Assembly: GCA_003140935.1 (NCBI GenBank)
Contig: PLLJ01000037.1
Location: 1 to 62,525 of the forward strand
Length of the DNA: 62,525 nucleotides
Direction: 5' to 3'
Source of the DNA: Candidatus Omnitrophota bacterium
GTDB taxonomy: Bacteria; Omnitrophota; Omnitrophia; Omnitrophales; Aquincolibacteriaceae
Of this stretch, positions 1 through 62,525 are shown one piece after another. A model generated the notes under the pieces. It worked only from the letters and a program-made list of their open reading frames with translations, did not search any database and was not told the DNA's origin. A program made the translations under genes and the position numbers. Every line of letters begins with the position of its first letter. The stretch's first letter is position 1.

Positions 1-40
1 GTTATGAGCCCAACGAGCTACCGAGCTGCTCCACCCCGCG
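1..40 (-). tRNA. Initiator tRNA-fMet (anticodon CAT), 5' part only, truncated by the window edge
   Basis: The reverse complement of 1-40 reads CGCGGGGTGGAGCAGCTCGGTAGCTCGTTGGGCTCATAAC. This nearly matches the 5' half of the E. coli initiator tRNA (C1 start, D-arm, GGG run in the anticodon stem, CAT anticodon at plus-strand 4-6). The 3' half lies outside the window. Confidence 0.85.
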
Positions 41-236
41 ACGGTGATCATAAAAATGATCCAACTCTGACGGCGGTATTGTAGCAGATTCTCTCGTGGA
101 AGCAATCCCTCCCTTTTCACCCCTCTTTTTGAGCTTTTCCGGACCCTTTTCCCAAGGTGGACGGAATCCTCGCCTCGGTCTATAATGCCCACCTTTCAGG
201 CACTCCAAAAACCCGATCCTTTCAAGGAGCGTTTTC

Positions 237-1190
237 ATGTATCGAGAACAAATTAAAGTATTAGATTGCACGATCCGCGACGGCGGATTGATGAATAACC
301 ACGACTTCGACGACCGCTTCGTCCGGGCGATCTTCAAGGCTGTTTCCGAAGCCGGGATCGACTATATGGAGATCGGTTATAAGAACTCTAAGAGGCTTTT
401 CCCGGGCGACAAGTACGGTGCCTGGAAATTCTGCTCCGACGACGATATCCGGAAGGTCACGGAAGGGATCCCCTCCAAGACCAAGATCTCGGTCATGGTG
501 GACGTGGACCGCGTGGACCTTGACGACATCAAGCCCAAAAAGGAAAGCCCTGTCAGCATGATCCGCACGGCGTGCTATATCAAAGACGTCGACAAGGCGA
601 TCTTTCTCGCCAATCATTTCGCGGACAAGGGTTACGAGACCGCGGTGAACCTCATGGCGATCTCGAAGGTGCTGGAAGTGGACCTGAACGAAAGCTTGGC
701 CCAGCTTGAAAAGGAATGCAAATGCAATGTGGTGTATCTGGTCGATTCGAACGGCGCGCTGTATCAGGAGACCGTGGAGTACCTGATCAAGAAAGCCAAG
801 AGCATCATCAAGACCAAAGAGATCGGCCTTCACGCGCACAACAACCAGCAGCTGGCCTTCGGCAACACGATCGAGGCGATCATCCACAACGCGAACTATC
901 TGGACAGTACGATCTTCGGGATGGGACGCGCGGCCGGGAATTGTCCGACGGAACTGCTCCTGGGTTTCCTGAAAAACCCGAAATTCGATATCCGTCCCAT
1001 CCTGGACGTGATCTCGAAGGAAATGATCCCCCTCAGCAAAGAGGTCGAGTGGGGCTATGTGATCCCTTATGCCATCACCGGGATCCTGGACGAACATCCC
1101 AAAGCCGCGCTGGAGCTTCGCAACAGCGACCGGAAGGATAATTTCCGCGAATTTTATGACAGTTTCGCGGGAAGCTCCGAGGTCGAATAG
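237..1190 (+). CDS. DRE-TIM metallolyase family protein (HMGL-like / pyruvate carboxyltransferase-type aldolase)
   Basis: 317-aa ORF with the N-terminal LDCTIRDGG motif typical of HMGL-like TIM-barrel aldolases/synthases. AAGGAG lies about 7 nt upstream of the ATG. The full-length antisense ORF 261..1193 is a shadow. Confidence 0.7.
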   Translation: MYREQIKVLDCTIRDGGLMNNHDFDDRFVRAIFKAVSEAGIDYMEIGYKNSKRLFPGDKYGAWKFCSDDDIRKVTEGIPSKTKISVMVDVDRVDLDDIKPKKESPVSMIRTACYIKDVDKAIFLANHFADKGYETAVNLMAISKVLEVDLNESLAQLEKECKCNVVYLVDSNGALYQETVEYLIKKAKSIIKTKEIGLHAHNNQQLAFGNTIEAIIHNANYLDSTIFGMGRAAGNCPTELLLGFLKNPKFDIRPILDVISKEMIPLSKEVEWGYVIPYAITGILDEHPKAALELRNSDRKDNFREFYDSFAGSSEVE

Positions 1191-1225
1191 CACCGCATCT
1201 TATTTGAAATCAGGGGTATGCGGTG

Positions 1226-1393
1226 CAGCACTTGATTTTCGTTAATAAAAAATGATCAGAAATCAGTGTAGTCCAAGTCGCCATGATTTTCATTAATAAA
1301 AATCGATAGGAAATCATGACTGTCCTCGTTGTCAATCAGGCATCCTATATGAGAACGAGGGCGCCATTCATGAGAAGAAATAAAGACTTGGGC
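1226..1393 (+). repeat. AT-loop hairpin cluster (copy A)
   Basis: Hairpins CACTTGATTTTC/GAAATCAGTG (1229-1268), CATGATTTTC/GAAATCATG (1282-1318) and CCTCGTT/AACGAGG (1324-1360). An enclosing stem CCAAGTC (1273-1279) / GACTTGG (1385-1391) surrounds the last two. Two loops contain TTAATAAAAA. Confidence 0.6.
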
Positions 1394-1418
1394 AGTACTG
1401 TTAACCCCTAAAAATTAA

Positions 1419-2057
1419 ATGGAGAACAGTATAGGCGTGGACCTGCAAAAGTTCCGTAAAAAGCCCGTCCTCGGGATCCTGCGCGGGATCACGCCTCCGC
1501 AATTGGAGCCCCTCTTCGAGTCGATCCTGGCCGGCGGTCTTCGGGCCGTGGAGATCACGATGAACACTGAAGGCGCGGCTGGGCTCATCAAAAACGCGGT
1601 CAGGCGTTACGGCAGGCAGCTCATGATCGGAGCGGGAACGGTCTTGACCCTGAAGGACCTTCAGAATGCCCTTCATGCGGGCGCGACCTTTATCGTAAGT
1701 CCTGTCGTGGTCCCTCCCGTGATCGAATACTGCACCCGGCACAAGATCCCCGTATTCCCCGGAGCGCTCGTCCCTCAGGATATTTATGAGGCATGGTGCT
1801 CCGGAGCGACGATGGTGAAGGTGTTCCCGGCCGGCTGTTTCGGCCCCGGTTATTTCAAAGAGATCAAAGGCCCGTTCCCCAAGATCGAGCTCCTGGCATG
1901 CGGCGGGGTCACGCCGAAGAACCTGCCGGATTATTTTAAGAACGGCGCGAGCGCGGTCGCGGTAGGCTCGAGCGTCTTCCGTAAGGATTGGCTCGCTGCA
2001 AAAAAATTCCACCTCATCCGCAACAAGATCCGCGCCTACCTCAAAGCACTCCCCTAG
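1419..2057 (+). CDS. eda: 2-dehydro-3-deoxyphosphogluconate / 4-hydroxy-2-oxoglutarate aldolase (KDPG aldolase family)
   Basis: 212 aa. Motifs VLGILRG, AVEITMNT, GAGTVLT, KVFPA and CGGV match the Eda class I aldolase pattern, and the size is typical. Confidence 0.8.
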   Translation: MENSIGVDLQKFRKKPVLGILRGITPPQLEPLFESILAGGLRAVEITMNTEGAAGLIKNAVRRYGRQLMIGAGTVLTLKDLQNALHAGATFIVSPVVVPPVIEYCTRHKIPVFPGALVPQDIYEAWCSGATMVKVFPAGCFGPGYFKEIKGPFPKIELLACGGVTPKNLPDYFKNGASAVAVGSSVFRKDWLAAKKFHLIRNKIRAYLKALP

Positions 2058-2143
2058 TATTTCGCTGAATTTCCAAGCAATCCTTCTTCGCCGTTCGTTT
2101 TTCCCCGGCGTGAAAAAACTCACTCGCACCTACACCCTCGCTC

Positions 2144-2295
2144 GTCAGCAGGAGGATGCCTTGCCGGAGGCAGCTCTCGGAGCGCTTCGAGCTTGGTCCC
2201 ACCCTCGGCGGGTCGAAGCGCGAGAGCGCAGGCGGTCATCGTTCGCCGGAAACGAGGAACCGCCGGTGCCGAAGCAAGGCATCCTCCCGGCTGAC
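2144..2295. other. GC-rich nested inverted repeat (candidate structured RNA or complex terminator) between convergent eda and uvrB
   Basis: Outer arms GTCAGCAGGAGGATGCCTTGC (2144-2164) and GCAAGGCATCCTCCCGGCTGAC (2274-2295) pair as 6 + 14 bp with one bulge. Inner arms are CTCTCGGAGCGCTTCGA / TCGAAGCGCGAGAG and GGCGGT / ACCGCC. Confidence 0.45.
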
Positions 2296-2363
2296 ACCCT
2301 GCCCGCTTGGCCTTCGGAGCGCGCATCAGGATTCTTGGAAATTCCGCTTGGGGAAATTGCGGG

Positions 2364-4370
2364 CTAGCGTTTTTTGCGGGGCAACCGGACGGGTTTCTTG
2401 GGCGCGGCGCCCTCCCCTTCGATCCGGCGGATCTCATCGCGATAACGGGCGGCCTTGTCGAACTCCAGCGCCCGGGCACAAGCTTCCATGCGGGTCTTAA
2501 GGAAGGCGAGATAGTTCTTGGTGTCGTATTCTTTCCCGGATTCATGGACCACGTCGTGGACGAACTCTTCGGCCTTTTTCCATTGTTCGATCCCGTTCTT
2601 GATCTCTTTTTGGATCGAGACCGGCGTGATCTTGTTCTCGATATTGTAGTCCGCCTGGATCTTGCGGCGGCGTGCGGTTTCGTCAATCGCCCGCTTCATG
2701 GAATCCGTGACCTTGTCCCCGTACATGATGACCCTGCCGTTGATGTGACGGGCCGCACGGCCCGCGATCTGGATGAGCGAAACGTCGCTCCGGAGGAAAC
2801 CTTCCTTGTCCGCATCGAGCACGACCACCAGCGACACTTCCGGAAGATCCAAACCTTCGCGCAAAAGGTTCACGCCGATCACGCAGTCGTATTTCTTGAG
2901 ACGGAAATCGCGGAGGATCTCGACCCTCTCGAACGCGTCGAACTCCGAGTGGATGTAATGCACCTTGATCCCGAGTTCTTTCAGGTACCGGCTCAGGTCT
3001 TCGGCCATTTTCTTAGTTAAAGTTGTCACGATCGTCCGCTCCTCCTTCTTCGCCCGCGCCTTCACCTCGCCGATCAAGTCGTCGATCTGGCCTTCGGTCT
3101 TCCGGACTTCGATCTGGGGGTCCATCAATCCCGTGGGGCGGATGACCTGCTCCGTCGTTTCCTTCACGCGGCCCATCTCATAAGGCCCCGGGGTCGCGGA
3201 AACATAAAGACACTGATTCAATTTGGCTTCGAATTCCGGCCATTGGAGCGGCCGGTTATCCAGCGCGGAAGGCAGGCGGAACCCGTGCTCGACCAGGACC
3301 TTTTTCCGCGAGGCGTCGCCGTTGAACATGCCGCGGATCTGCGGCACGCTCTGGTGCGATTCGTCGATGATGACGAGAAAATCCTTGGGGAAATAATCCA
3401 TGAGCGTGTACGGCGTGGAACCCGGAGCGCGTCCGGAAAGATGGCGGGAGTAATTCTCAACGCCGGAGCAATAGCCGACCTCCCTCAGCATCTCGAGGTC
3501 GTATTGCGTGCGCGACTCCAGGCGCTTGGCCTCAAGGTCCTTGCCTTCGGAAGCGAGTTTTTTGACGTGTTCTTTCATTTCCTGCTCGATCGATACGATC
3601 GCGGCCTCGAGCCTTTCACCCGGCGTCACGAAATGCTTGGCGGGATAGATCGCGAGTTTTTCAACCTCTTGGAGGGCGGTCAATTTTACGGGGTCGAGAA
3701 GCGCGATCCGTTCGATCGCTTGGGGACCGAAATCGATCCTGTAGGGATTCTGTCCGTACGACGGAAGAAGGTCGATCCTGCCGCCGCGCACGCGGAACGT
3801 CCCCCGGCGGAGTTCGGTGTCCACCCTTTCATATTGAAGGCTGATCAGGCTCGAGAGGAATTTGTCGCGGTCCGCGGCCTCACCCTTGTTGATCGTGATG
3901 AGAAGTCCCTGCCAGTCCTCCGGCGCGCCGAGGCCGTAAATGCAGGAGACGCTTGAGACGATGATGCAGTCCTTGCGTGAAAGGACGGAGCTGGTCGCGG
4001 AAAGACGCAGCCGGTCGAGGTCCTCGTTGATCGAAGCGTCTTTTTCGATGTAGGTGTCCGTGTGCGGGATGTACGCCTCCGGCTGGTAATAATCGTAGTA
4101 AGACACGAAATATTCGACGGCATTTCCGGGAAAGAACTCCTTGAGCTCCGAATAAAGCTGAGCCGCGAGGGTTTTGTTGTGGGAGATCACGAGCGTGGGA
4201 AGCCCGAGTTGGGCAATCACATGCGCCATGGTGAACGTTTTGCCGGACCCGGTGACGCCTTTGAGGACCTGTTCTTTTTTTCCGGCCCGGAACCCTTCCA
4301 CCAGCTTTTCGATCGCCTGCGGCTGATCGCCCTTGGGGGTCATGGAAGAAACAAGTCTGAAATCGCTCAT
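2364..4370 (-). CDS. uvrB: Excinuclease ABC subunit B
   Basis: 668 aa with Walker A GVTGSGKTFT, helicase motifs and a C-terminal UVR motif (LEFDKAARYRDEI). Full-length similarity pattern to UvrB. Confidence 0.97.
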   Translation of the reverse strand: MSDFRLVSSMTPKGDQPQAIEKLVEGFRAGKKEQVLKGVTGSGKTFTMAHVIAQLGLPTLVISHNKTLAAQLYSELKEFFPGNAVEYFVSYYDYYQPEAYIPHTDTYIEKDASINEDLDRLRLSATSSVLSRKDCIIVSSVSCIYGLGAPEDWQGLLITINKGEAADRDKFLSSLISLQYERVDTELRRGTFRVRGGRIDLLPSYGQNPYRIDFGPQAIERIALLDPVKLTALQEVEKLAIYPAKHFVTPGERLEAAIVSIEQEMKEHVKKLASEGKDLEAKRLESRTQYDLEMLREVGYCSGVENYSRHLSGRAPGSTPYTLMDYFPKDFLVIIDESHQSVPQIRGMFNGDASRKKVLVEHGFRLPSALDNRPLQWPEFEAKLNQCLYVSATPGPYEMGRVKETTEQVIRPTGLMDPQIEVRKTEGQIDDLIGEVKARAKKEERTIVTTLTKKMAEDLSRYLKELGIKVHYIHSEFDAFERVEILRDFRLKKYDCVIGVNLLREGLDLPEVSLVVVLDADKEGFLRSDVSLIQIAGRAARHINGRVIMYGDKVTDSMKRAIDETARRRKIQADYNIENKITPVSIQKEIKNGIEQWKKAEEFVHDVVHESGKEYDTKNYLAFLKTRMEACARALEFDKAARYRDEIRRIEGEGAAPKKPVRLPRKKR

Positions 4371-4864
4371 CGATCCGTCCTAAGGCTGGACCGCTTCTCC
4401 GGCCCGTGATGCCTTACCGTGGGAATGACGGTCACATAGATCAGGCCGCCCTCAAGGCCCGATATCTTTTTGAAAGCACCCCGGGTGAGGTCGACCGTCC
4501 GGCGAAGGCGCAAAGCGGGACCGTGGTCATTCACCCGGCACACCACCCAATTTCCGTTCAAGGTATTAATGACCAGCAGTTCCTCGCCGATCGGATAATC
4601 CCACGAGGCGCAGGTCATCGCCTTATCGTCAAAGATCTCGTTGTTGGCCGTTCGTTTATGGATCCCTTTGTCGGTACGGCTGTACCAGGACGCAATGCCG
4701 ACCCGCGACCGGTGAAAATCCAAGTCCGGGAACCGGGTCATCAGGTCGTCCACATAGAACCAGACCGACACACCGGCGATCCCCATCACCACGATCGCCA
4801 GCCCCAGGAACGTCTTTTTACCCGGCCGGAATCCTTGAGAAGGCACGGAATTTAAAATACTCAT
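4367..4864 (-). CDS. rlpA: RlpA-like double-psi beta-barrel protein (septal ring lytic transglycosylase family)
   Basis: 165 aa with an N-terminal TM helix, then GIASWY...RTANNEIFD...VVCRVNDHGP, the RlpA/DPBB signature. Its stop overlaps the uvrB start (ATGA). Confidence 0.7.
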   Translation of the reverse strand: MSILNSVPSQGFRPGKKTFLGLAIVVMGIAGVSVWFYVDDLMTRFPDLDFHRSRVGIASWYSRTDKGIHKRTANNEIFDDKAMTCASWDYPIGEELLVINTLNGNWVVCRVNDHGPALRLRRTVDLTRGAFKKISGLEGGLIYVTVIPTVRHHGPEKRSSLRTDR

Positions 4865-5048
4865 AGCGGATTATAGCACCTCCCGCCATGATTTTATCCT
4901 ACCAGAAAACCGGTTTTCCCCCTCGCCGGAAATACCGGAATCGCTTTCCGTGAGCGGAAAGAGATAAGTTTTTTCGGTGCCGAGCCGTTACTGAAAAGTC
5001 GGCACTCTAAGGACCTTTACCGGAGGCTTGTCTTTTTAAAAAATCTTT

Positions 5049-6260
5049 ATGAAAAATCCTATCCGATCTGTTGTTTTTGCCCTTATCTGTAGCTCCATGC
5101 TCCTCGCGCTGGGTTTTTGGATATCCGGAAAATTTGGTTTGCGGCACCCCTGGGGAAAAGAGAACAAACAAGCCGTCATTCAACTGGTCTGCCTCGGAGA
5201 TTCGCATACCTTTGGTGTCGGCACCCTAGCCCTTTATTCGTATCCCCTGCAATTGGAAAAACTCCTGAACTCCAATAACCCGGGACAAAAATTCACCGTC
5301 ACCAACCTGGGAGAGCCCGGATCGGGCACGAAAGCCCAATCCGAGTCGTTGAAGTTCTTTCTCAGAAATCACCCGGTCGACGGGGTCCTCTGGCTGACCG
5401 GACGGAATAATACCGACGCGGACATCCAGTCTTTCAAGAACAAGCCGCCGCCCCGTCCGATGCCGAATTTTTTTTCCGGCATCAGGGGCTTCCGGTCCTT
5501 CAGAGGGATCGCCCTTCCTCCCGGGAGAAAAGATCCTTATGCGGATTATCTGGATTTTTATCTGGAGACGGTACAAAAACTCTGCAAGGCCCACAAGGCC
5601 CGGCTGGTCCTGCTCTCCTATTACAACTCCGCGGACATTGCCGTCAAAGCCTTTGCGGACGGACACCGCATTCCTTTCCTCGATTTCCGGGATGATTTTT
5701 CGATTTTCAGAAAAAAGAGGGAGCCCGCTCAATACACCTCTCCCGACGGTTCTCATCTGAACCGCTTCGGATATCAATGCTATGCGGAATGCCTCTATGA
5801 AGACCTGTTCCGCGATCAAAAGCGCTTGGGACTGTATTTGGGTCCGCTCGTGAAAAAAATAAAGACCGCGGATTTTTATGCGGACCCGGTCGAGACTGAC
5901 AAATGGGTCCGCTATCAACAGGAGAGGGCCGAACATAACAAAGAAGCGTGGTCCTACCCTTTTGAGCAGATCCAACTGGGAAATATTTATGAAGAGATGG
6001 GCCGGGCGGAGTCCGCGAAGGAATGTTACATGGAAGGCCTGATCGCTTCGGATTATGCCGACCATAGCGCGCTGGTGTCCCCGATCATCGGCTGGCACCT
6101 GAGGAGAGGAGAACGTTTCGAAGCCCTGCAATTGTGCAACGACATCCTTGCCAAAAACCCCAGGAACAGCGTTGCCAGAACTTACCGGGAGATCCTGTCG
6201 CGGAACCTGCCTAACACCTTGATCGAACGCCTGCAGGGTGGTATGGAATCCATCGATTAA
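5049..6260 (+). CDS. SGNH/GDSL-family hydrolase with C-terminal TPR-like region
   Basis: 403 aa with a hydrophobic N-terminus, block I CLGDSHTFG (catalytic Ser context), a later DGSHLN block, and a C-terminal helical repeat region (YEEMGRAESAKECYMEGL...). Confidence 0.6.
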   Translation: MKNPIRSVVFALICSSMLLALGFWISGKFGLRHPWGKENKQAVIQLVCLGDSHTFGVGTLALYSYPLQLEKLLNSNNPGQKFTVTNLGEPGSGTKAQSESLKFFLRNHPVDGVLWLTGRNNTDADIQSFKNKPPPRPMPNFFSGIRGFRSFRGIALPPGRKDPYADYLDFYLETVQKLCKAHKARLVLLSYYNSADIAVKAFADGHRIPFLDFRDDFSIFRKKREPAQYTSPDGSHLNRFGYQCYAECLYEDLFRDQKRLGLYLGPLVKKIKTADFYADPVETDKWVRYQQERAEHNKEAWSYPFEQIQLGNIYEEMGRAESAKECYMEGLIASDYADHSALVSPIIGWHLRRGERFEALQLCNDILAKNPRNSVARTYREILSRNLPNTLIERLQGGMESID

Positions 6261-6313
6261 GAACGGGAGATGACGGCCTGGGCCGGATGCGTGAGCGCGC
6301 CGGCCGGAAACCC

Positions 6314-7270
6314 TTACAGGTGGGATCCTCTTTCGGCGGCATCGCCGAAACGGGACGGAAAAGTCTCATACCAGTCAAGCAAGAGGGAGAAATCAACGCC
6401 TTTAACGGAATGGGTCAGGGCCCCGACGGAGATGGTATCGACGCCCGTTGCGGCATACTTCCGGATGTTCTTGAGCGTCATACCTCCGGAAGCTTCAATA
6501 AGGACGCCGGGGGCTTCCCTGCGAATGATCCCCACGGCCCTCCGGGTCTCCTGGGGCGTGAAATTGTCCAGGAGGATCACCTTGGGCTTGAGCGCGATCG
6601 ATTGGCGGAGCTCCTTGAGATCGCGGACCTCGATCTCGAAATCACGCGGGTGCCGTTTCAGTTTCGAAAGATCGCCGTAAAGCCGGTGGTTTTCTTTGAC
6701 GAGGATATACGAATCAAGGCCGGGACGGTGCCTTCGGCCCCCGCCGACCTCCACGGCCACTTTTTCCAGCTCGCGCCAAAGCGGCGTGGTCTTGCGCGTG
6801 TGGAGAAGAAGGACCGGATATTCTTTTATTTTTTCTACGAACTGGCGCGTTTTGGTCGCGATCCCGGAAAGATGGCTGATAAAATTGAGCAGGGTCCTCT
6901 CCACCTTCAGGATCGACCGGATATTCCCGCGCATTTTGAAAACGATCTTCCCGGGCCGGACCTTCCCTCCGTTATGGACCCAGAATTCGAGCTTCACTTT
7001 CGGATCCACGATCTTGCAAAGCTCTTTGGTAAGCCGTTCGCCGCAAAAGATCCCGTGGTCCTTGGCGATCACCCGGGCTTCGCCCTTCGTTGAAGCCGGG
7101 ATCAGAAGATTCGAGGTGATATCCCCGTGTCCGATATCCTCCCGGAGGGCTTCCTTGAGGAAATTCAGGGTCCTTTGAGAGACCGGGAGCGCGTGGCCGT
7201 GGATGCCGTGCCTTTTGCTAAAGACCGGCGAGCTGGGTTTTGTAGGATACGAGAAGGCTTTTCGCATCAT
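6314..7270 (-). CDS. nadC: Nicotinate-nucleotide pyrophosphorylase (carboxylating)
   Basis: The ALREDIGHGDITS N-terminal motif and the C-terminal TIM-barrel pattern (VEVGGGRRHR, LLDNF, IEASGGM) match NadC. I place the start at the ATGATG at 7270/7267, not the ORF-track 7336. No ATG, GTG or TTG lies downstream before the conserved region. The start is uncertain. Confidence 0.85.
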   Translation of the reverse strand: MMRKAFSYPTKPSSPVFSKRHGIHGHALPVSQRTLNFLKEALREDIGHGDITSNLLIPASTKGEARVIAKDHGIFCGERLTKELCKIVDPKVKLEFWVHNGGKVRPGKIVFKMRGNIRSILKVERTLLNFISHLSGIATKTRQFVEKIKEYPVLLLHTRKTTPLWRELEKVAVEVGGGRRHRPGLDSYILVKENHRLYGDLSKLKRHPRDFEIEVRDLKELRQSIALKPKVILLDNFTPQETRRAVGIIRREAPGVLIEASGGMTLKNIRKYAATGVDTISVGALTHSVKGVDFSLLLDWYETFPSRFGDAAERGSHL

Positions 7271-10016
7271 TGAGTTTCTCTTTTTCTTTTTCAAGGATCT
7301 CTTTCGGCGCTTTTGCAGCAAAAGAAGGGTTCTCAACTTTTTTACGTATGTTCTCTATCCATTGTTCGGTCTCCTGGATCTTTTTCTGAAGCCGCTTCTT
7401 CTCCGCTTCCGGGTCCAGGATCCCCTCAAGCGGGACAAACACATCGAAAGCCGCGAAGGAGCTGGCCGCCATCGCGCCTTTTTTCTGGAACGCGCTCACG
7501 CATTGGAGCTCCGTGAGCCGTCCCAGGACTTTCACCTCACGCTCGAAAGCGCGCAAGGTCTCGATCATCCCCGGTTCCTTGCAGACGATGACGGCGGTCA
7601 GTTTATCGGTCGGTGCGATCTGGTAGCGGATCCGGAGATCGCGGAGACCGCTCACCGCGTCTTGCAAGAGGCCGATCGCTTTCTGCGCTTCCGCGTTGTG
7701 AAATTTATTTTCTTCTTCATGCGGCCAACCGGCGAGCATGATGGTCTCAGGCCAGGCCTCGGCATCCGCCGCCTTTTGTTTGAAGGTTTGCCAGATCTCC
7801 TCGGTGATGAACGGCATGAAAGGGTGCAGGAGCCGCAAGATCCTCTCCGTCACATAAAAAAGGACTTTCTTCGTTTGAAGTTTTAAAGCCGGATCGGCGG
7901 ACTGGGTCATGGGTTTTGCGAGCTCGATATACCAGTCGCAAAAATCGTCCCACACGAAATGATAAAGCTCGGTCGACGCCTGAGCGAGGCCGAACTGGGC
8001 AAGGTGCTTTTCGATCATGGCGGCTTTTTCCTCAAGGCGCGACAGGATCCAGCGGCTTGGGAGCGAGAGCTTTACTTTTTTGAACTGCCCGGGATCCGTC
8101 GAAGCGGTCTCGAGGCCTTCGAGCTGCATCAGCACGAACCGGCAGGCATTCCAGACCTTGTTCGCGAAATTGCGGCCGACTTCGAACTTTTCGCGTGAAA
8201 GATAAACATCCTGTGCCGAGAGCATCACGAGACTGTAGCGGAGGGCATCGGCCCCCATCTCTTCGATCACCTCGAGCGGATCGATGGAGTTCCCGAGCGA
8301 TTTCGACATCTTGAGCCCGGTGGCTGCGCGGACCGTGCCGTGAATATTAATTTGGGTGAACGGGACCTCCCCCATGAATTCGAGGCCCGCCATGATCATG
8401 CGCGCCACCCAGAAGAAAATGATCTCCGGAGCGGTCACAAGGTCCGAGGTTGGATAGAATTTTTTCAGATCTTCGGTCTTCGCCGGCCAACCCAATGTCG
8501 AGAACGGCCAAAGCCAGCTGGAAAACCAGGTGTCGAGAACATCCGGATCTTGTTGAAGTTCGGTGTTGCCGCAGGACGGACATTTTGACGGCTTTTCACG
8601 GGCGACGATAATTCCGTCAGAACCGGGGACTCGGGACTTGGGACTCATTTTGGGTTCCTCGTTTCCCGAGTCCCGAGAGACGAGTCCCGCGGCTTGGCAT
8701 TTTTCACAATGCCACGCCGGGATCTGATGCCCCCACCAGATCTGCCGCGAGATGCACCAATCGCGAATGCCGCCGAGCCAATTCAGATAAACCTTGGTCC
8801 ACCGGTCCGGATAGAAAGTTGTTTTTCCCTCTTCATGCGCCTTGAGGGCCTTCGCGGCTAGCGGCTGCATCTTCACGAACCATTGTTTGGACAGATAGGG
8901 TTCGACCACGGTGTCGCACCGGTAGCAATGCCCGACCGCGTGAAGGTGAGAATCGCGTTTGATAAAGAGACCGAGCGCCTCGAGATCATGAACGATCTTT
9001 TTACGTGCGTCGAACCGGTCCATCCCCTTGTAAACACCGCCGCGTTCATTGATCTTGCCGTCCGGTGTCATGACATTGATCTGCTCGAGATGATGGCGGT
9101 GCCCCATCGCGAAGTCGTTGGGGTCATGCGCCGGCGTGACCTTCACAATGCCGGTCCCGAACTCAGGGTCCACGAACGCGTCCGCGATCACGGGGATCTG
9201 GCGGTCCATGAGCGGCAGGATGACCTTCTTACCAACTAAGTGTTTGTAACGCGGATCGTCCGGATGCACCGCGACCGCTGTATCGCCCAGCATGGTCTCG
9301 GGCCGGGTCGTCGCGACCACGATATGGTCTTCGCCCATCTTTTCATAGGGACCGCTCTTCCCCGGGATCGGATACTTGATGTGATAAAGTCCGCCCTGCA
9401 CGTCCTTGTGGGCGGCCTCTTCGTCCGAAAGCGCGGTCTGACAGCGCGGGCACCAGTTGATAATGTAGTTGCCGCGATAAATAAGCCCGCGTTCATAGAG
9501 CGTGACGAACGCCTCACGCACCGCCTTGGAAAGCCCTTCGTCCATGGTGAACCGTTCGCGCGTCCAGTCGCAGGAAGCCCCGAGGCGGCGGAGCTGGCGC
9601 GTAATGGTCGACCCGTGTTCGTTCTTCCATTTCCAGACCTCTTTCAGGAAGGCCTCGCGACCGACGTCCCAGCGGGTCTTCTTTTCCTTGGCGAGTTTTT
9701 TCTCCACCACATTCTGCGTTGCGATCCCGGCATGGTCCACGCCCGGCACCCAGAGCGTGTCCCGGCCTTTCATGCGGTTCCAACGGACGAGAACATCCTG
9801 GATGGAATTATTGAGCGCATGCCCCATGTGCAGGATACCCGTGACATTGGGCGGAGGAATGACAATGACATAAGAGGGGCCCGCGTCTTTATCCGTGGGG
9901 CGTGGCGCTTGGTACGCGCTCCGGTCACTTCGCGGACGGAAATAGCCCTTTGTTTCCCAGAGGGAATACCACTTCGTCTCGACTTGCCTGGAATTGTATT
10001 GTTTGTCTAGTTCCAT
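7218..10016 (-). CDS. valS: Valine--tRNA ligase
   Basis: 932 aa with HIGH-type PPPNVTGILHMGHA, KMSKS (LKMSKSLGN), DVLDTWFSS, and a C-terminal coiled coil. Confidence 0.97.
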   Translation of the reverse strand: MELDKQYNSRQVETKWYSLWETKGYFRPRSDRSAYQAPRPTDKDAGPSYVIVIPPPNVTGILHMGHALNNSIQDVLVRWNRMKGRDTLWVPGVDHAGIATQNVVEKKLAKEKKTRWDVGREAFLKEVWKWKNEHGSTITRQLRRLGASCDWTRERFTMDEGLSKAVREAFVTLYERGLIYRGNYIINWCPRCQTALSDEEAAHKDVQGGLYHIKYPIPGKSGPYEKMGEDHIVVATTRPETMLGDTAVAVHPDDPRYKHLVGKKVILPLMDRQIPVIADAFVDPEFGTGIVKVTPAHDPNDFAMGHRHHLEQINVMTPDGKINERGGVYKGMDRFDARKKIVHDLEALGLFIKRDSHLHAVGHCYRCDTVVEPYLSKQWFVKMQPLAAKALKAHEEGKTTFYPDRWTKVYLNWLGGIRDWCISRQIWWGHQIPAWHCEKCQAAGLVSRDSGNEEPKMSPKSRVPGSDGIIVAREKPSKCPSCGNTELQQDPDVLDTWFSSWLWPFSTLGWPAKTEDLKKFYPTSDLVTAPEIIFFWVARMIMAGLEFMGEVPFTQINIHGTVRAATGLKMSKSLGNSIDPLEVIEEMGADALRYSLVMLSAQDVYLSREKFEVGRNFANKVWNACRFVLMQLEGLETASTDPGQFKKVKLSLPSRWILSRLEEKAAMIEKHLAQFGLAQASTELYHFVWDDFCDWYIELAKPMTQSADPALKLQTKKVLFYVTERILRLLHPFMPFITEEIWQTFKQKAADAEAWPETIMLAGWPHEEENKFHNAEAQKAIGLLQDAVSGLRDLRIRYQIAPTDKLTAVIVCKEPGMIETLRAFEREVKVLGRLTELQCVSAFQKKGAMAASSFAAFDVFVPLEGILDPEAEKKRLQKKIQETEQWIENIRKKVENPSFAAKAPKEILEKEKEKLNDAKSLLVSYKTQLAGL
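8625..8689. repeat. GGGACTC-heptamer palindromic element, in-frame inside valS
   Basis: Left arm GGGGACTCGGGACTTGGGACTC and right arm CCCGAGTCCCGAGAGACGAGTCCCG, the same family as 10027-10103 and 16747-16824. It is translated as VSRDSGNEEPKMSPKSRVPGSDG. Confidence 0.7.
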
Positions 10017-10026
10017 AATAAAAAAC

Positions 10027-10103
10027 GGGACTTGGGACTCGTTCCTAGGGACTCGTTTTGGTTCTTTGTTTTTTCGAATCCCGAGCGACGAGTCCCGAGT
10101 CCC
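10027..10103. repeat. GGGACTC-heptamer palindromic element (intergenic, cimA stop to valS start)
   Basis: The sequence is GGGACTTGGGACTCGTTCCTAGGGACTCGTTTTGG...CGAATCCCGAGCGACGAGTCCCGAGTCCC. The arms are imperfect inverted repeats. It is about 77 nt. Confidence 0.75.
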
Positions 10104-10108
10104 TGCCT

Positions 10109-11671
10109 TTAACCTTTATGCAGTTTATATTCGATGGCTTCCACGAGGGCTTTCCAGCTGGCTTCGATGATGTTCTCATGAACGCCCACCGTGGTCCAGG
10201 TCTTGTCCTTGTCCTGGAATTCGATGAAGACGCGCACCTTGGCGGCGGTCCCGGCCTCGGAGTTGACGACGCGCACTTTATAATCCGTCAGACGGATCTC
10301 GGAGATCGACGGGAACGAACGGCCGAGCGCTTTGCGAAGCGCGGAATCAAGCGCGTTCACCGGACCGTCCCCTTCCGCGGATTCGAAATGCTCCTTACCC
10401 TTGGCCATGATCTTGACGTCCGCGATGGAACGAGGGATCCCTTTACCGATATTCTCGGTCCGGACCGAGATGTCCTCCACTTCGAAGAACGGTTTGAATT
10501 TTCCGAGAAGTTTTTGCACCAGAAGTTCGAAGCTCGCCTCGGCGGCCTCGAATTGGTAGCCCTCGTGCTCGAGGCGCTGGATCTCGGTCAGGATCTTCTG
10601 CGTCTCGGGCGAATCCTTCTGGAAATGCATCTCGAGTTCCCGGGCCTTGATCATGATATTGGTCTTCCCGCCGAGCTCGGAGACGAGATAGCGGCGATAG
10701 TTCCCGAGGGCCTTGGGCTCCACGTGCTCATAAGTTTTCGCGTTTTTTACCATGGCGTTGATATGGATGCCGGCCTTGTGCGCAAAGGCCGAACGGCCCG
10801 CGAACGGCTGATTGTTCATGACCGGCATATTGCAAACCTCGGCCACGTAGTGCGAGAGCGGGGTCAATTCCTTCATCTTCTTCGCCGGAAAACACGGGAC
10901 CTTCATCTTGAACTGGAGGTCCGGGATAATGCTCACGAGATTCGCGTTCCCGCAACGCTCCCCGTAACCGTTGATCGTTCCCTGCACCAGGACGCATCCT
11001 TCGCCCACCGCCTGGATGGAATTCGCGGCCGCGAGCTCGGAATCATTGTGACAATGGATGCCGAGCGGCGTTTTTAAGGAACGTTTCACCCTGAGGATCG
11101 CGTGACGGATCTCGTGCGGCAAGCTCCCGCCGTTGGTGTCGCAAAGCGTGAGATTGTCGGCCCCCGCCTTCGCGGCCTGCTGGAGCGTTTTGATGGCGTA
11201 TTCCCGGTTCGCTTTGAACCCGTCGAAGAAATGCTCCGCGTCATAGATCACTTCGAGCTTCCGGTCCTTAAGATAAGCGACCGTCTCGTAGATCATCAAA
11301 AGATTTTCTTTGAGTGTGGTCTTGAAGACTTCCGAAACGTGAAAATCCCAGGATTTCCCGAACACCGTCACCACCCGGGTGCCGGCCCCGATCAAGGCCT
11401 TCACGTTCGAGTCGTCCTTGATCTTGGTGTGAGCGCGCCGTGTGGATCCGAAGGCCACGATCTTGGAGCGCTTGATCCCGGCTTTTTTGACCATCGCGAA
11501 AAATTCCATGTCCTTGGGGTTGGAGCCCGGCCACCCGCCTTCGATGTAGTGAAGGCCGAACTTATCAAGCCGTTTCGCGATCAGGACCTTGTCATGCGAG
11601 GACAGACTGATCCCCTCGGCCTGGGAGCCGTCGCGAAGCGTGGTGTCATAGAAGAGTATTTTTTTATTCAT
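10109..11671 (-). CDS. cimA: Citramalate synthase-type enzyme (2-isopropylmalate/homocitrate synthase family, LeuA-related)
   Basis: 520 aa with FYDTTLRDGSQAEG, IEGGWPGSNPKD, a HCHND metal site, and a C-terminal LeuA-dimer-like regulatory domain. The pattern and length fit the CimA clade better than long LeuA. Confidence 0.75.
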   Translation of the reverse strand: MNKKILFYDTTLRDGSQAEGISLSSHDKVLIAKRLDKFGLHYIEGGWPGSNPKDMEFFAMVKKAGIKRSKIVAFGSTRRAHTKIKDDSNVKALIGAGTRVVTVFGKSWDFHVSEVFKTTLKENLLMIYETVAYLKDRKLEVIYDAEHFFDGFKANREYAIKTLQQAAKAGADNLTLCDTNGGSLPHEIRHAILRVKRSLKTPLGIHCHNDSELAAANSIQAVGEGCVLVQGTINGYGERCGNANLVSIIPDLQFKMKVPCFPAKKMKELTPLSHYVAEVCNMPVMNNQPFAGRSAFAHKAGIHINAMVKNAKTYEHVEPKALGNYRRYLVSELGGKTNIMIKARELEMHFQKDSPETQKILTEIQRLEHEGYQFEAAEASFELLVQKLLGKFKPFFEVEDISVRTENIGKGIPRSIADVKIMAKGKEHFESAEGDGPVNALDSALRKALGRSFPSISEIRLTDYKVRVVNSEAGTAAKVRVFIEFQDKDKTWTTVGVHENIIEASWKALVEAIEYKLHKG

Positions 11672-11735
11672 ATGTTTGCCGTTTTACGGAGACTGCGTGG
11701 ACAGGCAAGCGCTTCATGCCTGTCCCCGGCTAACC

Positions 11736-12953
11736 TTATTTCTTGCCGAGTCCGAATGCCTGGTGAATGACGCGGGCGGCGAGTTTGCCTTTATCGCCGG
11801 CCACGACGACCGAGATCTTGATCTCGGAAGTGGAGATCATGTCGATATTGATCTTGTTCTTGGCCAGGGTCGAGAACATCTTGGACGCGATGCCGGAATG
11901 GGACCGCATGCCGATCCCGACCACGCTCACCTTCGCGATATTCTCGTCGCAGGTGACGTTCGTGGCGCCGACCTTTTTCATGGCCGCTTTCACGACCTTC
12001 ATGGCCTTCACGAGTTCGTTCTTGAAGACGGTAAAAGAGATGTCCGTGGAATTCGTCTGCGTTTTGTTCTGGATGATCATGTCCACGTTCACATTCGCGT
12101 CCGCCAGGGTCTGAAAGACCTTGGCCGCCACGCCCGGGCGGTCCGAGACGCGGAACAGGGTGATCTTGGCTTCATCTTCGGCTAACGCGACACCGCTTAC
12201 GACGACTTCTTCCATGGCCTTATTCTCCTTCGTGATAAGAGTTCCTTTGTGGTTGTTCTGGGAATTGCAGACCCAGATCGGCATGTTGAATTTTTTTCCG
12301 ACTTCGATCGAACGTGAATGCATGACTTTGGCGCCAAGCGACGCGAGCTCCAGGATCTCATCATAAGTGACCCGGTCCATCTTTTGCGCTTCCGGGATCA
12401 CGCGCGGGTCCGCGGTGAAGATCCCGTCCACGTCCGTGTAGATCTCGCAATGCTTCGCCTTCAAGGCGACCGCAAGCGCCACGGCCGTGAGGTCCGAACC
12501 GCCGCGACCGAGCGTGGTGATCTCACCCGAGGGCGTCTGGCCCTGGAACCCGGCAACGATCACGATCTTCCCGACGGACAGGGCTTTTTTAATGCGCTCC
12601 GCGCTGATATTCTGAATGCGGGCCTTGCTGTGGAATTCATCCGTGATGATCCCCACTTGCGAGCCCGTGAACGAAACCGCCTCATGGCCTAATTTATGGA
12701 CCGCCATCGCCAAAAGCGCGATCGAAACCTGCTCCCCGGTCGAGAGGAGCATATCCATTTCACGCTCCTGGGGATCCTTGTTGATCTGGTCCGCGAGCGT
12801 GATCAGGTCGTCGGTCATATCCCCCATCGCGGAAACGACCACGACCACCTTGTTCCCCGCTTGTTTCGTCTTGATCACACGTTGCGCGACACGCAGGATC
12901 TTTTCCGCATTCGCGACCGATGAACCTCCGTACTTTTGAACGATGAGTCCCAT
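11736..12953 (-). CDS. lysC: Aspartate kinase
   Basis: 405 aa with N-terminal VQKYGGSSV, the kinase core, and two C-terminal ACT domains. Confidence 0.95.
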   Translation of the reverse strand: MGLIVQKYGGSSVANAEKILRVAQRVIKTKQAGNKVVVVVSAMGDMTDDLITLADQINKDPQEREMDMLLSTGEQVSIALLAMAVHKLGHEAVSFTGSQVGIITDEFHSKARIQNISAERIKKALSVGKIVIVAGFQGQTPSGEITTLGRGGSDLTAVALAVALKAKHCEIYTDVDGIFTADPRVIPEAQKMDRVTYDEILELASLGAKVMHSRSIEVGKKFNMPIWVCNSQNNHKGTLITKENKAMEEVVVSGVALAEDEAKITLFRVSDRPGVAAKVFQTLADANVNVDMIIQNKTQTNSTDISFTVFKNELVKAMKVVKAAMKKVGATNVTCDENIAKVSVVGIGMRSHSGIASKMFSTLAKNKINIDMISTSEIKISVVVAGDKGKLAARVIHQAFGLGKK

Positions 12954-12983
12954 GAGATGATCCTTACCCTGATGGATGGACGG

Positions 12984-14189
12984 TTACGACGCCTTGGCCA
13001 TGAAAAAAGGCATCAGCTCCGTGGTTTTATTGAATTTCACTTCCGAGGTTTTGGCCGCGATCTCCGAGAACCGTTCGATCTCGCCGGGCATGATGTTCTT
13101 GCCGGTCATGACGAACGGGACGCTATCGCGGACGATCTCTTTCATTTTCCAAAGGGTCGCATGACCCGGCGTGACCAGAAGGCGGGAATCTTTGGAACGC
13201 TCAAGATATTTTCGGATCTTCGAAAGCACAAAGAAATCGATCCCTTCGATCGCGGAGACCTTCCCCTTCACATCTCCGGCCCGTGACGCTTCCTCGGGAG
13301 TGTGAAGAAAGAGGCAAACAAAATCTTTTTCTTCCATGGCATCGATCGCCACCTTGGAGATCTTGTCATAAAAAACCGCGGGTACTTCGCCCCCGTCCTT
13401 GACCTCCATGACCGTGAGCCCCGCCATGCGGCCCAACCCTTTCGCGTATTCGCGCGCGGCGACCATCGCGCCGCCGGAAACGTCAAAACATTCGCGGAAA
13501 GGCTTAAGGACCGGCTTTTTCCCCTGCCCCCAAAGCCAGATCATGTTCGCGGGGTTCTCGCCGAGATCCACGCGCACCTGATTGATCTCATGGTCCTGCA
13601 AAAGAAGCCGGGCGTCATACATCAATTTCCGCATCAATTCCTCGCCCGGGCCCTTCGGTAGCACATCCTCGATCTTTTCGCCGATCACGCTCTCCGGCGG
13701 CTGGGTCTTCGCGGACAGGGCGTCAAAGCCGTTCGCGTCCTTGATCACCGCGAGGTGCCGGTGGCCGGAACCCGAAAAAAACCTCACAAAATCGCTCGCG
13801 ACCTTTTTATTCAAAAAATTGACGAGCGCCTTTGCCTCTTTGGTGCTGATGGCTCCGGCCGTCGGATCAGCCAGCGTGCCCGCGGCCTCGGTGATGAAAT
13901 TCATGCAGAACGCGACTTCTTTGTCGTCGAGCGTCAATTCCTTATCGGCGGCCTCCAGCGGCCCGCGGCCGGTATAAAGCTTCGACGCGTCGTAGCCTAA
14001 AAGATTGAAGAGACTCACATCCGCGGAAAGCGGCAGACGGTCGGAAACAAGCTTCGCAGTCCCCACCTTGCCGTTCCGCGCAAAAAAGGTCAGATTCGGG
14101 ACCTTGGCCGCTTCCAAGGGAGTCTTTCCCCCGAGCTCCTCGGTCGGATGGTCCGCAGCGCCCGCAAGAACCACAACGATAGATTTCAT
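12984..14189 (-). CDS. Cofactor-independent phosphoglycerate mutase (ApgM) family protein; proposed alternative homoserine kinase
   Basis: 401 aa with LAGAADHP...[14 protein letters not shown]...LLGYD, the N-terminal pattern of the archaeal-type iPGM / alkaline-phosphatase superfamily. It sits between lysC and thrC, and no thrB is present in the operon. Confidence 0.75.
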
Positions 14190-15256
14190 CGGATGACCTC
14201 CTTTACGGCATCGAGAGTGGATTTGACCTTATAGACCGGATCTTCGAAGCTGAGCGCAAAATCAGGGTCTTTCAATCCCGCACCTGTGAGCGTGATCACA
14301 ATGCGGGAGCCTTCTTTGAAAAATCCCTTCCGGGCGAGATTGATCACTCCGGCGACCGGCGCAACGCTGGCCGGTTCCGCGAACAAGCCTTCGCGCTCCG
14401 CGATAAAACGGTACGCCTTCGTGATCTCTTCGTCCGTCACTTTATCGATCAAGCCGCCCGATTCATCGCGCGCGGCGACAGCGCCCTGCCAGCTCGCGGG
14501 ATTTCCGATACGGATCGCGGTCGCGATCGTCTCCGGTTTTTCCACCGGATGCCCCAGCACGATCGGCGCGGACCCCGCCGCCTGAAAGCCGAGCATCTTC
14601 GGCAAGGTCTCGGACTTCCCCGCTTTTTTATATTCCTTATAGCCCTTCCAGTAAGCCGTGATATTGCCGGCATTCCCGACCGGGATCGCGTGATATTCGG
14701 GCGCGTCCCCGAGATCGTCGACGATCTCGAAGGCCGCCGTTTTCTGTCCTTCGATGCGGTACGGGTTGATGGAATTTACGAGCGTGATCTTGCCTTCCCG
14801 GGTGATCTCTTTGACGAGCTCAAGCGCCTTGTCAAAATTCCCCTCGATCATGATCACCTTCGAGCCGTAACGGTACGCCTGCAACAGTTTTCCTTTGGCG
14901 ATCTTCCCTTCCGGGATCAGCACATAGCATTTCAATCCGCACCGGCACGCGTAGGCCGCGGCGGAGGCGGACGTATTCCCGGTCGAGGCGCACATGACGG
15001 CCTTCGAGCCCGCTTCGACCGCCTTCGAGATCGCCAGGGTCATCCCGCGGTCCTTGAACGAACCCGTCGGGTTCAGGCCTTCGAATTTGTAATAGATCCG
15101 GACATTCTTCAGACCGAGTTCCTGAGGCAAGGCCTCCGCAAGAATGAGCGGCGTGTTGCCTTCATTAAGAGAAATGATAGGCGTCTTATCCGTGACCGGA
15201 AGATATTCCTGATAACGCTCGATGATCCCTATCTTTTTGACCGCGTATTTTCCCAT
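14186..15256 (-). CDS. thrC: Threonine synthase
   Basis: 356 aa with the PLP-lysine motif [10 protein letters not shown]. It overlaps the downstream gene by 4 nt. Confidence 0.93.
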
Positions 15257-15260
15257 ACCG

Positions 15261-16568
15261 TCAGGCCTCTTCGATGCGAATGACCTGGGTCTTGCCCTTG
15301 ATACAGGACATGCCGTCGATCTCGCAAACCGCGGCCCTGAGGTCTTTTTCGTGGGTATCGTGCGTTAAAAGAATGAGCGGCACCACGCGCCCCGCACTGC
15401 GTTCACGCTGCATGACGTCCGAGATGCTGATCTTGTGTTTTCCGAGGATCTTCGAGATATTCGCGAGCACACTGGGCCGGTCGATCACATAGAACCGCAA
15501 ATAATAGCGCGACAGGATCGAAAAAATACTTTTCACGGAAAGGGCCTTCCCGAGCGCCCGGACCATGAACCGGTCTTCCGCGGGCCCCGCCACTCCGGCT
15601 TTCGCGATATCCACCAGGTCCGCGATCACCGCGCTCGCGGTCGGATGCGGTCCCGCCCCGCGGCCGTAAAAAAGCACGTCTCCCACTTCGTCGCCGCGCA
15701 TCAGGATCGCGTTGAACGATCCGTTCACGTTGGCGAGGATGTGCGAATTCGGCAAAAGCGTCGGTTGAACGCGTGCTTCCATACCTTCTCCCGATCGCTT
15801 GGCGATCGCGAGCAATTTGATCGTGTATCCGAATTCCTTGGCGAAGGCGATGTCATCGCTTGAGATCTCGGTGATCCCTTCGCAGTAAATGTCCTTGAAC
15901 TTCACTTTCCCGCCGAAAGCAAAACGGGCGAGGATCGCGAGCTTGTGCGCGGCATCGTGCCCGCTCACGTCAAGAAAAGGGTTCGCCTCGGCGAATCCCT
16001 GCTTTTGGGCGCCGGCCAACGCCTCCTTAAAACTCATGCCCTTGGCGGTCATCTGGGTCAGGATGTAATTCGTAGTGCCGTTGATAATGGCGTGCATCGA
16101 ATCGATACGGTTCGCCGCAAGCCCCTCCCGAAGCGCCTTGATGCACGGAATGCCGCCGCCCACACTCGCTTCGAAACAAAGCCAGCGTTTCATCCGGTGC
16201 GCGAGTTCGAAGATCTCATCGCCGTATTCGGCCAGAAGGGCTTTGTTGGCGGTCACGACATGCTTGCCGTTTTTGAGCGCTTCTTTGATCAATTGGCGGG
16301 CGACCGTCGTGCCGCCGATCAGTTCGACCACGACATCAATGGACGGATCCCGTACGACGGCAAAAGCGTCCTTTGTCATGAGGTGTTTCGGAGGGTGGAC
16401 TTTTTTATTGCGCCCGGGATATTTTTCCGCGATCTTCGCAAGCTCGAAAGACACTCCCAGCTGACGGGCGAACAAAGCCTTCTTCGCCGTAAGGATCTCA
16501 TAAAGGCCGGTGCCGATCTGTCCCAACCCGAGAAGTCCGATCTTGATTTTTTTCATATTTCTCCTCAA
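15261..16568 (-). CDS. hom: Homoserine dehydrogenase
   Basis: 435 aa with the Rossmann motif [12 protein letters not shown], the catalytic domain, and a C-terminal ACT domain. Confidence 0.93.
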
Positions 16569-16610
16569 GTAAATGCCCTAAGTTCAGCAATGACAAAACC
16601 TTAAGTCGGG

Positions 16611-16660
16611 GCAGCACTGATTCTCATGGATTGAAAATTATAATGTAATCAGTGCAGTCC
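16611..16660 (+). repeat. AT-loop hairpin of the GCAGCACT(T)GATT family (copy B)
   Basis: GCAGCACTGATT - AT-rich loop - AATCAGTGCAGTCC. It is homologous to hairpins at 1226-1272 and 62311-62360. Confidence 0.6.
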
Positions 16661-16746
16661 TGGCTACCTTCAATTTCCAATAAAAGCCAGGGCAGTATAT
16701 CCCACCCCAAAGTAAAAATCAAACAGCCCTTCCTTGTATAAAAAAA

Positions 16747-16824
16747 GGGACTCGTCGCTTGAGACTCGGGAATCGTGAAAACGAGAAACGAAAACGAGTC
16801 CCGAGGAACGAGTGACAAGTCCCC
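16747..16824. repeat. GGGACTC-heptamer palindromic element (intergenic, inverted relative to 10027-10103)
   Basis: The sequence is GGGACTCGTCGCTTGAGACTCGGGAATCG...CGAAAACGAGTCCCGAGGAACGAGTGACAAGTCCCC. Its reverse complement aligns closely with the first ~45 nt of the 10027 copy. Confidence 0.75.
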
Positions 16825-16911
16825 TTTTGTTTTCCGCTTTCTTTACTTTAAAAGCGGTTTATGTATACTATCCCCCTGCTTTCCATCGTGAGCTAAATAA
16901 AGGGTCCGCCT

Positions 16912-17337
16912 ATGAAAAAAGAATTTTGGGTGATACTTGTTCTTGCGATTGCCGCAGCGAACCTCGGCATGCGGTCCAGTGACCAATATGACCAAGACGC
17001 GCGTGAGCAGGAAAAGATCCAGAAACAGATCGATAAAGAGACCCAAGTCCCCGAGGAACGCCACCCTGCAAAGAATTTTGCCACCGGCGTTAAAGAAATG
17101 ACGGTCGATAACGTCAAAGACACGCTTGAGGACACGGCCCATGGCACTATGAGCGAGAAGCCCGTGGTCGGGACACTGGACGGAACGCAACAGGCCGGAG
17201 CGAAGGTCGTCGATAATACCATCAAAGGCGTGAAAAAGGTCGCCTCCCTCGGTTACGCGAAGGACGATAGTTACGAGATCGAACAACCCCAAAAAGGTTC
17301 CGGCGACGCCGCTAAGATCAAGCTCTTCAAGTTTTAA
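16912..17337 (+). CDS. Hypothetical small secreted/periplasmic protein
   Basis: 141 aa with a signal-peptide-like N-terminus (MKKEFWVILVLAIAAANLG), a hydrophilic body, and a rho-independent terminator downstream. The antisense ORFs look like shadows. Confidence 0.5.
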   Translation: MKKEFWVILVLAIAAANLGMRSSDQYDQDAREQEKIQKQIDKETQVPEERHPAKNFATGVKEMTVDNVKDTLEDTAHGTMSEKPVVGTLDGTQQAGAKVVDNTIKGVKKVASLGYAKDDSYEIEQPQKGSGDAAKIKLFKF

Positions 17338-17363
17338 AAATTACGCAGCGCTTCAACAAAAAA

Positions 17364-17390
17364 GCCAGGCTCAAAAAGCCCGGCTTTTTT
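17364..17390 (+). terminator. Rho-independent terminator (A-run upstream, so possibly bidirectional)
   Basis: GCCAGGCT-CAAAA-AGCCCGGC followed by TTTTTT. AAAAAA precedes the stem. Confidence 0.7.
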
Positions 17391-17436
17391 ATGTCCCGAT
17401 CCAACAGACATGAGCGCATCTCTCTTTCCACGGTCA

Positions 17437-17709
17437 GCAATCCCAATGCGAAGAGGCACGCTCGTGAGACGAAACGGGCAAGGTGACGGACAGGAATCGT
17501 CTCTCGACACCGGCTGTTCCCTCGCTCCTGCGGCGAGTGCCAGCCTGCGCTCTCGCTAATGGGATCCGCTCCTTTTGAGCGGAACCGAGCTCCCATCAGC
17601 TCCGAGAGCTGTCTCGTTACGATTCCTGTCCGTCGAGTGAAGTCGAACGTGCGAGCGAGGATCGCCTCGCTGGGGCGATCTGAGCGTTGACGATGCGCAT
17701 TGGGATTGC
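17437..17709. other. About 273-nt GC-rich rod-like inverted repeat immediately downstream of the giant ORF (candidate structured RNA)
   Basis: Outer stem is GCAATCCCAATGCG (17437-17450) with CGCATTGGGATTGC (17696-17709). A perfect 16-bp inner stem is GACGGACAGGAATCGT (17485-17500) with ACGATTCCTGTCCGTC (17619-17634). Further nested stems are CTCTCG/CGAGAG, GCTAATGGGA/TCCCATCAGC and CCGCTC/GAGCGG, plus a side hairpin GATCGCC/GGCGATC. Confidence 0.5.
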
Positions 17710-17736
17710 TTCCGGAATAAAGGTTGGAACAATGAA

Positions 17737-20700
17737 TTAAGCTGCTACGGCGAAGGCGAGAGTGGCGTTATAACTTCTCTGAAGGGCGTTCACGAAGGAC
17801 TCGGCCACGATCCAGAATCCATCCCGGCCCTGGCTTATTTCCCGCAGCCGCGCATCTTCCCCGCCGGACCACGCCCAAAGAAGCGCTGCCGCCAGGGTCC
17901 CGCCGTTTTGCCCCTGCGTTTTAAAGAAAGAGACTCTCTTTCTCAAACGCTGGACCAACTTCTGGGATGGAAGGATCTTTTTTGAAAGATGAATGTTCGG
18001 CGTGCCTGGCCGGTCAAAACTGATCTGAGCCCCGGCAAGGTCCCTGTCGGTCCTCGTCACGCGATCAAGCTTCAGCAAAGCACCAAGCTCTTTATCTTGC
18101 ACTCGGCCGCGCTCGTTATAGACCACGATCCGGACCCCCCGGCCGGAAAGCGCCGCGTAAAAATATTCGTTCTTCTGAGCCACAGAAAGATTCGGAAAAT
18201 CCTCGGCGTCCACGAACACCGTCGCCGTCTGCGTGCCCTTGCGGATCGCCTTCACCATCCGGTCCGTCCTGTCCCCGCGAACCTCCGAACGGCGGTCTTG
18301 AACCACGGATGATGTTTCCGGGATAACGCTAGGTGTGTTCGTTCCCCGTTCCCCGTTCCCCGTTCCCCCGGATATTTCTTCCACTCCTCCCTGCACCTGT
18401 GGCGCAGTCCGCATCTCGGAGCGACCTGTTTGTGCTCTCCGATAGACGTTCCGGATCTCCGAACGGGCTGGACCTGTTGCATCGGGCGCTGAAGACTCAA
18501 GAGCAGCGCATAGATTATGAATGACTGTGAACATGGCTTCGATATCTTCGTTTTTAAATCCATAGAAATCGATCAGATCTTGCCGTTTCTTTTCGATGTA
18601 TTCGATCACGTTCTTTTCATTTCGTCCTTCGTCAGAAGCAAGGGTTTGCGCGCCTTTTGTCTTATACATCTCCGGTCCCCGATTGACCAGGAACTGCCAG
18701 GCAAGGTCGACCAGCCCATCGATCCTGTGTTTACCATCATTCATCGAAGCTATCCGCTCTTCTAGTTGAAGGTTGGGATCATAGAATCGATTACCCAACC
18801 CGGGCCCGTCTGATGTGTCCGCGATCCCGATCTTGGCTTTATTTTTCCAAAGCGCATAGATCCTATCCGGGTCAAGCGCTGCGGAAAGGTTATCAGCATC
18901 ATGAAGGAGCTTGGCCCCGAATGATAGTTCTTGCAGGAGCTTTTTCAAATGTCCATCGAGGACTCTCATGACCCCCTTGATCTCCTCCTCGTTCAAACTG
19001 CCGTCTTTTTTCAGTATCGATTTCATCCAGATGATGGAATTGAGGTCATGGTGTTCGCGATAAAGGATATTCGATAGATCATGGAAAATAACCGCGTAAC
19101 ATAGGGCCTTGGGATCGACTTCTACCGCCGAAAAACCGCCGCGATTCTCCGCTTTAATGATTTTCAAGCAATAGAGCAAGTCGTCCAGGCTATGAGAAAA
19201 GCCATGCCCCGACACGAAGGTCCTATCCTTATAAAACCGGCTGAAAAGGTGCGCCGGAATCCAGCGCTGAATGACCCTCATACATTCTTTGATCGTGGCT
19301 ATCACCGTTTCCGGATTCTCCCCGATCGCATGAAGTACGTTCCGAATCTCCTTGTCATAATCCTTGTCAGAATCCGAAGGCAGCGATATGTCCGAATCTG
19401 GCTGGGGTTTATCCGCGACAAGGCTGGAAAAGAGCTGCCCTTCTTTTGCTTCATTCGTCAAAAATCTTTTTTGCAGATCGGAGATCTTCTTATCATCAAG
19501 GTCACGTGCCTTGATCGTTTCTATATATTTTTCCAATGTGCCGATCTCCCGCGCTTCGGAGCTGGCGTCTTGCTGATTTAAAGCACTTTTCTGAAATAAA
19601 TAATCCTCCGGGATCTGGATATAATGTTTAAATTGATCCGGGTCTGCCCCCCCCGGATTCCACGACGGTGATTTTTCCCAAGTCCCGTCCCGTGTATAAG
19701 CCTGATTTTTATTGTTGAATAGTTTCATGGCGCGGATCCGGATGATCGAGTAGTCCTTCAGCTCATCCTTCATGACACTGTAAACACCCGGATCGTCTGT
19801 AAGCAGCGACTGAAAGAAAGTGTGCCCGCTATAGATCACTAATTTTTTCCCGGTTTCCAAAGCTCCGCGCAAATTTTCAGCCATCAGACCGATCTCATAA
19901 GCGTCATATTCATCCGGCAATATCACATCTTCTTCATTTACCTCAATCTGCCCGGAAAGCCATGGGAAATCCTTACCTCGGGATAAGCGCCCCGCCAAAT
20001 ACGATTTTCCAAAACCCGATCCTCCTTCGATCACCAACAAAACACGAGAATCGAGCGTCCGGATAATATCCCCCAGCTTTCGGATCCCTGCTTCATATTC
20101 GTAGGTATCTTGAAGGGACCTCGGATCAACACCTTCCCTAAGAAACATATCGATTTCACTCGCCGATATGCCTTTATCACCCATGACATCACCGCTCCGC
20201 GCCTCAGAGCGCGCGGAGGAAAGCCACTGCTCTTCGTCTTTATTTCTATCCGTCGCTTCCAGATACCGGCGGATCAACCCATTACCGCTCACTTCATTGA
20301 TGTCCACTAAAACGGATAACAGGCCGTCATAAAATCCGACCAGGATCCCGTATTTTTCAAATATTCGGATCGCCAGCTGATCCATTTTTTTTTGATATTT
20401 TCCATCATAGAGGTAAGGCGCTATAACGAGATCAAGATCCGAAGGCGATTTTTTCCCCCGCCGAAGCCCCGCGGCTACGTCGGCGTTTTGTTTAAGAAGA
20501 AGTCCGATCCGCGTCCTCTCGGGTCTTGAAGCAAAACTTCCCGCAAGCCAGAACCCCTGATTTTTGAGGGGAATCCCGGCCTCCTGCCATAACTGCCGGA
20601 GGCCCGTTACCGCCTCGTTCAATGCGGCCTGGTATTGGACAAGCGCAATAGACACTCCCAACTCACTCAAAGGCTGCCCGCTCTCGTCAAAATGATCCCC

Positions 20701-23700
20701 ATATTTCTCGACGATCTCGCGACGAGGCATTGCTCCGAATTGCCTCGTAATTTGAAGGGTTCTGTCCTCCGCGGAAATATTCCGCATCTCGGAGCGGGCA
20801 GGGTCATTGCCGGTTTGCGGAAGAAGACGCGCGCGAACGGTCTGCTCCGGACGTGCGGTCTCTTCTTCTCTCAAAGAAACCGATTGAGAAAGTTTTTGGG
20901 CGATCTGTGGTGCTGCCTGATACGGAACCCGGTATTGATACCGCTCCAATATCCTCAAAACAGATTGCAGGAATTTTTCCGATTTCACTTTATTCAGGGT
21001 TGGAATTCCCGGAAACATCTCCCCAAAATCCTTGTTTAATGCTTTTACCAGAAGATCGAAATTCTGAGGATAGTCTTTCGCCAAATAATCGATCCCGTAA
21101 AGATAAAGGGTTAGCTTGGCTTGAGGGGTCAATCTTGCCAAGAGCGTTTGAACTTCTTCCGGAGGCCGGGGAACCCCTCTGTCCTTATAGAAAAGACTAT
21201 AAACAGGCCGGACCGTCATCACGTCCCGCTCGGCATTGATCGCTTTCACGATCGCCTCCGTCCCCTCCTCGACCATGAGCGTAGTATCGATCTTATTCTC
21301 GAATTTTTCATCGCCAAAACCTTCCAGGCGGACAAGCGCGTAGGGTTGTATTCGGGTAGCCCCCTCCCGTTCTAAAAGTTCCAACGATTTCGCAAGGACG
21401 CTCCCGGTCATGAAAGAGTCGTCCAGTAAAATGACCTTTTTCCCCTTCAGCGGTATCGATCCTTCGAACCCCGGCGAGTCATGCGGGATAAACCTTACTT
21501 CCCTGGACCTTTCTTCGGGATTCGTATAACCCACATTAAAATACCGTGCTTGCCGTGCCGGATTGGCGGCCACTCCCTGGTCCAGCAATCGCTGAGAAAA
21601 AATATAATGGGGAAGACCCAATGCGTCGGAAATCTTCCTGGAAAATAGGGTAACCCCGTTAGGCAACCTCACGCCGGAGAGACTGACGATCACCCAGTCC
21701 TTTTCTGATCGGCCGATCTGGCTCCCCAGATCGTCCCTTATTCGTTCGATAAGCCGATCCGAAAAATAGTCGACCGCTTTGGGATCTCCGTATTTTAATT
21801 TAGAATACAAAAGCCCCAGCTCGGATTCTGAGGGAGATCCTTTCGTGATGTTGAGCAGGATGGTGGGAGGATACCGTCCAAAGATCTCGTTCCTCATCTC
21901 ACTCCGAACCTTACCCTTCTCCAATTCTAAGGGGACAAAACCGGCTTTTGACAATAGCTCGGTTTCTTTAGCGGGATTCAGGCTGGCCGCACTCACGCCC
22001 TGATCGATCTGGAGCTCGGTGAGGTCGTCCCTGTCCGGAGAGACCGTCACGGCGCCTAAGGATTCAAGGACATGCATGCTGTGATTTTCTCCGAGGACCG
22101 CGCCGACTGTGGTGATCGGACCGTTTGGTTCCCCGTAGGAAACGATCACACGGCCTTTCATCATGGCGGTCCAATGCGGAATCTGCGCGTCCTGCAGGAC
22201 TTTGACGAACTTCATGGCCGCTTTCGTGAGCTTTTCCGTGTCCGTATCTTCAAAAATGGCATGCGTAAGCTGCCAGGACTTGATCTTCGAGACCTTGACG
22301 GCATCCAGCGTGCCCTGCACCTCCGCTTCCGGCAGAAGCTTCTCGACCGGCAGGTCGATCGTCGTCACATGAATGTGAAGGTGATTGACCGTATACCAAT
22401 CGGTGTTCTGAAGGAATTTCATCCGGGGGTTTCGTTCCGCGAGGTCCAGTGAGGTTTTCATGTCCCCTGCGGTCAAAACGTTCGGCCGGACGCTCTCGGA
22501 GATCATCAGCGTGTGGAACGGCACGGTCAGGTCCATGGGCGGGACCATGTAATAGACCTTGTCCCCGGCCGCCACGGTCGCGAGGATCCCGCGCGGAACA
22601 AGGAACTTCTCTTTGATCTTGTTGAAATTAAAGTCGTCGAGGTCGAGCACCCGGACCGGCTTCAGCCCCTTGGGATTCGGGTTTTCCTGGACACGGTCCT
22701 TTCCCTTGATCGTGGGATCGAGTACCAATAAATATTTCCCGACGGGCTTCGACGGCGGGACCGGATGCGTTTGCACGTGGGCATTTCCCTGCCACGCCTG
22801 TTCAAAATATCGTTCAAAACCCTCCATGCTGAGCGGTTCGCCCTTCTGTCCCGACAGCTTCGTTTCCCGCATCTCGGAGCGGAACACGGAACGGGCATTG
22901 CGGAACGCTTGCTGATGGAATGCATTAAGTGTGGTCCATTTCGTTTGTTGATCGCCTGCGATGCTTTCTTTCCCCATCTTCACAATGACGTTTTCAATAA
23001 CCGATAGGACCTTGTCAGGGTCTTCACCCTGTTTTCTCACCTCTACCGCAGTCAATTTAACAAATTTTCTGAAGAAATCCGGCGCCTTTTCGAGCACCAA
23101 TCCCCGGATTTCCGGCACAAAGTAATAATCCGGATCACAGTTTTCTAAAAGCTTTCCTAGCAAAAACTCCAAAACGTCTGTGTGAACAGCCCATATTCTT
23201 TTTTCGCGATTCAAAATAACTCTCAAGCGTTTATTTATTTCTTGGCCTTTTTCAAAATAAAAATCGCTATCATAAAATCTGTCCGTAAAACTACAGAGTT
23301 CCACAAACCGCAACCATTTATGCTCGTCAAAAAACCGCTCGTATTTATGATAAAGCTTTCGAAAGATTCCGAAGAGAGCGTATTGAATAAATCGAATCAT
23401 TCTCACGACAAAATTCTGATCAACATTCCCTTTTAAGATGTTAAGCGGGTTCTTCCGCCACCGAATGTCCATAGTGATGCTTTTCAATCTTCCGAGATTT
23501 TCCAGCTCAATGTATGTGTCTGCATCGTGAACCAATTTCGCTCCGAGACTATCCGGCTTCGGCTTGCCTTGTCCATCATTCGCATAACCGTCCGGATAAT
23601 TTTCAGCATTATAAGTTTCGGGAACACCCCTGTGCCCGCGAATAACGTCTTTCACTTTGCCGATACGCTCATCGGTCCAACCCACACTCCTCAATATGTT

Positions 23701-26700
23701 TTCTGCAACTTTAGCTCCCTCCTCGTGATGGTTTTTCCGCTGCTCATGACCGGTAGAATCAAGGCCTTTGATATCATGTAAGAAAGCTCCTGCCGCAAGA
23801 GCTTCCCGATCCACTTCAAAGTGAAACTGATTCGCCCATTCAAAGACCTTCTTTGTCACATGCAGGCTGTGCTCAATACCGTGCTCAGCATTTTCATAAA
23901 ATTCTTTGAACTCGCTTGAGGAAAATTGCTCTTCGGACAGAGATTCGATGGCCCGCATTATTTGCTCGATCGGTCCCGTCGGAACCGTCATCCCTTTAAA
24001 GTATTCTCTCATTCGCTGAATATGTTGATCTGTTATCTTGCTCTTCTCTCGTTCTACAGGGGTTGGTCCCCGCATCTCGGAGCGGCTGGAATCCGTCCAT
24101 GGCTGCAAGACTTCCCCGCCATACTCGCGGAAAGCAAAAGTCAGTATGAGTTCGCGATAATCTTCACGAACAGGTTTTTTTATGCCTTTAGGAAGCAACT
24201 TAAGGTTGAGAAGTAAATCCGGATCGAACTGTCTTTTTAACTGTGCGAGATACTTTCCGGGCTTTATATTTCCCGGCCCCCAAATTCTTCGCATTTCACC
24301 CGTGATCGCATCTTTTTCCCGGACAGCCCGCTCGTAAGCTCCCGCTTTTTGCAGGAATTTTTGAATTTTCTTTTCGGGAATTTTACCGGCCCACATAAGG
24401 ACCTGCGACGCATAGCCCGCGCCCAAAAATTCACCCCCCTTTTTCCTCGACGGTAATTCGAGCCGATGCTGCTTATACCAATGCAGGAATGCGTCAAAAT
24501 CCTCGAACCCGGGAGCGCTTTGGATCGAGGCCGACTGCTCTGCATACTCATATCCCGAGGCGTTAAGTTGGAAACGCTTCAGTTTGTTTTCGGGGATTTT
24601 CCCGGCATGGACAAGCACCAGCACGGTCGTCCCGGCACCCAGAACTTCGGCGGGATCCTTTCGCGAGATCAATTCCGATCGATGTTCTTTATACCAACGG
24701 ATAAAAGTTTCAAAAGTTCCAAAGGAGGGCGCCTTTTGGATCACCGGGGAGTCTTGAGCATAATCATAGGCGGAAGAGTTCCTCTGAAACTCATGCAATT
24801 TCTTAGTCGAGATCTTCTGGGCGCGGACAAGGATCAAAACCACCGTCCCCGCACGAAGTGTTTCCCGGGGATTATCGCGGTAGCCCAGTTCATGCCGATG
24901 AGTTTTATACCAATCCATGAAATCTTTGAATGTTTCAAAGGACGGCGCTTCTCTAACCACATCCGAACCCTCCACATACTCGCATGCGCCGGCACTTCTT
25001 TTAAAATCCTCCACTTGATGACCCTGGATTTTTTCAGCTTGCGCAAGCACCTGGACCGCATAGGTCGCACTTAGAAACTCTTTCGCTTTGTCCCGGCTTG
25101 GAAGTTTTGACTCGTAGCGGATGTACCAACTCCAGAAATCATCAAATGTTTCCATGACAGGCGCACTTTGAATGACCGGAGATTGCTCGGCATATTCCCG
25201 CGCCCCCAGATCAAATTCGAACGATTGCTGTTGCCCTGACGGAATTTTTCCCAGCGCAGCGATCACTTGCAGTACTGTTTTTGCATGCAAAACTTCCTGA
25301 GGATTGATACCGGATAGAAATTCGGAACGGTGTTTTACGTACCAGTCCCAGAAGTCTTCGAACGCCTCAAATGACGGCGCAGGGTCAAAAAGCCCCCTGC
25401 TTTTTTCATAATGCCTCTTCGAAGAACCTTCCAAAGAATCCTCCCGCACCTCGGAGCGGGAAATGCCATCGTCGCTGAATGCGCGAGTGGCCTCCCGTAT
25501 TTCACCGACGGTAATTCCTTTTTTTCTGCCTAAAGACGGGTGATCAGGTGTGGGAGACGCCAGCATCAAACGCACCATCCAGTGCGACAAACTCACATGT
25601 TTTTCCGGGTTCAATCCATCCGTGCCATAGACCACCCCAATCTTGCTATCTGGTTCACTCCACCAGTAATTCGGATATTTTTCCCGAAGAACAAAAATCT
25701 CGTCCATCCAGCGGTCGGGACAAGATTCGACGGTGATTCCTCGTTCTTTCACTTCTCTTAAAAAAGCCTCATCGATGTCGTTCGCTGAAAACCATGCCCA
25801 ATCGCCGTCTCCCGTTCGAGTGTAGGCAACCGCTCCCTTTCCAGCAGGACTAAAGATCCGCCCGTGTCCGATCCGGTCAACGATGGGGCCAAAAGCTTTC
25901 AGGTGCGCACGAACAAACGCCTCATGCCCTTGCCGGTCCCATGCCGGCCCCGCCGCAAAAAAATCCCCGAGATGAGTCGTAATGATATACCCTGAGTCTT
26001 TGAGCTCACGAAGGTGTCCGGCCACTTCTTGCAAGTGATAAAATGGTCCGATCTCGTCTTCCTTCATAATTCGTCGCTGTTTCCCTTTACCCACTGAGAA
26101 CGACTCGACGCCGGAAATATCAATGCCCCGAAGCCGTTCGGCGTAGATCGTTTCGCCGGCGGTTCGCTTCAATTCTTTCAGGATTTCGAATTTTTTATCC
26201 CAGCCCTCTCCCCATTTAACCCCGCTCATGCGTTCCCGCGCGAACGAGAACATAAAACGGACTTTGTGATGGATCCCCCCATCCGTTCCCAAAGCACGGT
26301 CCGCTTCCTTCTCCGTATCCTCAAGCGCCTTGGAAAGTTTCGTCAGAAACTTTTTAAGATCCTCCGGCGCCAGTTGCTTTCCAACGGTTTTATAGGGATT
26401 GAATCGAAGTTCAAGGTCATAAATCCCGTCTGCGAAATTTTGGCTCGCGATATTCTGGATCACACGGATAAAGGCCGGCTGAAACAACTGCCGGGCCGTT
26501 TCCCGCATTCCCGCCTCAGGCGCATTGTCGACGATCCATCCAAGAGTATCCAGCCACACATCAAAGAGCTCTCTTTTTCCGCGTCGCGACGTTTTCATAA
26601 AATTTTCCAGTGCTTGGATCGAAATATCCTTTTCATCTGGAAACTGCTCTAAGAATTTCAAAAAAGCTCCGTGGGTAGCCGCATATTCGCCGGTCAGCTT

Positions 26701-29028
26701 TTCTTTTTGCACCTTAATGTATTCCTTCATGGCCGTCCGGTAATAACCCGGCTGAAATTTACTGCTAAGACTCGCCATTTCATCATGGATCATCTGAAGG
26801 GGGATCGAAGCACTAACGTGAGTATGCCGCTCCTTCTTGGGCCACTGGCGAACCATTTCGATTAGGGCTTGATAGGCGAGATTACGGGAAGGAAATTTGT
26901 TTAAATGAAAAATCCTTTGAAAGAACATCATCAGATGGAGAATCGCGTTAAGAATGATTTTAGAGATACTTAAGACTGTGGGACGTTTGATCTTACTTTC
27001 TAAGAAGCTGGAGTAATAGGTGAAAGGATCGATCTGCCGGAGCAATTGATTAATAGCGCTCGTTCTTACATAGTCCTTCAATATTCTCGGATCGTTTTGG
27101 GACTCTTTAAGAATGTCTGCAAGATATGCGCCCGGATGATCGCTCGCAATGGATTCGAAGACCTGAGAAAGAGCTCGAACTTCAAGAAGCCGCGCCTTAT
27201 TAAAATAGTCCCCTTTTTTCATTTGGAGCTCGCCCCACAAGATCGGCGTTTGTTTCAAGAAAAGCTCCGCCGCCTCATCATCTTGGCTTCTCTCTCGTAC
27301 CTCGGAGCGGCGATCACTCCTGGACACCTCTGAGGCGGATACGGTCCCAGAATGCGCAAGACGTTGTTCGATCAGCGGCGTTGCGGAATAAACGCCAAGG
27401 GCTTCCACTGAAGAAACGATCGCGCGGAGTTCCGCATTCACCGGTTGTTCTCCGTTCGTGACGGCTTCAAAAAAGGTGCTGGGGGGACGGTTCGCACGGG
27501 CCGCAAGAAAAGGGACTTCGAAAGAGTAGTGGCCCACGGACATGAGCTGCTTGTAGTCTTCCTGGTGTTTTTTATCGATCCCGGTGATCGCCGGCGAGAT
27601 CACGGCATAAGAGATCCCTTTTGTCCGCAATAGTTCCTTGATATTGTTGGCGTGAAAACCGCCGTACACCAGCACCGCGGGTGCGGCGTTCGCGGAACTC
27701 GGGACTCGGGATTCGGGACTCGTGCCGAAAAAACGATCCAGTGCCTTAGCGAGCGCGCTATCGCGCTGTAAGGCGATCTCATAAAACCGTACCGCATCCT
27801 TAATATGCCGTTCCCACTCTTTCGACAGCACCAGGGACCGGTGCGTGAGCGAGACGATAAAATCCGCCAGTTTTTGAGTCTCGAATTTCCGAAGCATCTC
27901 TTTGACCGCTTCATATTCCGGCTGGGTCAGCTCGATCCGGTTCAGCCGGTTAAGAAGGCTGAGAGCCTGATAATAGGTGAAGATCCGCCGTTCCCGTTCG
28001 GTCCCCAGATAAGCCTCGGAAATATCCCGCTCAAGCCGCTGGATCTCCCCAAAAACAACCGAGGAGTCCAGCGCGTTCAGTTGTTCGATCAGTTCCGGGT
28101 TCCGGGCCGTTTGGGCCGCGAGAAGCAACGATACTGCGGGATAATTTTTAATGAAAATCGCCGGACCGCGGTCCGAAGGATAGAAGGTTTGAAGCTCTTT
28201 CAGATAGTTGAGGATCGGCAACTTCCCTTCCGTAAAACGTTCTTTCACTTTGAGGCAGGCTTTCAGGGCCTTCGGAAAGTGCCGGTCCGCAAGATTCGAG
28301 ATCTGAGTGAAAAGCTCTCTCAGGTCCTCACTTGTATCTGTTCTACTTTTTGAGGCATCACGGTAGGATTCGATGTTCTCGCCGTACAACTTGAGATCCT
28401 CGACGCCGATCAGATCGAATGCGCCGGTACGGTTGATGTGAGCGTATTCCGCTCCGCCGATGCGGAGCTTATCCAAGAGGAAATAAGAAACTTTTTGTCT
28501 GACCGCAGGATCTTTGATGAATCCGAAGAACTTGTCTGTCGGAACGGGGCCTTCGTAGCCTTCTTCAAAAACTGTTTTAATCCCTTTCTCTTTCACGAGC
28601 AGGCCGATGATCTTGGCCATATTCTCCTGGGCTTCGAGGGAATCGTGGGCGTCCTGGATGAAAACGATCGTTTTCTCAGACCGGGACTCGGGATTCGTAG
28701 CTCGCCTGGCTCTCATTAATTCTTTATCGGAAGCCAGTGCAGCACTTTCAGTGCGGGACTCGTTTTCGTTCCGCGTTTCTCGAGTCCCTAGTCCCGAGGA
28801 ACGAGTCCCGGCTCGATAGATTTCATCGATCGAGCCGAGTTCTTTGGGTATCGAAAGGGATGCCGGATCGGAAGCAACTGTTGTGACTGAAGGACTTGCA
28901 TAACCCTGGGGAGCATAGCGGGTAGCATCGAACAAAGTAAAAGCAATAATGACAAATGCCGCCGTGACCCGGCGCCAGAAAAGGCCGTTTTGCCATGTTT
29001 TATAAGAGGTTTTTGTCCCAAATATCAT
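17737..29028 (-). CDS. Giant 3,763-aa membrane-anchored multidomain protein with nucleotide-acting modules
   Basis: A single uninterrupted ORF of 11,292 nt with an N-terminal signal anchor (FWRRVTAAFVIIAFTLF). Motifs seen:
- deaminase-like: YDLELRFNPY, RIGHG, ITVESCPD, VYGTDG
- HD 1: FLHDIKG, LVHDAD
- HIT-like: NHLHIHV
- PRTase: VILLDDSFMTGS
- nucleotidyltransferase: LAGSFA...SDLDLVI
- Walker A: EGGSGFGKS
- HD 2: VIFHDLSN, LLHDADN
It also carries five 72-aa tandem repeats and ten R-S-E-x-R punctuation motifs. Confidence 0.9.
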   Translation of the reverse strand: MIFGTKTSYKTWQNGLFWRRVTAAFVIIAFTLFDATRYAPQGYASPSVTTVASDPASLSIPKELGSIDEIYRAGTRSSGLGTRETRNENESRTESAALASDKELMRARRATNPESRSEKTIVFIQDAHDSLEAQENMAKIIGLLVKEKGIKTVFEEGYEGPVPTDKFFGFIKDPAVRQKVSYFLLDKLRIGGAEYAHINRTGAFDLIGVEDLKLYGENIESYRDASKSRTDTSEDLRELFTQISNLADRHFPKALKACLKVKERFTEGKLPILNYLKELQTFYPSDRGPAIFIKNYPAVSLLLAAQTARNPELIEQLNALDSSVVFGEIQRLERDISEAYLGTERERRIFTYYQALSLLNRLNRIELTQPEYEAVKEMLRKFETQKLADFIVSLTHRSLVLSKEWERHIKDAVRFYEIALQRDSALAKALDRFFGTSPESRVPSSANAAPAVLVYGGFHANNIKELLRTKGISYAVISPAITGIDKKHQEDYKQLMSVGHYSFEVPFLAARANRPPSTFFEAVTNGEQPVNAELRAIVSSVEALGVYSATPLIEQRLAHSGTVSASEVSRSDRRSEVRERSQDDEAAELFLKQTPILWGELQMKKGDYFNKARLLEVRALSQVFESIASDHPGAYLADILKESQNDPRILKDYVRTSAINQLLRQIDPFTYYSSFLESKIKRPTVLSISKIILNAILHLMMFFQRIFHLNKFPSRNLAYQALIEMVRQWPKKERHTHVSASIPLQMIHDEMASLSSKFQPGYYRTAMKEYIKVQKEKLTGEYAATHGAFLKFLEQFPDEKDISIQALENFMKTSRRGKRELFDVWLDTLGWIVDNAPEAGMRETARQLFQPAFIRVIQNIASQNFADGIYDLELRFNPYKTVGKQLAPEDLKKFLTKLSKALEDTEKEADRALGTDGGIHHKVRFMFSFARERMSGVKWGEGWDKKFEILKELKRTAGETIYAERLRGIDISGVESFSVGKGKQRRIMKEDEIGPFYHLQEVAGHLRELKDSGYIITTHLGDFFAAGPAWDRQGHEAFVRAHLKAFGPIVDRIGHGRIFSPAGKGAVAYTRTGDGDWAWFSANDIDEAFLREVKERGITVESCPDRWMDEIFVLREKYPNYWWSEPDSKIGVVYGTDGLNPEKHVSLSHWMVRLMLASPTPDHPSLGRKKGITVGEIREATRAFSDDGISRSEVREDSLEGSSKRHYEKSRGLFDPAPSFEAFEDFWDWYVKHRSEFLSGINPQEVLHAKTVLQVIAALGKIPSGQQQSFEFDLGAREYAEQSPVIQSAPVMETFDDFWSWYIRYESKLPSRDKAKEFLSATYAVQVLAQAEKIQGHQVEDFKRSAGACEYVEGSDVVREAPSFETFKDFMDWYKTHRHELGYRDNPRETLRAGTVVLILVRAQKISTKKLHEFQRNSSAYDYAQDSPVIQKAPSFGTFETFIRWYKEHRSELISRKDPAEVLGAGTTVLVLVHAGKIPENKLKRFQLNASGYEYAEQSASIQSAPGFEDFDAFLHWYKQHRLELPSRKKGGEFLGAGYASQVLMWAGKIPEKKIQKFLQKAGAYERAVREKDAITGEMRRIWGPGNIKPGKYLAQLKRQFDPDLLLNLKLLPKGIKKPVREDYRELILTFAFREYGGEVLQPWTDSSRSEMRGPTPVEREKSKITDQHIQRMREYFKGMTVPTGPIEQIMRAIESLSEEQFSSSEFKEFYENAEHGIEHSLHVTKKVFEWANQFHFEVDREALAAGAFLHDIKGLDSTGHEQRKNHHEEGAKVAENILRSVGWTDERIGKVKDVIRGHRGVPETYNAENYPDGYANDGQGKPKPDSLGAKLVHDADTYIELENLGRLKSITMDIRWRKNPLNILKGNVDQNFVVRMIRFIQYALFGIFRKLYHKYERFFDEHKWLRFVELCSFTDRFYDSDFYFEKGQEINKRLRVILNREKRIWAVHTDVLEFLLGKLLENCDPDYYFVPEIRGLVLEKAPDFFRKFVKLTAVEVRKQGEDPDKVLSVIENVIVKMGKESIAGDQQTKWTTLNAFHQQAFRNARSVFRSEMRETKLSGQKGEPLSMEGFERYFEQAWQGNAHVQTHPVPPSKPVGKYLLVLDPTIKGKDRVQENPNPKGLKPVRVLDLDDFNFNKIKEKFLVPRGILATVAAGDKVYYMVPPMDLTVPFHTLMISESVRPNVLTAGDMKTSLDLAERNPRMKFLQNTDWYTVNHLHIHVTTIDLPVEKLLPEAEVQGTLDAVKVSKIKSWQLTHAIFEDTDTEKLTKAAMKFVKVLQDAQIPHWTAMMKGRVIVSYGEPNGPITTVGAVLGENHSMHVLESLGAVTVSPDRDDLTELQIDQGVSAASLNPAKETELLSKAGFVPLELEKGKVRSEMRNEIFGRYPPTILLNITKGSPSESELGLLYSKLKYGDPKAVDYFSDRLIERIRDDLGSQIGRSEKDWVIVSLSGVRLPNGVTLFSRKISDALGLPHYIFSQRLLDQGVAANPARQARYFNVGYTNPEERSREVRFIPHDSPGFEGSIPLKGKKVILLDDSFMTGSVLAKSLELLEREGATRIQPYALVRLEGFGDEKFENKIDTTLMVEEGTEAIVKAINAERDVMTVRPVYSLFYKDRGVPRPPEEVQTLLARLTPQAKLTLYLYGIDYLAKDYPQNFDLLVKALNKDFGEMFPGIPTLNKVKSEKFLQSVLRILERYQYRVPYQAAPQIAQKLSQSVSLREEETARPEQTVRARLLPQTGNDPARSEMRNISAEDRTLQITRQFGAMPRREIVEKYGDHFDESGQPLSELGVSIALVQYQAALNEAVTGLRQLWQEAGIPLKNQGFWLAGSFASRPERTRIGLLLKQNADVAAGLRRGKKSPSDLDLVIAPYLYDGKYQKKMDQLAIRIFEKYGILVGFYDGLLSVLVDINEVSGNGLIRRYLEATDRNKDEEQWLSSARSEARSGDVMGDKGISASEIDMFLREGVDPRSLQDTYEYEAGIRKLGDIIRTLDSRVLLVIEGGSGFGKSYLAGRLSRGKDFPWLSGQIEVNEEDVILPDEYDAYEIGLMAENLRGALETGKKLVIYSGHTFFQSLLTDDPGVYSVMKDELKDYSIIRIRAMKLFNNKNQAYTRDGTWEKSPSWNPGGADPDQFKHYIQIPEDYLFQKSALNQQDASSEAREIGTLEKYIETIKARDLDDKKISDLQKRFLTNEAKEGQLFSSLVADKPQPDSDISLPSDSDKDYDKEIRNVLHAIGENPETVIATIKECMRVIQRWIPAHLFSRFYKDRTFVSGHGFSHSLDDLLYCLKIIKAENRGGFSAVEVDPKALCYAVIFHDLSNILYREHHDLNSIIWMKSILKKDGSLNEEEIKGVMRVLDGHLKKLLQELSFGAKLLHDADNLSAALDPDRIYALWKNKAKIGIADTSDGPGLGNRFYDPNLQLEERIASMNDGKHRIDGLVDLAWQFLVNRGPEMYKTKGAQTLASDEGRNEKNVIEYIEKKRQDLIDFYGFKNEDIEAMFTVIHNLCAALESSAPDATGPARSEIRNVYRRAQTGRSEMRTAPQVQGGVEEISGGTGNGERGTNTPSVIPETSSVVQDRRSEVRGDRTDRMVKAIRKGTQTATVFVDAEDFPNLSVAQKNEYFYAALSGRGVRIVVYNERGRVQDKELGALLKLDRVTRTDRDLAGAQISFDRPGTPNIHLSKKILPSQKLVQRLRKRVSFFKTQGQNGGTLAAALLWAWSGGEDARLREISQGRDGFWIVAESFVNALQRSYNATLAFAVAA
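24298..25377 (-). repeat. Five tandem 72-aa (216-nt) coding repeats inside the giant ORF
   Basis: The units start PSFEAFEDFWDWY, PVMETFDDFWSWY, PSFETFKDFMDWY, PSFGTFETFIRWY and PGFEDFDAFLHWY. Each has a conserved F..F..WY..HR.EL ... AGKIP core. Confidence 0.85.
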
Positions 29029-29205
29029 GTTTCTAAAACCTTTTTAAACGACAGATTTCCTCAATAGCGGAGGATGCGGAAAGGATAACCCCTGTCTTTG
29101 GTTTTAACAAGGGTAGCGGATAAAATAAATCCGGCTATTTGTAGAGACAAAATTGGCTAATCGAGGGGGTGGGGTTAAAGCAGGGTTCTAGAGGGCAAAG
29201 CGTAA

Positions 29206-30969
29206 TCAGAGATTGAACTGCAGGTCGTAAAGCTTCTTATACATTCCACCCAATCGCAAGAGGAATTCGTTCGTTCCCTGCTGGACGATCTGCCCCTTAT
29301 CCATCACAAGGATACGGTCCGCCTTCTGGATGGTGGAAAGACGATGGGCGATCACGAGCACAGTGCGGGCCTTCATGAGGTTCTCCAAGGCGCCCTGGAC
29401 CTCTTTTTCGCTTTGCGTATCAAGATGCGAGGTGGCTTCATCGAGAATCAGGATCGGCGGGTCCTTGAGAAGCGCTCTTGCGATCGCAATACGCTGGCGC
29501 TCGCCGCCGGAAAGTTTGAGTCCCCTTTCCCCTAGCGGGGTATCATACCCTTGAGGAAGAGTTTCGATAAAATGATCGGCGTACGCGATCTCGGCCGCCC
29601 GTTTCACGTCTTCCAGACTCGCGTCCGGACGCCCATAAGCGATATTCTCCCGGATCGTACCGTTGAAAAGAACGGTCTCCTGCGACACGATCCCGATCAA
29701 GCCGCGCAGAGAATGAAGCGACAGGTCCCGGATGTCCTTGCCGTTGATCTTGATCATGCCTTGAACGGGATCATAAAAACGGAGGAGAAGGCTCACGAGC
29801 GTGGTCTTTCCGGAACCGCTTGCGCCCACGAACGCGATCACCTCGTTGTGTTTGGCCTTGATCTCAATATCCTTAAGCACCCACTTGTCGAATTCATAGT
29901 AGAAACCCACATGCTCATAGCTGATCTCGCGGATCGGCTCGGAAAAGACAAGGGCGCCGGGTTTATCCTGGATCGTGGGCTTGGAGTCCAAGACCTCGAA
30001 AATACGCTGCCCTGAGGCGATCGACTGCTGGATCGTGCTGTTCACCTTGCTTATTTTTTTGAGCGGCTCATAACAGATATACAGCGAAATAAAAAAAGCC
30101 GCGAACCGCTCCGGCGGCAGGTATTTGATACCAAACCACACCGCGAACGCGGCGCCCACCGCGCCGATCACTTCGATCAAAGGGCGCTGGATGATCGTGA
30201 TCTTGATGGTCCTCCTGAAGAAATTAAAAACACTTTTGTTGATCTCCTCGAAATGGTGGATCTCCCTTTCTTCGCTCGTGAAGGCCTTGACGATATGGGC
30301 CCCGGAAAGGGTTTCGCCGATAAAGGCGGTGATGTCCCCGGTGCGCTCCTGCATTTTTTTCGTCAACTTGCGGAGCTGTTTGCCCAAAAGCACGATGGGG
30401 ATGGCCACGAGCGGAAAGATCAGGATCGCGATCAGCGCGTATTTCCCGCCCCAGATAAAAATAAAGGGGATGTTGAAAAGGATGACCAGGGGCTGTTTGA
30501 CAAGATCGGTGATCACGTCCGTGATCGCGCCCTGGATCTGGCCGACATCGTTCGTGATGCGGGAAAGAAAATCCCCGGTGCGGCCTTTCGCGTAAAAATC
30601 GTGGGAAAGATAAACTAAATGACGGTAGAGATCATCCCGGACTTTGCGGACCGCGAGGATCCCCACATTGGACATTTGATAGTTTGAGACATAATCAAAA
30701 AAACCGCGCAGAATGAATACGACGACGAGAATCACCGGGACCCAGATAATGGGCAAGGCCACCGAGGTGATCTTGGGGAAATATTTCGAAAGATAGGGGA
30801 TGTTATCGATCACGATCTGGTTTTTTTGAACAAAACCCTTCGTGACCATATAGATCGCGACCGAGACAAGCGCGTTCGCCATCGAAAAAGCAAGCATGCA
30901 CAAAAAGGCGATGGCGAGGCGCCAGCGGTACGGCTTCACATAACCCAGTAGCCTTTTATAGATATTCAT
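29206..30969 (-). CDS. msbA: ABC transporter permease/ATP-binding protein, MsbA-like lipid A exporter
   Basis: Six-TM N-terminal domain, Walker A GASGSGKTT, signature LSGGERQR, and Walker B ILILDEATS. I place the start at the ATG at 30969 (GGAGG about 6 nt upstream) rather than 31086. Confidence 0.8.
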   Translation of the reverse strand: MNIYKRLLGYVKPYRWRLAIAFLCMLAFSMANALVSVAIYMVTKGFVQKNQIVIDNIPYLSKYFPKITSVALPIIWVPVILVVVFILRGFFDYVSNYQMSNVGILAVRKVRDDLYRHLVYLSHDFYAKGRTGDFLSRITNDVGQIQGAITDVITDLVKQPLVILFNIPFIFIWGGKYALIAILIFPLVAIPIVLLGKQLRKLTKKMQERTGDITAFIGETLSGAHIVKAFTSEEREIHHFEEINKSVFNFFRRTIKITIIQRPLIEVIGAVGAAFAVWFGIKYLPPERFAAFFISLYICYEPLKKISKVNSTIQQSIASGQRIFEVLDSKPTIQDKPGALVFSEPIREISYEHVGFYYEFDKWVLKDIEIKAKHNEVIAFVGASGSGKTTLVSLLLRFYDPVQGMIKINGKDIRDLSLHSLRGLIGIVSQETVLFNGTIRENIAYGRPDASLEDVKRAAEIAYADHFIETLPQGYDTPLGERGLKLSGGERQRIAIARALLKDPPILILDEATSHLDTQSEKEVQGALENLMKARTVLVIAHRLSTIQKADRILVMDKGQIVQQGTNEFLLRLGGMYKKLYDLQFNL

Positions 30970-31160
30970 AATCCTCCCGGATCGGGAAATGAAAAGCGGA
31001 TAATGAGGAACGATGGCATTCAACGTTCGTCGTTCCCCGTGCTCCCTGCACAACAGGGGAGCACACTGTAACATATTCGTTGACACTGCTCAAGGTTATG
31101 ATTTAAGCTTCTCAGGCGTTGTTTTCTCCCCGATAACTCATGCATTATAAAGGAGTTAGG

Positions 31161-32108
31161 ATGGCAGCACCTCTCAAAGTCGGCGTGGTCGGCGTAGGGC
31201 ATCTCGGGAAGGAACATGCCCGGATCTACCGCGACCTCCCCGACGCCGAACTGGTCGGCATCTCGGACCTGGACCCTGCCAAGACGGAAAAAGCCAAAGA
31301 ACTCGGCACGGCCTATTATAAGGACCCGCGTGAATTGATCGGGAAAGTGGAAGCCGTGAGCATCGCCACCCCGACCTCCACCCACTACGCGGTCGCCAAG
31401 GAATTCCTGAAGGCCGGCATTCATACTTTAATCGAAAAACCCATCACGCTGAAACTGGATGAAGCGGACGAACTTCTGGATCTCGCCCGTCAAAAGCATT
31501 GCGCGCTCCAGGTCGGGCACATCGAACGCCACAATCCCGGATTCAAACGCATTGAAGAGATCGCGAAGAATATCCGTTTTTTCGAGATCCACCGCCTCGG
31601 GCCCTTCACCGGCCGCATCAATGACTGCGGCGTGGTCCTTGACCTTATGATCCATGATCTGGATATCGTGCTGGGGCTTGTGAAATCCGAAGTGGCCAGC
31701 TTTGATGCTATCGGCGTGAACGTGCTCACCCCTTTTGAGGATATCGCTAATGTCCGCATGAAGTTCAAGAACGGCGCCGTGGCGGACATCACGGCTTCGC
31801 GCCTCACGTTCGAAAAACAGCGCAAGATCCGGATCTTCCAGGAAGACGCCTACATCTCCCTCGACTACGGCGCGCAAAGCTGCAAGATCTTCCGCAAGAA
31901 CGGGCCGGAGATCGTCCAAGAGATCGTGGACATTGAGAAAGCCGAACCCCTTAAAGAAGAATTGAAGTTTTTTCTTGCGAATATCCGGTCCGGAAAAAGT
32001 CCCGGCCATCCTGATACTGCGGCCCGTGACGCGCTCAAACTGGCGCTCGAGATCGCGCGGAGGGTCCAGGATGAGCAACCCAAACCCGCGGCTTCCTCCA
32101 AGCTATGA
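31161..32108 (+). CDS. Gfo/Idh/MocA family NAD(P)-dependent oxidoreductase
   Basis: N-terminal Rossmann motif KVGVVGVGHLGKEH and typical family length. I place the start at the second ATG (AAGGAG upstream). It overlaps the lpxB start (ATGA), which suggests an envelope-sugar role; that is inference only. Confidence 0.75.
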   Translation: MAAPLKVGVVGVGHLGKEHARIYRDLPDAELVGISDLDPAKTEKAKELGTAYYKDPRELIGKVEAVSIATPTSTHYAVAKEFLKAGIHTLIEKPITLKLDEADELLDLARQKHCALQVGHIERHNPGFKRIEEIAKNIRFFEIHRLGPFTGRINDCGVVLDLMIHDLDIVLGLVKSEVASFDAIGVNVLTPFEDIANVRMKFKNGAVADITASRLTFEKQRKIRIFQEDAYISLDYGAQSCKIFRKNGPEIVQEIVDIEKAEPLKEELKFFLANIRSGKSPGHPDTAARDALKLALEIARRVQDEQPKPAASSKL

Positions 32109-33262
32109 GTAAGAAAATTTTTCTCGTCGCCTGCGAAGCCTCCGGAGACCTTCACGGCGCTCACCTCATTGCCGCGATCCGGAAACTCGCACCCGGAGCG
32201 GAATTCTGCGGCGTGGGCGGCGCCAGGATGGAACAGGAGGGTATGCAGATCTTCCATGACATGACGAAGATCTCGGCCCTGGGTCTGGGCGACGTCCTCC
32301 GGAACTATTTCAAATATCTCAAGATCTTCAATGCAACGCGAGCAGATATCGATCGCGAAGTACCGGACGCCGTGGTCTTGATCGACTCTCCGGCCTTCAA
32401 TCTCCGGCTCGCTAAAAAGATCTCCGCTCTCGCGCCCGTCTTTTATTACATCTCTCCGCAATTGTGGGCATGGGGAAAACGCCGAATCCACATTGTTAAA
32501 AAGCACATCCATGAAATGCTCGTGATCTTGCCGTTCGAAAAGGACTTTTATGAAAAGGAAGGGGTGTCCGTAAAGTTCGTGGGACATCCCCTGCTCGATG
32601 CGATCCCGGAACTTCCGCATCCCATTACGCTCCGCGCCCGGATCGGGATCATTCAAGGGCAAAAGGCCATCGGGCTTTTTTCGGGTTCACGGGAAAAAGA
32701 GGTCAAACGTATCCTGCCGGTCATGCTCCAGGCGGCTTCCCATCTCCGGAAGGACCTTCCCGAAGCCGCCTTTTTCGTTTCAAAGTCACCCAATGTGCGC
32801 CCTGAAGTCTATGAGGCATTGCTCCGGAACCTTTCTTTTAAAGTGGAATGTCCGTCCGGTCCTTTTTATGAGCTCGTCAAAGCCATGGATTTCGCCTTTG
32901 TAGCCTCCGGGACCGCCACGCTTGAAACCGCGCTCCTCGGAACGCCTTTTTTTCTTGTCTACAAGGCAAGCTGGTCGACCTATCTCCTCGGAAAACATCT
33001 CATCAAAGTCCCTTATCTCGGGCTTGTCAACCTTCTCGCGGATACCCGGGTGGTTCCTGAGTTCATCCAACAAGACGCCCATCCTGAAACGCTCGCCCAT
33101 GAAGCCAAAGTGTTCCTCCAGAGCCCGGAACTGCAGCAGAAAATGAAAGAAGAGTTCCGTCAGATCAGGGAGAAACTCGGAGAAAAAGGCGCGAGCGCGC
33201 GGGCTGCGAAGGAAATCTGCAATTACCTCGGCGTCATTCCTCACATTAAAGAACGCCGCTAA
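32105..33262 (+). CDS. lpxB: Lipid-A-disaccharide synthase
   Basis: 385 aa with N-terminal FLVACEASGDLHGAHLI and the overall GT19 pattern. Confidence 0.9.
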   Translation: MSKKIFLVACEASGDLHGAHLIAAIRKLAPGAEFCGVGGARMEQEGMQIFHDMTKISALGLGDVLRNYFKYLKIFNATRADIDREVPDAVVLIDSPAFNLRLAKKISALAPVFYYISPQLWAWGKRRIHIVKKHIHEMLVILPFEKDFYEKEGVSVKFVGHPLLDAIPELPHPITLRARIGIIQGQKAIGLFSGSREKEVKRILPVMLQAASHLRKDLPEAAFFVSKSPNVRPEVYEALLRNLSFKVECPSGPFYELVKAMDFAFVASGTATLETALLGTPFFLVYKASWSTYLLGKHLIKVPYLGLVNLLADTRVVPEFIQQDAHPETLAHEAKVFLQSPELQQKMKEEFRQIREKLGEKGASARAAKEICNYLGVIPHIKERR

Positions 33263-33636
33263 AGCTTTTTTTCAGGAGAGGGCGCGAACTGCCAGGGGAA
33301 TTCCGGGGAAAGCACCGGTTTGTATTTCGCAGGATAAGGGATCGGAAAGGTCACCATCTCGTAAACTCCGACTAAAGCCCTCCCTACGGCATAGATCGAA
33401 CCGCGACCCAATCCGGCTACCCAACTCGGCGGAATCGTATCATTGCGGACTTCTTTGGAAAGCTCGTTGGAGATATCAAAGGGGGAAAGCACAACATTAA
33501 GAAACCCGCGTTGAAGTTTTCGCTGCGGTGTTCCCTCTCCCTGGATCTCGACCTCAGGCGCCACAGCCGCCATCGCAGGAAGCGAGAAAGCAAGAAGCAC
33601 GAACATCGCGATCAGGATCGCATAAGGTCTTTTCAT
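33259..33636 (-). CDS. Small secreted protein resembling the exosortase-associated TIGR04073-type family
   Basis: 125 aa with a signal peptide, KLQRGFLNVVLSPFDI and GVYEMVTFPIPYP motifs as I recall for that family. No exosortase lies in the window. Confidence 0.5.
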   Translation of the reverse strand: MKRPYAILIAMFVLLAFSLPAMAAVAPEVEIQGEGTPQRKLQRGFLNVVLSPFDISNELSKEVRNDTIPPSWVAGLGRGSIYAVGRALVGVYEMVTFPIPYPAKYKPVLSPEFPWQFAPSPEKKL

Positions 33637-33642
33637 AATTTA

Positions 33643-33687
33643 GTTAATTTAACACCGAAGCCCCGGCAACACCAGCCTGAAATTGGC
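33643..33687. repeat. 45-nt intergenic repeat, copy 1
   Basis: GTTAATTTAACACCGAAGCCCCGGCAACACCAGCCTGAAATTGGC; 41 of 45 nt are identical to 34395-34439. Confidence 0.8.
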
Positions 33688-33757
33688 GGGCCCCATTTTG
33701 GGGCTTACCTCTCCCCTCGGACGGCGTCCGGTTTATGAAACTTCCGGGCTTCTTTCA

Positions 33758-34012
33758 TTAGCTCGTCTGTTGCTCTCTTAGCTTGACCCAGCCGAGGCTG
33801 CGGTCTTCAAGCAGCCACGTTTCGCCGGTCTTATTGTTGACCCGGTAGAGGACCTCCCGCTCTTGTCCGTCGACGCGTTTTTTCCGGGTCAGAAGCTCAT
33901 AGTCCCCGCAGGTGACTTGTCCCGACTTTTCGGCAAGCGCCTTGGGAGTTCCCCAAGGTAAAAAAACCGCTAAGGTAAAAAGAAAAAAAGTGACCGCAGC
34001 CGCTTTTTTCAC
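33758..34012 (-). CDS. Small secreted protein, paralog 1
   Basis: 84 aa with a signal peptide ending ALAEK. The mature part (CGDYELLTR...YRVNNKTGETWLLED...GWV.L.EQ) is clearly paralogous to 34063..34308. Confidence 0.55.
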   Translation of the reverse strand: MKKAAAVTFFLFTLAVFLPWGTPKALAEKSGQVTCGDYELLTRKKRVDGQEREVLYRVNNKTGETWLLEDRSLGWVKLREQQTS

Positions 34013-34062
34013 TCTCCCTCCTTTAGTCCCGGATCAACAGGATCTTTTTTCCCGGTTTTTTA

Positions 34063-34308
34063 TTATTGTTCTTTCAGCAACACCCACCCGATGTCGTTGT
34101 CCTCAAGCCGCCAGGTCTCACCGGTCTTGTTATTGATCCGGTAGAAGACTTCCCCGTCTTGCCCGTTGTCATACCGCCTCCGGGTGACGATCTCGTAGTC
34201 CCCACAACTCGCTAATTCCACTTTTTCGGCAAGCGCTTTTATTTCTCCGAGAGGTAAAAAGGCTGTTAAGACCAGAAGGGAAAAAGTGATCGCGGCCGTC
34301 TTTTTCAT
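34063..34308 (-). CDS. Small secreted protein, paralog 2
   Basis: 81 aa with AGGAGGAG upstream of the ATG. Paralogous to 33758..34012. Confidence 0.6.
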   Translation of the reverse strand: MKKTAAITFSLLVLTAFLPLGEIKALAEKVELASCGDYEIVTRRRYDNGQDGEVFYRINNKTGETWRLEDNDIGWVLLKEQ

Positions 34309-34394
34309 TTCTCCTCCTCTTAAGAAAAGAAAATAAAAATCAGGACTGTCCCAACTACCGTCCCGGCAAAAAAATTTAAAGTTGGAATAGCGCG

Positions 34395-34439
34395 GTTAAT
34401 TTAACACCGAAGTCCCGCCAGCGCCAGCCTGAAATTGGC
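34395..34439. repeat. 45-nt intergenic repeat, copy 2
   Basis: GTTAATTTAACACCGAAGTCCCGCCAGCGCCAGCCTGAAATTGGC. Confidence 0.8.
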
Positions 34440-34452
34440 TCGGAAGAAGGGA

Positions 34453-35880
34453 TCAGGCCTTGAGGTAAGTATCAACGGCTTGGGCGGCCTGCCGGCCCTG
34501 GTTGATGGCCCAGACCACGAGCGAGGCACCGCGAACTGTATCCCCTGCCGCGAAAACGCCCGGCACCGAGCTCATGTAATTGCCGTCGGTTTTGATATTG
34601 CCCCGGGGATCGAACTGAACTCCCAGATCCGTCAGAAGCTTGGAATGTTCGACGTGAACGAACCCCATGGCTAAAAGCACCAGATCGACTTGAAGGAAAA
34701 ATTCAGAACCCGGTATTTCTTTCATGGAGTATTGCCCGCTCGCCTTATCCCGCGCCCATTCCACCCGCGCGCAATGGACCTCGCGGACTTTTCCGTCCTT
34801 CCCCTTGATCTCCTTGGTCGTGATCGCCCAATCCCGTTCGCAGCCCTCTTCGTGAGAGGTCGAAGTGCGGAGGATCAGAGGCCAGTTGGGCCACGAAGGG
34901 TTCCACGGCTCTTTCCATTCCTGGGGTTTGGGGAGGATCTCAAATTGATAAACTTTTTTGGCACCCTGACGGTTTGAGGTCCCCACGCAATCCGATCCCG
35001 TATCGCCGCCGCCGATCACAAGCACCGTTTTCCCTTTCGCGGAAATAAGCTGCTCGGGCTTGATCTCGCCGGAGACGGCCTTGTTGGAAAGCGTCAAAAA
35101 ATCCATGGCAAAATGGACCCCGGAAAGTTCGCGGCCCGGCACCTTGAGGTCGCGCGGCGCGCCGGCCCCCATTGTCAGAAGGATCCCATCGTAGTTCTTC
35201 TTAAGTTCTTCCGCGGAAATGCTCACTCCCACATCGACGTTGACTTCAAACCGCACGCCTTCCGCTTTCATCTGCTCGATGCGGCGGTCCAACACCCATT
35301 TTTCAAGTTTAAAATCCGGGATCCCGAACCGGAGCAAGCCGCCGATCCTGGAGGATTTTTCAAAAAGCGTGACCGTGTGTCCGGCGCGGCGCAGTTGCTG
35401 GGCCGAAGCGAGTCCTGCGGGCCCGGAACCGACGACCGCGATCTTTTTTCCGGTCTCTTTCGCCGGGGGTTGGGGTTTCACCCAGCCTTCCGCGAACGCT
35501 TTTTCGATAATGGCAAGTTCGATCTGCTCGATCGTGACGGGCGCCTGGTTGATCGCGAGCGTGCAGGCGGTCTCGCACGGGGCCGGGCAAACCCGCCCCG
35601 TCACTTCCGGAAGATTGTTCGTGAGCGACAAACGCTCATAAGCTTCATGCCATTGGCCCCGGTAAACGGCGTCATTCCATTCCGGGATCAGGTTGGAGAC
35701 GGGGCACCCGAGCGCGTGGCAAAAAGGGATCCCGCAATCCATGCAGCGCGCGCCCTGCTTGAGGATCTCGTCCCCAAAAAGCGGCGGGGCAATCTCCTTA
35801 TAGTCCTTCAAACGCTCCTTAACAGGCCGCTTGGGCGAGAGACCGCGCTTATATTCTAAAAAACCGTCCGATTTTCCCAT
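34453..35880 (-). CDS. gltD: Glutamate synthase (NADPH) small subunit
   Basis: 475 aa with Fe-S Cys clusters ([18 protein letters not shown]) and FAD/NAD Rossmann motifs ([18 protein letters not shown]). Confidence 0.93.
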
Positions 35881-35958
35881 CAGTACCGTTCTCCATTCAA
35901 TTTCTAAGGGTTAACGGTGCCATACCGCAAACCCTTCAAATCAATCCATGCGGTATCA
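35881..35958 (-). promoter_or_regulatory. Conserved structured leader element, copy a (gltB stop to gltD start)
   Basis: About 75% identical to 49241-49318. Three helices: AUACCGC/GCGGUAU, AAGGGUU/AACCCUU and ACCGUU/AACGGU. They cross each other. The last helix lies between GGAG and the gltD AUG. Confidence 0.55.
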
Positions 35959-38900
35959 GTCAAAAACCTCTTCTGTCATGGCGGCAGAGTCCGAGTTCTT
36001 CGTCTGCTGTTCTTTCATCTTGATCATGGCCTTCTTATAGTCCATAGGCATGACCTTCACAAAACGCGGCAACATCTCATCCCAGCTGGCAAGGATCGCC
36101 TTGGCATAGGGGCTCCCCGTGAATTTCGCGTGCCGTTCGATCGTGGTCTTGAGGAATTCCCGGTCCTCTTTTTCGGCGACGGGCTCGAGATCGACCATTT
36201 CAAGATTGCAGCGCGTATCAAAAAGCTGGCTCTCATCGAGCACATAGGCGATCCCGCCGCTCATGCCCGCCGCGAAGTTCACACCGGTCTGTCCCAGGAT
36301 GATCACGCGGCCGCCGGTCATATACTCGCAGCCATGATCCCCCACGCCCTCGACCACGGCGACCGCCCCGCTGTTGCGAACGCAGAACCTCACGCCGGCC
36401 CGGCCATGGATAAAGGCTTCTCCCGAGGTCGCGCCGAAAAGGTTCACATTCCCGGTGATGACATTGTCCTGCGGTCGGAAAGTCGAGGATCTTGGAGGGT
36501 AGACGATGAGCCGCCCCCCCGAAAGTCCTTTTCCGAAATAATCGTTCGCGTCCCCTTCCAGTTCGAAAGTCACTCCGTGGGCAAGAAAGGCCCCGAAACT
36601 CTGCCCCGCCGATCCCTCGAATTTGATCTTGATCGTGTCTTCGGGGAGTCCCTTCAGCCCATAGCGTTTTGCGATCTCATGACTTAAAGTTGTTCCGACC
36701 GTCCGATTGCAATTACGGATCTTCTGTTCGAGGACCATCGGTTGTTTGAATTCGAGGGCGTTCTTGGCCTTCTTGATAAGGTCCGGGTCCAGGGAAAGCG
36801 AAAAATCGTGCCGGGGGGCCGACACGCACCGGATCGCACCGCCGGGAGGCACTTCGGGTACCGCGAGTACTTTTGAAAAATCAAGGCCCCGCGTCTTGTA
36901 GTGGCTGATCGCCTCAAGCACTTCCAGCCTTTCCACGCGCCCCACCATGTCCTCGAACTTCCTGAACCCGAGCTCGGCCATCCATTCACGGACTTCCTGA
37001 GCGATGAACCTCATGAAATTCATCAGGTTCTCCGGCTTTCCGGTAAAGCGTTTGCGCAATTCCGGATTCTGGGTCGCGACCCCCACGGGGCAGGTGTTCA
37101 GGTGGCATTTTCTCATCATGACGCATCCCAGGGTCACGAGGGTCGTCGTCCCAAAACCAAATTCTTCGGCGCCGAGCATGGCGCCGATCACGACATCCCG
37201 GCCGGTCTTGAGCTGGCCGTCCACCTGGACACGGATCCGGTCGCGCAATTTGTTCATGACAAGCACCTGCTGGGCCTCGGCAAGTCCTATCTCCCACGGC
37301 GAACCCGCGTATTTGATCGAAGAAATGGGTGAGGCCCCCGTCCCTCCGTCATGACCGCTGATCAGGACCATATCCGCTTTTCCTTTGGCCACCCCCGCGG
37401 CGACCGTGCCGACGCCCACTTCCGAAACAAGCTTGACGGAGACACGCGCTTCGGGATTGGCGTTCTTCAAGTCGAAAATAAGCTGGGCCAGGTCTTCGAT
37501 CGAGTAAATATCATGATGGGGCGGCGGCGAGATGAGCATCACGCCGGGCGTTGAGTGGCGCACGCGCGCGATCAACTCATCCACTTTATGACCCGGCAGC
37601 TGCCCGCCTTCTCCCGGCTTCGCGCCTTGCGCCATTTTGATCTGAAGTTCGCAGGCGTTGGCCAGATAGTTGATCGTCACGCCGAAACGTCCTGAAGCGA
37701 CTTGCTTGATCGAGCTCTTGCTGGAGTCCCCGTTGGCGAGCGGTTTATAACGGATCTCGTCCTCGCCGCCTTCCCCGGAATTACTTCCGGCTCCGAGGCG
37801 GTTCATGGCAATGGCGATGGTCTCATGCGCCTCTTTGCTGATGGAACCAAACGACATGGCTGAAGAAACGAACCGTTTTACGATGTTTTCCACCGGCTCT
37901 ACTTCTTCGATCGGGACCGGCTGTCCTTTTTTGAACTTGAAAAGCCCGCGGAGCGTGCACAGGTTTTTGCTGATATCATTGACTTCGGAGGTATAGCGTT
38001 TAAAAATACTGTAATCTCCCTCCCGGACCGATTTCTGAAGGTTCACGATCGCCTGGGGAGAAAAGAGATGTTTTTCCGCATTCAACCGGTAGTGATAATT
38101 CCCCCCGGAATCCACCGTTTCCGTACTGGATTGCGCCGCTTGCAAAGCCGCGTTGTATCGATCGAGGGATTCCCGTTCCACAACATCCAAACCGATCCCG
38201 CGGATCCGCGAGGAAGTCCCGGGGAAATAACGCTCCAAAAATTCATCGTTCAATCCCACCGCCTCAAAGATCTGGGCGCCGCGATAACTGCGGAGCGTGG
38301 AAATGCCCATCTTCGACATCACCTTCAAGAGACCCTTTTTGACGGCGGTAATGTAGTTCTCGATGGCAGTTTCGATCGTCATCTTGGCAGATAAATGCCC
38401 GCGGCGCTTCAGGTCGACCAGACTCTCGAAGGCAAGATACGGATTGATCGCATTCACGCCATAGCCTACCAGGCACGCGAAATGGTGCACCTCCCGGGCC
38501 TCGCCCGTTTCCAGCACAAGCCCGCCCAAATAGCGTTTGCCCTTCCGGATCAGATACTGATGCACCGCGGAGCCGGCCAAAAGCGACGGGATCGGCGCCT
38601 TCCCCGGTTCGGCTTCCCGGTCACTCAAGATGACAAGCGAATATCCCTCATCAAATTTTTGTTCGACCTGCACACAAAGAGCCTGAACGGCTTTTTCCAG
38701 ACCGCCCGCGGGCGCCGGAGCGTCAAAAAGCATCGGGACCGTGCCTACGCGAAAACTGGCCAGATTGGAGACCTTGAGACGCTCGATGTCATCGTTGGTG
38801 AGGATCGGATGCAACAGTTTCAGTTGGTGGCAATGCTGGGGGGTCTCGTCCAGAAGGTTGCCCTGGCGTCCCACAAAGCTCATGAGCGACATCACGAGAT

Positions 38901-40479
38901 TTTCGCGATACGGATCGATCGGCGGATTGGTCACTTGCGCGAAAAGCTGCCTGAAATAATTATAAAGAAGTTGCGAACGGTTCGAAAGAACGGCCAACGC
39001 GGCGTCATTGCCCATGGACCCCACAGGCTCCTGGGCGTTTTCCGCCATCGGGAGAAGGACCATCTTTTCATCTTCAAGCGTGTAGCCGAAAATACGCTGG
39101 CGGAATGCGAGCGTTTTTTCATCGACTTCCACGGGACCGGGCACCTGAAGCAATCCTCTCAATTCGATCCGGTTCTCTTCAAGCCACCTGCGGTAGGGTT
39201 GACTCCGGGCGATTCCGGATTTGATCTCATTGTCCTTGAGGACCCTCTGCGCGGCCGTATCCACCAAAAGCATCTTTCCGGGGGACAGCATTCCTTTCTC
39301 AAGAATGTCCGGAGGATTCAGATCCAGCACTCCGGCCTCGGACGCCATGACCACGAGCCCGCTTTTCGTGATGACATAACGGGCGGGACGCAGGCCGTTC
39401 CGGTCCAGGATCGCGCCGACCTTTATGCCGTCCGTGAACGCGACGGCGGCGGGGCCGTCCCACGGTTCCATGATCGCGGCGTGATATTCAAAGAATGCCC
39501 GCTTCGCCTCGCTGATATGATATTTCACGCCGAAGGCCTCGGGGATCATCATCATGATGGCATGTTCCATGGAACGACCGCCCAAGGTCAAGAGCTCAAA
39601 AACATTGTCAAAGATGCCCGAATCGCACAAGTTAGGATTGATGATCGGGAAGAGTTTTTTGATCCCGGCACCTAAAAGATCCGAGGAGAGCCTCCCCTCA
39701 CGGGCCACCATTTTGTTGATATTGCCGCGCAGGGTATTGATCTCTCCGTTATGCGCCAAGAAATGAAAGGGATGCGCCAAGGCCCAGGACGGGAACGTAT
39801 TGGTGGAATAACGCTGATGCACGACCGCCATCGCGCTGACAAGGTTATCGTCCATGAGATCGATAAAAAAGTGGTCAAATTGCGGGGCCGCGAACATGCC
39901 TTTATAGACGACCGTGCGCGAAGAAAGGGACGGAATATAAAAATCTTCAAGGGCCCAACCCAGCTTCGCCGCCTCGCTCTCAAGGACTTTCCGGAGCATA
40001 TAGAGACGGCGTTCCAGGGCCAGCCTTTCAAGCCCGTCATAAGCCACAAAGACCTGCCAAATGGACGGCATCACCGCCCGGGCCATTTCTCCGAGACAGT
40101 CCGGATGGACCGGAACTCCCCTCCACCCGAGAATTTTTCCGCCGTCCTGCGCGACCTGCTCGGCGATCATTTTCTGCGCGCGTTCGGAATCTTTTTCCTG
40201 ACTTGGAAGAAAAAGCATTCCCACGCCGTATTTTCCTTCGGCCGGCAGCGGGAATCTCAGGGCTTTGGAGAAAAACTTGTGAGGGATCTGAAGGATCATA
40301 CCGGCGCCGTCGCCCGTCTTCAGATCGCCTCCGACCGCGCCGCGATGGACGAGATTTTTCAGGATCTGTACGCCGTCGCGGACGACCTGGTGCGTTCGCG
40401 TTCCGTCGATCTTAACGACGAAACCGACGCCGCACGCGTCGTGCTCCATATTGGGATGATAAAGGCCCTGCGCTTTCAT
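35956..40479 (-). CDS. gltB: Glutamate synthase large subunit
   Basis: Amidotransferase Cys in HDACGVGF, FMN/Fe-S central domains, and a C-terminal GXGXG domain. The preferred start is the ATG at 40479 (AAGGA upstream). The ORF stays open to 40548 through a carB-tail relic. Confidence 0.96.
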   Translation of the reverse strand: MKAQGLYHPNMEHDACGVGFVVKIDGTRTHQVVRDGVQILKNLVHRGAVGGDLKTGDGAGMILQIPHKFFSKALRFPLPAEGKYGVGMLFLPSQEKDSERAQKMIAEQVAQDGGKILGWRGVPVHPDCLGEMARAVMPSIWQVFVAYDGLERLALERRLYMLRKVLESEAAKLGWALEDFYIPSLSSRTVVYKGMFAAPQFDHFFIDLMDDNLVSAMAVVHQRYSTNTFPSWALAHPFHFLAHNGEINTLRGNINKMVAREGRLSSDLLGAGIKKLFPIINPNLCDSGIFDNVFELLTLGGRSMEHAIMMMIPEAFGVKYHISEAKRAFFEYHAAIMEPWDGPAAVAFTDGIKVGAILDRNGLRPARYVITKSGLVVMASEAGVLDLNPPDILEKGMLSPGKMLLVDTAAQRVLKDNEIKSGIARSQPYRRWLEENRIELRGLLQVPGPVEVDEKTLAFRQRIFGYTLEDEKMVLLPMAENAQEPVGSMGNDAALAVLSNRSQLLYNYFRQLFAQVTNPPIDPYRENLVMSLMSFVGRQGNLLDETPQHCHQLKLLHPILTNDDIERLKVSNLASFRVGTVPMLFDAPAPAGGLEKAVQALCVQVEQKFDEGYSLVILSDREAEPGKAPIPSLLAGSAVHQYLIRKGKRYLGGLVLETGEAREVHHFACLVGYGVNAINPYLAFESLVDLKRRGHLSAKMTIETAIENYITAVKKGLLKVMSKMGISTLRSYRGAQIFEAVGLNDEFLERYFPGTSSRIRGIGLDVVERESLDRYNAALQAAQSSTETVDSGGNYHYRLNAEKHLFSPQAIVNLQKSVREGDYSIFKRYTSEVNDISKNLCTLRGLFKFKKGQPVPIEEVEPVENIVKRFVSSAMSFGSISKEAHETIAIAMNRLGAGSNSGEGGEDEIRYKPLANGDSSKSSIKQVASGRFGVTINYLANACELQIKMAQGAKPGEGGQLPGHKVDELIARVRHSTPGVMLISPPPHHDIYSIEDLAQLIFDLKNANPEARVSVKLVSEVGVGTVAAGVAKGKADMVLISGHDGGTGASPISSIKYAGSPWEIGLAEAQQVLVMNKLRDRIRVQVDGQLKTGRDVVIGAMLGAEEFGFGTTTLVTLGCVMMRKCHLNTCPVGVATQNPELRKRFTGKPENLMNFMRFIAQEVREWMAELGFRKFEDMVGRVERLEVLEAISHYKTRGLDFSKVLAVPEVPPGGAIRCVSAPRHDFSLSLDPDLIKKAKNALEFKQPMVLEQKIRNCNRTVGTTLSHEIAKRYGLKGLPEDTIKIKFEGSAGQSFGAFLAHGVTFELEGDANDYFGKGLSGGRLIVYPPRSSTFRPQDNVITGNVNLFGATSGEAFIHGRAGVRFCVRNSGAVAVVEGVGDHGCEYMTGGRVIILGQTGVNFAAGMSGGIAYVLDESQLFDTRCNLEMVDLEPVAEKEDREFLKTTIERHAKFTGSPYAKAILASWDEMLPRFVKVMPMDYKKAMIKMKEQQTKNSDSAAMTEEVFD

Positions 40480-40482
40480 GGT

Positions 40483-40545
40483 TGTTTCCTTTGCTTTCAC
40501 GCCATGATAATCATGAATCGACCGAACATCCAGGTCATTATCCTC
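40483..40545 (-). pseudogene. Relic of the carB 3' terminus, in frame upstream of gltB
   Basis: It translates to EDNDLDVRSIHDYHGVKAKE. 13 of 20 residues are identical to the CarB C-terminus [20 protein letters not shown] encoded at 43165-43224. Confidence 0.65.
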
Positions 40546-40572
40546 CAAGGCCTGAGCCCTGGGGCTTGCCCC

Positions 40573-43149
40573 TTACCCGAAATAGCAGACGACTTTTTGA
40601 GAAAGGACGTCTGCGGCGATCTTGAGTTCGTTCTTTTTCACGTCGAACACCTTGACCACATGCTCATATTTTTTGTATTCCGGCGCCAGTTTCTTGAGCG
40701 TCTTCGGGATCGCTTCAAAGAATTTTTTGTCCATCGCCACGCTCGGGTCCTCCGGGAAAAGGGCCACATAAAAGATCCCCGTTTCCACAAGGTCCTGGAA
40801 GAAATGGGTCCCGAAGGAGATCTCGGGAGAGGCGTTTTCCGTAACAAAGGCGATCTCACCGAGGACCGTAATATGATTGATCTCGGCAAAAGAGACCGGC
40901 ACCCCCAAAGAAGGCGTGGTCGTTCCCCACCGCCCCGGGCCTAAAAGCATCACGGCCATTTTCTCTTTGCTTTCGATCTTTCGATTGAGCTCTCCGACAA
41001 CGCGCGCGATATCATAACGCTCGGATTGCGTCTCCAACCCGCAATAAGCCTCCGGGTCCACGTAGATGATCCGGTCGATCGTCTGCAAAATGTTCCCGCC
41101 GAGAAAATTTCCTTTCGAGCAGAAGAGAGTTTTTTCCTTGGGGATCGTTTTCGGGATCTTGACGCGCTGTCCCAATCCCTTGGTCTGCATCGGCCGGCAC
41201 TGGACCAGGTTTACCTGGAATTCTCCGCTTGGCTTGAAATTGACCGTAAATTCGATATCCACGGGGTACCCGTAGGCCGCTTCCAAGGTTTTGAGGATCT
41301 TTTGCATGATCGGGGCGAACTTTGTTTTTGAAACAAGGCTGTCGAAAGTGATGATCCAGGGTTCCTCGTCGGACCCCATCGCCTGTAATTTTTCCGCGAC
41401 TTCGTGGTCCTTGATCGCCAGAAGCTCGAGAGGTAAATCCACCTTTTCCTTAAGTAATTTTCTGAAAGAAATCGTTTGCGGGATATTTTCTTTGACGTTC
41501 AATACGTCCACGTCGTGCTGAGAGAACTTTTGCGTCGCCGCCATCCCCGCATAGGCCTTGAGAAGAGGCTCATCCAGGGCCACCACTCGAGGGTAGTCTC
41601 CTTCGACACGGTTGACCGCGCGGGTCCCCAAACCCAGGACCAATCGCAACATGCCCGCTTTGGGGTCTAAACCGCTCTTCCAGACAAAAACGTTCTGCGA
41701 GATCCCGACACCGGCGGCCGCCGGGAAAAAATAATCCTGGTGGTAAGCCCCCGAGACCCTCTGGACGAGAAGCGCCATTTGTTCGTCCATCTGGTCCAAT
41801 CCGCGCTGCAACCGGTAGGCCAAGGCGTCCGGATTCATCGTAGAAGCATAGATCCGCCGGACCGCTTCAACGAACTTCGCATACCGCTCGTCGGGCGTTC
41901 CCTGATTGACGAGAAAAACACTTTCATATTTTCCGGCAAAGGCGTTCCCGTAACTATCCTCGAGCAAACTGCTGGAACGAACGATGATCGGTGATTGTCC
42001 GAAATATTCGATCATTTGCAAGAATTGGTCTTTGATCTCTTCGGGGAAAATACCCCTGAGCAATTCCTCATGAAGTCTCCCGGCCATCTCAGAATAACCT
42101 TCCGGTGTTCTCTGCGCCATATGGTCCTTCCAGAGACCGTTTTCAACAATATAGGTATAGAAGACATCTGAACCGATATAGAAAGAATCGTGCGGCTCGA
42201 ATAATTTTTCCGTTTCCAAGGACTTTTCTTTCAACAAAATGTTCCGGGCGATCAACATCCCGACGGACTTCCCTCCGATGAACCCCGTCCCGATCATTCT
42301 CGCCTTGATATTCAAGAGATCCTCGAGCGAAAGGTTCTCCTTAGCCAGTTCCAGCATTTTTTCATCGCGCGCCAGCACGATCCTGCATAGTTGGTCCATC
42401 ATTTGTTCTTTGACCCCGTGGGAAGCGCCCTTTTGGCCCGCAAGGTCCTCCGCCTTCAAGAAAAGCTGGTCCCAGTAATCCAAGTGCCGCTTGGCGCTCT
42501 TGGCCCCTTTTTTAAAGATCTCGGAAAAGACCTTCGCCGTGTCGGCGCTATTGGCGATCGGGATGAATTTGTCCTTCTGCCGGACATGGGGCAGGAACAT
42601 GGTCGGAGAATAACGGTTCCAGACCTTCAGGAGATGGATATAACAATCACCGTGGTAATAATACACATCGATCAAAAGCTGGGTCGTATCCCGGATGCGT
42701 GCGACGGTCTTGAACGAATGCCGGTTCCGCAAAAGGGCGAAATAAGCGATCGTATTCAGTTCATAAAGGTAGGGGCAAGTGATCTTGAAAAAATTCCCGA
42801 TCATAAGGTCATTGGCCCAAGCCGAGAGCAGGTCCGAGAGGCAGTCGAAAACATAAAAAACGCCTTCGCCTTCTTTCTTCGCGATACTGTTGATCTGGGC
42901 GGAAAAAGGTTCGAAACCCACATGCGGGTTCAGTTTGTAGACCGTGATGTTCTTGTCTTCCTTCAGCAGGGGCTCATGATTGGCAAACCGGATATAGACG
43001 AGTTTTCTATTTTCTTCGAGGGCTTTTGGGACGAAGGGGGTGACAAACTCCGCGTAATGTTGGATCGTATCGACCTGCCAAACAACATTGTCGCCCAACC
43101 GCAATCCTGTGGTGACCTTATCGAGACCTTTGACTCCTGAGCTGATCAA
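40573..43149 (-). CDS. PEP/pyruvate-binding (PPDK_N ATP-grasp) domain protein with degenerate KaiC/RecA-like N-terminal domain
   Basis: 858 aa with a TTG start and AAGGAG upstream. The N-terminus GVKGLDKVTTGLRLGDNVVW resembles KaiC/RadA-type openings but lacks a Walker A. The central FIGGKSVGML and IIVRSSSLLEDSYGNAFAGKYES match the nucleotide-binding domain of PEP synthase/PPDK. I saw no phosphohistidine swivel or PEP-binding domain. Confidence 0.7.
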   Translation of the reverse strand: MISSGVKGLDKVTTGLRLGDNVVWQVDTIQHYAEFVTPFVPKALEENRKLVYIRFANHEPLLKEDKNITVYKLNPHVGFEPFSAQINSIAKKEGEGVFYVFDCLSDLLSAWANDLMIGNFFKITCPYLYELNTIAYFALLRNRHSFKTVARIRDTTQLLIDVYYYHGDCYIHLLKVWNRYSPTMFLPHVRQKDKFIPIANSADTAKVFSEIFKKGAKSAKRHLDYWDQLFLKAEDLAGQKGASHGVKEQMMDQLCRIVLARDEKMLELAKENLSLEDLLNIKARMIGTGFIGGKSVGMLIARNILLKEKSLETEKLFEPHDSFYIGSDVFYTYIVENGLWKDHMAQRTPEGYSEMAGRLHEELLRGIFPEEIKDQFLQMIEYFGQSPIIVRSSSLLEDSYGNAFAGKYESVFLVNQGTPDERYAKFVEAVRRIYASTMNPDALAYRLQRGLDQMDEQMALLVQRVSGAYHQDYFFPAAAGVGISQNVFVWKSGLDPKAGMLRLVLGLGTRAVNRVEGDYPRVVALDEPLLKAYAGMAATQKFSQHDVDVLNVKENIPQTISFRKLLKEKVDLPLELLAIKDHEVAEKLQAMGSDEEPWIITFDSLVSKTKFAPIMQKILKTLEAAYGYPVDIEFTVNFKPSGEFQVNLVQCRPMQTKGLGQRVKIPKTIPKEKTLFCSKGNFLGGNILQTIDRIIYVDPEAYCGLETQSERYDIARVVGELNRKIESKEKMAVMLLGPGRWGTTTPSLGVPVSFAEINHITVLGEIAFVTENASPEISFGTHFFQDLVETGIFYVALFPEDPSVAMDKKFFEAIPKTLKKLAPEYKKYEHVVKVFDVKKNELKIAADVLSQKVVCYFG

Positions 43150-43161
43150 GAGACTCTCCTT

Positions 43162-46100
43162 TTATGATTTAACCTTGGTGCCGTGATAGTCCTGGATCGA
43201 TTTCACGTCGAGATCATCATCCCGCACGGCCTTAAGACCGCGGACCGCCGCACGCGCGGCGCTGAGCGTGGTGATGCACGGGATATTGAAAGAGACCGCC
43301 AGGGACCGTATCTTGCCTTCATCCAGCATGGGGCCTTTGCCGCTCGGCGTATTGATGATCAGGTCCATTTTCTTTTCTTTGATCCAGTGCGAAAGGTTGG
43401 GATTTCCTTCCCCCATCTTGAGGACCTCCTCCGCAGGCACTTCCGCTTCTTTCAGGACCTTACCCGTTCCTTTGGTCGAAACGATCTTGAAGCCCAGCTT
43501 GTAGAACTCCCGGGCGATCTCAGCAATCTTGGGTTTATCGGTTTCTTTCACGCTGATGAACACGATGCCTTTACGCGGGATATGGGACATCGCCGCGTCC
43601 TGGGATTTGTAGAAGGCCTTCCCGAAATCTTTGTCGATCCCCATCACCTCTCCGGTGGATTTCATTTCCGGGGAAAGGATGATATCCACCCCCGGGAACT
43701 TCACGAACGGAAACACCGATTCCTTCACCGCCACATGTTTCGGGACGATCTCTTCGGTGAATTTCAGGTCTTTAAGGGATTTTCCTACCATAAGCTGCGC
43801 GGCAAGTTTTGCGAGCGGCACCCCGATCGTTTTGCTCACGAACGGCACGGTCCGCGAGGCGCGCGGGTTCACCTCCAAGCAATAAACCTGGCCTCTTTGG
43901 ATCGCGTACTGAACGTTCATGAGCCCGATTACGCCGAGCTCCTTGGCGATCTGTTTGGTTTTATGGACGATCTCTTCCACGATCTCGCGGGAAAGGGAGA
44001 ACGGCGGAATGACGGACGCGCTGTCACCGGAATGGATACCGGCTTCCTCAATGTGCTCCATCACGGAACCGACGACCGCGATCTTCCCGTCCGAAATAAG
44101 GTCCACATCGATCTCGATCGCGTCTTCGAGGAACTTGTCGATCAGCACGGGCTGGTGGTCCTCGCTCGCCTCGACCGCCTGTTTCATATATTTTTTAAGA
44201 GAGGTCTGGTCATAAACGATCTCCATCGCGCGCCCGCCCAGCACGTAAGACGGGCGGATGACCACGGGGTACCCGATCTCTTTTGCGATCTGGTGGGCCT
44301 CGTCAATGCTCGTCGCGATCCCGTTGGCGGGTTGGCGCAGATCTATCTTTTTCAGGAGTTTCTTGAAACGGTCGCGGTCTTCGGCGCGGTCGATCGCGTC
44401 GACCGAGGTCCCGAGGATCTTGACCCCGTTCGCCAGAAGGGATTTTGCGAGATTCAGGGGCGTCTGTCCGCCAAGCTGAAGGATCACTCCGATCGGTTTT
44501 TCGTTTTCATAGATATTCAAAACATCTTCCAGCGTGAGCGGCTCGAAGAAAAGCTTGTCGGAAGTGTCATAATCCGTGCTCACCGTTTCAGGGTTGGAGT
44601 TGACCATGATCGTTTCATAGCCCATTTTCCGGAGCGCCAGCACGGCGTGAACGCAGCAGTAATCGAATTCGATCCCCTGTCCGATGCGGTTCGGCCCGCC
44701 CCCGAGGATCATGACCTTCTTTTTCCGGCTGGGGTTCGCTTCGTCCTCGTCTTCATAGGTCGAATAAAAGTAAGGCGTGTAGGCCTTGAATTCCGCGGCG
44801 CAGGTATCCACGAGCTTATAGACCGGCTTGATACCGAGGCTCTTGCGTTTTTTGCGCACGTCCTTTTCCTGGAGCCCCCAGCAAAACGCCAGCTGCCGGT
44901 CGGAAAATCCGTATTGCTTGGCCCGGCGCATGAGCGCTTCCTGCAACTTGGGCTTCCCCTGCGCGGCCAGTAATTCCCGTTCAAAATCGATCAGCTGCTT
45001 GAGCTGTTCCAGGAACCACGGGTCGATCCCCGTTTTTTTATAGATCTCTTCGGTGGTGTACCCGGCCCAATAAGCGTACTTGACGTAAAAGATCCTGTCT
45101 TCCCGCGGGACCTTCACATAAGCGAATATTTTTTCGCGAAGTTCCTTGTCGTTCGAGACCGTTTTGATGAACTGGAGATATTCCTCGCGTGTTTTAAGTG
45201 TCAGGTCAAAGATCTTATCCTTACCATCGCCTCCGAACCCGAAGCGTTTCGTCTCAAGCGAGCGCAGGCCTTTTTGGAAGGCCTCCTTGAAGGTGCGGCC
45301 GATGGACATGATCTCGCCCACGGATTTCATTTGTGTCGTTAAACGGTCATCCACACCCTCGAATTTTTCGAAAGCGAAGCGCGGGATCTTGACCACGCAA
45401 TAGTCGATCGAAGGCTCGAACGAGGCCGGCGTGTATTTGGTGATATCGTTGGGGATCTCATCCAGCGTAAGCCCGACCGCGAGCTTGGCCGCGAATTTCG
45501 CGATCGGAAATCCTGTGGCTTTGGAGGCGAGCGCCGAAGACCTGGAAACGCGGGGATTCATTTCAATGATGACCATGCGGCCCGTCTGGGGTTCCACGGC
45601 GAACTGAACGTTCGAACCGCCGGTCTCGATCCCGATCTCGGACATGACTTTGCGCGCGGCATCACGCATCCGCTGGTATTCACGGTCCGTCAGGGTCTGC
45701 GCCGGGGCCACGGTGATGGAATCGCCCGTGTGGACTCCCATCGGGTCAAGGTTCTCGATCGAACAAATGACCACAAAGTTATCGTTAATGTCCCGCATCA
45801 CCTCCAACTCAAACTCTTTCCATCCGACGATCGATTCTTCGATCAGGATCTCGTGGATCCGGCTGTAATCAAGCCCCGTTCGTGCCGTGTTCCTGAGCTC
45901 TTCGAGATTATGGCAGATACCGCTCCCCGACCCCCCCAGCGTGAAACTGGCCCGTACGATCACCGGGTAACCGATCTTTTCGGCGACTTTCTCCGCTTCT
46001 TCCAGGGAGTACGCGAAATCGCTTTTGGGAAGGTCCAGACCGATCTTTTGCATGGCGCGTTTGAATTCTTCGCGGTTCTCCGCCTTTTTGATCGCTTCGT

Positions 46101-46458
46101 ATTTCGCGCCGATCATCTCGACATTATGCCGCTTGAACACTCCCGCCTCGTAAGCTTCGACCGCAAGGTTTAATCCCGTCTGTCCTCCCATGGTCGGCAG
46201 GACCGCGTCAGGCTTTTCCTTGGCGATGACCTTCTCGAGAAATTCTACGGTCAGAGGTTCAATGTAGGTTGAGTCCGCAAGTTCAGGATCGGTCATGATG
46301 GTCGCGGGATTCGAATTGATGAGGGTGACCTTGTAGCCTTCTTCTTTCAAGGCCTTGATGGCTTGCGCGCCCGAATAATCGAACTCGCAGGCCTGACCGA
46401 TAATGATGGGCCCGGACCCGATGATGAGGATCTTTTTAATGTCAGTTCTTTTGGGCAT
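43162..46458 (-). CDS. carB: Carbamoyl-phosphate synthase large subunit
   Basis: 1098 aa with duplicated ATP-grasp halves and a C-terminal MGS-like domain. Full-length pattern match. Confidence 0.98.
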
Positions 46459-47578
46459 TGGATTGATTCTTTTCTATAAGGTCATAAAAACGGGTGAAGA
46501 GATAGTCGCTGTCATGCGGCCCGGGAGAATTTTCCGGATGGTATTGCACGCAAAAGATCGGGTATTTTTTGTGCCGGAACCCTTCGAGCGTCTTGTCATT
46601 TAAATTGATGTGCGTCATTTCCACTTCGTCCTTGGGCAACGAATCGATCACCACCACAAAATTGTGGTTCTGGGAAGTGATCTCGATCTTCCGGGTCTTG
46701 AGGTCCATGACCGGCTGGTTATTGCCATGATGTCCGAACTTGAGCTTTGAGGTTTTTCCGCCGAGCGCCTGGCCGATCATTTGATGCCCGAGGCAAATCC
46801 CAAAGATCGGCGTCTTGCCGATGAGCCTGCGGACCGTTTCCACCAGATATTTCACGGCCGCGGGGTCGCCCGGACCATTGGCGAGAAAAACACCGTCGGG
46901 TTTATACGCGAGGATCTCTTCGGCCGTTGCGTGCGCCGGAACTACCTGGACCTTAAAACCATGCTGGTTGAGTTTCCGGAGAATATTCCATTTCACGCCG
47001 CTATCCACGGCCACGATCTTGAACTTTTTTTTCTGAGTATCCCCCCAGGCGAACTCTGCCGGCATGATCTCGTCGAATTCAAAGGGCTTTTGACACGTCA
47101 CTTCTTTAACGAGATCCACCCCTTCGATGCCTTTGGATTTTTTGGCCTTTTGGATGAGTTTCTTGGGGTCCAGTTCCAGAGTGGAGATCACCGCTTTTTT
47201 CGCGCCCACGGTCCTGAGGTGCTTCACGAGTTTGCGGGTGTCGATCCCCTGAATGCCGAGGATATTGTATTTCTTGAGGTATTGATCCAGCGTCATCTCG
47301 GACCGGTAATTGCTGACCACCGGGCTCAGCTCCTTGATGATAAACCCTTCGACCCAGGGCCGGGAGGATTCCACGTCCGCGGCGTTGATGCCGTAATTGC
47401 CGATATGCGGGTAGGTCATGCAGACCATCTGACCTTTATAGGAGGGGTCGGTCAGGATCTCTTGATAGCCGCTCAAGCCCGTATTAAAAACGACTTCCCC
47501 GAAGGTTTCGCCTTCGGCGCCGAAACCTTCGCCTTCGAACCACACACCATCCTCGAGTGCTAGTATCGCTTTCTTCAT
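46442..47578 (-). CDS. carA: Carbamoyl-phosphate synthase small subunit (glutamine amidotransferase)
   Basis: 378 aa with the class I GATase motif GICLGHQ. It overlaps the carB start by 17 nt. Confidence 0.97.
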
Positions 47579-47797
47579 GATTTTCTATGCTATGGGGTAG
47601 TGAATCAGTGGGCCTGCTTACTGCCTCAATTCTCACAAAACGAGAACTGACAAGCATTGGGACTGATCAAAAACGCCGTTATGAAGCCTCTAGTTTGGCG
47701 CATAGAATACTTCAGGTTTGGGCAACTGTCCAGCGGCGGATAGTCGTAAAATTCGGGGGTTAAAACCGCCAAATCCTTCAAAAAATCCCGACCCCGG

Positions 47798-47843
47798 GAA
47801 GGGGCATTTCTCGATCACCAAGGAAGGCAATTTCGGGACCGGG
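47798..47843 (+). repeat. About 46-nt intergenic repeat, copy 1
   Basis: GAAGGGGCATTTCTCGATCACCAAGGAAGGCAATTTCGGGACCGGG, closely similar to 62241-62288. Confidence 0.7.
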
Positions 47844-47905
47844 ATAAAATTCCACTTACATGCGTGGAACAGGCAACCAACAAATACCTGTCCCCCGCAA
47901 TGGAA

Positions 47906-49204
47906 CTAGAACGTGAAGAGAGCATCCGCGCTAAGAGTCACTTGATTGTGTTGCCCCTTATCGAAGACCGAATGGTCCGAGAAATCGTAACGAACTTCCG
48001 GCCGGATCAGCAAGCGTGACAGAACATTGTGTTGGGGGAACGGCTTGATCGCCACGCCCTGTGTGATCTCAAAGTAGTTCGCATTGGTGCCTCCGGGATA
48101 ACCGGTGGAGAACCCCTTGGAACCGTCTCCATACCACTCCGCACGAGTATTCAGCATAAAATACGAGTTAAGCGCGTAGCTGCTGTAGCCGGCCACACCG
48201 CCCCACTGTTTGGATCCTCCTGTAAGAGTGGGTATTCTTGGGGTCTGGACATAGTCCATGCCCGCCCCGAGGCTTAACTTATCAGTGATTTTCTGGGTGA
48301 CCACTAAGTCAAAGTTGGTCCAGATGTGACTCCTGTCTCCCGGAGGCAGTCCCCTTCCGGCACCGAATGGGAACTGTGGTCCTTCCGTCATCACGAAAAT
48401 AACGGAAGTCTTGTCCGTCGGCGTGTAGGTCACGCGGCCCAGGAAATCGGGTCTATGGTTGGCATCCCGTATGGATTGGTTCCAACCTTCGGTAATACCC
48501 GCATCAAACGTCCATTTTGGATTGAGCACATAGGTGAGCAAAGCACCCGTTTGAGTACCCGGCTCGGCATAGAGGAACTGGTAACTATAAGAATAGAGTG
48601 CTCTCATAGGATCCCCGAAAGCCCCGTAAATATTGGCGCTGAAATGTTCGAAACCGGCCAACTCGATCCATTTTCCCACGCGAAGTTTCATCGGTACGTA
48701 GGGGAAAGCCACGTCCACATAAGCTTGGAGAAGGTCCCATTGATAGCGGCCCGTTTGCTTGTCCATTAACCCATTCGAGTGAATGAATTTAGCATCCGAA
48801 CCAAAGATGCCTTCGGCATGAAATCCGAGGTCAAACTTTTTTTTCGTCGGATCGACCGTGCGTTCGATGTTCAAACTGGTCTTGTTAAACATCGGTGTGT
48901 TCTTGATATAGTTGTAACCCAGATAGGTCGGCCCCATACCATTGCGAGTCGCTGTGGTGTCATACATCATCCCAGCTTCGGAATAACCGTAAAAATTAAT
49001 GCCCGCCTTTTTCAGAAGATCCCCAACCCCGATGCTTCCCAATCCAGTCATGAGAAGCCCTTCACTTGGCGCAGCCGGAGGCGGCACAACTTCTGTCGTC
49101 TGAGTTTTGGGCTCGACAGGCGTATTTTCTGCGTAAATCGACCCGAAGCTCATACCCAGTCCGATCAAATAAAAACCAAACAACCCTCGTAACATTTTTC
49201 CCAT
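47906..49204 (-). CDS. Putative outer-membrane beta-barrel porin
   Basis: 432 aa with a signal peptide, alternating aromatic/hydrophilic strand pattern, and a C-terminal ...ADALFTF with terminal Phe. GGGAGGAAG lies upstream of the ATG. Confidence 0.5.
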   Translation of the reverse strand: MGKMLRGLFGFYLIGLGMSFGSIYAENTPVEPKTQTTEVVPPPAAPSEGLLMTGLGSIGVGDLLKKAGINFYGYSEAGMMYDTTATRNGMGPTYLGYNYIKNTPMFNKTSLNIERTVDPTKKKFDLGFHAEGIFGSDAKFIHSNGLMDKQTGRYQWDLLQAYVDVAFPYVPMKLRVGKWIELAGFEHFSANIYGAFGDPMRALYSYSYQFLYAEPGTQTGALLTYVLNPKWTFDAGITEGWNQSIRDANHRPDFLGRVTYTPTDKTSVIFVMTEGPQFPFGAGRGLPPGDRSHIWTNFDLVVTQKITDKLSLGAGMDYVQTPRIPTLTGGSKQWGGVAGYSSYALNSYFMLNTRAEWYGDGSKGFSTGYPGGTNANYFEITQGVAIKPFPQHNVLSRLLIRPEVRYDFSDHSVFDKGQHNQVTLSADALFTF

Positions 49205-49240
49205 GACTTCCTCCCTTGTTGGTTTTTAAAACTGCTTTCT

Positions 49241-49318
49241 AGCACCGTTCTCCGTTCAATTTTAGGGGCTAACGGCACCATACTGCGAACCCTCAAAATC
49301 AATTGGAGTGCAGTATTA
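49241..49318 (-). promoter_or_regulatory. Conserved structured leader element, copy b (Fis-HTH stop to porin start)
   Basis: Homologous to 35881-35958. Helix 1 is AUACUGC/GCAGUAU, which carries a compensatory C-G to U-A change relative to copy a. Confidence 0.55.
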
Positions 49319-49513
49319 GAACTTCAGCCCGTAATGTTTCAAGCGGTATCCCAGCATGCGTTCCGTGATCCCCAGGATCTCAGAGGCCACGCGCTGATTC
49401 CCTCCGGAACGCATCATAGCCTCCTCGATCATTTGTTTTTCTAGCTCATGAACCGCGTCCGGAAGCTTCCCCGAGCGGAAAGACGTTTTGTCCATTTCCG
49501 GAAACTCCTTCAT
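49316..49513 (-). CDS. Stand-alone Fis-type helix-turn-helix protein
   Basis: 65 aa. [39 protein letters not shown] matches the C-terminal DNA-binding domain of Fis/NtrC-family proteins. Confidence 0.6.
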
Positions 49514-49576
49514 TTTTTCTTGCGTTGAACGTTTTGTCGAATCAATAATGCGTCAATTTTCTTGATGGATAAAAGA

Positions 49577-49915
49577 TCAAATGGCTCTGTCGCCGCGTTC
49601 GCCGGTACGGATACGGATCACATCCTTGATGTCTGAAACAAAAATCTTGCCGTCACCGGGTTGTCCTGTCCGCGCCACTTTGATAACCGCATCGATGACC
49701 TTCTCAAGTGCAGCATCCGGAATAACGATCTCTAGACGGACCTTGGGAACTAATTCCAAACGGTAGTTCCCATTTTCCTTTTTCTGGGTCAGTCCTTTCT
49801 GAGTTCCATGGCCTTCGGCCTGTGAAGCGGTGATCCCCAAATAACCCGCCGCCTCGATCGCCTCACGCACCAAGGAGCTTTTCCCGGGCTTTACGATGAT
49901 CTCCAGCTTTTTCAT
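49577..49915 (-). CDS. Nitrogen regulatory protein P-II family
   Basis: 112 aa, typical PII length, with a T-loop region (GHGTQKG) and C-terminal GDGKIFV...IRIRTGE. Confidence 0.9.
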   Translation of the reverse strand: MKKLEIIVKPGKSSLVREAIEAAGYLGITASQAEGHGTQKGLTQKKENGNYRLELVPKVRLEIVIPDAALEKVIDAVIKVARTGQPGDGKIFVSDIKDVIRIRTGERGDRAI

Positions 49916-49960
49916 GATTGCATTCCTCCCTTTTTTTAAAATAACGGATACGGTTCTTGC

Positions 49961-51850
49961 TTAAAGTGCGTACACGCCTTTTTCGCCCGTACGAATGCGC
50001 ATAGCGCTTGAAGCATCGAACACGATGATCTTGCCATCCCCGATACTCCCGGTGCGCACGGCATTGGTAATCACTTGCATGGTCTTATTGACATCCCAAT
50101 CCCGGACCAGCACTTCGATCTTCACTTTCGGCTGAAACCGGATCGTTTCCTCATGGACGGGCAGGTCCTCTTCCGTCTCACCTTTTTGACGCCCGAAGCC
50201 GCGAACGTCAGTGACGGTCATGCCCACCACGAGTTCTTCCCTTTTAAGGGCCGCGGCCACATCTCCGAGCTGTTCGGGACGGATTACACAGGTCACTACC
50301 TTTACGCGGTAGGTTTTTTGAACGCTTGTGAGAAGCACATAGAACACACTGACCACTGCCCAAGCGCCGGCAATAATGAAGCATATCCGGGCTTCCGCCT
50401 TCGCGTCCGCATTCCCGATGATGTACAGATACAGGATGCCGATCACCATGACAATGTTGGCGATCAATCCTAACGCCGGGATCCAGCCGTGCTTCACAGC
50501 ACTGAAATCTTTGCGTTCCTTGAACGCGACAATGGTCCAGATGCAGGTCAGCCCGTATAAAATGAAAGTGCCAAGGTTCGACGCAAGCGTGATACCCGTC
50601 AGACCCACGACCGACCGCACACCGACTCCCGCAATGATGGAAGAAACAACGACCAGCACCCACAAAGCGATATGGGGCGTGCTGAACCCGGCATGCATGA
50701 AGCCCAGCATCTCCGGCAATTCCCGGTCTTCCGCCATGCCGCAGGTCACGCGTACCGCCGTGTTCATACAGCTCAGGGTCGTTCCCACGATCGCGATGGC
50801 CACCGTAAGCGCCATGGTGATCATCAATCCGAACCCGATCCCGGGGAGAACATTATCCCCTAACAGTTTTGCAAGATCTCCGATCGGAGCGCTTGATGCC
50901 GCCGCGGCCGCCATGCCGGTCACGGTAGCCGCTGGAGTTCCAGTCACGGCGGTTAATTTTTCGTTGATCATGAATCCCGCGGCAAAATATTGCAGCAGAT
51001 ACGCCGCGACCCCTTGAATAAGCAGGGAAAGGATAATGGCCTTAGGGATCGTATTCCCGGGATCTTTTGTTTCGGCGGATAAGGCCGTGCAACTTTCGAA
51101 CCCGACCAGGATCAAAATGGCGATGGTCGATTGCACCAGGACCCCTTGGAGTGAATGGATCTTGAAAATGTCAAAGCCGCTCGCGAACGCCCATTGGGTC
51201 GCGTGCTGAGGATTTGTGATGCGATAGTAGATGGCCAGGACGCTGAAAACGACCAGCGCCATTAATTGGATGATATTGATCCAGATATTCGTTTTCGTGG
51301 AACCGCTGACACCGCGGAAAGCGATATAGCCGGTGATTCCCGCGAAGGCGATGCCAATCAAGGTCAATGCATCGGCCGAAAGAGTGTGTCCCGTAAACTG
51401 CGTATAGATGTAGCCGATCAATGTCGCCATGAACGCCACCATGATCCCGGGATAGACCCAGTAGAACAGGTGAGCGGACCAGCCCGTGAGAAGTTTGGCA
51501 AAACGCGCAAGAGACGTCGGGGTATTATGGGTTTTATGCGTGGCACCCGCCTTATCCAGGAACGCTTTTTCCGCGAAATAACAGCAGCTTGCAAACCCGG
51601 CTTCCGGGTAAAGTTTTGCAAGCTGGGCATACGCAAGCGCCGTCAAAAAGGCCACGATCAGCGCGAGCACAATGCCGGGCCAAATATCGCTGGCAACCGA
51701 AGCACCACTCGGGGAGGTCGCAGCCGCTTGTAATTGATAAGTGATCCACAAGAACGCTCCCGGCGCGATCAACGCCATGGCATTCATCGTCGCGCCGAAA
51801 AGTCCCAGCGTCGGCTTGATATCCCTTGATGTGATGGTTTGTTTTGCCAT
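49961..51850 (-). CDS. APC-superfamily permease fused to a C-terminal P-II-like domain
   Basis: 629 aa. The first ~515 aa are polytopic membrane protein with an APC-like pattern. The last ~112 aa (about 49964-50305) are PII-like, with T-loop VRGFGRQKG and GDGKIIVF...MRIRTGE. Confidence 0.8.
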   Translation of the reverse strand: MAKQTITSRDIKPTLGLFGATMNAMALIAPGAFLWITYQLQAAATSPSGASVASDIWPGIVLALIVAFLTALAYAQLAKLYPEAGFASCCYFAEKAFLDKAGATHKTHNTPTSLARFAKLLTGWSAHLFYWVYPGIMVAFMATLIGYIYTQFTGHTLSADALTLIGIAFAGITGYIAFRGVSGSTKTNIWINIIQLMALVVFSVLAIYYRITNPQHATQWAFASGFDIFKIHSLQGVLVQSTIAILILVGFESCTALSAETKDPGNTIPKAIILSLLIQGVAAYLLQYFAAGFMINEKLTAVTGTPAATVTGMAAAAASSAPIGDLAKLLGDNVLPGIGFGLMITMALTVAIAIVGTTLSCMNTAVRVTCGMAEDRELPEMLGFMHAGFSTPHIALWVLVVVSSIIAGVGVRSVVGLTGITLASNLGTFILYGLTCIWTIVAFKERKDFSAVKHGWIPALGLIANIVMVIGILYLYIIGNADAKAEARICFIIAGAWAVVSVFYVLLTSVQKTYRVKVVTCVIRPEQLGDVAAALKREELVVGMTVTDVRGFGRQKGETEEDLPVHEETIRFQPKVKIEVLVRDWDVNKTMQVITNAVRTGSIGDGKIIVFDASSAMRIRTGEKGVYAL

Positions 51851-52171
51851 ATAAATCCTCCCTTGATTCGATTTCGTTCTTTGAATGATCTCAGGAGGTT
51901 AAGAGCAATTCCCGTGCCAATATGCATTTCCTATCTATAAATATCCCCTGGGAAATCTTCCAGATTCTCACAAGTCTACTTTTTTGTCGTTAAGCATCAT
52001 TTTTGTAATGTCCTTTATGCTTCTTAAGGATCCCTGTTCCCAAGAAATCCATAGGAAGTAAGTGACACAAAAATCGCGCCCTCTATTTTCCCGAAGTCCC
52101 AAAACATACCCTCGAAAAATCCTGTTGTCCCAGGAAAAGAAGCTTATAATTATCTTCCATCAGGAGCTCGC

Positions 52172-53668
52172 ATGAAACACATCCAAAACTGGAACTCTTA
52201 TTCCAAAAGCCTCATGCTTGTCGTGGCCGCCTCTCTTTTAGGAGAAGGAGTTCAGCGCTTTCTTGCGCCGACCAATCTTGTCATGCTTTACTTATTGGTC
52301 GTGGTCGTTTCCGCGATCCGGTGGGGCCGCGGTCCGGCCGTCTTTGCTTCATTTATGAGCGTTCTCGCATTCGATTTCTTGTTCGTACCCCCCCGCCTTA
52401 ATTTTTCAGTGGCTGACAGCCAGTATCTTCTCACCTTCGCGGGGTTATTGATCGTTGCGCTTGTGATCAGCGCTCTGGCAGCCCGCGCAAGAGACCGTGC
52501 TCTGGAGGCAAATCAACGGGAAATCCAAGCCACCCTTTTATACAATTTGAGCCGGGATCTCGCAACAGCTCTCGATTTAAAAGCAGTGCTGAAGATCCTT
52601 GGAGATCATGCGCACCATATTGTCAGCACCGATGTCGCTCTTTTCTTGCCTGAAGATAAAGGTTTGAAAGAATGTTATACCAGCTCCGGTTTTCTTGTCG
52701 GGGAAAATGAGATCGCTGTTGCCACTCTTGCCTTTCAAAAAAATCTTCCTGCGGGTCGCGGAACAGAGACCCTTCCCTCCTCCAGCGCCCAGTACCTTCC
52801 CCTCAAAACGACTCAAGGTATTTCTGGGGTTTTGGCTTATAAGTTTAATGATGATCTGAGTAAAGAAAACGAACGATTACTTCAGGCCCTCACGAACCAA
52901 GCCGCCGTGGCCATTGACCGTGCCCTCTTGGCAGAAAAAGCGCATCAGATAGAACTATTGAAAGAAACGGAGAAACTCCAAAAACTCCTTTTAAACTCTG
53001 TCTCCCATGACCTTAGGACCCCTCTTGTTTCCATCAAAGGCGCGCTTAGCTCGCTTTTGGAGAATGATGCCCTGGATCCCGAGACGCGCAGGGAGCTCCT
53101 GGAGAATGCGTATGAAGAATCCGACCGATTGAATCAGATCGTCGGTAATTTACTGGACATGACTCGCGTCGAAACAGGCACTCTGAAAATAGTGAAGAAA
53201 CCCTGCGATCTTAGCGACGTGATCGGGGTTTCTTTACAACAGATCCCAAAAGAACGGCTTGGCAAGCATCCGATCGTCATCCATATTCCGCCGGAGTTCC
53301 CGGAGATCCTGATGGACCTTTCCCTCATGGTGAAAACCTTCATGAATATCCTCGATAATGCGTTGAAATATTCCCCGGCGGATGCCGCAGTAGAAATTAA
53401 GGCTGAGATCGTTAACGATCGGGCCCACATCGAGTTCATGGATCATGGCATCGGGATACCCCCCAAAGATCTGCACCGTATCTTTGATAAGTTTTTCCGA
53501 AGCGAGCACAGTCATAAAGTTCCGGGGACCGGGTTAGGGCTGGCGATTTGCAAGGGCGTCGTGGAAGCCCATCAAGGAGAGATCCGGGTTGAAAGCCGGC
53601 TGAACGAAGGTACCCGGATCGTCGTATCCTTGCCCTTTCCTCATATTCCTGAAAAAGGCGAACGCTAA
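52172..53668 (+). CDS. kdpD: KdpD-like sensor histidine kinase lacking the N-terminal KdpD/Usp sensor domains
   Basis: 498 aa. It has the KdpD-type 4-TM region (LVMLYLLVVVVSAIRWGRGPA...), a GAF-like linker, H-box SVSHDLRTPL (His codon about 53006-53008), N-box NALKYSP, and G-boxes DHGIGI and GTGLGLAI. Confidence 0.8.
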   Translation: MKHIQNWNSYSKSLMLVVAASLLGEGVQRFLAPTNLVMLYLLVVVVSAIRWGRGPAVFASFMSVLAFDFLFVPPRLNFSVADSQYLLTFAGLLIVALVISALAARARDRALEANQREIQATLLYNLSRDLATALDLKAVLKILGDHAHHIVSTDVALFLPEDKGLKECYTSSGFLVGENEIAVATLAFQKNLPAGRGTETLPSSSAQYLPLKTTQGISGVLAYKFNDDLSKENERLLQALTNQAAVAIDRALLAEKAHQIELLKETEKLQKLLLNSVSHDLRTPLVSIKGALSSLLENDALDPETRRELLENAYEESDRLNQIVGNLLDMTRVETGTLKIVKKPCDLSDVIGVSLQQIPKERLGKHPIVIHIPPEFPEILMDLSLMVKTFMNILDNALKYSPADAAVEIKAEIVNDRAHIEFMDHGIGIPPKDLHRIFDKFFRSEHSHKVPGTGLGLAICKGVVEAHQGEIRVESRLNEGTRIVVSLPFPHIPEKGER

Positions 53669-54370
53669 ATGACCAAACCTGATGCGTTACGTATCCTGAT
53701 CGTGGATGACGAAAAATCCATTCGTCGTTTCCTGAAAACCACGCTCCATGCCCAGGGTTTCCAGGTTTTCGAAGCGGCCACAGGCCAGGAGGCTTTGCAA
53801 AATTCTGTCGCGGACCATCCCGATGCCTTGATCCTTGATCTCGGGCTGCCGGACATGGATGGCATTGAAGTCACTCGCGAGATCCGGAAAAGGTCCCAGA
53901 TCCCTATTGTTATTCTGTCCGTCCGAGAACAAGAAGCGGACAAGATCGCGGCCCTGGATGCCGGAGCCGATGATTATTTAACGAAACCCTTCAGTTCAGG
54001 CGAATTATTGGCCCGATTACGCGCCGTCATGAGACGTTTATTGCCTCAGGAAGAAGCTCAGGTTTTGAAGGTCGGGAAATTGACCGCGGATCTTTCCAAG
54101 CGCATTATTTGTATTAAAGATCAGCCGGTAAAATTAACACCTACGGAATATGATGTCCTCAAAGTGCTTGTCCTGAACTCCGGAAAAGTGGTCACGCACC
54201 GTCATCTTTTACAGGCGGTTTGGAACAAAACAGAAGACTTGGAGGGCGTCGCACACCTTTTACGCGTAACCATGAGCAATTTACGCAGCAAGATCGAAAC
54301 CGACCCGAACCGTCCCTTCTATATACTGACCGAACCTGGCATTGGCTATCGTCTTCGCTCAGAGCCATAA
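53669..54370 (+). CDS. kdpE: OmpR-family response regulator KdpE
   Basis: 233 aa with a receiver domain (ILIVDDE, ILDLGLPDMDG) and a winged-helix output domain. It starts one nt after the kinase stop. Confidence 0.9.
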   Translation: MTKPDALRILIVDDEKSIRRFLKTTLHAQGFQVFEAATGQEALQNSVADHPDALILDLGLPDMDGIEVTREIRKRSQIPIVILSVREQEADKIAALDAGADDYLTKPFSSGELLARLRAVMRRLLPQEEAQVLKVGKLTADLSKRIICIKDQPVKLTPTEYDVLKVLVLNSGKVVTHRHLLQAVWNKTEDLEGVAHLLRVTMSNLRSKIETDPNRPFYILTEPGIGYRLRSEP

Positions 54371-54498
54371 CTCCCTACGACCCCATTGGTTACACTCGCC
54401 CTATTTTTGACGTCTTCTTGACTTGTTGTCTTTTGGTTTTGGATCTAAAGTTAATTCGGAAGTTACAAATCACCGAAATCCTTTAAGGAGGATCTTAT

Positions 54499-54588
54499 AT
54501 GAAAGACGGGATGGTTTATTGGACGGGCGTTACGGTAACGTTTTTGCTAAGCGCTTATCTTGTTATAGGATTGTTCCTTTTAAAATAA
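54499..54588 (+). CDS. 29-aa hydrophobic mini-protein (KdpF-like paralog)
   Basis: MKDGMVYWTGVTVTFLLSAYLVIGLFLLK, with a strong SD (AAGGAGGA) 6-7 nt upstream. Confidence 0.45.
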   Translation: MKDGMVYWTGVTVTFLLSAYLVIGLFLLK

Positions 54589-54616
54589 GATAAAAAACGA
54601 AAAGGTTGGGTGGATT

Positions 54617-54901
54617 ATGAAAGAAAGCGGTTATATCACGTTCTATGTTTTCATCAGCTTTTTAGCCTTTGGGCTATGTACGCCATTGCTGGCCGGCCCC
54701 ATGAGACCGATCGTTGAGGAAAAGGAAGAAAAACAGATCTCCACTGAAGAAGCGAAAGAAGAATTACAGCAATTGCAAAAACAGGTCAAGAACAATATCG
54801 AAAAAACAGAACAGATACGGTCTGAAGAAAAACGGCAGGAAGCTATGCTGAAAGATACCAAAGATAAATTGCACCAAATAGAGGAACGATTGCCTTCTTA
54901 A
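54617..54901 (+). CDS. Hypothetical small coiled-coil protein with N-terminal hydrophobic segment
   Basis: 94 aa with a hydrophobic N-terminus followed by an E/K/Q-rich helix. The SD is weak. Confidence 0.35.
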   Translation: MKESGYITFYVFISFLAFGLCTPLLAGPMRPIVEEKEEKQISTEEAKEELQQLQKQVKNNIEKTEQIRSEEKRQEAMLKDTKDKLHQIEERLPS

Positions 54902-54925
54902 CCCAAGGCGAAAAAGAGGCCCATC

Positions 54926-55006
54926 ATGGATCTATTAATGCTAGGAATGATGATCGGATTTCTGGTTCTCACGATCGGTTTTATTGTTCTGTGCGACAAA
55001 ATTTGA
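54926..55006 (+). CDS. 26-aa hydrophobic mini-protein
   Basis: MDLLMLGMMIGFLVLTIGFIVLCDKI, with AAGAGG upstream. Confidence 0.35.
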   Translation: MDLLMLGMMIGFLVLTIGFIVLCDKI

Positions 55007-55016
55007 GGGGGAGTTT

Positions 55017-55106
55017 ATGCCATTGATTTACTGGATTGGCAGCATCGTTTCCGTGGGTTTGTTTATTTATCTTCTTATTGCGCTCCTCAAACCAGAGATA
55101 TTTTAA
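55017..55106 (+). CDS. kdpF: Potassium-transporting ATPase subunit F
   Basis: 29 aa: MPLIYWIGSIVSVGLFIYLLIALLKPEIF. The single TM helix and the C-terminal LL.PE.F ending are typical of KdpF. GGGGGAG lies upstream. Confidence 0.65.
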   Translation: MPLIYWIGSIVSVGLFIYLLIALLKPEIF

Positions 55107-55202
55107 TAAAGCTTTTTACTGGCTCGGCGTGGAAGTTGTTTTTGTCTTAGCGGCTTACCTTGCCGTTGGATTTCTTGTTAAAGATTAAAGGAGAGTGAAA
55201 GC

Positions 55203-57275
55203 ATGAGTACACACAAAGCAAGATCCTTATTTGACCCGGCAATAGCGGTTCCGGCAGCTATGGATTCTTTGAAAAAGCTGGATCCCCGGCACCAGATCAA
55301 AAATCCGGTGATGTTTGTGGTTTTCATAGGGAGCATTTTGACTACCGGACTTTATTTTCAGGCACTAAGGGGGCATGGCGAGGCAAGTGCCAGCTTCATT
55401 TTAGCTATTACACTCTGGCTTTGGTTTACGCTGATTTTCGCCAATTTTGCCGAAGCCATGGCGGAAGGACGAGGGAAAGCACAGGCCGCGAATCTCAAAA
55501 AAGCCCGCAAGGATACGCCGGCCAAAAAGTTATCCAAACCACACTATGGCGCCAAATATGAAACTGCTTCGGCAGCGACCCTTCACAAAGGAGATGTAGT
55601 CCTCGTCGAAACCGGAGACTTCATCCCCATGGACGGAGAGATCATCGAAGGGGTGGCTTCTGTGGACGAAAGTGCGATCACCGGAGAAAGCGCTCCTGTG
55701 ATCCGTGAAGCCGGCGGGGACCGGAGCGCAGTGACCGGCGGAACGCGCGTTCTATCGGATTGGCTTGTGGTCCGGATCAGCTCCAATCCCGGCGAAACAT
55801 TCCTGGACCGGATGATCGCCATGGTGGAAGGTGCCAAACGGCAGAAAACTCCGAACGAGATCGCACTTAATATTTTGCTGGCCGCGCTTACGATCGTCTT
55901 ATTTTGGGCCACTGTAACGCTCCTGCCTTATTCCATTTATAGTGTCGTGACTGCCGGCAAGGGAACGGTGGTGACGGTCACGGTGCTTGTGGCGCTTCTT
56001 GTGTGTCTGATCCCCACCACGATCGGCGGCCTTCTTTCCGCGATCGGCATCGCAGGCATGGATCGCATGATCCAAGCCAATGTGATCGCGATGTCCGGAC
56101 GCGCGGTCGAAGCGGCAGGCGATGTGGATGTGTTGCTTCTTGATAAAACAGGGACCATCACGCTTGGGAACCGCCAGGCCGTGGCTTTTATTCCGGCGCA
56201 AGACGTCACTAAAGAAGAATTGGCCGATGCCGCGCAACTCGCTTCACTTTCCGATGAAACACCGGAAGGCCGGAGTATCGTGGTGCTTGCCAAAGAAAAA
56301 TACGGGATCCGGGAGCGCAAGATCCATGAATTGGGAGCAACTTTTATTCCATTCACCGCACAGACCCGCATGAGTGGTGTGGATCTCGGGAATGGCCGTG
56401 AGATCCGCAAAGGATCCTCGGACGCGATCGAGGCTTATGTCCAAAAATCAGGCGGTTCTTTCCCGGCGGACCTGCGATCCAATATTGATTCGATCTCAAA
56501 AGGAGGCGGAACGCCGCTCGTCGTGGCAGAACACAGCCGTGTCCTGGGTGTAATCCAGCTCAAAGACATAGTCAAAGGCGGCATCAAAGAACGCTTCGCG
56601 GAACTCCGCCGCATGGGGATCAAAACCATCATGATCACGGGAGATAATCCCCTCACTGCAGCCGCGATCGCAGCCGAAGCGGGCATGGATGACTTCCTCG
56701 CTCAAGCAACCCCCGAGACCAAGCTTAAATTGATCCGTGATATGCAGTCCGGCGGACGACTGGTCGCGATGACGGGCGACGGTACCAATGATGCGCCCGC
56801 GCTTGCACAGGCCGACGTCGCGGTCGCAATGAACACGGGAACGCAGGCCGCGAAAGAAGCGGGCAATATGGTGGATCTGGATTCCAATCCCACGAAACTG
56901 ATCGAAGTCGTGCAGATTGGAAAACAATTGCTCATGACGCGCGGGTCTCTCACGACTTTCAGCATTGCGAATGATGTTTCCAAATATTTCGCAATTATTC
57001 CCGCGGCATTTGTGAGCACCTACCCCGTGCTGGGGAAACTCAACATCATGCATCTCGCGTCGCCCGAAAGCGCGGTGCTTTCGGCGATCATTTTTAACGC
57101 AATCATTATTGTCGCTCTGATTCCGCTCGCGCTTCGTGGCATACGGTATAAACCCATGCCTGCAAGCCGCCTGCTGCGTGACAATATTCTTATTTACGGG
57201 ATCGGCGGCATTATTGCGCCGTTTATCGGGATCAAGCTGATTGACATGCTGCTTGTTGCACTACATTTGACCTAA
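55203..57275 (+). CDS. kdpB: Potassium-transporting ATPase ATP-binding subunit B (P-type ATPase)
   Basis: 690 aa with the phosphorylation motif [20 protein letters not shown] and [10 protein letters not shown]. Confidence 0.97.
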
Positions 57276-57330
57276 CCCTGAGACTGATGTCTCAGGGCCA
57301 TAAACGGATCGAAACTTGAAGTTTCGATCC
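57276..57330 (+). other. Two perfect hairpins in the kdpB-kdpC spacer
   Basis: CCCTGAGAC-TGAT-GTCTCAGGG (57276-57297) and GGATCGAAACT-TGA-AGTTTCGATCC (57306-57330). The second abuts the kdpC SD (AGGAGG). Confidence 0.6.
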
Positions 57331-57345
57331 ATAGGAGGAAAGACC

Positions 57346-57921
57346 ATGATACGTGAACAGATCCGACCCGCTTTATTCTCGTTTGTGTTGCTAACCCTGA
57401 TCACAGGGGTCCTTTATCCGCTTTCTGTGACGGGAATCGCCAAAGTTTTTTTTAGGAACCAGTCGGAAGGGAGCCTGATTTTAAAAAATGGAAAAGCTGT
57501 TGGGTCCGAGCACATCGGCCAGCCTTTTGATGCCCCTCAATATTTGTGGGGACGTCCCTCAGCAACCTCGCCGGCCTTTAATGCTTCCTCTTCTTCCGGA
57601 TCGAATTACGGTCCCATGCATGCGGATTATCTCAAAGCCGTGGGAGACCGGGCCAAGGCATTGAAAGACGCTGACCCCTCTCATCAGGCGCATGTCCCCG
57701 TGGATCTTGTGACTGCTTCAGGAAGCGGGCTTGATCCGCAGATCAGTTTGGCGGGGGCCTATTATCAGGTTTCGAGAATTGCCAGGATAAGAGGAATATC
57801 TGAAGACAAAATAAAAAAGATCATTGAAAAAAATACCCAAGGACGTTTTCTTGGGCTGCTGGGAGAGCCGGCGGTGAATGTTTTAAAAGTGAATCTTGAT
57901 CTGGATGAGGTGAAAAAATGA
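57346..57921 (+). CDS. kdpC: Potassium-transporting ATPase subunit C
   Basis: The start MIREQIRPALFSFVLLTLITGVLYPL (single TM) has AGGAGG upstream. The C-terminal pattern is VPVDLVTASGSGLDPQIS. The ORF-track TTG at 57316 is rejected. Confidence 0.9.
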   Translation: MIREQIRPALFSFVLLTLITGVLYPLSVTGIAKVFFRNQSEGSLILKNGKAVGSEHIGQPFDAPQYLWGRPSATSPAFNASSSSGSNYGPMHADYLKAVGDRAKALKDADPSHQAHVPVDLVTASGSGLDPQISLAGAYYQVSRIARIRGISEDKIKKIIEKNTQGRFLGLLGEPAVNVLKVNLDLDEVKK

Positions 57922-59723
57922 GTACGAACGATTATATTCAATGTTTCATTTATATGGCGGTGTTGCTCTTGCTCGCCAAACCGCTTGGAATTTACATGGC
58001 CCGAGTGATGGAAGGAGAATCCAGGGCGAACCGCTGGTTCAAGCCTGCGGAGTCTTTCATTTATAAGGTTTGCGGCGTGAATCCTGCACGCGCCGAAATG
58101 AATTGGAAGACGTATGCGGTTGCTTTTATGGCGTTCAATGCCCTGGGAATTTTTGTGGTCTATGCCATCCAACGGCTGCAGAATATTCTGCCTCTCAATC
58201 CCATGGGCATGGCCGCGGTGTCGGCAGATTCTTCGTTCAATACGGCCATCAGTTTTGCCACCAACACGAATTGGCAGGGCTATGGCGGCGAGAGTACCCT
58301 GAGTTACTTTACACAAATGATCGCTCTGGGTGTCCAAAACTTTGTGTCCGCTGCGAGCGGTATCGCCGTTCTTTTTGCCGTGATCCGCGGTTTTATTCGC
58401 AAGCAAACGGAAAATATCGGCAATTTCTGGATGGATCTTGTCCGCAGCACGCTTTACATCTTGCTGCCGCTTTCTATTGTGTCGGCGACTCTTTTAGTCT
58501 CGCAAGGTGTACCCCAAACTTTCAAGCCTTCTCCCAAGGCATCTCTTGTGCAGCCTACGAGCTATGATCAACCGGTGACGGACAAGGATGGCAAACCGGT
58601 TCTGGATGAAAAAGGACAGCCCAAAACGCAAAAAGCAATGCTCACAGAACAGGTGATCGCCGTGGGGCCGGTAGCTTCTCAAATCGCGATCAAACAACTC
58701 GGAACCAATGGCGGCGGTTATTACAATGCGAATTCCGCGCATCCGCTTGAGAATCCGACACCATTTTCTAATTTTGTTGAAATGCTCTCGCTTACTTTGA
58801 TCGCAGCAGCGCTTTGTTGTAGTTTTGGTTACAGGGTCAAGGACACGCGGCAGGGCTGGGCGCTTTTGATCGCGATGACCATTATTTTCGTGCCGCTGCT
58901 CTGGGTTTGTACGCATTCCGAACAAACGGGTAATCCTCTTCTGGCGAAGATGGGTATTGATCAATCCGCGACCGCGCTTCAGCCGGGAGGAAACATGGAG
59001 GGCAAGGAAACCAGGTTTGGAATCGTGAGCTCCACGATATGGGCTTCGGCCACGACCGCTGTTTCCAACGGTTCGGTCAACTCCATGCATGATTCTTTTA
59101 CGCCACTGGGAGGTTTGGTTCCGATGTGGCTGATGGAGCTGGGGGAAGTGGTCTATGGAGGCGTGGGATCCGGTCTTTACGGGATGCTTGCCTTTGTCAT
59201 TGTAGCCGTTTTTGTCGGAGGATTGATGGTGGGCCGGACGCCGGAATATCTGGGCAAGAAGATCGAATCCTACGAAATGAAAATGGCCTCGATCATGATC
59301 TTGATCCCGCCGATCCTTGCGGTTTTGGGAACGGCGATTGCAGTGGTGGCCCCCGGAGGAAAAGCCAACATTTTCAATCCGGGCATCCATGGATTCAGCG
59401 AAGTGCTCTATGCCTTTTCATCGACAAGCAACAATAATGGAAGCGCTTTCGCGGGTCTGGGTGCCAATAATATTTTTTATAACACGATCCTTGGGATCTG
59501 CATGTTCTTCGCGCGCTACTGGCTGGCCATTCCCATCCTTGCGATCGCCGGCTCTCTTGCCAAGAAGAAAATTGTTCCGGTGAGTTCGGGGACTCTTCCG
59601 ACTCATACGCCGCTTTTTATTTTCTTTCTTGTGGGCATCGTGATCCTTGTCGGGGCCTTGACCTTTTTCCCGGCGCTGGCGCTTGGACCGATCGTGGAAC
59701 ATTTGACCCTTGCGGCAGTTTAG
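57918..59723 (+). CDS. kdpA: Potassium-transporting ATPase subunit A
   Basis: 601 aa, polytopic, with KdpA selectivity-filter-like segments (NTNWQGYGGE, GTNGGG, SNNGSAFAG). Its start overlaps the kdpC stop (ATGA). Confidence 0.95.
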   Translation: MSTNDYIQCFIYMAVLLLLAKPLGIYMARVMEGESRANRWFKPAESFIYKVCGVNPARAEMNWKTYAVAFMAFNALGIFVVYAIQRLQNILPLNPMGMAAVSADSSFNTAISFATNTNWQGYGGESTLSYFTQMIALGVQNFVSAASGIAVLFAVIRGFIRKQTENIGNFWMDLVRSTLYILLPLSIVSATLLVSQGVPQTFKPSPKASLVQPTSYDQPVTDKDGKPVLDEKGQPKTQKAMLTEQVIAVGPVASQIAIKQLGTNGGGYYNANSAHPLENPTPFSNFVEMLSLTLIAAALCCSFGYRVKDTRQGWALLIAMTIIFVPLLWVCTHSEQTGNPLLAKMGIDQSATALQPGGNMEGKETRFGIVSSTIWASATTAVSNGSVNSMHDSFTPLGGLVPMWLMELGEVVYGGVGSGLYGMLAFVIVAVFVGGLMVGRTPEYLGKKIESYEMKMASIMILIPPILAVLGTAIAVVAPGGKANIFNPGIHGFSEVLYAFSSTSNNNGSAFAGLGANNIFYNTILGICMFFARYWLAIPILAIAGSLAKKKIVPVSSGTLPTHTPLFIFFLVGIVILVGALTFFPALALGPIVEHLTLAAV

Positions 59724-59797
59724 ACAGATCGCCATGCAGAGTATCGTTCAGCTCAGATTTTGTTTCTTTTTTTTCGATCGGAGCCCTGAGCGCAAGT

Positions 59798-59878
59798 AAC
59801 CGGCCCACGCAGGGACGTTTGTTTGGTATAATCGGTGAATCTGTGGTGAATGTCCTGAAGGTCAATCTTGAGTCGAAT
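59798..59878 (+). pseudogene. Relic of the kdpC 3' terminus between kdpA and the second kdpD-like gene
   Basis: It translates to NRPTQGRLFGIIGESVVNVLKVNLESN. 15 of 24 aligned residues are identical to the KdpC C-terminus TQGRFLGLLGEPAVNVLKVNLDLD (about 57836-57907). There is no start codon and no upstream kdpC body. Confidence 0.65.
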
Positions 59879-59903
59879 CATGGAGAGATCGATGAGATGA
59901 GGC

Positions 59904-62093
59904 ATGGAAAATAGACCGGACCCGGATCAACTTTTAAAACGCGCTCAGGCCGAAGAAGCCCATCGCGGAAAACTCAAAATCTTTTTTGGCGCTGTGGCCG
60001 GCGTCGGAAAAACTTATTCCATGCTTGAGACCGCGAGGCACCGGAAAAAAGAAGGCATCGATGTCATCGTCGGCTATGTCGAAACTCACAAGCGAGCTGA
60101 AACCGAGGCCCTCCTAGAAGGATTGGAAGTTCTCCCCCGCAAAATAGTTTCTTATAAGAATGTCGACCTCCCTGAATTTGATATCGATGCGGCGTTAAAA
60201 AGGAATCCCACCTTGATCCTTGTCGACGAGCTGGCTCACACGAATGCTCCCGGCTCCCGCCATTTAAAACGCTGGCAGGATGTCGAGGAACTGCTTAACG
60301 CCGGGATCGACGTTTATACCACTTTAAACGTCCAACATTGTGAAAGCGTAAATGATATCGTGACCCAGGTGACCGGCGTGACCGTTCGTGAAACGGTCCC
60401 TGATACGTTCATTGAAAAAGCAGCAGAGATGGAACTGGTGGATCTCCCTTCCGAAGACCTTCTCAAGCGCTTGAAAGAAGGAAAGGTCTATCTCGGCGCG
60501 CAAGCCGAGCACGCTGCGCAAAATTTTTTCCAGCCCGGAAATCTCATCGCGCTGCGCCAATTGGCACTCCGGTATACCGCGAAGAATGTAGACGCTCAGA
60601 TGCGCAGCTTCAAAGGACTCCACTCCATTTCGAAAATCTGGAATGTCGGGGAACGGTTCCTAGTTTGTGTCAGCGGAAGCCCTTCCGCGATAAACCTGAT
60701 CCGGGCCGCCAAGCGCATCGCTTCCGAAATCGGAGCGCCCTGGACTGTCGCTTATGTTGAGTCTATTTCTTTACGGCATACGGAGGTAGAGAAAAAGCAA
60801 GCTTTGGAGATGTTACGATTTGCGGAAAAAATGGGGGCTGAGGTCGTGACTTTAAGCGGGCAAGATGTCAGTGACGAGCTGATCGCGTATGCAAGAGCCA
60901 ATAACATTACGAAACTTATCATCGGAAAACCTAAAAGAACAAGGCTACAGGAATGGATATCCGGTTCCATCGTGAATGATCTTGCGCGCAAATGCGGGGA
61001 GATCGATCTTTATGTCATCAGCGGGGAAAGGCAGACGACCCCTGCGCCTCTGTCCTCTGCAGCGTCTTTAAAACCGTTCTCATGGAAAAACGCCTTTTTT
61101 GCTTTGGGTATCGTGGCTCTCTGCACGGGGATCAATGTCCCATTATCCCGCTATCTGGAACCTGCCAATCTTGTTTTGATCTATTTGCTGGGGGTTGTCT
61201 GGATCGCTTTCCGTTACGGGAAACGCGTTTCGATCATCGCCTCTCTGCTGAGTGTTCTTTTGTTCGATTATTTTTTCACACGACCTTTTTATTCTTTTAC
61301 GCTCTCTGACAGCCAAGACGTCTTCACGTTCATTGCCATGGTCTCCATGAGTTTCTTAATCAGTGGCTTAACGGACCGCCTACGGCAACAAACAGCTGCG
61401 ATGCGTATGCGGGAAGACCGCAATCGCATCCTTTACGAGCTGATGCAGGACCTTGCCAAGACATCGACTCCGGATGGCCTTTTTCAGGCTCTGATTCATC
61501 ATGTCCGGATCTATTTTAAACTGCCGGTTGTTATCTTCACTCCTTCCCCCAAAAAAGAATTGCTGCCGCGTTTTGATAAGCTGGAAGGACACGGATTGCT
61601 TCCCAACGAAAGGGCCGTGGCGCAATGGGCCTACGAACACAAAAAAATGGCGGGGCAAGGAAGCGACACGCTCCCGGCATCGCAAGGACTTTACCTTCCC
61701 CTCGTCGGATTGGAAAGAACCCTTGGAGTGCTTGGGATATTCCCTAAAGAAAAAACCCCGTTCATGGATCCCGAACGGTTGCATCTTCTTCAAATGCTGG
61801 TGAACCAGACGGCATTGGCTGTGGAAGGGGTCGAGCTTGCTTTTGCGGCGCTCAGAGCCGAAGATGCCATCGAAAAAGAACGTGTCCACAATCTTCTTTT
61901 AAGTACTTTTTCTTACGAGCTCCCCGGCCCGCTTTCCGAAATCTCACAAGCGGCGGCCGACCTGCTTAAACCCGAAATCTTTAATAACGAAGTAAAAAAG
62001 AACGCCCTCATAAAACTGATCCAGATCAGGGCCCAGGAATTAAATAAGTTGACCGCTGAGCTCCCGAAAATCCTCGAATCTGAAAACCCATAG
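59904..62093 (+). CDS. KdpD-like sensor protein (KdpD N-terminal domain + Usp + TM + GAF) with degenerate H-box and no ATPase domain
   Basis: 729 aa. It has the N-terminal KdpD domain with a P-loop-like GAVAGVGKT, a Usp-like region, the KdpD-type TM block and a GAF-like region. The H-box equivalent reads STFSYELPGPL, with Tyr (codon 61914-61916) where the phospho-accepting His should be. The protein ends before any N/G boxes. Confidence 0.8.
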   Translation: MENRPDPDQLLKRAQAEEAHRGKLKIFFGAVAGVGKTYSMLETARHRKKEGIDVIVGYVETHKRAETEALLEGLEVLPRKIVSYKNVDLPEFDIDAALKRNPTLILVDELAHTNAPGSRHLKRWQDVEELLNAGIDVYTTLNVQHCESVNDIVTQVTGVTVRETVPDTFIEKAAEMELVDLPSEDLLKRLKEGKVYLGAQAEHAAQNFFQPGNLIALRQLALRYTAKNVDAQMRSFKGLHSISKIWNVGERFLVCVSGSPSAINLIRAAKRIASEIGAPWTVAYVESISLRHTEVEKKQALEMLRFAEKMGAEVVTLSGQDVSDELIAYARANNITKLIIGKPKRTRLQEWISGSIVNDLARKCGEIDLYVISGERQTTPAPLSSAASLKPFSWKNAFFALGIVALCTGINVPLSRYLEPANLVLIYLLGVVWIAFRYGKRVSIIASLLSVLLFDYFFTRPFYSFTLSDSQDVFTFIAMVSMSFLISGLTDRLRQQTAAMRMREDRNRILYELMQDLAKTSTPDGLFQALIHHVRIYFKLPVVIFTPSPKKELLPRFDKLEGHGLLPNERAVAQWAYEHKKMAGQGSDTLPASQGLYLPLVGLERTLGVLGIFPKEKTPFMDPERLHLLQMLVNQTALAVEGVELAFAALRAEDAIEKERVHNLLLSTFSYELPGPLSEISQAAADLLKPEIFNNEVKKNALIKLIQIRAQELNKLTAELPKILESENP

Positions 62094-62240
62094 CTCGTAG
62101 CAAATCCGGACAGCTAACCAGGCCACCCCAACGAGTAAAAAGTCCCGGCCCCGCGTCCCAATCATCTTGAAAATACAAGGGTTGATTGGGACAGCCCTGA
62201 CCTCATCATTAATTTTTTAAATGAATGACAGTCAGGACGA

Positions 62241-62288
62241 GAAGGGGTACTTCTCGATCACTAGGGGAGGCGATTTTGGGACCGTCCC
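62241..62288 (+). repeat. About 46-nt intergenic repeat, copy 2
   Basis: GAAGGGGTACTTCTCGATCACTAGGGGAGGCGATTTTGGGACCGTCCC. Confidence 0.7.
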
Positions 62289-62310
62289 AATTCTAATCAA
62301 TCGAAGCAAA

Positions 62311-62398
62311 GCGGCACTTGACTCTCTTTAATTTAGAAAACAAAGGTAGTCAGTGCCGTCCAAGTCACCCTTAATAAAAAGAAAATAAAGACTTGGGC
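62311..62398 (+). repeat. AT-loop hairpin pair (copy D) homologous to 1226-1393
   Basis: GGCACTTGACT...AGTCAGTGCC, followed by GTCCAAGTC-acccTTAATAAAAAgaaaataaa-GACTTGGGC. Confidence 0.6.
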
Positions 62399-62525
62399 GG
62401 AGATTGGGGCGGTTCTTGTCAGCCTTTGAGAAATGAAACAAAAGACAAGGACCGGGATGAACTTTTCAAGCTAATGTCGTCATCCGATCGCTATTTTTCC
62501 GATCTCACCGGTGCGGATTCGGAAG

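Follow-up and report, generated by a model that had tools for sequence, protein, structure and literature searches.

The 3,763-aa protein encoded on the minus strand at 17737..29028 of the window (the whole stretch of 62,525 nucleotides analysed) is a member of an Omnitrophota-specific family of modular proteins, which we read as candidate exported polyproteins. The shared design of this family comprises a Sec-type signal peptide, an N module, a series of unrelated cargo enzymes and a C module, and the full pentapeptide found at its module junctions is R-[S/A/P]-E-[V/M/L/A/I]-R. The Omnitrophota are ubiquitous, host-dependent nanobacteria with the largest predicted proteins in biology. The family comprises 131 matching metagenome loci, and its genome matches fall in Omnitrophota only, the phylum to which the genome that yielded the window also belongs.

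The reading frame, its surroundings and its conserved ends

The ORF has an ATG start, five codons beyond an upstream in-frame stop, and zero internal stops across 11.3 kb; a sequence-only reading had described it as an unbroken frame encoding one polypeptide of separate, mostly nucleotide-directed enzyme modules, and both points are borne out. The protein is recorded with one or two substitutions in NCBI, JGI/IMG, ENA and Logan contigs of up to 209 kb, and the same 3,763-aa product is given by at least five contigs from four sources, so that the ORF, whose continuity had been put forward for checking, is not an assembly artefact; a single 12.5-kb contig splits it within the repeat block. The AT-richness judged earlier by eye is confirmed (GC of 0.505 for the ORF vs 0.536 for the remaining window), and GC3 ranges from 0.47 to 0.73 by module, with most flanking genes at 0.66–0.78. 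Core genes, among them hom, thrC and lpxB, surround the ORF. An ABC exporter adjoins both the ORF and lpxB and is not conserved at other family loci; given this position and distribution, it looks MsbA-like. The 141-aa and 149-aa ORFs downstream have no Pfam match.

The predicted Sec signal peptide (aa 1–44; 28897..29028, minus strand, as are all features below) was called heuristically from its layout: an n-region with K6, K10, R19 and R20, matching the basic residues and hydrophobic helix noted before, then an h-region of 13 residues, VTAAFVIIAFTLF, and a c-region ending GYA↓SP. An equal n/h/c layout with AxA-type sites is found throughout the N-termini of the family. Cysteine makes up 0.15% of residues in family ORFs vs 1.04% in flanking ORFs, a seven-fold depletion; in the only relative examined for its cysteines, L002, three of the nine form the radical-SAM cluster triad. 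From the signal-peptide features together with the cysteine depletion we infer that the protein is exported. The earlier label 'membrane-anchored' keeps its export part, and the stable anchor has become doubtful, since the short h-region with GYA↓SP behind it and the AxA-type sites of the family resemble a cleavable Sec signal peptide; a simple Hessa-scale sum for the N-terminal helix is not transmembrane-like. Extra hydrophobic segments occur in 41/74 relatives, some of which may be membrane-spanning.

The N module (aa 45–573; 27310..28896) is about 530 aa long, has relatives in 45 protein homologues and the 131 metagenome loci, and is invariant in its alignment at D126, H128, E155, E156, D165, E194, H197, R200 and H459. 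Its AF2 model (pLDDT 79) consists of an alpha/beta core and a large helical insert of about 220 aa. The superfamily of Tiki, TraB, ChaN and the erythromycin esterases carries the pattern GxxH...E...GxxH, which the DAH...EEG...GGFH of the N module resembles; the helical insert and the low scores throughout set the module apart. Foldseek placed the erythromycin-esterase-like structures 3b55/2rad at the top (E 0.03–0.1, TM below 0.2) and ChaN 2g5g at E 0.64; PF04187 matches one family sequence (8.5e-5, at a place not located within it), DUF5694 matches 3/19 trimmed cores at 0.01, and two PDB profile searches with the module gave zero matches. Kinship with this superfamily, at which the sequence-only reading had hinted ('faintly ChaN/Tiki-like'), is weakly suggested by pattern, model and these scattered matches. 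To our knowledge, protease activity within the superfamily is confined to Tiki.

At the other end, the C module (aa 3585–3763; 17740..18276) spans about 180 aa and has 13 homologues. It closes the ORF with ...AFAVAA-COOH, family tails having the form ...[S/T][S/A]A, and its superfamily terminates 27 of the 35 complete family ORFs. The AF2 model (pLDDT 82) has a Rossmann-like alpha/beta fold, for which Foldseek returned generic matches and no specific one.

Seven cargo modules

Cargo 1 (aa 579–1190, core aa 711–1182; 25459..27294) is confirmed, by profile and metal ligands, as belonging to the adenosine/AMP deaminase family PF00962, as had been proposed. Alone it has no Pfam match at threshold; PF00962 is matched by 14 of the 21 aligned members (best E-value 1.9e-17), and a profile of cargo 1 with 20 relatives matches 37 PDB deaminase chains (best 8qch, 7.4e-18). 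The structures matched by this profile include 8fnv and, for Cad1, 9c67/9ebt, and there are ATP-deaminase defence effectors among the relatives of the deaminase. The HxH metal site, earlier listed as not seen, is present in RHTHVS (aa 734–739, nt 26812–26829). Its H735/H737 are near-invariant in the alignment with relatives, as are H1019 (HLGD), H1055 (RIGHG, 25861–25875) and D1136 (TDG); VESCPD (25714–25731) and GIDISG are further motifs. Profile match and ligand set (HxH, H, H, D) link cargo 1 to ADAL, Cad1 and RADAR RdrB effectors, from which it differs in having HLGD for HxGE (catalytic Glu to Asp) and TDG for TDD, both common to close relatives; these changes (HLGD and GTDG) make activity and substrate uncertain.

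Cargo 2 (aa 1196–1648; 24085..25443) consists of five 72-aa tandem repeats, DUF7753-like and lying at aa 1215–1582, and a tail. Cargo 3 (aa 1654–2049; 22882..24069) is an HD phosphohydrolase domain, HD1, as first read, and passes the PF01966 threshold with 42.6–46.3 bits against a cut-off of 22. It has H1720, H1751-D1752 and D1835/D1837 in place, and the motifs HSLH, FLHD (in FLHDIKG, its HD within 23764–23784) and HDAD.

Among the remaining modules, the phosphoribosyltransferase call is partly supported, and the HIT-like, nucleotidyltransferase, Walker A and HD2 calls are tentative, with motifs and E-values between 0.04 and 0.6 behind them. The HIT/GalT/Apa2-like candidate, cargo 4 (aa 2055–2374; 21907..22866), was named for its NHLHIHV motif (22366–22386), which stands, and relatives in L013, L006, L072 and L002 retain an HxHxH-type motif; profile scores are weak, with NCBIfam GalT at E 0.04 and, in a PDB profile search, Apa2 only at E 0.63. 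Cargo 5 (aa 2380–2744; 20797..21891) is type I phosphoribosyltransferase-like: the canonical PRPP loop that prompted the call, VILLDDSFMTGS at 21400–21435, is upheld; the module also matches the C-terminal region of PADLOC PsyrT (2.2e-6 over 148 residues), and its PF00156 score of 22.7 bits falls under the cut-off of 26.3. The pol-beta-fold call on cargo 6 (aa 2750–2939; 20212..20781) fared worse. Its motifs LAGSFA (20530–20547) and SDLDLVI (20422–20442) place GS and DLD 32 residues apart, outside the pol-beta pattern hG[GS] x9-13 Dh[DE]h, and its sole profile match is DUF6932 (E 0.045); from these motifs it could be a divergent nucleotidyltransferase. Cargo 7 (aa 2945–3521; 18466..20196) combines a Walker A region (EGGSGFGKS, 20002–20028) with a second HD-like domain, HD2, which has its FHD (VIFHDLSN, 19069–19092) and HDAD (LLHDADN, 18889–18909) motifs. 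The motifs of both parts are thus as reported; the isolated module matches only a YfbR-like profile (E 0.2), and on the whole protein the Pfam HD match comprises two stretches, the second without a located position. The motif coordinates reported earlier were all recovered, exactly or within 1 nt.

The junction pentapeptide and the turnover of cargo

The sequence R-S-E-x-R occurs 10 times in the ORF vs 0.1 expected, and is absent from every other real ORF of the window. Seven copies are single junctions: RSEVR at aa 574–578 (27295..27309) and at aa 1191–1195 (25444..25458, with an 8-bp hairpin-like match), RSEMR at aa 1649–1653 (24070..24084), aa 2050–2054 (22867..22881), aa 2375–2379 (21892..21906) and aa 2745–2749 (20782..20796), and RSEAR at aa 2940–2944 (20197..20211). 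The others form a triple junction (18277..18465) of RSEIR (aa 3522), RSEMR (aa 3536) and RSEVR (aa 3580), with spacers of 9 and 39 aa respectively, the latter containing a perfect heptanucleotide repeat, (GGGAACG) x4.1, at 18340..18368. The junctions beside the N module and beside the C module carry the pentapeptide too.

Across the 77 family ORFs (185,618 aa), R-[S/A/P]-E-hydrophobic-R was observed 352 times vs 4.6 expected, an excess of about 75-fold; variants with K for R or D for E do not rise above background (1–6 copies), and in some ORFs every copy is RAExR or RPExR rather than RSExR. The flanking sequence is unconserved, with abundant small or acidic residues. The median inter-motif distance is 286 aa, and closely spaced pairs are common, 47/284 gaps being shorter than 60 aa. 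The earlier suggestion to divide the protein into segments at these sites holds in that they are real module boundaries, where the ends of homology blocks cluster: 27% of block ends, compared with 2.5% of positions drawn at random, lie no more than five residues from a motif, and the median distances are 20 and 137 residues.

Between these junctions the cargo turns over. Family chains hold up to about 15 cargo modules, and complete ORFs reach about 4,200 aa, with one protein, P0060, at 7,976 aa; of 208 module clusters, 177 are singletons. Although hom is 97% identical among the window, L002 and L084, the window shares with L002 only the N module (68%), HD1 (59–61%) and the C module (70% for the BLAST block including linker, 91.5% for the module itself), and with L084 the C module only. 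HD1, whose homology block is motif-bounded, is the sole cargo module that the 3,763-aa protein has in common with L002 and L010. Glycosyltransferases, radical SAM proteins, methyltransferases, kinases, receiver, HPr and PPDK-like domains, and others, are found as cargo of relatives, and the nucleotide theme, as a general rule, had to be given up: it holds for the 3,763-aa copy only. Gene neighbourhoods are not conserved: among 46 family loci, no adjacent gene family recurs at more than seven, and no candidate protease or recombinase was found among the neighbours. Frameshifts or stops occur in relatives L084, L085 and L038. With a head module, a tail module and swappable cargo, the family behaves like an arms-race locus.

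Proposed processing, rival readings and known systems

In the reading that we favour, and to which we would give an even chance from sequence features, the protein would be exported as a polyprotein and cut at the motif, which would set swappable enzymes free to act on host or prey cells, the cargo of the 3,763-aa copy being nucleotide-targeting. The chain would be threaded through Sec, the pentapeptide would be the proteolytic processing site, and the modules would be freed outside the producer's cytoplasm, the cutter being either the Tiki/ChaN/erythromycin-esterase-like N module, which would be the first to emerge, or an unlinked protease. The freed cytoplasm-type enzymes would then act in or on the other cell; here, deaminase-like (adenosine/ATP), two HD, phosphoribosyltransferase, HIT-like, nucleotidyltransferase-like and P-loop modules would probably deplete, modify or salvage the nucleotides of the target. 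A periplasm would offer no use for cargo of the radical SAM, receiver, HPr or PPDK-like kinds, so the model calls for a putative route of delivery into a second cell. Of the options first offered (an exported or host-manipulating megaprotein, or a polyprotein precursor), export is retained by inference and the polyprotein is favoured by the family-wide evidence. A bolder version, which we put forward tentatively, takes R-[S/A/P]-E-hydrophobic-R as the cleavage code of a new Omnitrophota secretion-and-processing system, in which a Tiki-like N-terminal protease would release a dozen cysteine-free effectors delivered to host or prey, the motif would be where cargo cassettes are exchanged with the frame kept, and the same code would serve giants of 10–150 kaa.

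An uncleaved multi-enzyme scaffold, tethered or periplasmic, with R-S-E-x-R as a linker or partner-bound docking motif, appears unlikely to us. It would fit the published 'multi-enzyme metabolic cluster' giants of the same phylum, with their signal-peptide/TM bias and mixed enzymes, as well as the location of the motif in unconserved linkers and the lack of a neighbouring protease at the 46 loci. However, a structural linker would not call for fixed R, S/A, E and R positions that shut out K and D, nor for lineage-wide S-to-A switches; double and triple motifs 9–39 aa apart suit excised spacers better than docking sites, and the periplasm holds no substrates for cytoplasm-type enzymes. The need of the cargo for ATP, PRPP, SAM or Fe-S clusters, and the core genes hom, thrC and lpxB around the ORF, would instead suit a cytoplasmic chain, in which the N-terminal helix is an uncleaved anchor and the cargo comprises housekeeping or regulatory enzymes of the producer itself. 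This we consider quite improbable: the h-region has positive charges in front and AxA-type sites behind, cysteine is depleted seven-fold, and cargo is replaced wholesale despite flanks of 97% identity, unlike housekeeping enzymes.

The synonymous-site bias within the motif hints that the nucleic acid has a role alongside the peptide, and raises the question of whether the peptide is a by-product of a nucleic-acid signal, a sequence of about 16 nt, (C)CGC TCC GAG RTG CGG, acting as a small hairpin or recombination core through which cassettes are exchanged in frame, or as a translation-pause site. Synonymous positions carry 0.3–0.56 bits; CGY encodes the first Arg at 83% of sites (38% in the background), TCN encodes Ser at 96% (background 70%) and CGG encodes the last Arg at 46% (background 24%). 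The free positions all favour a CCGC/GCGG stem (full stem 34.8% vs 26.9% shuffled, z 3.9), and the motif is the place of homology breakpoints. Yet the peptide persists through codon-family switches (AGY Ser, AGR Arg), its x position is variable and always hydrophobic, covariation is weak, with shared descent as a confounder, the MFE is no different from that of the control, conservation ends at 16 nt and recombinase linkage is absent at the 46 loci; we judge such a signal to be a poor prospect as the main role. That the ORF is an artefact or pseudogene, whether through chimeric assembly or as unrelated genes fused and in decay, is barely credible: mosaic GC3, the split gene in one contig and the damaged relatives (L084, L085, L038) could be cited for it, but the independent contigs agree, 11.3 kb run without a stop, catalytic residues are kept and the architecture is found across the whole family.

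If the favoured reading of an exported, motif-processed polyprotein is true, the family would represent a new bacterial mode of packaging and diversifying effector enzymes, and the 3,763-aa copy would be its nucleotide-directed case, akin to conflict enzymes of the ATP-deaminase and HD/PRTase kinds. Several known systems bear comparison. The MARTX toxins of Vibrio and relatives are huge secreted polypeptides with unrelated effectors, conserved ends and strain-reshuffled cargo, released by cleavage between modules; the family likewise has a large chain, conserved ends, reshuffled cargo and inter-module sites. MARTX toxins use type I secretion, have glycine-rich repeats and no Sec signal peptide, and are cut after Leu by an InsP6-activated cysteine protease, whereas the 3,763-aa ORF has a Sec-type N-terminus and R-[S/A/P]-E-hydrophobic-R junctions. 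Pfam scans of the ORF found neither RTX-type glycine-rich repeats nor Peptidase_C80, and on these grounds, with the ABC exporter not being family-conserved, identity as a MARTX toxin was rejected. Polymorphic toxins (CdiA-CT, Rhs, MafB) also join a conserved delivery part to hypervariable enzymatic cargo, with a short peptide (VENN, DPxGL), often a cleavage point, at the swap; they carry one toxin tip, at the C-terminus, and their immunity gene lies next to it, whereas the family has many internal modules between conserved N and C ends. A polymorphic toxin system was rejected, no adjacent immunity gene being conserved at the 46 loci. In viral polyproteins, Porphyromonas RgpA/Kgp/HagA and multi-core RiPP precursors such as PatE, a repeated recognition sequence flanks each released unit; their proteases and motifs are different and their cargo is homogeneous. 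We know of no bacterial case in which one such chain bears about 10 unrelated enzymes.

The giant proteins of the Omnitrophota themselves also bear comparison, and the earlier remark that no characterised protein has such a module order lacked this context, in which giant multi-enzyme proteins were already published. The same phylum, a signal-peptide/TM bias and tiled HD, HIT, NUDIX, methyltransferase and kinase domains link them to the family; Omnitrophota origin, a predicted signal peptide and multiple enzyme domains are all present in the 3,763-aa protein, which differs in size from the catalogue minimum of 10,000 aa (the 'multi-enzyme metabolic cluster' class having a criterion of >=10 kaa; Nielsen & Lui 2026, 10.64898/2026.06.07.730766). 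We found neither the junction motif nor the N and C modules described in the literature, and these and the polyprotein concept are absent from published Omnitrophota giant-protein catalogues. The question of whether such giants act intact or as polyproteins was raised by West-Roberts et al. 2023 (10.1101/2023.11.21.568195), who suggested that Omnitrophota giants (Archaeovorin/Dockerin-type) are cleaved and stated that they lacked cleavage points. A conserved pentapeptide at module boundaries is a concrete candidate for such a point and a rule for slicing giant proteins into units for structure prediction; the same cleavage code, if true, would explain how giants of 10–150 kaa become working parts. 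P0060, a representative in the published giant set, contains 18 motifs, so the motif family and the published giants may overlap.

The giant ORF in its chromosomal setting

The giant ORF begins with an ATG five codons past an upstream in-frame stop and runs stop-free for 3,763 codons on the minus strand (17737-29028), encoding a predicted signal peptide, an N module, seven cargo modules and a C module. The sequence-only reading had given the same strand and uninterrupted extent, and all the motifs it quoted were located to within one base. It had also described the ORF as AT-richer than its surroundings, in agreement with a GC content of 0.505 vs 0.536 in the rest of the window. GC at third codon positions (GC3) is 0.47-0.73 across the modules vs 0.66-0.78 in most flanking genes, with 0.47 in the first HD module, 0.52-0.56 in most cargo, 0.73 in the HIT-like module and 0.69 in the C module; this mosaic fits acquisition of modules from different sources.

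The window is ordinary chromosome, with uvrB, valS, aspartokinase, thrC and hom on one flank of the giant gene, and an MsbA-like ABC exporter, lpxB, gltBD, carB, a porin and kdp genes on the other. An Rfam search of the window gave no match. No neighbouring gene is conserved across the 46 family loci having enough flank, and a dedicated adjacent protease, secretion gene or immunity gene was dismissed on that ground; the upstream exporter was likewise dismissed as a type I secretion component because it adjoins lpxB and is unconserved in the family. An ORF of about 141 aa lies between the giant gene and hom (16912-17337, plus strand / 16843-17292, minus strand); it is also called as a gene in the syntenic relatives L084 and L085, convergent to the giant, and has no Pfam match. 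Elsewhere in the window an amino-acid permease carries a fused C-terminal P-II nitrogen-regulatory domain (49961-51850, minus strand).

A junction pentapeptide between exchangeable modules

The pentapeptide R-S-E-x-R occurs ten times in the giant ORF vs 0.1 expected and is absent from the other real ORFs of the window; it lies between all the modules distinguished by the sequence-only reading, which bears out its use as a module border. Among 77 non-redundant family ORFs (185,618 aa), R-[SAP]-E-[VMLAI]-R is found in 352 copies vs 4.6 expected, and variants in which K replaces R or D replaces E are limited to one to six copies; a count of R-S-E-x-R in 77 family ORFs gave 296. Position x is occupied by V, M, L, A or I, and the flanks are unconserved, with small residues ahead and acidic residues behind. 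Spacing from motif to motif has a median of 286 aa and falls below 60 aa in 47 of 284 gaps. Between family members, 27% of homology-block ends fall within five residues of a motif vs 2.5% for random positions. Flanking ORFs that bear the motif all have ends resembling the family C module and are other family members. The motif probably extends into published Omnitrophota giants, because a 7,976-aa representative reached through the deaminase module contains 18 copies. Two giants nearly devoid of the motif (L022, L026) repeat GFGA (SGFGA) in its place.

Cutting the ORFs at the motif yielded 349 modules in 208 clusters, 177 of them singletons. Although hom, next to the giant gene, is 97% identical at the protein level among the window, L002 and L084, the giants of the window and L002 have in common only the N module (68%), an HD module (59-61%) and the C module (70% over a BLAST block including the linker, 91.5% over the module itself), and those of the window and L084 the C module only. 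Instead, L002 carries an ARMT1-like phosphatase, a B12-radical SAM enzyme, a GlnD-like nucleotidyltransferase, a sugar transferase and a GT4 module, while L010 has a PPDK-like module. In 121 non-redundant cargo modules, only 35 Pfam families were matched, each once or twice. A genome has several family members, at times adjacent: L021 and L041 are both on contig Ga0182027_10001512, and L039:1903-9090 adjoins the ORF beginning at L039:9881. In one diverged paralogue of 2,395 aa the N module can still be recognised and the tail is -AA.

Cysteine accounts for 0.15% of the 181,855 residues in family ORFs vs 1.04% in flanking ORFs, and 0.24% of the window protein vs 0.98% in its neighbours. Only nine of the 4,223 residues of L002 are cysteine, and three of those nine are the radical-SAM cluster triad. 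Given this family-wide scarcity and the retention of the triad, cysteine seems to have been purged save where catalysis needs it.

Conserved head, variable cargo and conserved tail

The N-terminal 573 residues retrieved 45 homologues from the protein database and matched 131 metagenome loci (80 were retrieved for analysis); these are mostly long ORFs running off their contigs and carrying the same junction motif. A scan of one genome per species confined relatives to Candidatus Omnitrophota MAGs. Family N-termini combine a K/R-rich n-region, an h-region of 13-19 residues and AxA-type sites (e.g. AFA|Q, ALA|Q, GYA|SP). By a simple Hessa-scale sum the N-terminal hydrophobic segment of the window protein is below the score of a stable transmembrane helix, and aa 685-703, its only further hydrophobic stretch, probably do not form one either (+2.9). 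Since neither segment scores as a stable helix, a cleaved Sec signal peptide is predicted as more likely than the signal anchor proposed earlier.

Residues D126, H128, E155, E156, D165, E194, H197, R200 and H459 are invariant in the N module, and its AF2 model (pLDDT 79) has an alpha/beta core with a helical insert of about 220 aa. The best PDB matches in Foldseek were the erythromycin-esterase-like 3b55 and 2rad (E 0.03-0.1), with ChaN ranked lower; PF04187 ('Tiki superfamily, ChaN') was matched at 8.5e-5 in one family sequence, where the match may fall in the N module or in cargo, and three trimmed N-module cores matched DUF5694 at 0.01. These matches lend weak support to the earlier description of the block as faintly ChaN/Tiki-like, but sequence and profile searches of the PDB with the N module were negative and the assignment is not established. 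Two N modules on long contigs, L017:10001-11047 (349 aa) and L059:10001-11137 (439 aa), are free-standing: each ORF is complete, starts with a signal peptide and lacks cargo, so that the N module has a role of its own.

The cargo of the window copy had been read as a chain of nucleotide-acting enzymes, a view that the uneven module-by-module evidence upholds in part. Cargo 1 (aa 579-1190) has no direct Pfam match, but 37 relatives emerged from an exhaustive search; when it is aligned with 20 of these the metal ligands HxH, H, H and D are nearly invariant, and 14 of the 21 aligned members match PF00962. Its profile matched 37 adenosine-deaminase chains in the PDB, including ADAL (8qch, 7e-18) and the CRISPR-associated ATP deaminase Cad1 (9c67, 9ebt). 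The HxH site, overlooked earlier, is present as RHTHVS at aa 734-739, and two catalytic positions are changed relative to canonical adenosine deaminase (HxGE to HLGD, TDD to TDG). Cargo 2 consists of five 72-aa repeats with a DUF7753 match at threshold, and cargo 3 is a genuine HD domain. In cargo 5 the PRPP loop is canonical and the Pfam score falls below threshold; it also matches the PsyrT C-terminal part in PADLOC (2e-6), the sole addition from PADLOC and PHROGs. The HIT-like, nucleotidyltransferase, Walker A and second HD calls are based on motifs or borderline E-values. Apart from HD and PRPP synthetase, searching the PDB by sequence and profile was negative for the whole window protein, and it was negative for the HIT-like module. 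The deaminase and the first HD domain consequently stand, the phosphoribosyltransferase does so partly and the second HD domain weakly, and the remaining three are plausible but unproven.

The second conserved module is the C module, the last 180 or so residues of the window protein. One C-module superfamily closes 27 of the 35 complete ORFs and is preceded by the motif wherever checked. Nearly all these ORFs end in [S/A/T/G][A/S/T]-COOH, usually -SA or -AA (29 of 35). The model of the module (pLDDT 82) is Rossmann-like, with generic structural matches only. Two assemblies (L084, L085) annotate the C module as a gene of its own (173 aa); a natural split was rejected, as the separation proved to be a frameshift rather than a clean boundary, located at an A6 run that shortly precedes the last RSEMR (L084:5200-5400, L085:690-890). 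Another giant ORF halts and restarts 9 nt later (L038:6300-6330). Such breaks might reflect pseudogenes, errors in sequencing or programmed events.

A predicted exported polyprotein and its alternatives

The best-supported reading is a Sec-exported polyprotein in which the junction pentapeptide is a putative processing site. The chain would be exported through Sec and cut at the pentapeptide, freeing swappable enzymes that would act on another cell; the window copy may act on nucleotides, deaminating or dephosphorylating them or transferring phosphoribosyl groups. The architecture, the motif statistics, the behaviour of the motif at block ends, the module turnover and the cysteine purge are observed; we infer export, cleavage, which protease acts and that the products reach a target. 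The N module is the obvious, if tentative, protease candidate, because it is always present, has an enzyme-like constellation of invariant residues, would be first out of Sec and also occurs free-standing.

The modules might alternatively stay joined as an uncleaved scaffold, each border being marked by the same peptide. Some ORFs use RAExR (L015, with ten RAEVR, L016, L042 and L003) or RPExR (L080) throughout as a replacement, and such lineage-wide variants are what one would expect of a peptide that co-evolves with a reader. A chain anchored in the membrane but residing in the cytoplasm would accommodate the Pfam-matched cargo, all of it cytoplasm-type enzymes or signalling domains; the cysteine purge suits an enzymatically competent chain that crosses or lives in an extracytoplasmic compartment. 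The giant ORF is no assembly artefact: the 90%-identity cluster holds two more 3,763-aa sequences, differing by one and two residues, which come from JGI/IMG, Logan and ENA contigs of up to 209 kb. On one 12.5-kb contig the gene is broken within the 72-aa repeat block.

The motif could also be a signal at the nucleic-acid level. Its synonymous positions are biased to (C)CGC TCC GAG RTG CGG, and all free positions lean to a 4-bp CCGC/GCGG stem with an 8-nt loop; the full stem occurs at 34.8% of sites vs 26.9% after codon shuffling (z 3.9), a test confounded by shared descent. For an RNA hairpin, covariation is only weak (z 2-4) and MFE does not differ from controls. Serine codons TCN and AGY do not interconvert under purifying selection, and the bias could be partly frozen ancestry. 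By inspection, translation is not expected to start internally at the x codon, GCG, GTT and CTT being common there and the only Shine-Dalgarno-like bases, GAGG, abutting it with no spacer. At one site the stem extends to 8 bp (25440-25463). Within the giant ORF, the spacer that immediately precedes the last motif and the C module contains a perfect heptanucleotide repeat, (GGGAACG) x4.1 (18340-18368, minus-strand coding). Adding or dropping a single unit would put the C module out of frame, which makes phase variation possible. The L002 counterpart is only degenerate.

Omnitrophota are regarded in the cited literature as host-dependent epibionts or predators. West-Roberts et al. (bioRxiv 10.1101/2023.11.21.568195) proposed that Omnitrophota giant proteins are cleaved, and stated that they lacked the cleavage points. 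Nielsen & Lui (bioRxiv 10.64898/2026.06.07.730766) describe, for proteins of at least 10 kaa, a 'multi-enzyme metabolic cluster' class with a bias to signal peptides and transmembrane segments, and say nothing of polyproteins, cleavage, motifs or linkers; nothing relevant came from searching full texts for the motif strings or for Omnitrophota with polyprotein. The giant ORF is classed here as a variant of the Omnitrophota multi-enzyme giants, and its family is likened in way of working to MARTX-type multi-effector polyproteins; new with respect to these known systems are the junction code, the head module and the tail module.

Follow-up and report, generated by a model that had tools for sequence, protein, structure and literature searches.

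A recurrent pentapeptide at module junctions in a family of giant Omnitrophota proteins: a candidate processing site

Results

The window that we analyzed (the whole 62,525-nt stretch of Omnitrophota DNA) carries on its minus strand, at 17737..29028, a giant open reading frame (ORF) of 3,763 aa plus the stop codon, as defined from an ORF list and its translation; its neighbors in the window are housekeeping genes. All features of the protein given below lie on the same minus strand. A sequence-only reading of the window had reported that ten RSE[MVIA]R pentapeptides punctuate this ORF, and we found all ten exactly where that reading had placed them, in frame and within this one ORF. Motif 1 (RSEVR, aa 574-578, 27295..27309) stands at the junction between a conserved N-terminal domain and the cargo, and motif 10 (RSEVR, aa 3580-3584, 18277..18291) stands in a low-confidence linker at the junction between the cargo and a conserved C-terminal domain. 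Between them, the translation contains motif 2 (RSEVR, aa 1191-1195, 25444..25458), motif 3 (RSEMR, aa 1649-1653, 24070..24084), motif 4 (RSEMR, aa 2050-2054, 22867..22881), motif 5 (RSEMR, aa 2375-2379, 21892..21906), motif 6 (RSEMR, aa 2745-2749, 20782..20796), motif 7 (RSEAR, aa 2940-2944, 20197..20211), motif 8 (RSEIR, aa 3522-3526, 18451..18465), and motif 9 (RSEMR, aa 3536-3540, 18409..18423), the last preceded by a 9-aa and followed by a 39-aa spacer. Recalculation of the segments that the motifs delimit returned the lengths originally reported (573, 612, 453, 396, 320, 365, 190, 577, 9, 39, and 179 aa). The composition of the protein predicts 0.098 RSExR matches, and composition shuffles of the ORF never yielded more than 2 (2,000 shuffles). 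The pentapeptide had been noticed in no other protein of the window, and a six-frame scan indeed uncovered no further RSE[VLMAI]R; at position 4, the six other RSExR matches in the six frames carry T, S, R, P, G, or E.

The protein begins with a signal-peptide-like N terminus (aa 1-44, 28897..29028), read from the sequence as a basic stretch, VTAAFVIIAFTLF, and ...QGYA/SP. The same pattern (...SYA/Q, ...AFA/Q) recurs in the family members inspected, and a strict hydropathy threshold was passed by 67 of 109 complete family members, the assessment of export signals being a heuristic one that combines hydropathy with inspection by eye. Next comes the conserved N-domain of ~430 aa (aa ~111-538, 27415..28698), delimited by alignment and by a profile match over residues 111-538, in which QDAH, EEGxEG, AEYAH, WE, R, GGFH, and H are invariant across the family alignment. 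By sequence, the N-domain matched no Pfam, NCBIfam, or PDB family. Its AF2 model (pLDDT 80) has an alpha/beta core with a large helical insert, and Foldseek returned nothing significant for it. The conserved C-domain of ~165 aa (aa ~3597-3763, 17740..18240) is modeled as a Rossmann-like alpha/beta fold (AF2 pLDDT 86; Foldseek matches were generic Rossmann-like ones only) and ends in ...AFAVAA-COOH. Residues 3597-3760 match the C-domain profile, which on iteration placed this domain at the extreme C terminus of 64 sequences; an AA or SA end is found in 79 of 92 family representatives versus 5 of 419 neighboring ORFs. In the model that includes motif 10, the first 20 residues have a mean pLDDT of 57-60 and the first helix begins directly after the motif, and both modeled junction sites follow or lie within low-pLDDT segments.

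Each recognizable enzyme block, apart from the two of segment 8, had been assigned a segment of its own, and for the HD-domain phosphohydrolase module of segment 4 (396 aa, 22882..24069) this is upheld by Pfam (PF01966, E = 6e-12, aa 1718-1839). The phosphoribosyltransferase-like match of segment 6 (365 aa, 20797..21891; PF00156, E = 6.8e-5) lies below the Pfam cutoff and is accompanied by ComF/PRPP-type matches in NCBIfam, and the other segments gave faint matches or none against Pfam, NCBIfam, and PDB sequences. Thus, segment 2 (612 aa, 25459..27294) is unannotated save for a faint adenosine-deaminase-like match, segment 5 (320 aa, 21907..22866) contains HLHIHV and has a faint GalT/HIT-like match, and segment 7 (190 aa, 20212..20781) is unannotated in Pfam and NCBIfam. 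Segment 3 (453 aa, 24085..25443) reads in translation as five repeats of ~70-75 aa (..SFE.FEDFWDWY..HR.EL..) and scores 27.1 bits (E 3.9e-6) against DUF7753, for which the Pfam cutoff is 27, with no single stretch passing alone. Segment 8 (577 aa, 18466..20196) combines a P-loop (GGSGFGKS) with a faint second HD-like region and has no motif between the two; two relatives (P0032 and P0060) likewise carry multidomain cargo without an internal motif.

By sequence comparison, the giant ORF is a member of a large unannotated Omnitrophota family. Its N-domain is shared with 92 homologues, and an N-domain profile matched 8,326 representatives of 50%-identity clusters. The family layout is a signal-peptide-like N terminus, the ~430-aa N-domain, variable enzyme cargo, and the ~165-aa C-domain ending in AA or SA; the giant ORF has the N-domain after a signal-peptide-like start, the C-domain end, and the junction motifs by which members are recognized. 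Family cargo includes methyltransferase, HD, NUDIX, HIT, radical SAM, ROK, and glycosyltransferase domains and also sigma-70 domains, and the listed relatives reach 6,726 aa in length.

Far from being a peculiarity of one ORF, the motif proved to be a signature of this phylum-wide family, in which the density of R[SA]E[VLMAI]R is 1.5-1.8 sites per 1,000 aa. The homologues contain 214 RSExR matches in 133,000 aa, position 4 being V, L, M, A, or I in 203 of them, and a further 92 representatives (337,000 aa) contributed 604 sites. As controls, the permuted patterns RESxR, ESRxR, and SRExR gave 0-3 matches. In 1.3 Mb of genomic loci, the concern that the motif might be comparably dense in unrelated proteins was not borne out: its density was 1.48 per 1,000 aa in family ORFs versus 0.11 elsewhere, and nearly all copies outside family ORFs belonged to fragments of family genes or to such genes in tandem. 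Past GGFH, the first motif follows at a median distance of 112 aa (interquartile range, 88-125), and the last motif lies a median of 194 aa upstream of the C terminus (interquartile range, 176-216). The distances between motifs are bimodal, with one mode of spacers (20-50 aa) and one of modules (200-600 aa). In none of five annotated homologues did a motif fall inside the best-matching stretch reported for any Pfam family. Conservation is limited to the five motif residues, the flanks being unconserved and rich in A, S, G, P, and E, and whole lineages have RAExR (e.g., 15 of 16 sites in P0110). Several members with cargo (L025, L040, L070, L075, P0043, and P0083-85) have zero, one, or two motifs and keep the conserved N-domain residues, as does the cargo-less P0082, which keeps them all.

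The hydrophobic residue of the motif is genome specific. In JAUYMS01, 31 of 32 sites across four loci read RSELR, as do 9 of 9 in a divergent second-subfamily gene; all 26 sites of CAYSSX01 are RSELR, 16 of 23 in CAYGIT01 are RSEAR, and other genomes are for the most part of the RAE type. Motif agreement within genomes was 0.49 versus 0.17 when shuffled (maximum 0.20 in 2,000 shuffles), and the N-domains of same-genome paralogues are 41-51% identical, no closer than to members from other genomes. The underlying DNA is nonetheless diverse, with 31 distinct 15-mers among 32 sites in one RSELR genome and 26 among 26 in another, and with all six Leu codons in use at the RSELR sites of these two genomes. 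That the residue is genome specific across diverged paralogues, yet encoded by 15-mers that are nearly all different, indicates selection on the peptide; recognition is thus probably by a protein acting in trans, to judge from these sequences. We found no N-domain column that covaries with the preferred residue beyond chance (top mutual information, 0.87; 95th percentile of the null maximum, 0.90).

Within the window itself, the picture at the nucleotide level is as first described: an identical 15-mer, CGCTCCGAGATGCGG, occurs four times (motifs 9, 6, 4, and 3, starting at 18409, 20782, 22867, and 24070, all on the minus strand; 0.00 in shuffles), two more copies keep CGCTCCGAG, and the other four are spelled with different codons. 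Of 80 related loci, 10 carry this 15-mer as well, in one or two copies each. Codon choice at the ten window sites is also skewed, Glu being encoded by GAG in all ten (0.40 in the rest of the gene; p = 1e-4) and the first Arg by CGC in 7 of 10 (0.15 in the rest of the gene; p = 1.5e-4). Across the family, the first Arg is CGC or CGT at 78% of sites versus 39% elsewhere, and the motif Ser almost never uses AGY. Such biases and identities are what one might expect of a DNA-level element, i.e., a site of recombination or gene conversion that mediates the exchange of module cassettes, with the peptide as a by-product. Module breakpoints do fall at the motif. In L007, the HD module (aa 1649-2057) immediately follows the N-domain, the homology starting at motif 3 and stopping exactly past motif 4, from which point onward segment 5 forms a block in common with L004 (aa 1695-2012). 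Because homology blocks with relatives break exactly there, the motif delimits shuffled cassettes. An orthologous locus, whose upstream MsbA-like gene is 90% identical, carries different cargo.

The cassette-recombination reading fares less well with respect to the DNA itself. The four identical 15-mers have flanks without nucleotide identity, not one base past 15, and motif 5 (CGG AGT GAG ATG AGG) encodes the same peptide with 4 of 15 bases different. Since 15-mers are in general unconserved, even within single genomes with a uniform peptide, and identity in the window ends at 15 bases, the motif is maintained as a peptide and not as a DNA site. The exchanges are old, given that the protein sequences of modules with a common breakpoint are only ~50-60% identical, and no recombinase family, or indeed any neighbor gene family, recurs across 80 loci when neighbor clusters are compared without annotation. 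As the primary cause, a DNA-level element is therefore largely refuted, and we consider it very improbable.

Discussion

The pentapeptide is a real, family-specific feature of module junctions, coincides with cassette breakpoints, is selected as a peptide, and has changed in concert, genome by genome, in diverged paralogues. From these comparisons, we propose that R-[S/A]-E-[V/L/M/A/I]-R is a peptide recognition site and, with moderate confidence, that it is most likely the cleavage site of an exported polyprotein. Proteolytic processing had been among the explanations suggested from the window, and it is the best fit to the comparative evidence, namely, the signal-peptide-like start, the position at junctions, the character of the flanks, and the genome-specific residue. 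We infer export, cleavage, and a recognizing factor that is a protease acting in trans. A Sec-type signal peptide would carry the unfolded chain over the inner membrane, after which a site-specific endopeptidase, presumably encoded once per genome and outside the giant genes, would cleave the motifs and so separate the N-domain, each cargo module (or small module group), and the C-domain. That whole lineages have RAExR favors such an external protease over Ser-based self-cleavage. Findings that speak against the processing reading include the motif-poor members that nevertheless have cargo, the multidomain cargo that lies between motifs, the motif copies inside the two conserved domains, the codon bias of the motif, the radical SAM and sigma-70 cargo, and the negative searches for a protease domain and for a recurrent neighbor family.

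It could also be that the motif is bound and never cut, serving as a short linear motif in linkers that organizes or escorts an intact, bead-on-a-string protein; its partner might be the N- or C-domain of the family, a periplasmic chaperone, or an export or surface-assembly machine. A sharp pentapeptide with unconserved flanks, a genome-specific residue, and varied codons would suit a binding site equally well, and clusters of two or three close copies could raise avidity. However, covariation of N-domain columns with the preferred residue stays within chance, the AF2 models have the linker beside the motif undocked on either conserved domain and low in pLDDT, and no evident benefit would come from tethering unrelated enzymes when orthologous loci differ in the enzymes that they carry. 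Searches with Pfam and NCBIfam revealed no protease domain in the giant protein or in the annotated neighbors of the window, which is in keeping with an uncut motif, as are the intact or degenerate copies that lie in the tail of the conserved N-domain and in the final helix of the C-domain, for which a structural or docking role would also fit. In the giant ORF, the tail copy is NAELR (aa 531-535, 27424..27438; placed from the sequences and the end of the alignment consensus), and in many paralogues the equivalent residues read R[AS]E[LIF]R. On balance, we regard a motif that is only bound as rather unlikely.

A different possibility is that the N-domain is itself the processing enzyme, a metal-dependent hydrolase that cuts the motifs after export, in cis or between copies, much like the cysteine protease domain of MARTX toxins. 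In the erythromycin esterase/ChaN/TIKI superfamily, to which the protease TIKI belongs, paired GxxH motifs are combined with a Glu. The invariant His/Asp/Glu constellation of the N-domain (QDAH, EEGxEG, AEYAH, GGFH, and H) is carried by the alpha/beta core with its large helical insert; QDAH and GGFH fall on consecutive beta-alpha units and, with EEG, form a pattern that fits this superfamily, and the first motif always lies closely downstream of the domain. The sole relevant fold match, the erythromycin esterase EreC (6xcs_A), is nonetheless nonsignificant (probability, 0.30; TM-score, 0.20), and Pfam, NCBIfam, and PDB sequences gave no match. Moreover, motif-less members and the cargo-less P0082 retain all of the conserved residues, no column covaries with the variable residue of the motif, and a preference common to diverged same-genome paralogues is a better fit to one shared factor. 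We therefore think it improbable that the N-domain cuts the motifs.

Omnitrophota are a widespread uncultivated phylum of apparently host-dependent nanobacteria, of which giant genes are a hallmark. Whether the giants work as single chains or as cut products is an explicit question in the field, for which the motif supplies defined candidate cleavage points. Posttranslational cleavage of Omnitrophota giants has been suspected (West-Roberts et al. 2023, bioRxiv 10.1101/2023.11.21.568195), and multi-enzyme metabolic cluster giants have been catalogued in the phylum above a threshold of 10,000 aa or more (Nielsen & Lui 2026, bioRxiv 10.64898/2026.06.07.730766). The present family resembles the latter in its phylum, in the many unrelated enzyme domains that tile one signal-peptide/membrane-anchored polypeptide, and in its kinds of cargo (methyltransferase, HD, NUDIX, HIT, radical SAM, ROK, and glycosyltransferase), but the giants catalogued in both reports are much longer, and the giant ORF and its listed relatives fall below the 10,000-aa threshold. 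Neither report mentions the shared N-domain, the AA/SA C-domain, or the junction motif; the text of Nielsen & Lui contains no word starting with "cleav" or "motif," the motif is not described in the literature that we searched, and the papers found give no termini of mature products. In one study, structural analysis of giants was blocked for want of known cleavage points. The motif provides a rule for dividing giant proteins into units for structure prediction and annotation, and, if it is a cutting site, it would locate processing points in thousands of apparently exported giants. It also offers a handle on the recognizing enzyme, whose specificity pocket would be expected to covary, genome by genome, with the variant of the motif (L, V, A, M, or S/A). 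With so many representatives and no model in Pfam or NCBIfam, the family needs to be named and given a profile.

Among known systems, the MARTX toxins of Vibrio have conserved N- and C-terminal regions around variable effector modules, which are shuffled between strains and released by cuts in the intermodule linkers. The Omnitrophota family is similar in its conserved ends and shuffled modules. MARTX toxins have glycine-rich RTX-type repeats, lack an N-terminal signal peptide, leave the cell through type I secretion, and contain an inositol-hexakisphosphate-activated cysteine protease domain that cuts after Leu. We found neither Peptidase_C80 nor RTX-type repeats with Pfam in the whole protein or in each segment, which argues against membership; the Sec signal-peptide-like N termini of the family, and an upstream ABC protein that is MsbA-like, adjoins lpxB, and has no C39 domain, likewise argue against export of this type. 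The cargo also differs, consisting by appearance of ordinary metabolic and nucleotide enzymes and not of recognized toxins.

Viral polyproteins with a dedicated protease (e.g., picornavirus 3C or potyvirus NIa) have a short consensus at every junction that coevolves with the protease of the lineage. The Omnitrophota proteins share the junction consensus, the otherwise unconserved flanks, and the module-sized units, but they are encoded in cellular genomes, with several paralogous candidate polyproteins each and no embedded protease domain found. In cyanobactin (patellamide-type) precursors, conserved protease recognition sequences flank repeated hypervariable core peptides of 6-8 residues, which are cut by PatA/PatG-type subtilisins of the same cluster. 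Conserved short sequences around variable cassettes repeated in one ORF are common to both; the cassettes of the present family, however, are whole enzyme domains, 200-600 aa in length. Gingipain polyproteins of Porphyromonas have a comparable layout (signal peptide, modules cut at basic residues, and a conserved C-terminal sorting domain). The type IX secretion C-terminal domain is a ~80-aa beta-sandwich confined to Bacteroidota, and it was ruled out here by the Rossmann-like alpha/beta model, ~165-aa length, and AA/SA end of the C-domain. Sortase, exosortase, and rhombosortase signals, which are single and C-terminal and combine a motif with a transmembrane helix and a basic tail, were ruled out as well, the motif being internal and multicopy and the C terminus a soluble alpha/beta domain with no terminal transmembrane helix.

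More tentatively, these features may together outline a phylum-wide Omnitrophota polyprotein system of a kind undescribed for cellular organisms, in which thousands of giant genes would encode one Sec-exported type of carrier (N-domain plus AA/SA C-domain) that conveys swappable enzyme cassettes that a dedicated, genome-coevolving endopeptidase releases at R-[S/A]-E-hydrophobic-R, the enzymes acting outside the cytoplasm of the producer. The freed enzymes may then form a metabolic effector cocktail in a host or prey cell. Radical SAM or sigma-70 cargo is hard to reconcile with function outside the cytoplasm. Confirmation of cleavage would make this a rare bacterial example of systematic polyprotein expression and possibly a natural toolkit for modular enzyme secretion and release.

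The motif-specific codon bias, including the four identical 15-mers of the window, is left unexplained by the peptide-level reading. CGC is preferred for the first Arg and CGG for the last, with a fourth codon that ends in G, and one might imagine that the motif acts on the giant mRNA as a signal, for instance as a small hairpin or as a site for pausing or for an endonuclease. The imperfect dyad (CCGC...GCGG) pointed out in the sequence-only reading does permit three of the four identical copies to form a stem of 4 bp. Its folding z-scores (-0.6 to -2.3) are nonsignificant, however, an Rfam search gave no match, and the third bases of the first Arg and hydrophobic codons do not covary (p = 0.09). 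An RNA-level signal thus seems to us scarcely credible, and in other genomes the codons of the motif vary freely.

Junction motifs in the giant ORF

The giant ORF (window positions 17737 to 29028, minus strand, 3,763 aa) encloses, as a single ORF, the whole region in which the sequence-only reading had placed ten copies of RSE[MVIA]R. On translation, all ten coordinates proved correct, and the lengths of the segments between the sites agreed with those of that reading when rederived. This pentapeptide is enriched, specific to a protein family, placed at module junctions, under selection at the peptide level, and subject to genome-specific concerted change, and it marks cassette boundaries. From the composition of the giant protein, only 0.098 RSExR matches are expected, and the maximum in 2,000 shuffles was 2, against ten motif sites observed; RSE[VLMAI]R occurs zero times in any other frame of the 62.5-kb window, in keeping with the earlier remark that the motif had not been noticed in another protein there. 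We favor, with moderate confidence, a reading in which a site-specific endopeptidase recognizes the motif and cuts there to process an exported polyprotein; that the chain is exported and cleaved, and that the protease acts in trans, is what we infer from these data. Its cuts would release the N-domain and the C-domain along with the cargo units between them.

Cargo segment 3 (positions 24085 to 25443, aa 1196 to 1648) consists of five repeats of ca. 70 to 75 aa with the core ..SFE.FEDFWDWY..HR.EL..; it matches DUF7753 at about the Pfam cutoff and is otherwise unannotated.

Domain architecture and placement of the motif

The N termini printed for the family (Omnitrophota proteins that share the N-domain and C-domain of the giant ORF) resemble Sec signal peptides, with a basic stretch and a hydrophobic core followed by ...SYA/Q or ...AFA/Q (...GYA/S in the window). 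This call was made from hydropathy and by eye rather than with a dedicated predictor, and a strict hydropathy threshold was passed by 67 of 109 complete members. The N-domain that follows comprises ca. 430 aa with invariant QDAH, EEGxEG, AEYAH, WE, R, GGFH, and H elements, and its AF2 model (pLDDT 80) predicts an alpha/beta core with a helical insert of ca. 220 residues. Foldseek returned nothing significant for this model, the hits being mostly helical-bundle noise; the one suggestive hit, the erythromycin esterase EreC, had a probability (0.30) too low to be of use. The C-domain (ca. 165 aa) was located by an iterated profile in 64 sequences, in nearly all of which it ends 3 to 5 residues short of the stop, and it is modeled as a Rossmann-like alpha/beta fold (pLDDT 86), for which the Foldseek neighbors were generic Rossmann-like proteins only. 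Sequence searches of Pfam, NCBIfam, and the PDB matched neither the N-domain nor the C-domain, and they left most cargo segments without a match as well.

The free C terminus is itself constrained. It is AA in 47 and SA in 32 of 92 representatives (79 in all), compared with 5 of 419 neighboring non-family ORFs, and the giant ORF closes with two codons (positions 17740 to 17745) that encode a chain end of this type. The strict AA/SA end of the family resembles the nonpolar C-terminal tails on which tail-specific (Prc/Tsp-type) proteases act, and also the ssrA tag, which suggests that the chain end may be a recognized element in its own right.

The first motif lies a median of 112 aa past GGFH, and the last lies a median of 194 aa from the C terminus. 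Distances between motifs are bimodal (median, 313 aa), falling into spacers of 20 to 50 aa and modules of 200 to 600 aa. In five Pfam-annotated homologues, every motif lay outside the stretches that matched each reported Pfam family best. In the two AF2 models, the residues that adjoin the motif are of low confidence: pLDDT is ca. 46 to 59 over the last ca. 60 residues of the N-domain model and 57 to 60 over the first 20 residues of the C-terminal one, where the first helix begins directly after RSEVR. Some domain boundaries lack a motif. The homologues P0032 and P0060 each carry two unrelated domains between consecutive motifs, and the P-loop and second HD-like region of the giant ORF share one segment with no motif between them.

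Degenerate copies are found within both terminal domains, namely, NAELR in the conserved tail of the N-domain (positions 27424 to 27438, aa 531 to 535) and NALQR in the final C-domain helix (positions 17776 to 17790, aa 3747 to 3751), and an intact R[AS]E[LIF]R stands at these positions in many paralogues. The junction motif may thus be derived from, or mimic, elements of the carrier domains. These copies hint at a structural role. The main rival explanation is that the motif is recognized but left uncut and serves in docking or escort. All of the evidence for recognition fits this rival equally well; we give it a low probability.

Extent of the family and density of the motif

A homologue search with aa 1 to 1200 of the giant protein as the query returned 92 proteins, nearly all from Omnitrophota where the source was named. 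Only the first ca. 550 residues are held in common with the giant protein; the cargo beyond is unrelated and includes radical SAM and PEP-utilizing enzymes, methyltransferases, NUDIX proteins, glycosyltransferases, amylase, sigma-70 regions, kinases, beta-propellers, and HEAT repeats. In the 133,000 aa of these homologues, RSExR occurs 214 times, with V (57), L (46), M (44), A (34), I (22), or another residue (11) at position 4, and RAE[VLMAI]R occurs 35 times, compared with 0 to 3 matches for permuted control patterns. A residue tally around 202 sites revealed that conservation is limited to the five residues themselves, the flanks being rich in A, S, G, P, and E. The motif of the family can be written R[SA]E[VLMAI]R.

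The family is large. A profile built from the N-domain alignment matched 8,326 representatives of 50%-identity clusters (E ≤ 0.001), 2,946 of them at E ≤ 1e-30. Among the 150 best of these 8,326 matches, many are 3,000 to 6,700 aa long, and in nearly all the domain starts within the first ca. 160 residues. A further 92 representatives contained 604 motif sites (1.8 per 1,000 aa). Species-representative genomes yielded 156 stretches encoding a relative; the 80 loci that we examined all come from metagenome-assembled genomes (MAGs) labeled Omnitrophota/Omnitrophica or "uncultured bacterium," with one "uncultured Planctomycetales," and there are several paralogues per genome. Across these 80 loci, motif density was 1.48 per 1,000 aa in family ORFs versus 0.11 elsewhere. 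Nearly all of the matches outside family ORFs lie in same-strand giant ORFs that are family fragments or tandem members of a second subfamily.

This second, divergent subfamily has a signal peptide, a variant N-domain (QDAHSIP...EGA...AGGFH), and a different C-terminal region. Its genes are often in tandem with, and directly upstream of, a family gene (ORFs in loci L002, L004, L011, L014, L024, L030, L033, L044, and L074). One member, L081 (JAUYMS010000035.1, positions 3596 to 17632; 4,678 aa), matches the N-domain profile weakly (E = 4e-33), and all nine of its motifs are RSELR. Chains of this subfamily also end in [AS]A, despite the unrelated C-terminal region.

Some members make little or no use of the motif. 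The minimal member, P0082 (696 aa), consists of the N-domain and C-domain and has neither cargo nor motif. Among cargo-bearing members, the motif is absent (L025, L070, P0043, and P0083 to P0085) or present in only one or two copies (L040 and L075); in L025, [SA]GFGA is repeated ten times in its place. Motif-poor members may use another junction signal or none.

Selection on the peptide rather than the DNA

Where one MAG carries several paralogues, these tend to share one version of the motif. In JAUYMS01, 31 of 32 sites in four loci are RSELR and one is RAELR; in CAYSSX01, RSELR accounts for 26 of 26 sites in three loci; in CAYGIT01, 16 of 23 sites are RSEAR; and other genomes are mostly of the RAE type. 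Two sites within a genome agreed with a frequency of 0.49, compared with 0.17 after sites were shuffled among genomes (maximum, 0.20 in 2,000 shuffles). The paralogues concerned are old or fast evolving; their N-domains are only 41 to 51% identical, no closer to one another than to members from other genomes. Synonymous positions vary freely: there are 31 distinct 15-mers among the 32 sites and 26 among the 26, with all six Leu codons in use. A peptide that changes in concert across diverged paralogues while its codons drift points to a site that would be tracking a single trans-acting protein. With regard to the identity of that protein, the mutual information between N-domain columns and the preferred hydrophobic residue never exceeded the permutation null, and conserved N-domain residues are not lost in motif-less members, both of which argue mildly against the N-domain as the recognizing enzyme. 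A role for the motif Ser as the nucleophile in self-cleavage, or as a site that must be modified, was rejected, since whole lineages have Ala at that position.

The sequence-only reading had also drawn attention to an identical 15-mer, CGCTCCGAGATGCGG, and its four copies in the window (0.00 in shuffles) are indeed there. Identity between the copies ends exactly at the 15 bases when the flanks are compared, and another RSEMR copy in the same ORF is encoded CGG AGT GAG ATG AGG. The coincidence of the four copies follows from codon bias at the motif sites of the window, where Glu is GAG in 10 of 10 and the first Arg is CGC in 7 of 10. Ten related loci also contain this 15-mer, each in one or two copies. 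Codon statistics over 405 to 413 family sites revealed a broader bias: at motif sites, CGC or CGT encodes the first Arg in 78%, as opposed to 39% in the rest of these ORFs and 45% where Arg precedes Ser; AGY encodes Ser in 2 to 4%, versus 31 to 33% elsewhere; and the last Arg is CGG in 39%, versus 26%. The near restriction of Ser to TCN fits both the observed Ser/Ala exchange (TCN to GCN) and the impossibility of passing between TCN and AGY without leaving Ser. Codon-pair context does not account for the CGY bias, nor does an RNA hairpin at the motif, which was rejected (z-scores of −0.6 to −2.3; no covariation, P = 0.09), and the motif region had no match in Rfam.

Cassette boundaries

BLAST comparison of the giant ORF with other family ORFs identified only the N-domain, the C-domain, and two cargo blocks as common elements. 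An HD-module block (aa 1649 to 2057) corresponds to aa 590 to 995 of the L007 ORF, where it directly follows the N-domain, and a second block (aa 2044 to 2364) corresponds to aa 1695 to 2012 of the L004 ORF. In the junction alignment, identity is high through ...FRNARSVFRSE[M/A]R and zero beyond; at the remaining junctions, homology begins or ends either at the motif itself or no more than about 20 residues away. In all-against-all alignments, ends within 5 aa of a motif were about threefold commoner than random, a noisy statistic blurred by collinear multimodule and fragmented alignments, and we find the junction alignments more telling.

The MsbA-like ABC gene upstream of the giant ORF (positions 29206 to 31086) encodes a protein ca. 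90% identical to those at L007 (6933 to 8702) and L009 (7172 to 8941). This is simple synteny with two close relatives, and it identifies the three loci as orthologous with their cargo replaced. The adjoining N-domains are only 76 and 57% identical to that of the giant protein, and the cargo differs, from which it follows that the giant gene is evolving far faster than its neighbors. The cassette idea of the sequence-only reading survives in part. The motif is the boundary of shuffled modules, but the shared modules are 50 to 60% identical and the motif DNA is generally unconserved, which makes it a permissive joint and not a DNA recombination site.

Relation to known systems

By its architecture, the giant protein groups with the "multi-enzyme" giants recently cataloged in Omnitrophota (bioRxiv 10.64898/2026.06.07.730766). 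The literature that we searched contains no description of the N-domain, the C-domain, the AA/SA end, or the junction motif; searches for RSEMR, RSEVR, and RSEIR returned irrelevant acronym matches only, and "Omnitrophota" with "polyprotein" returned no papers. One paper among those searched names missing cleavage points as an obstacle. In function, the family comes closest to MARTX toxins, viral polyproteins, cyanobactin precursors, and gingipain polyproteins. The features that define MARTX toxins and sortase-type signals were absent from the giant protein and its family, and those of type IX C-terminal domains were absent from the C-domain. We rate the finding as junction recognition motifs of the modular polyprotein kind, in a family that is itself undescribed.

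The processing of an exported polyprotein, which we favor, is in tension with the nature of some of the cargo, as radical SAM enzymes and sigma factors should not work in the periplasm. Either the products reach the cytoplasm of another cell or the topology differs from that suggested by the N terminus.

Genomic context

No conserved neighbor, such as a dedicated protease or exporter, was found across the 80 loci, and the window contains no protease candidate and no tRNA or tmRNA gene. The neighbors are ordinary chromosomal genes such as uvrB and valS, together with those for a LeuA-type synthase, aspartokinase, phosphoglycerate mutase, a PLP-dependent enzyme, homoserine dehydrogenase, the MsbA-like ABC protein, lpxB, glutamate synthase, carAB, a beta-barrel porin-2-type protein (BBP2), and KdpA with a P-type ATPase subunit. 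One further gene (positions 40573 to 43149) is ordinary and free-standing, and its 858-aa product has a PPDK_N (PEP/pyruvate dikinase-type) domain. Domains of related PPDK type are among the cargo of family members, e.g., P0004, so that enzyme types encoded separately in the genome are duplicated in the cargo.
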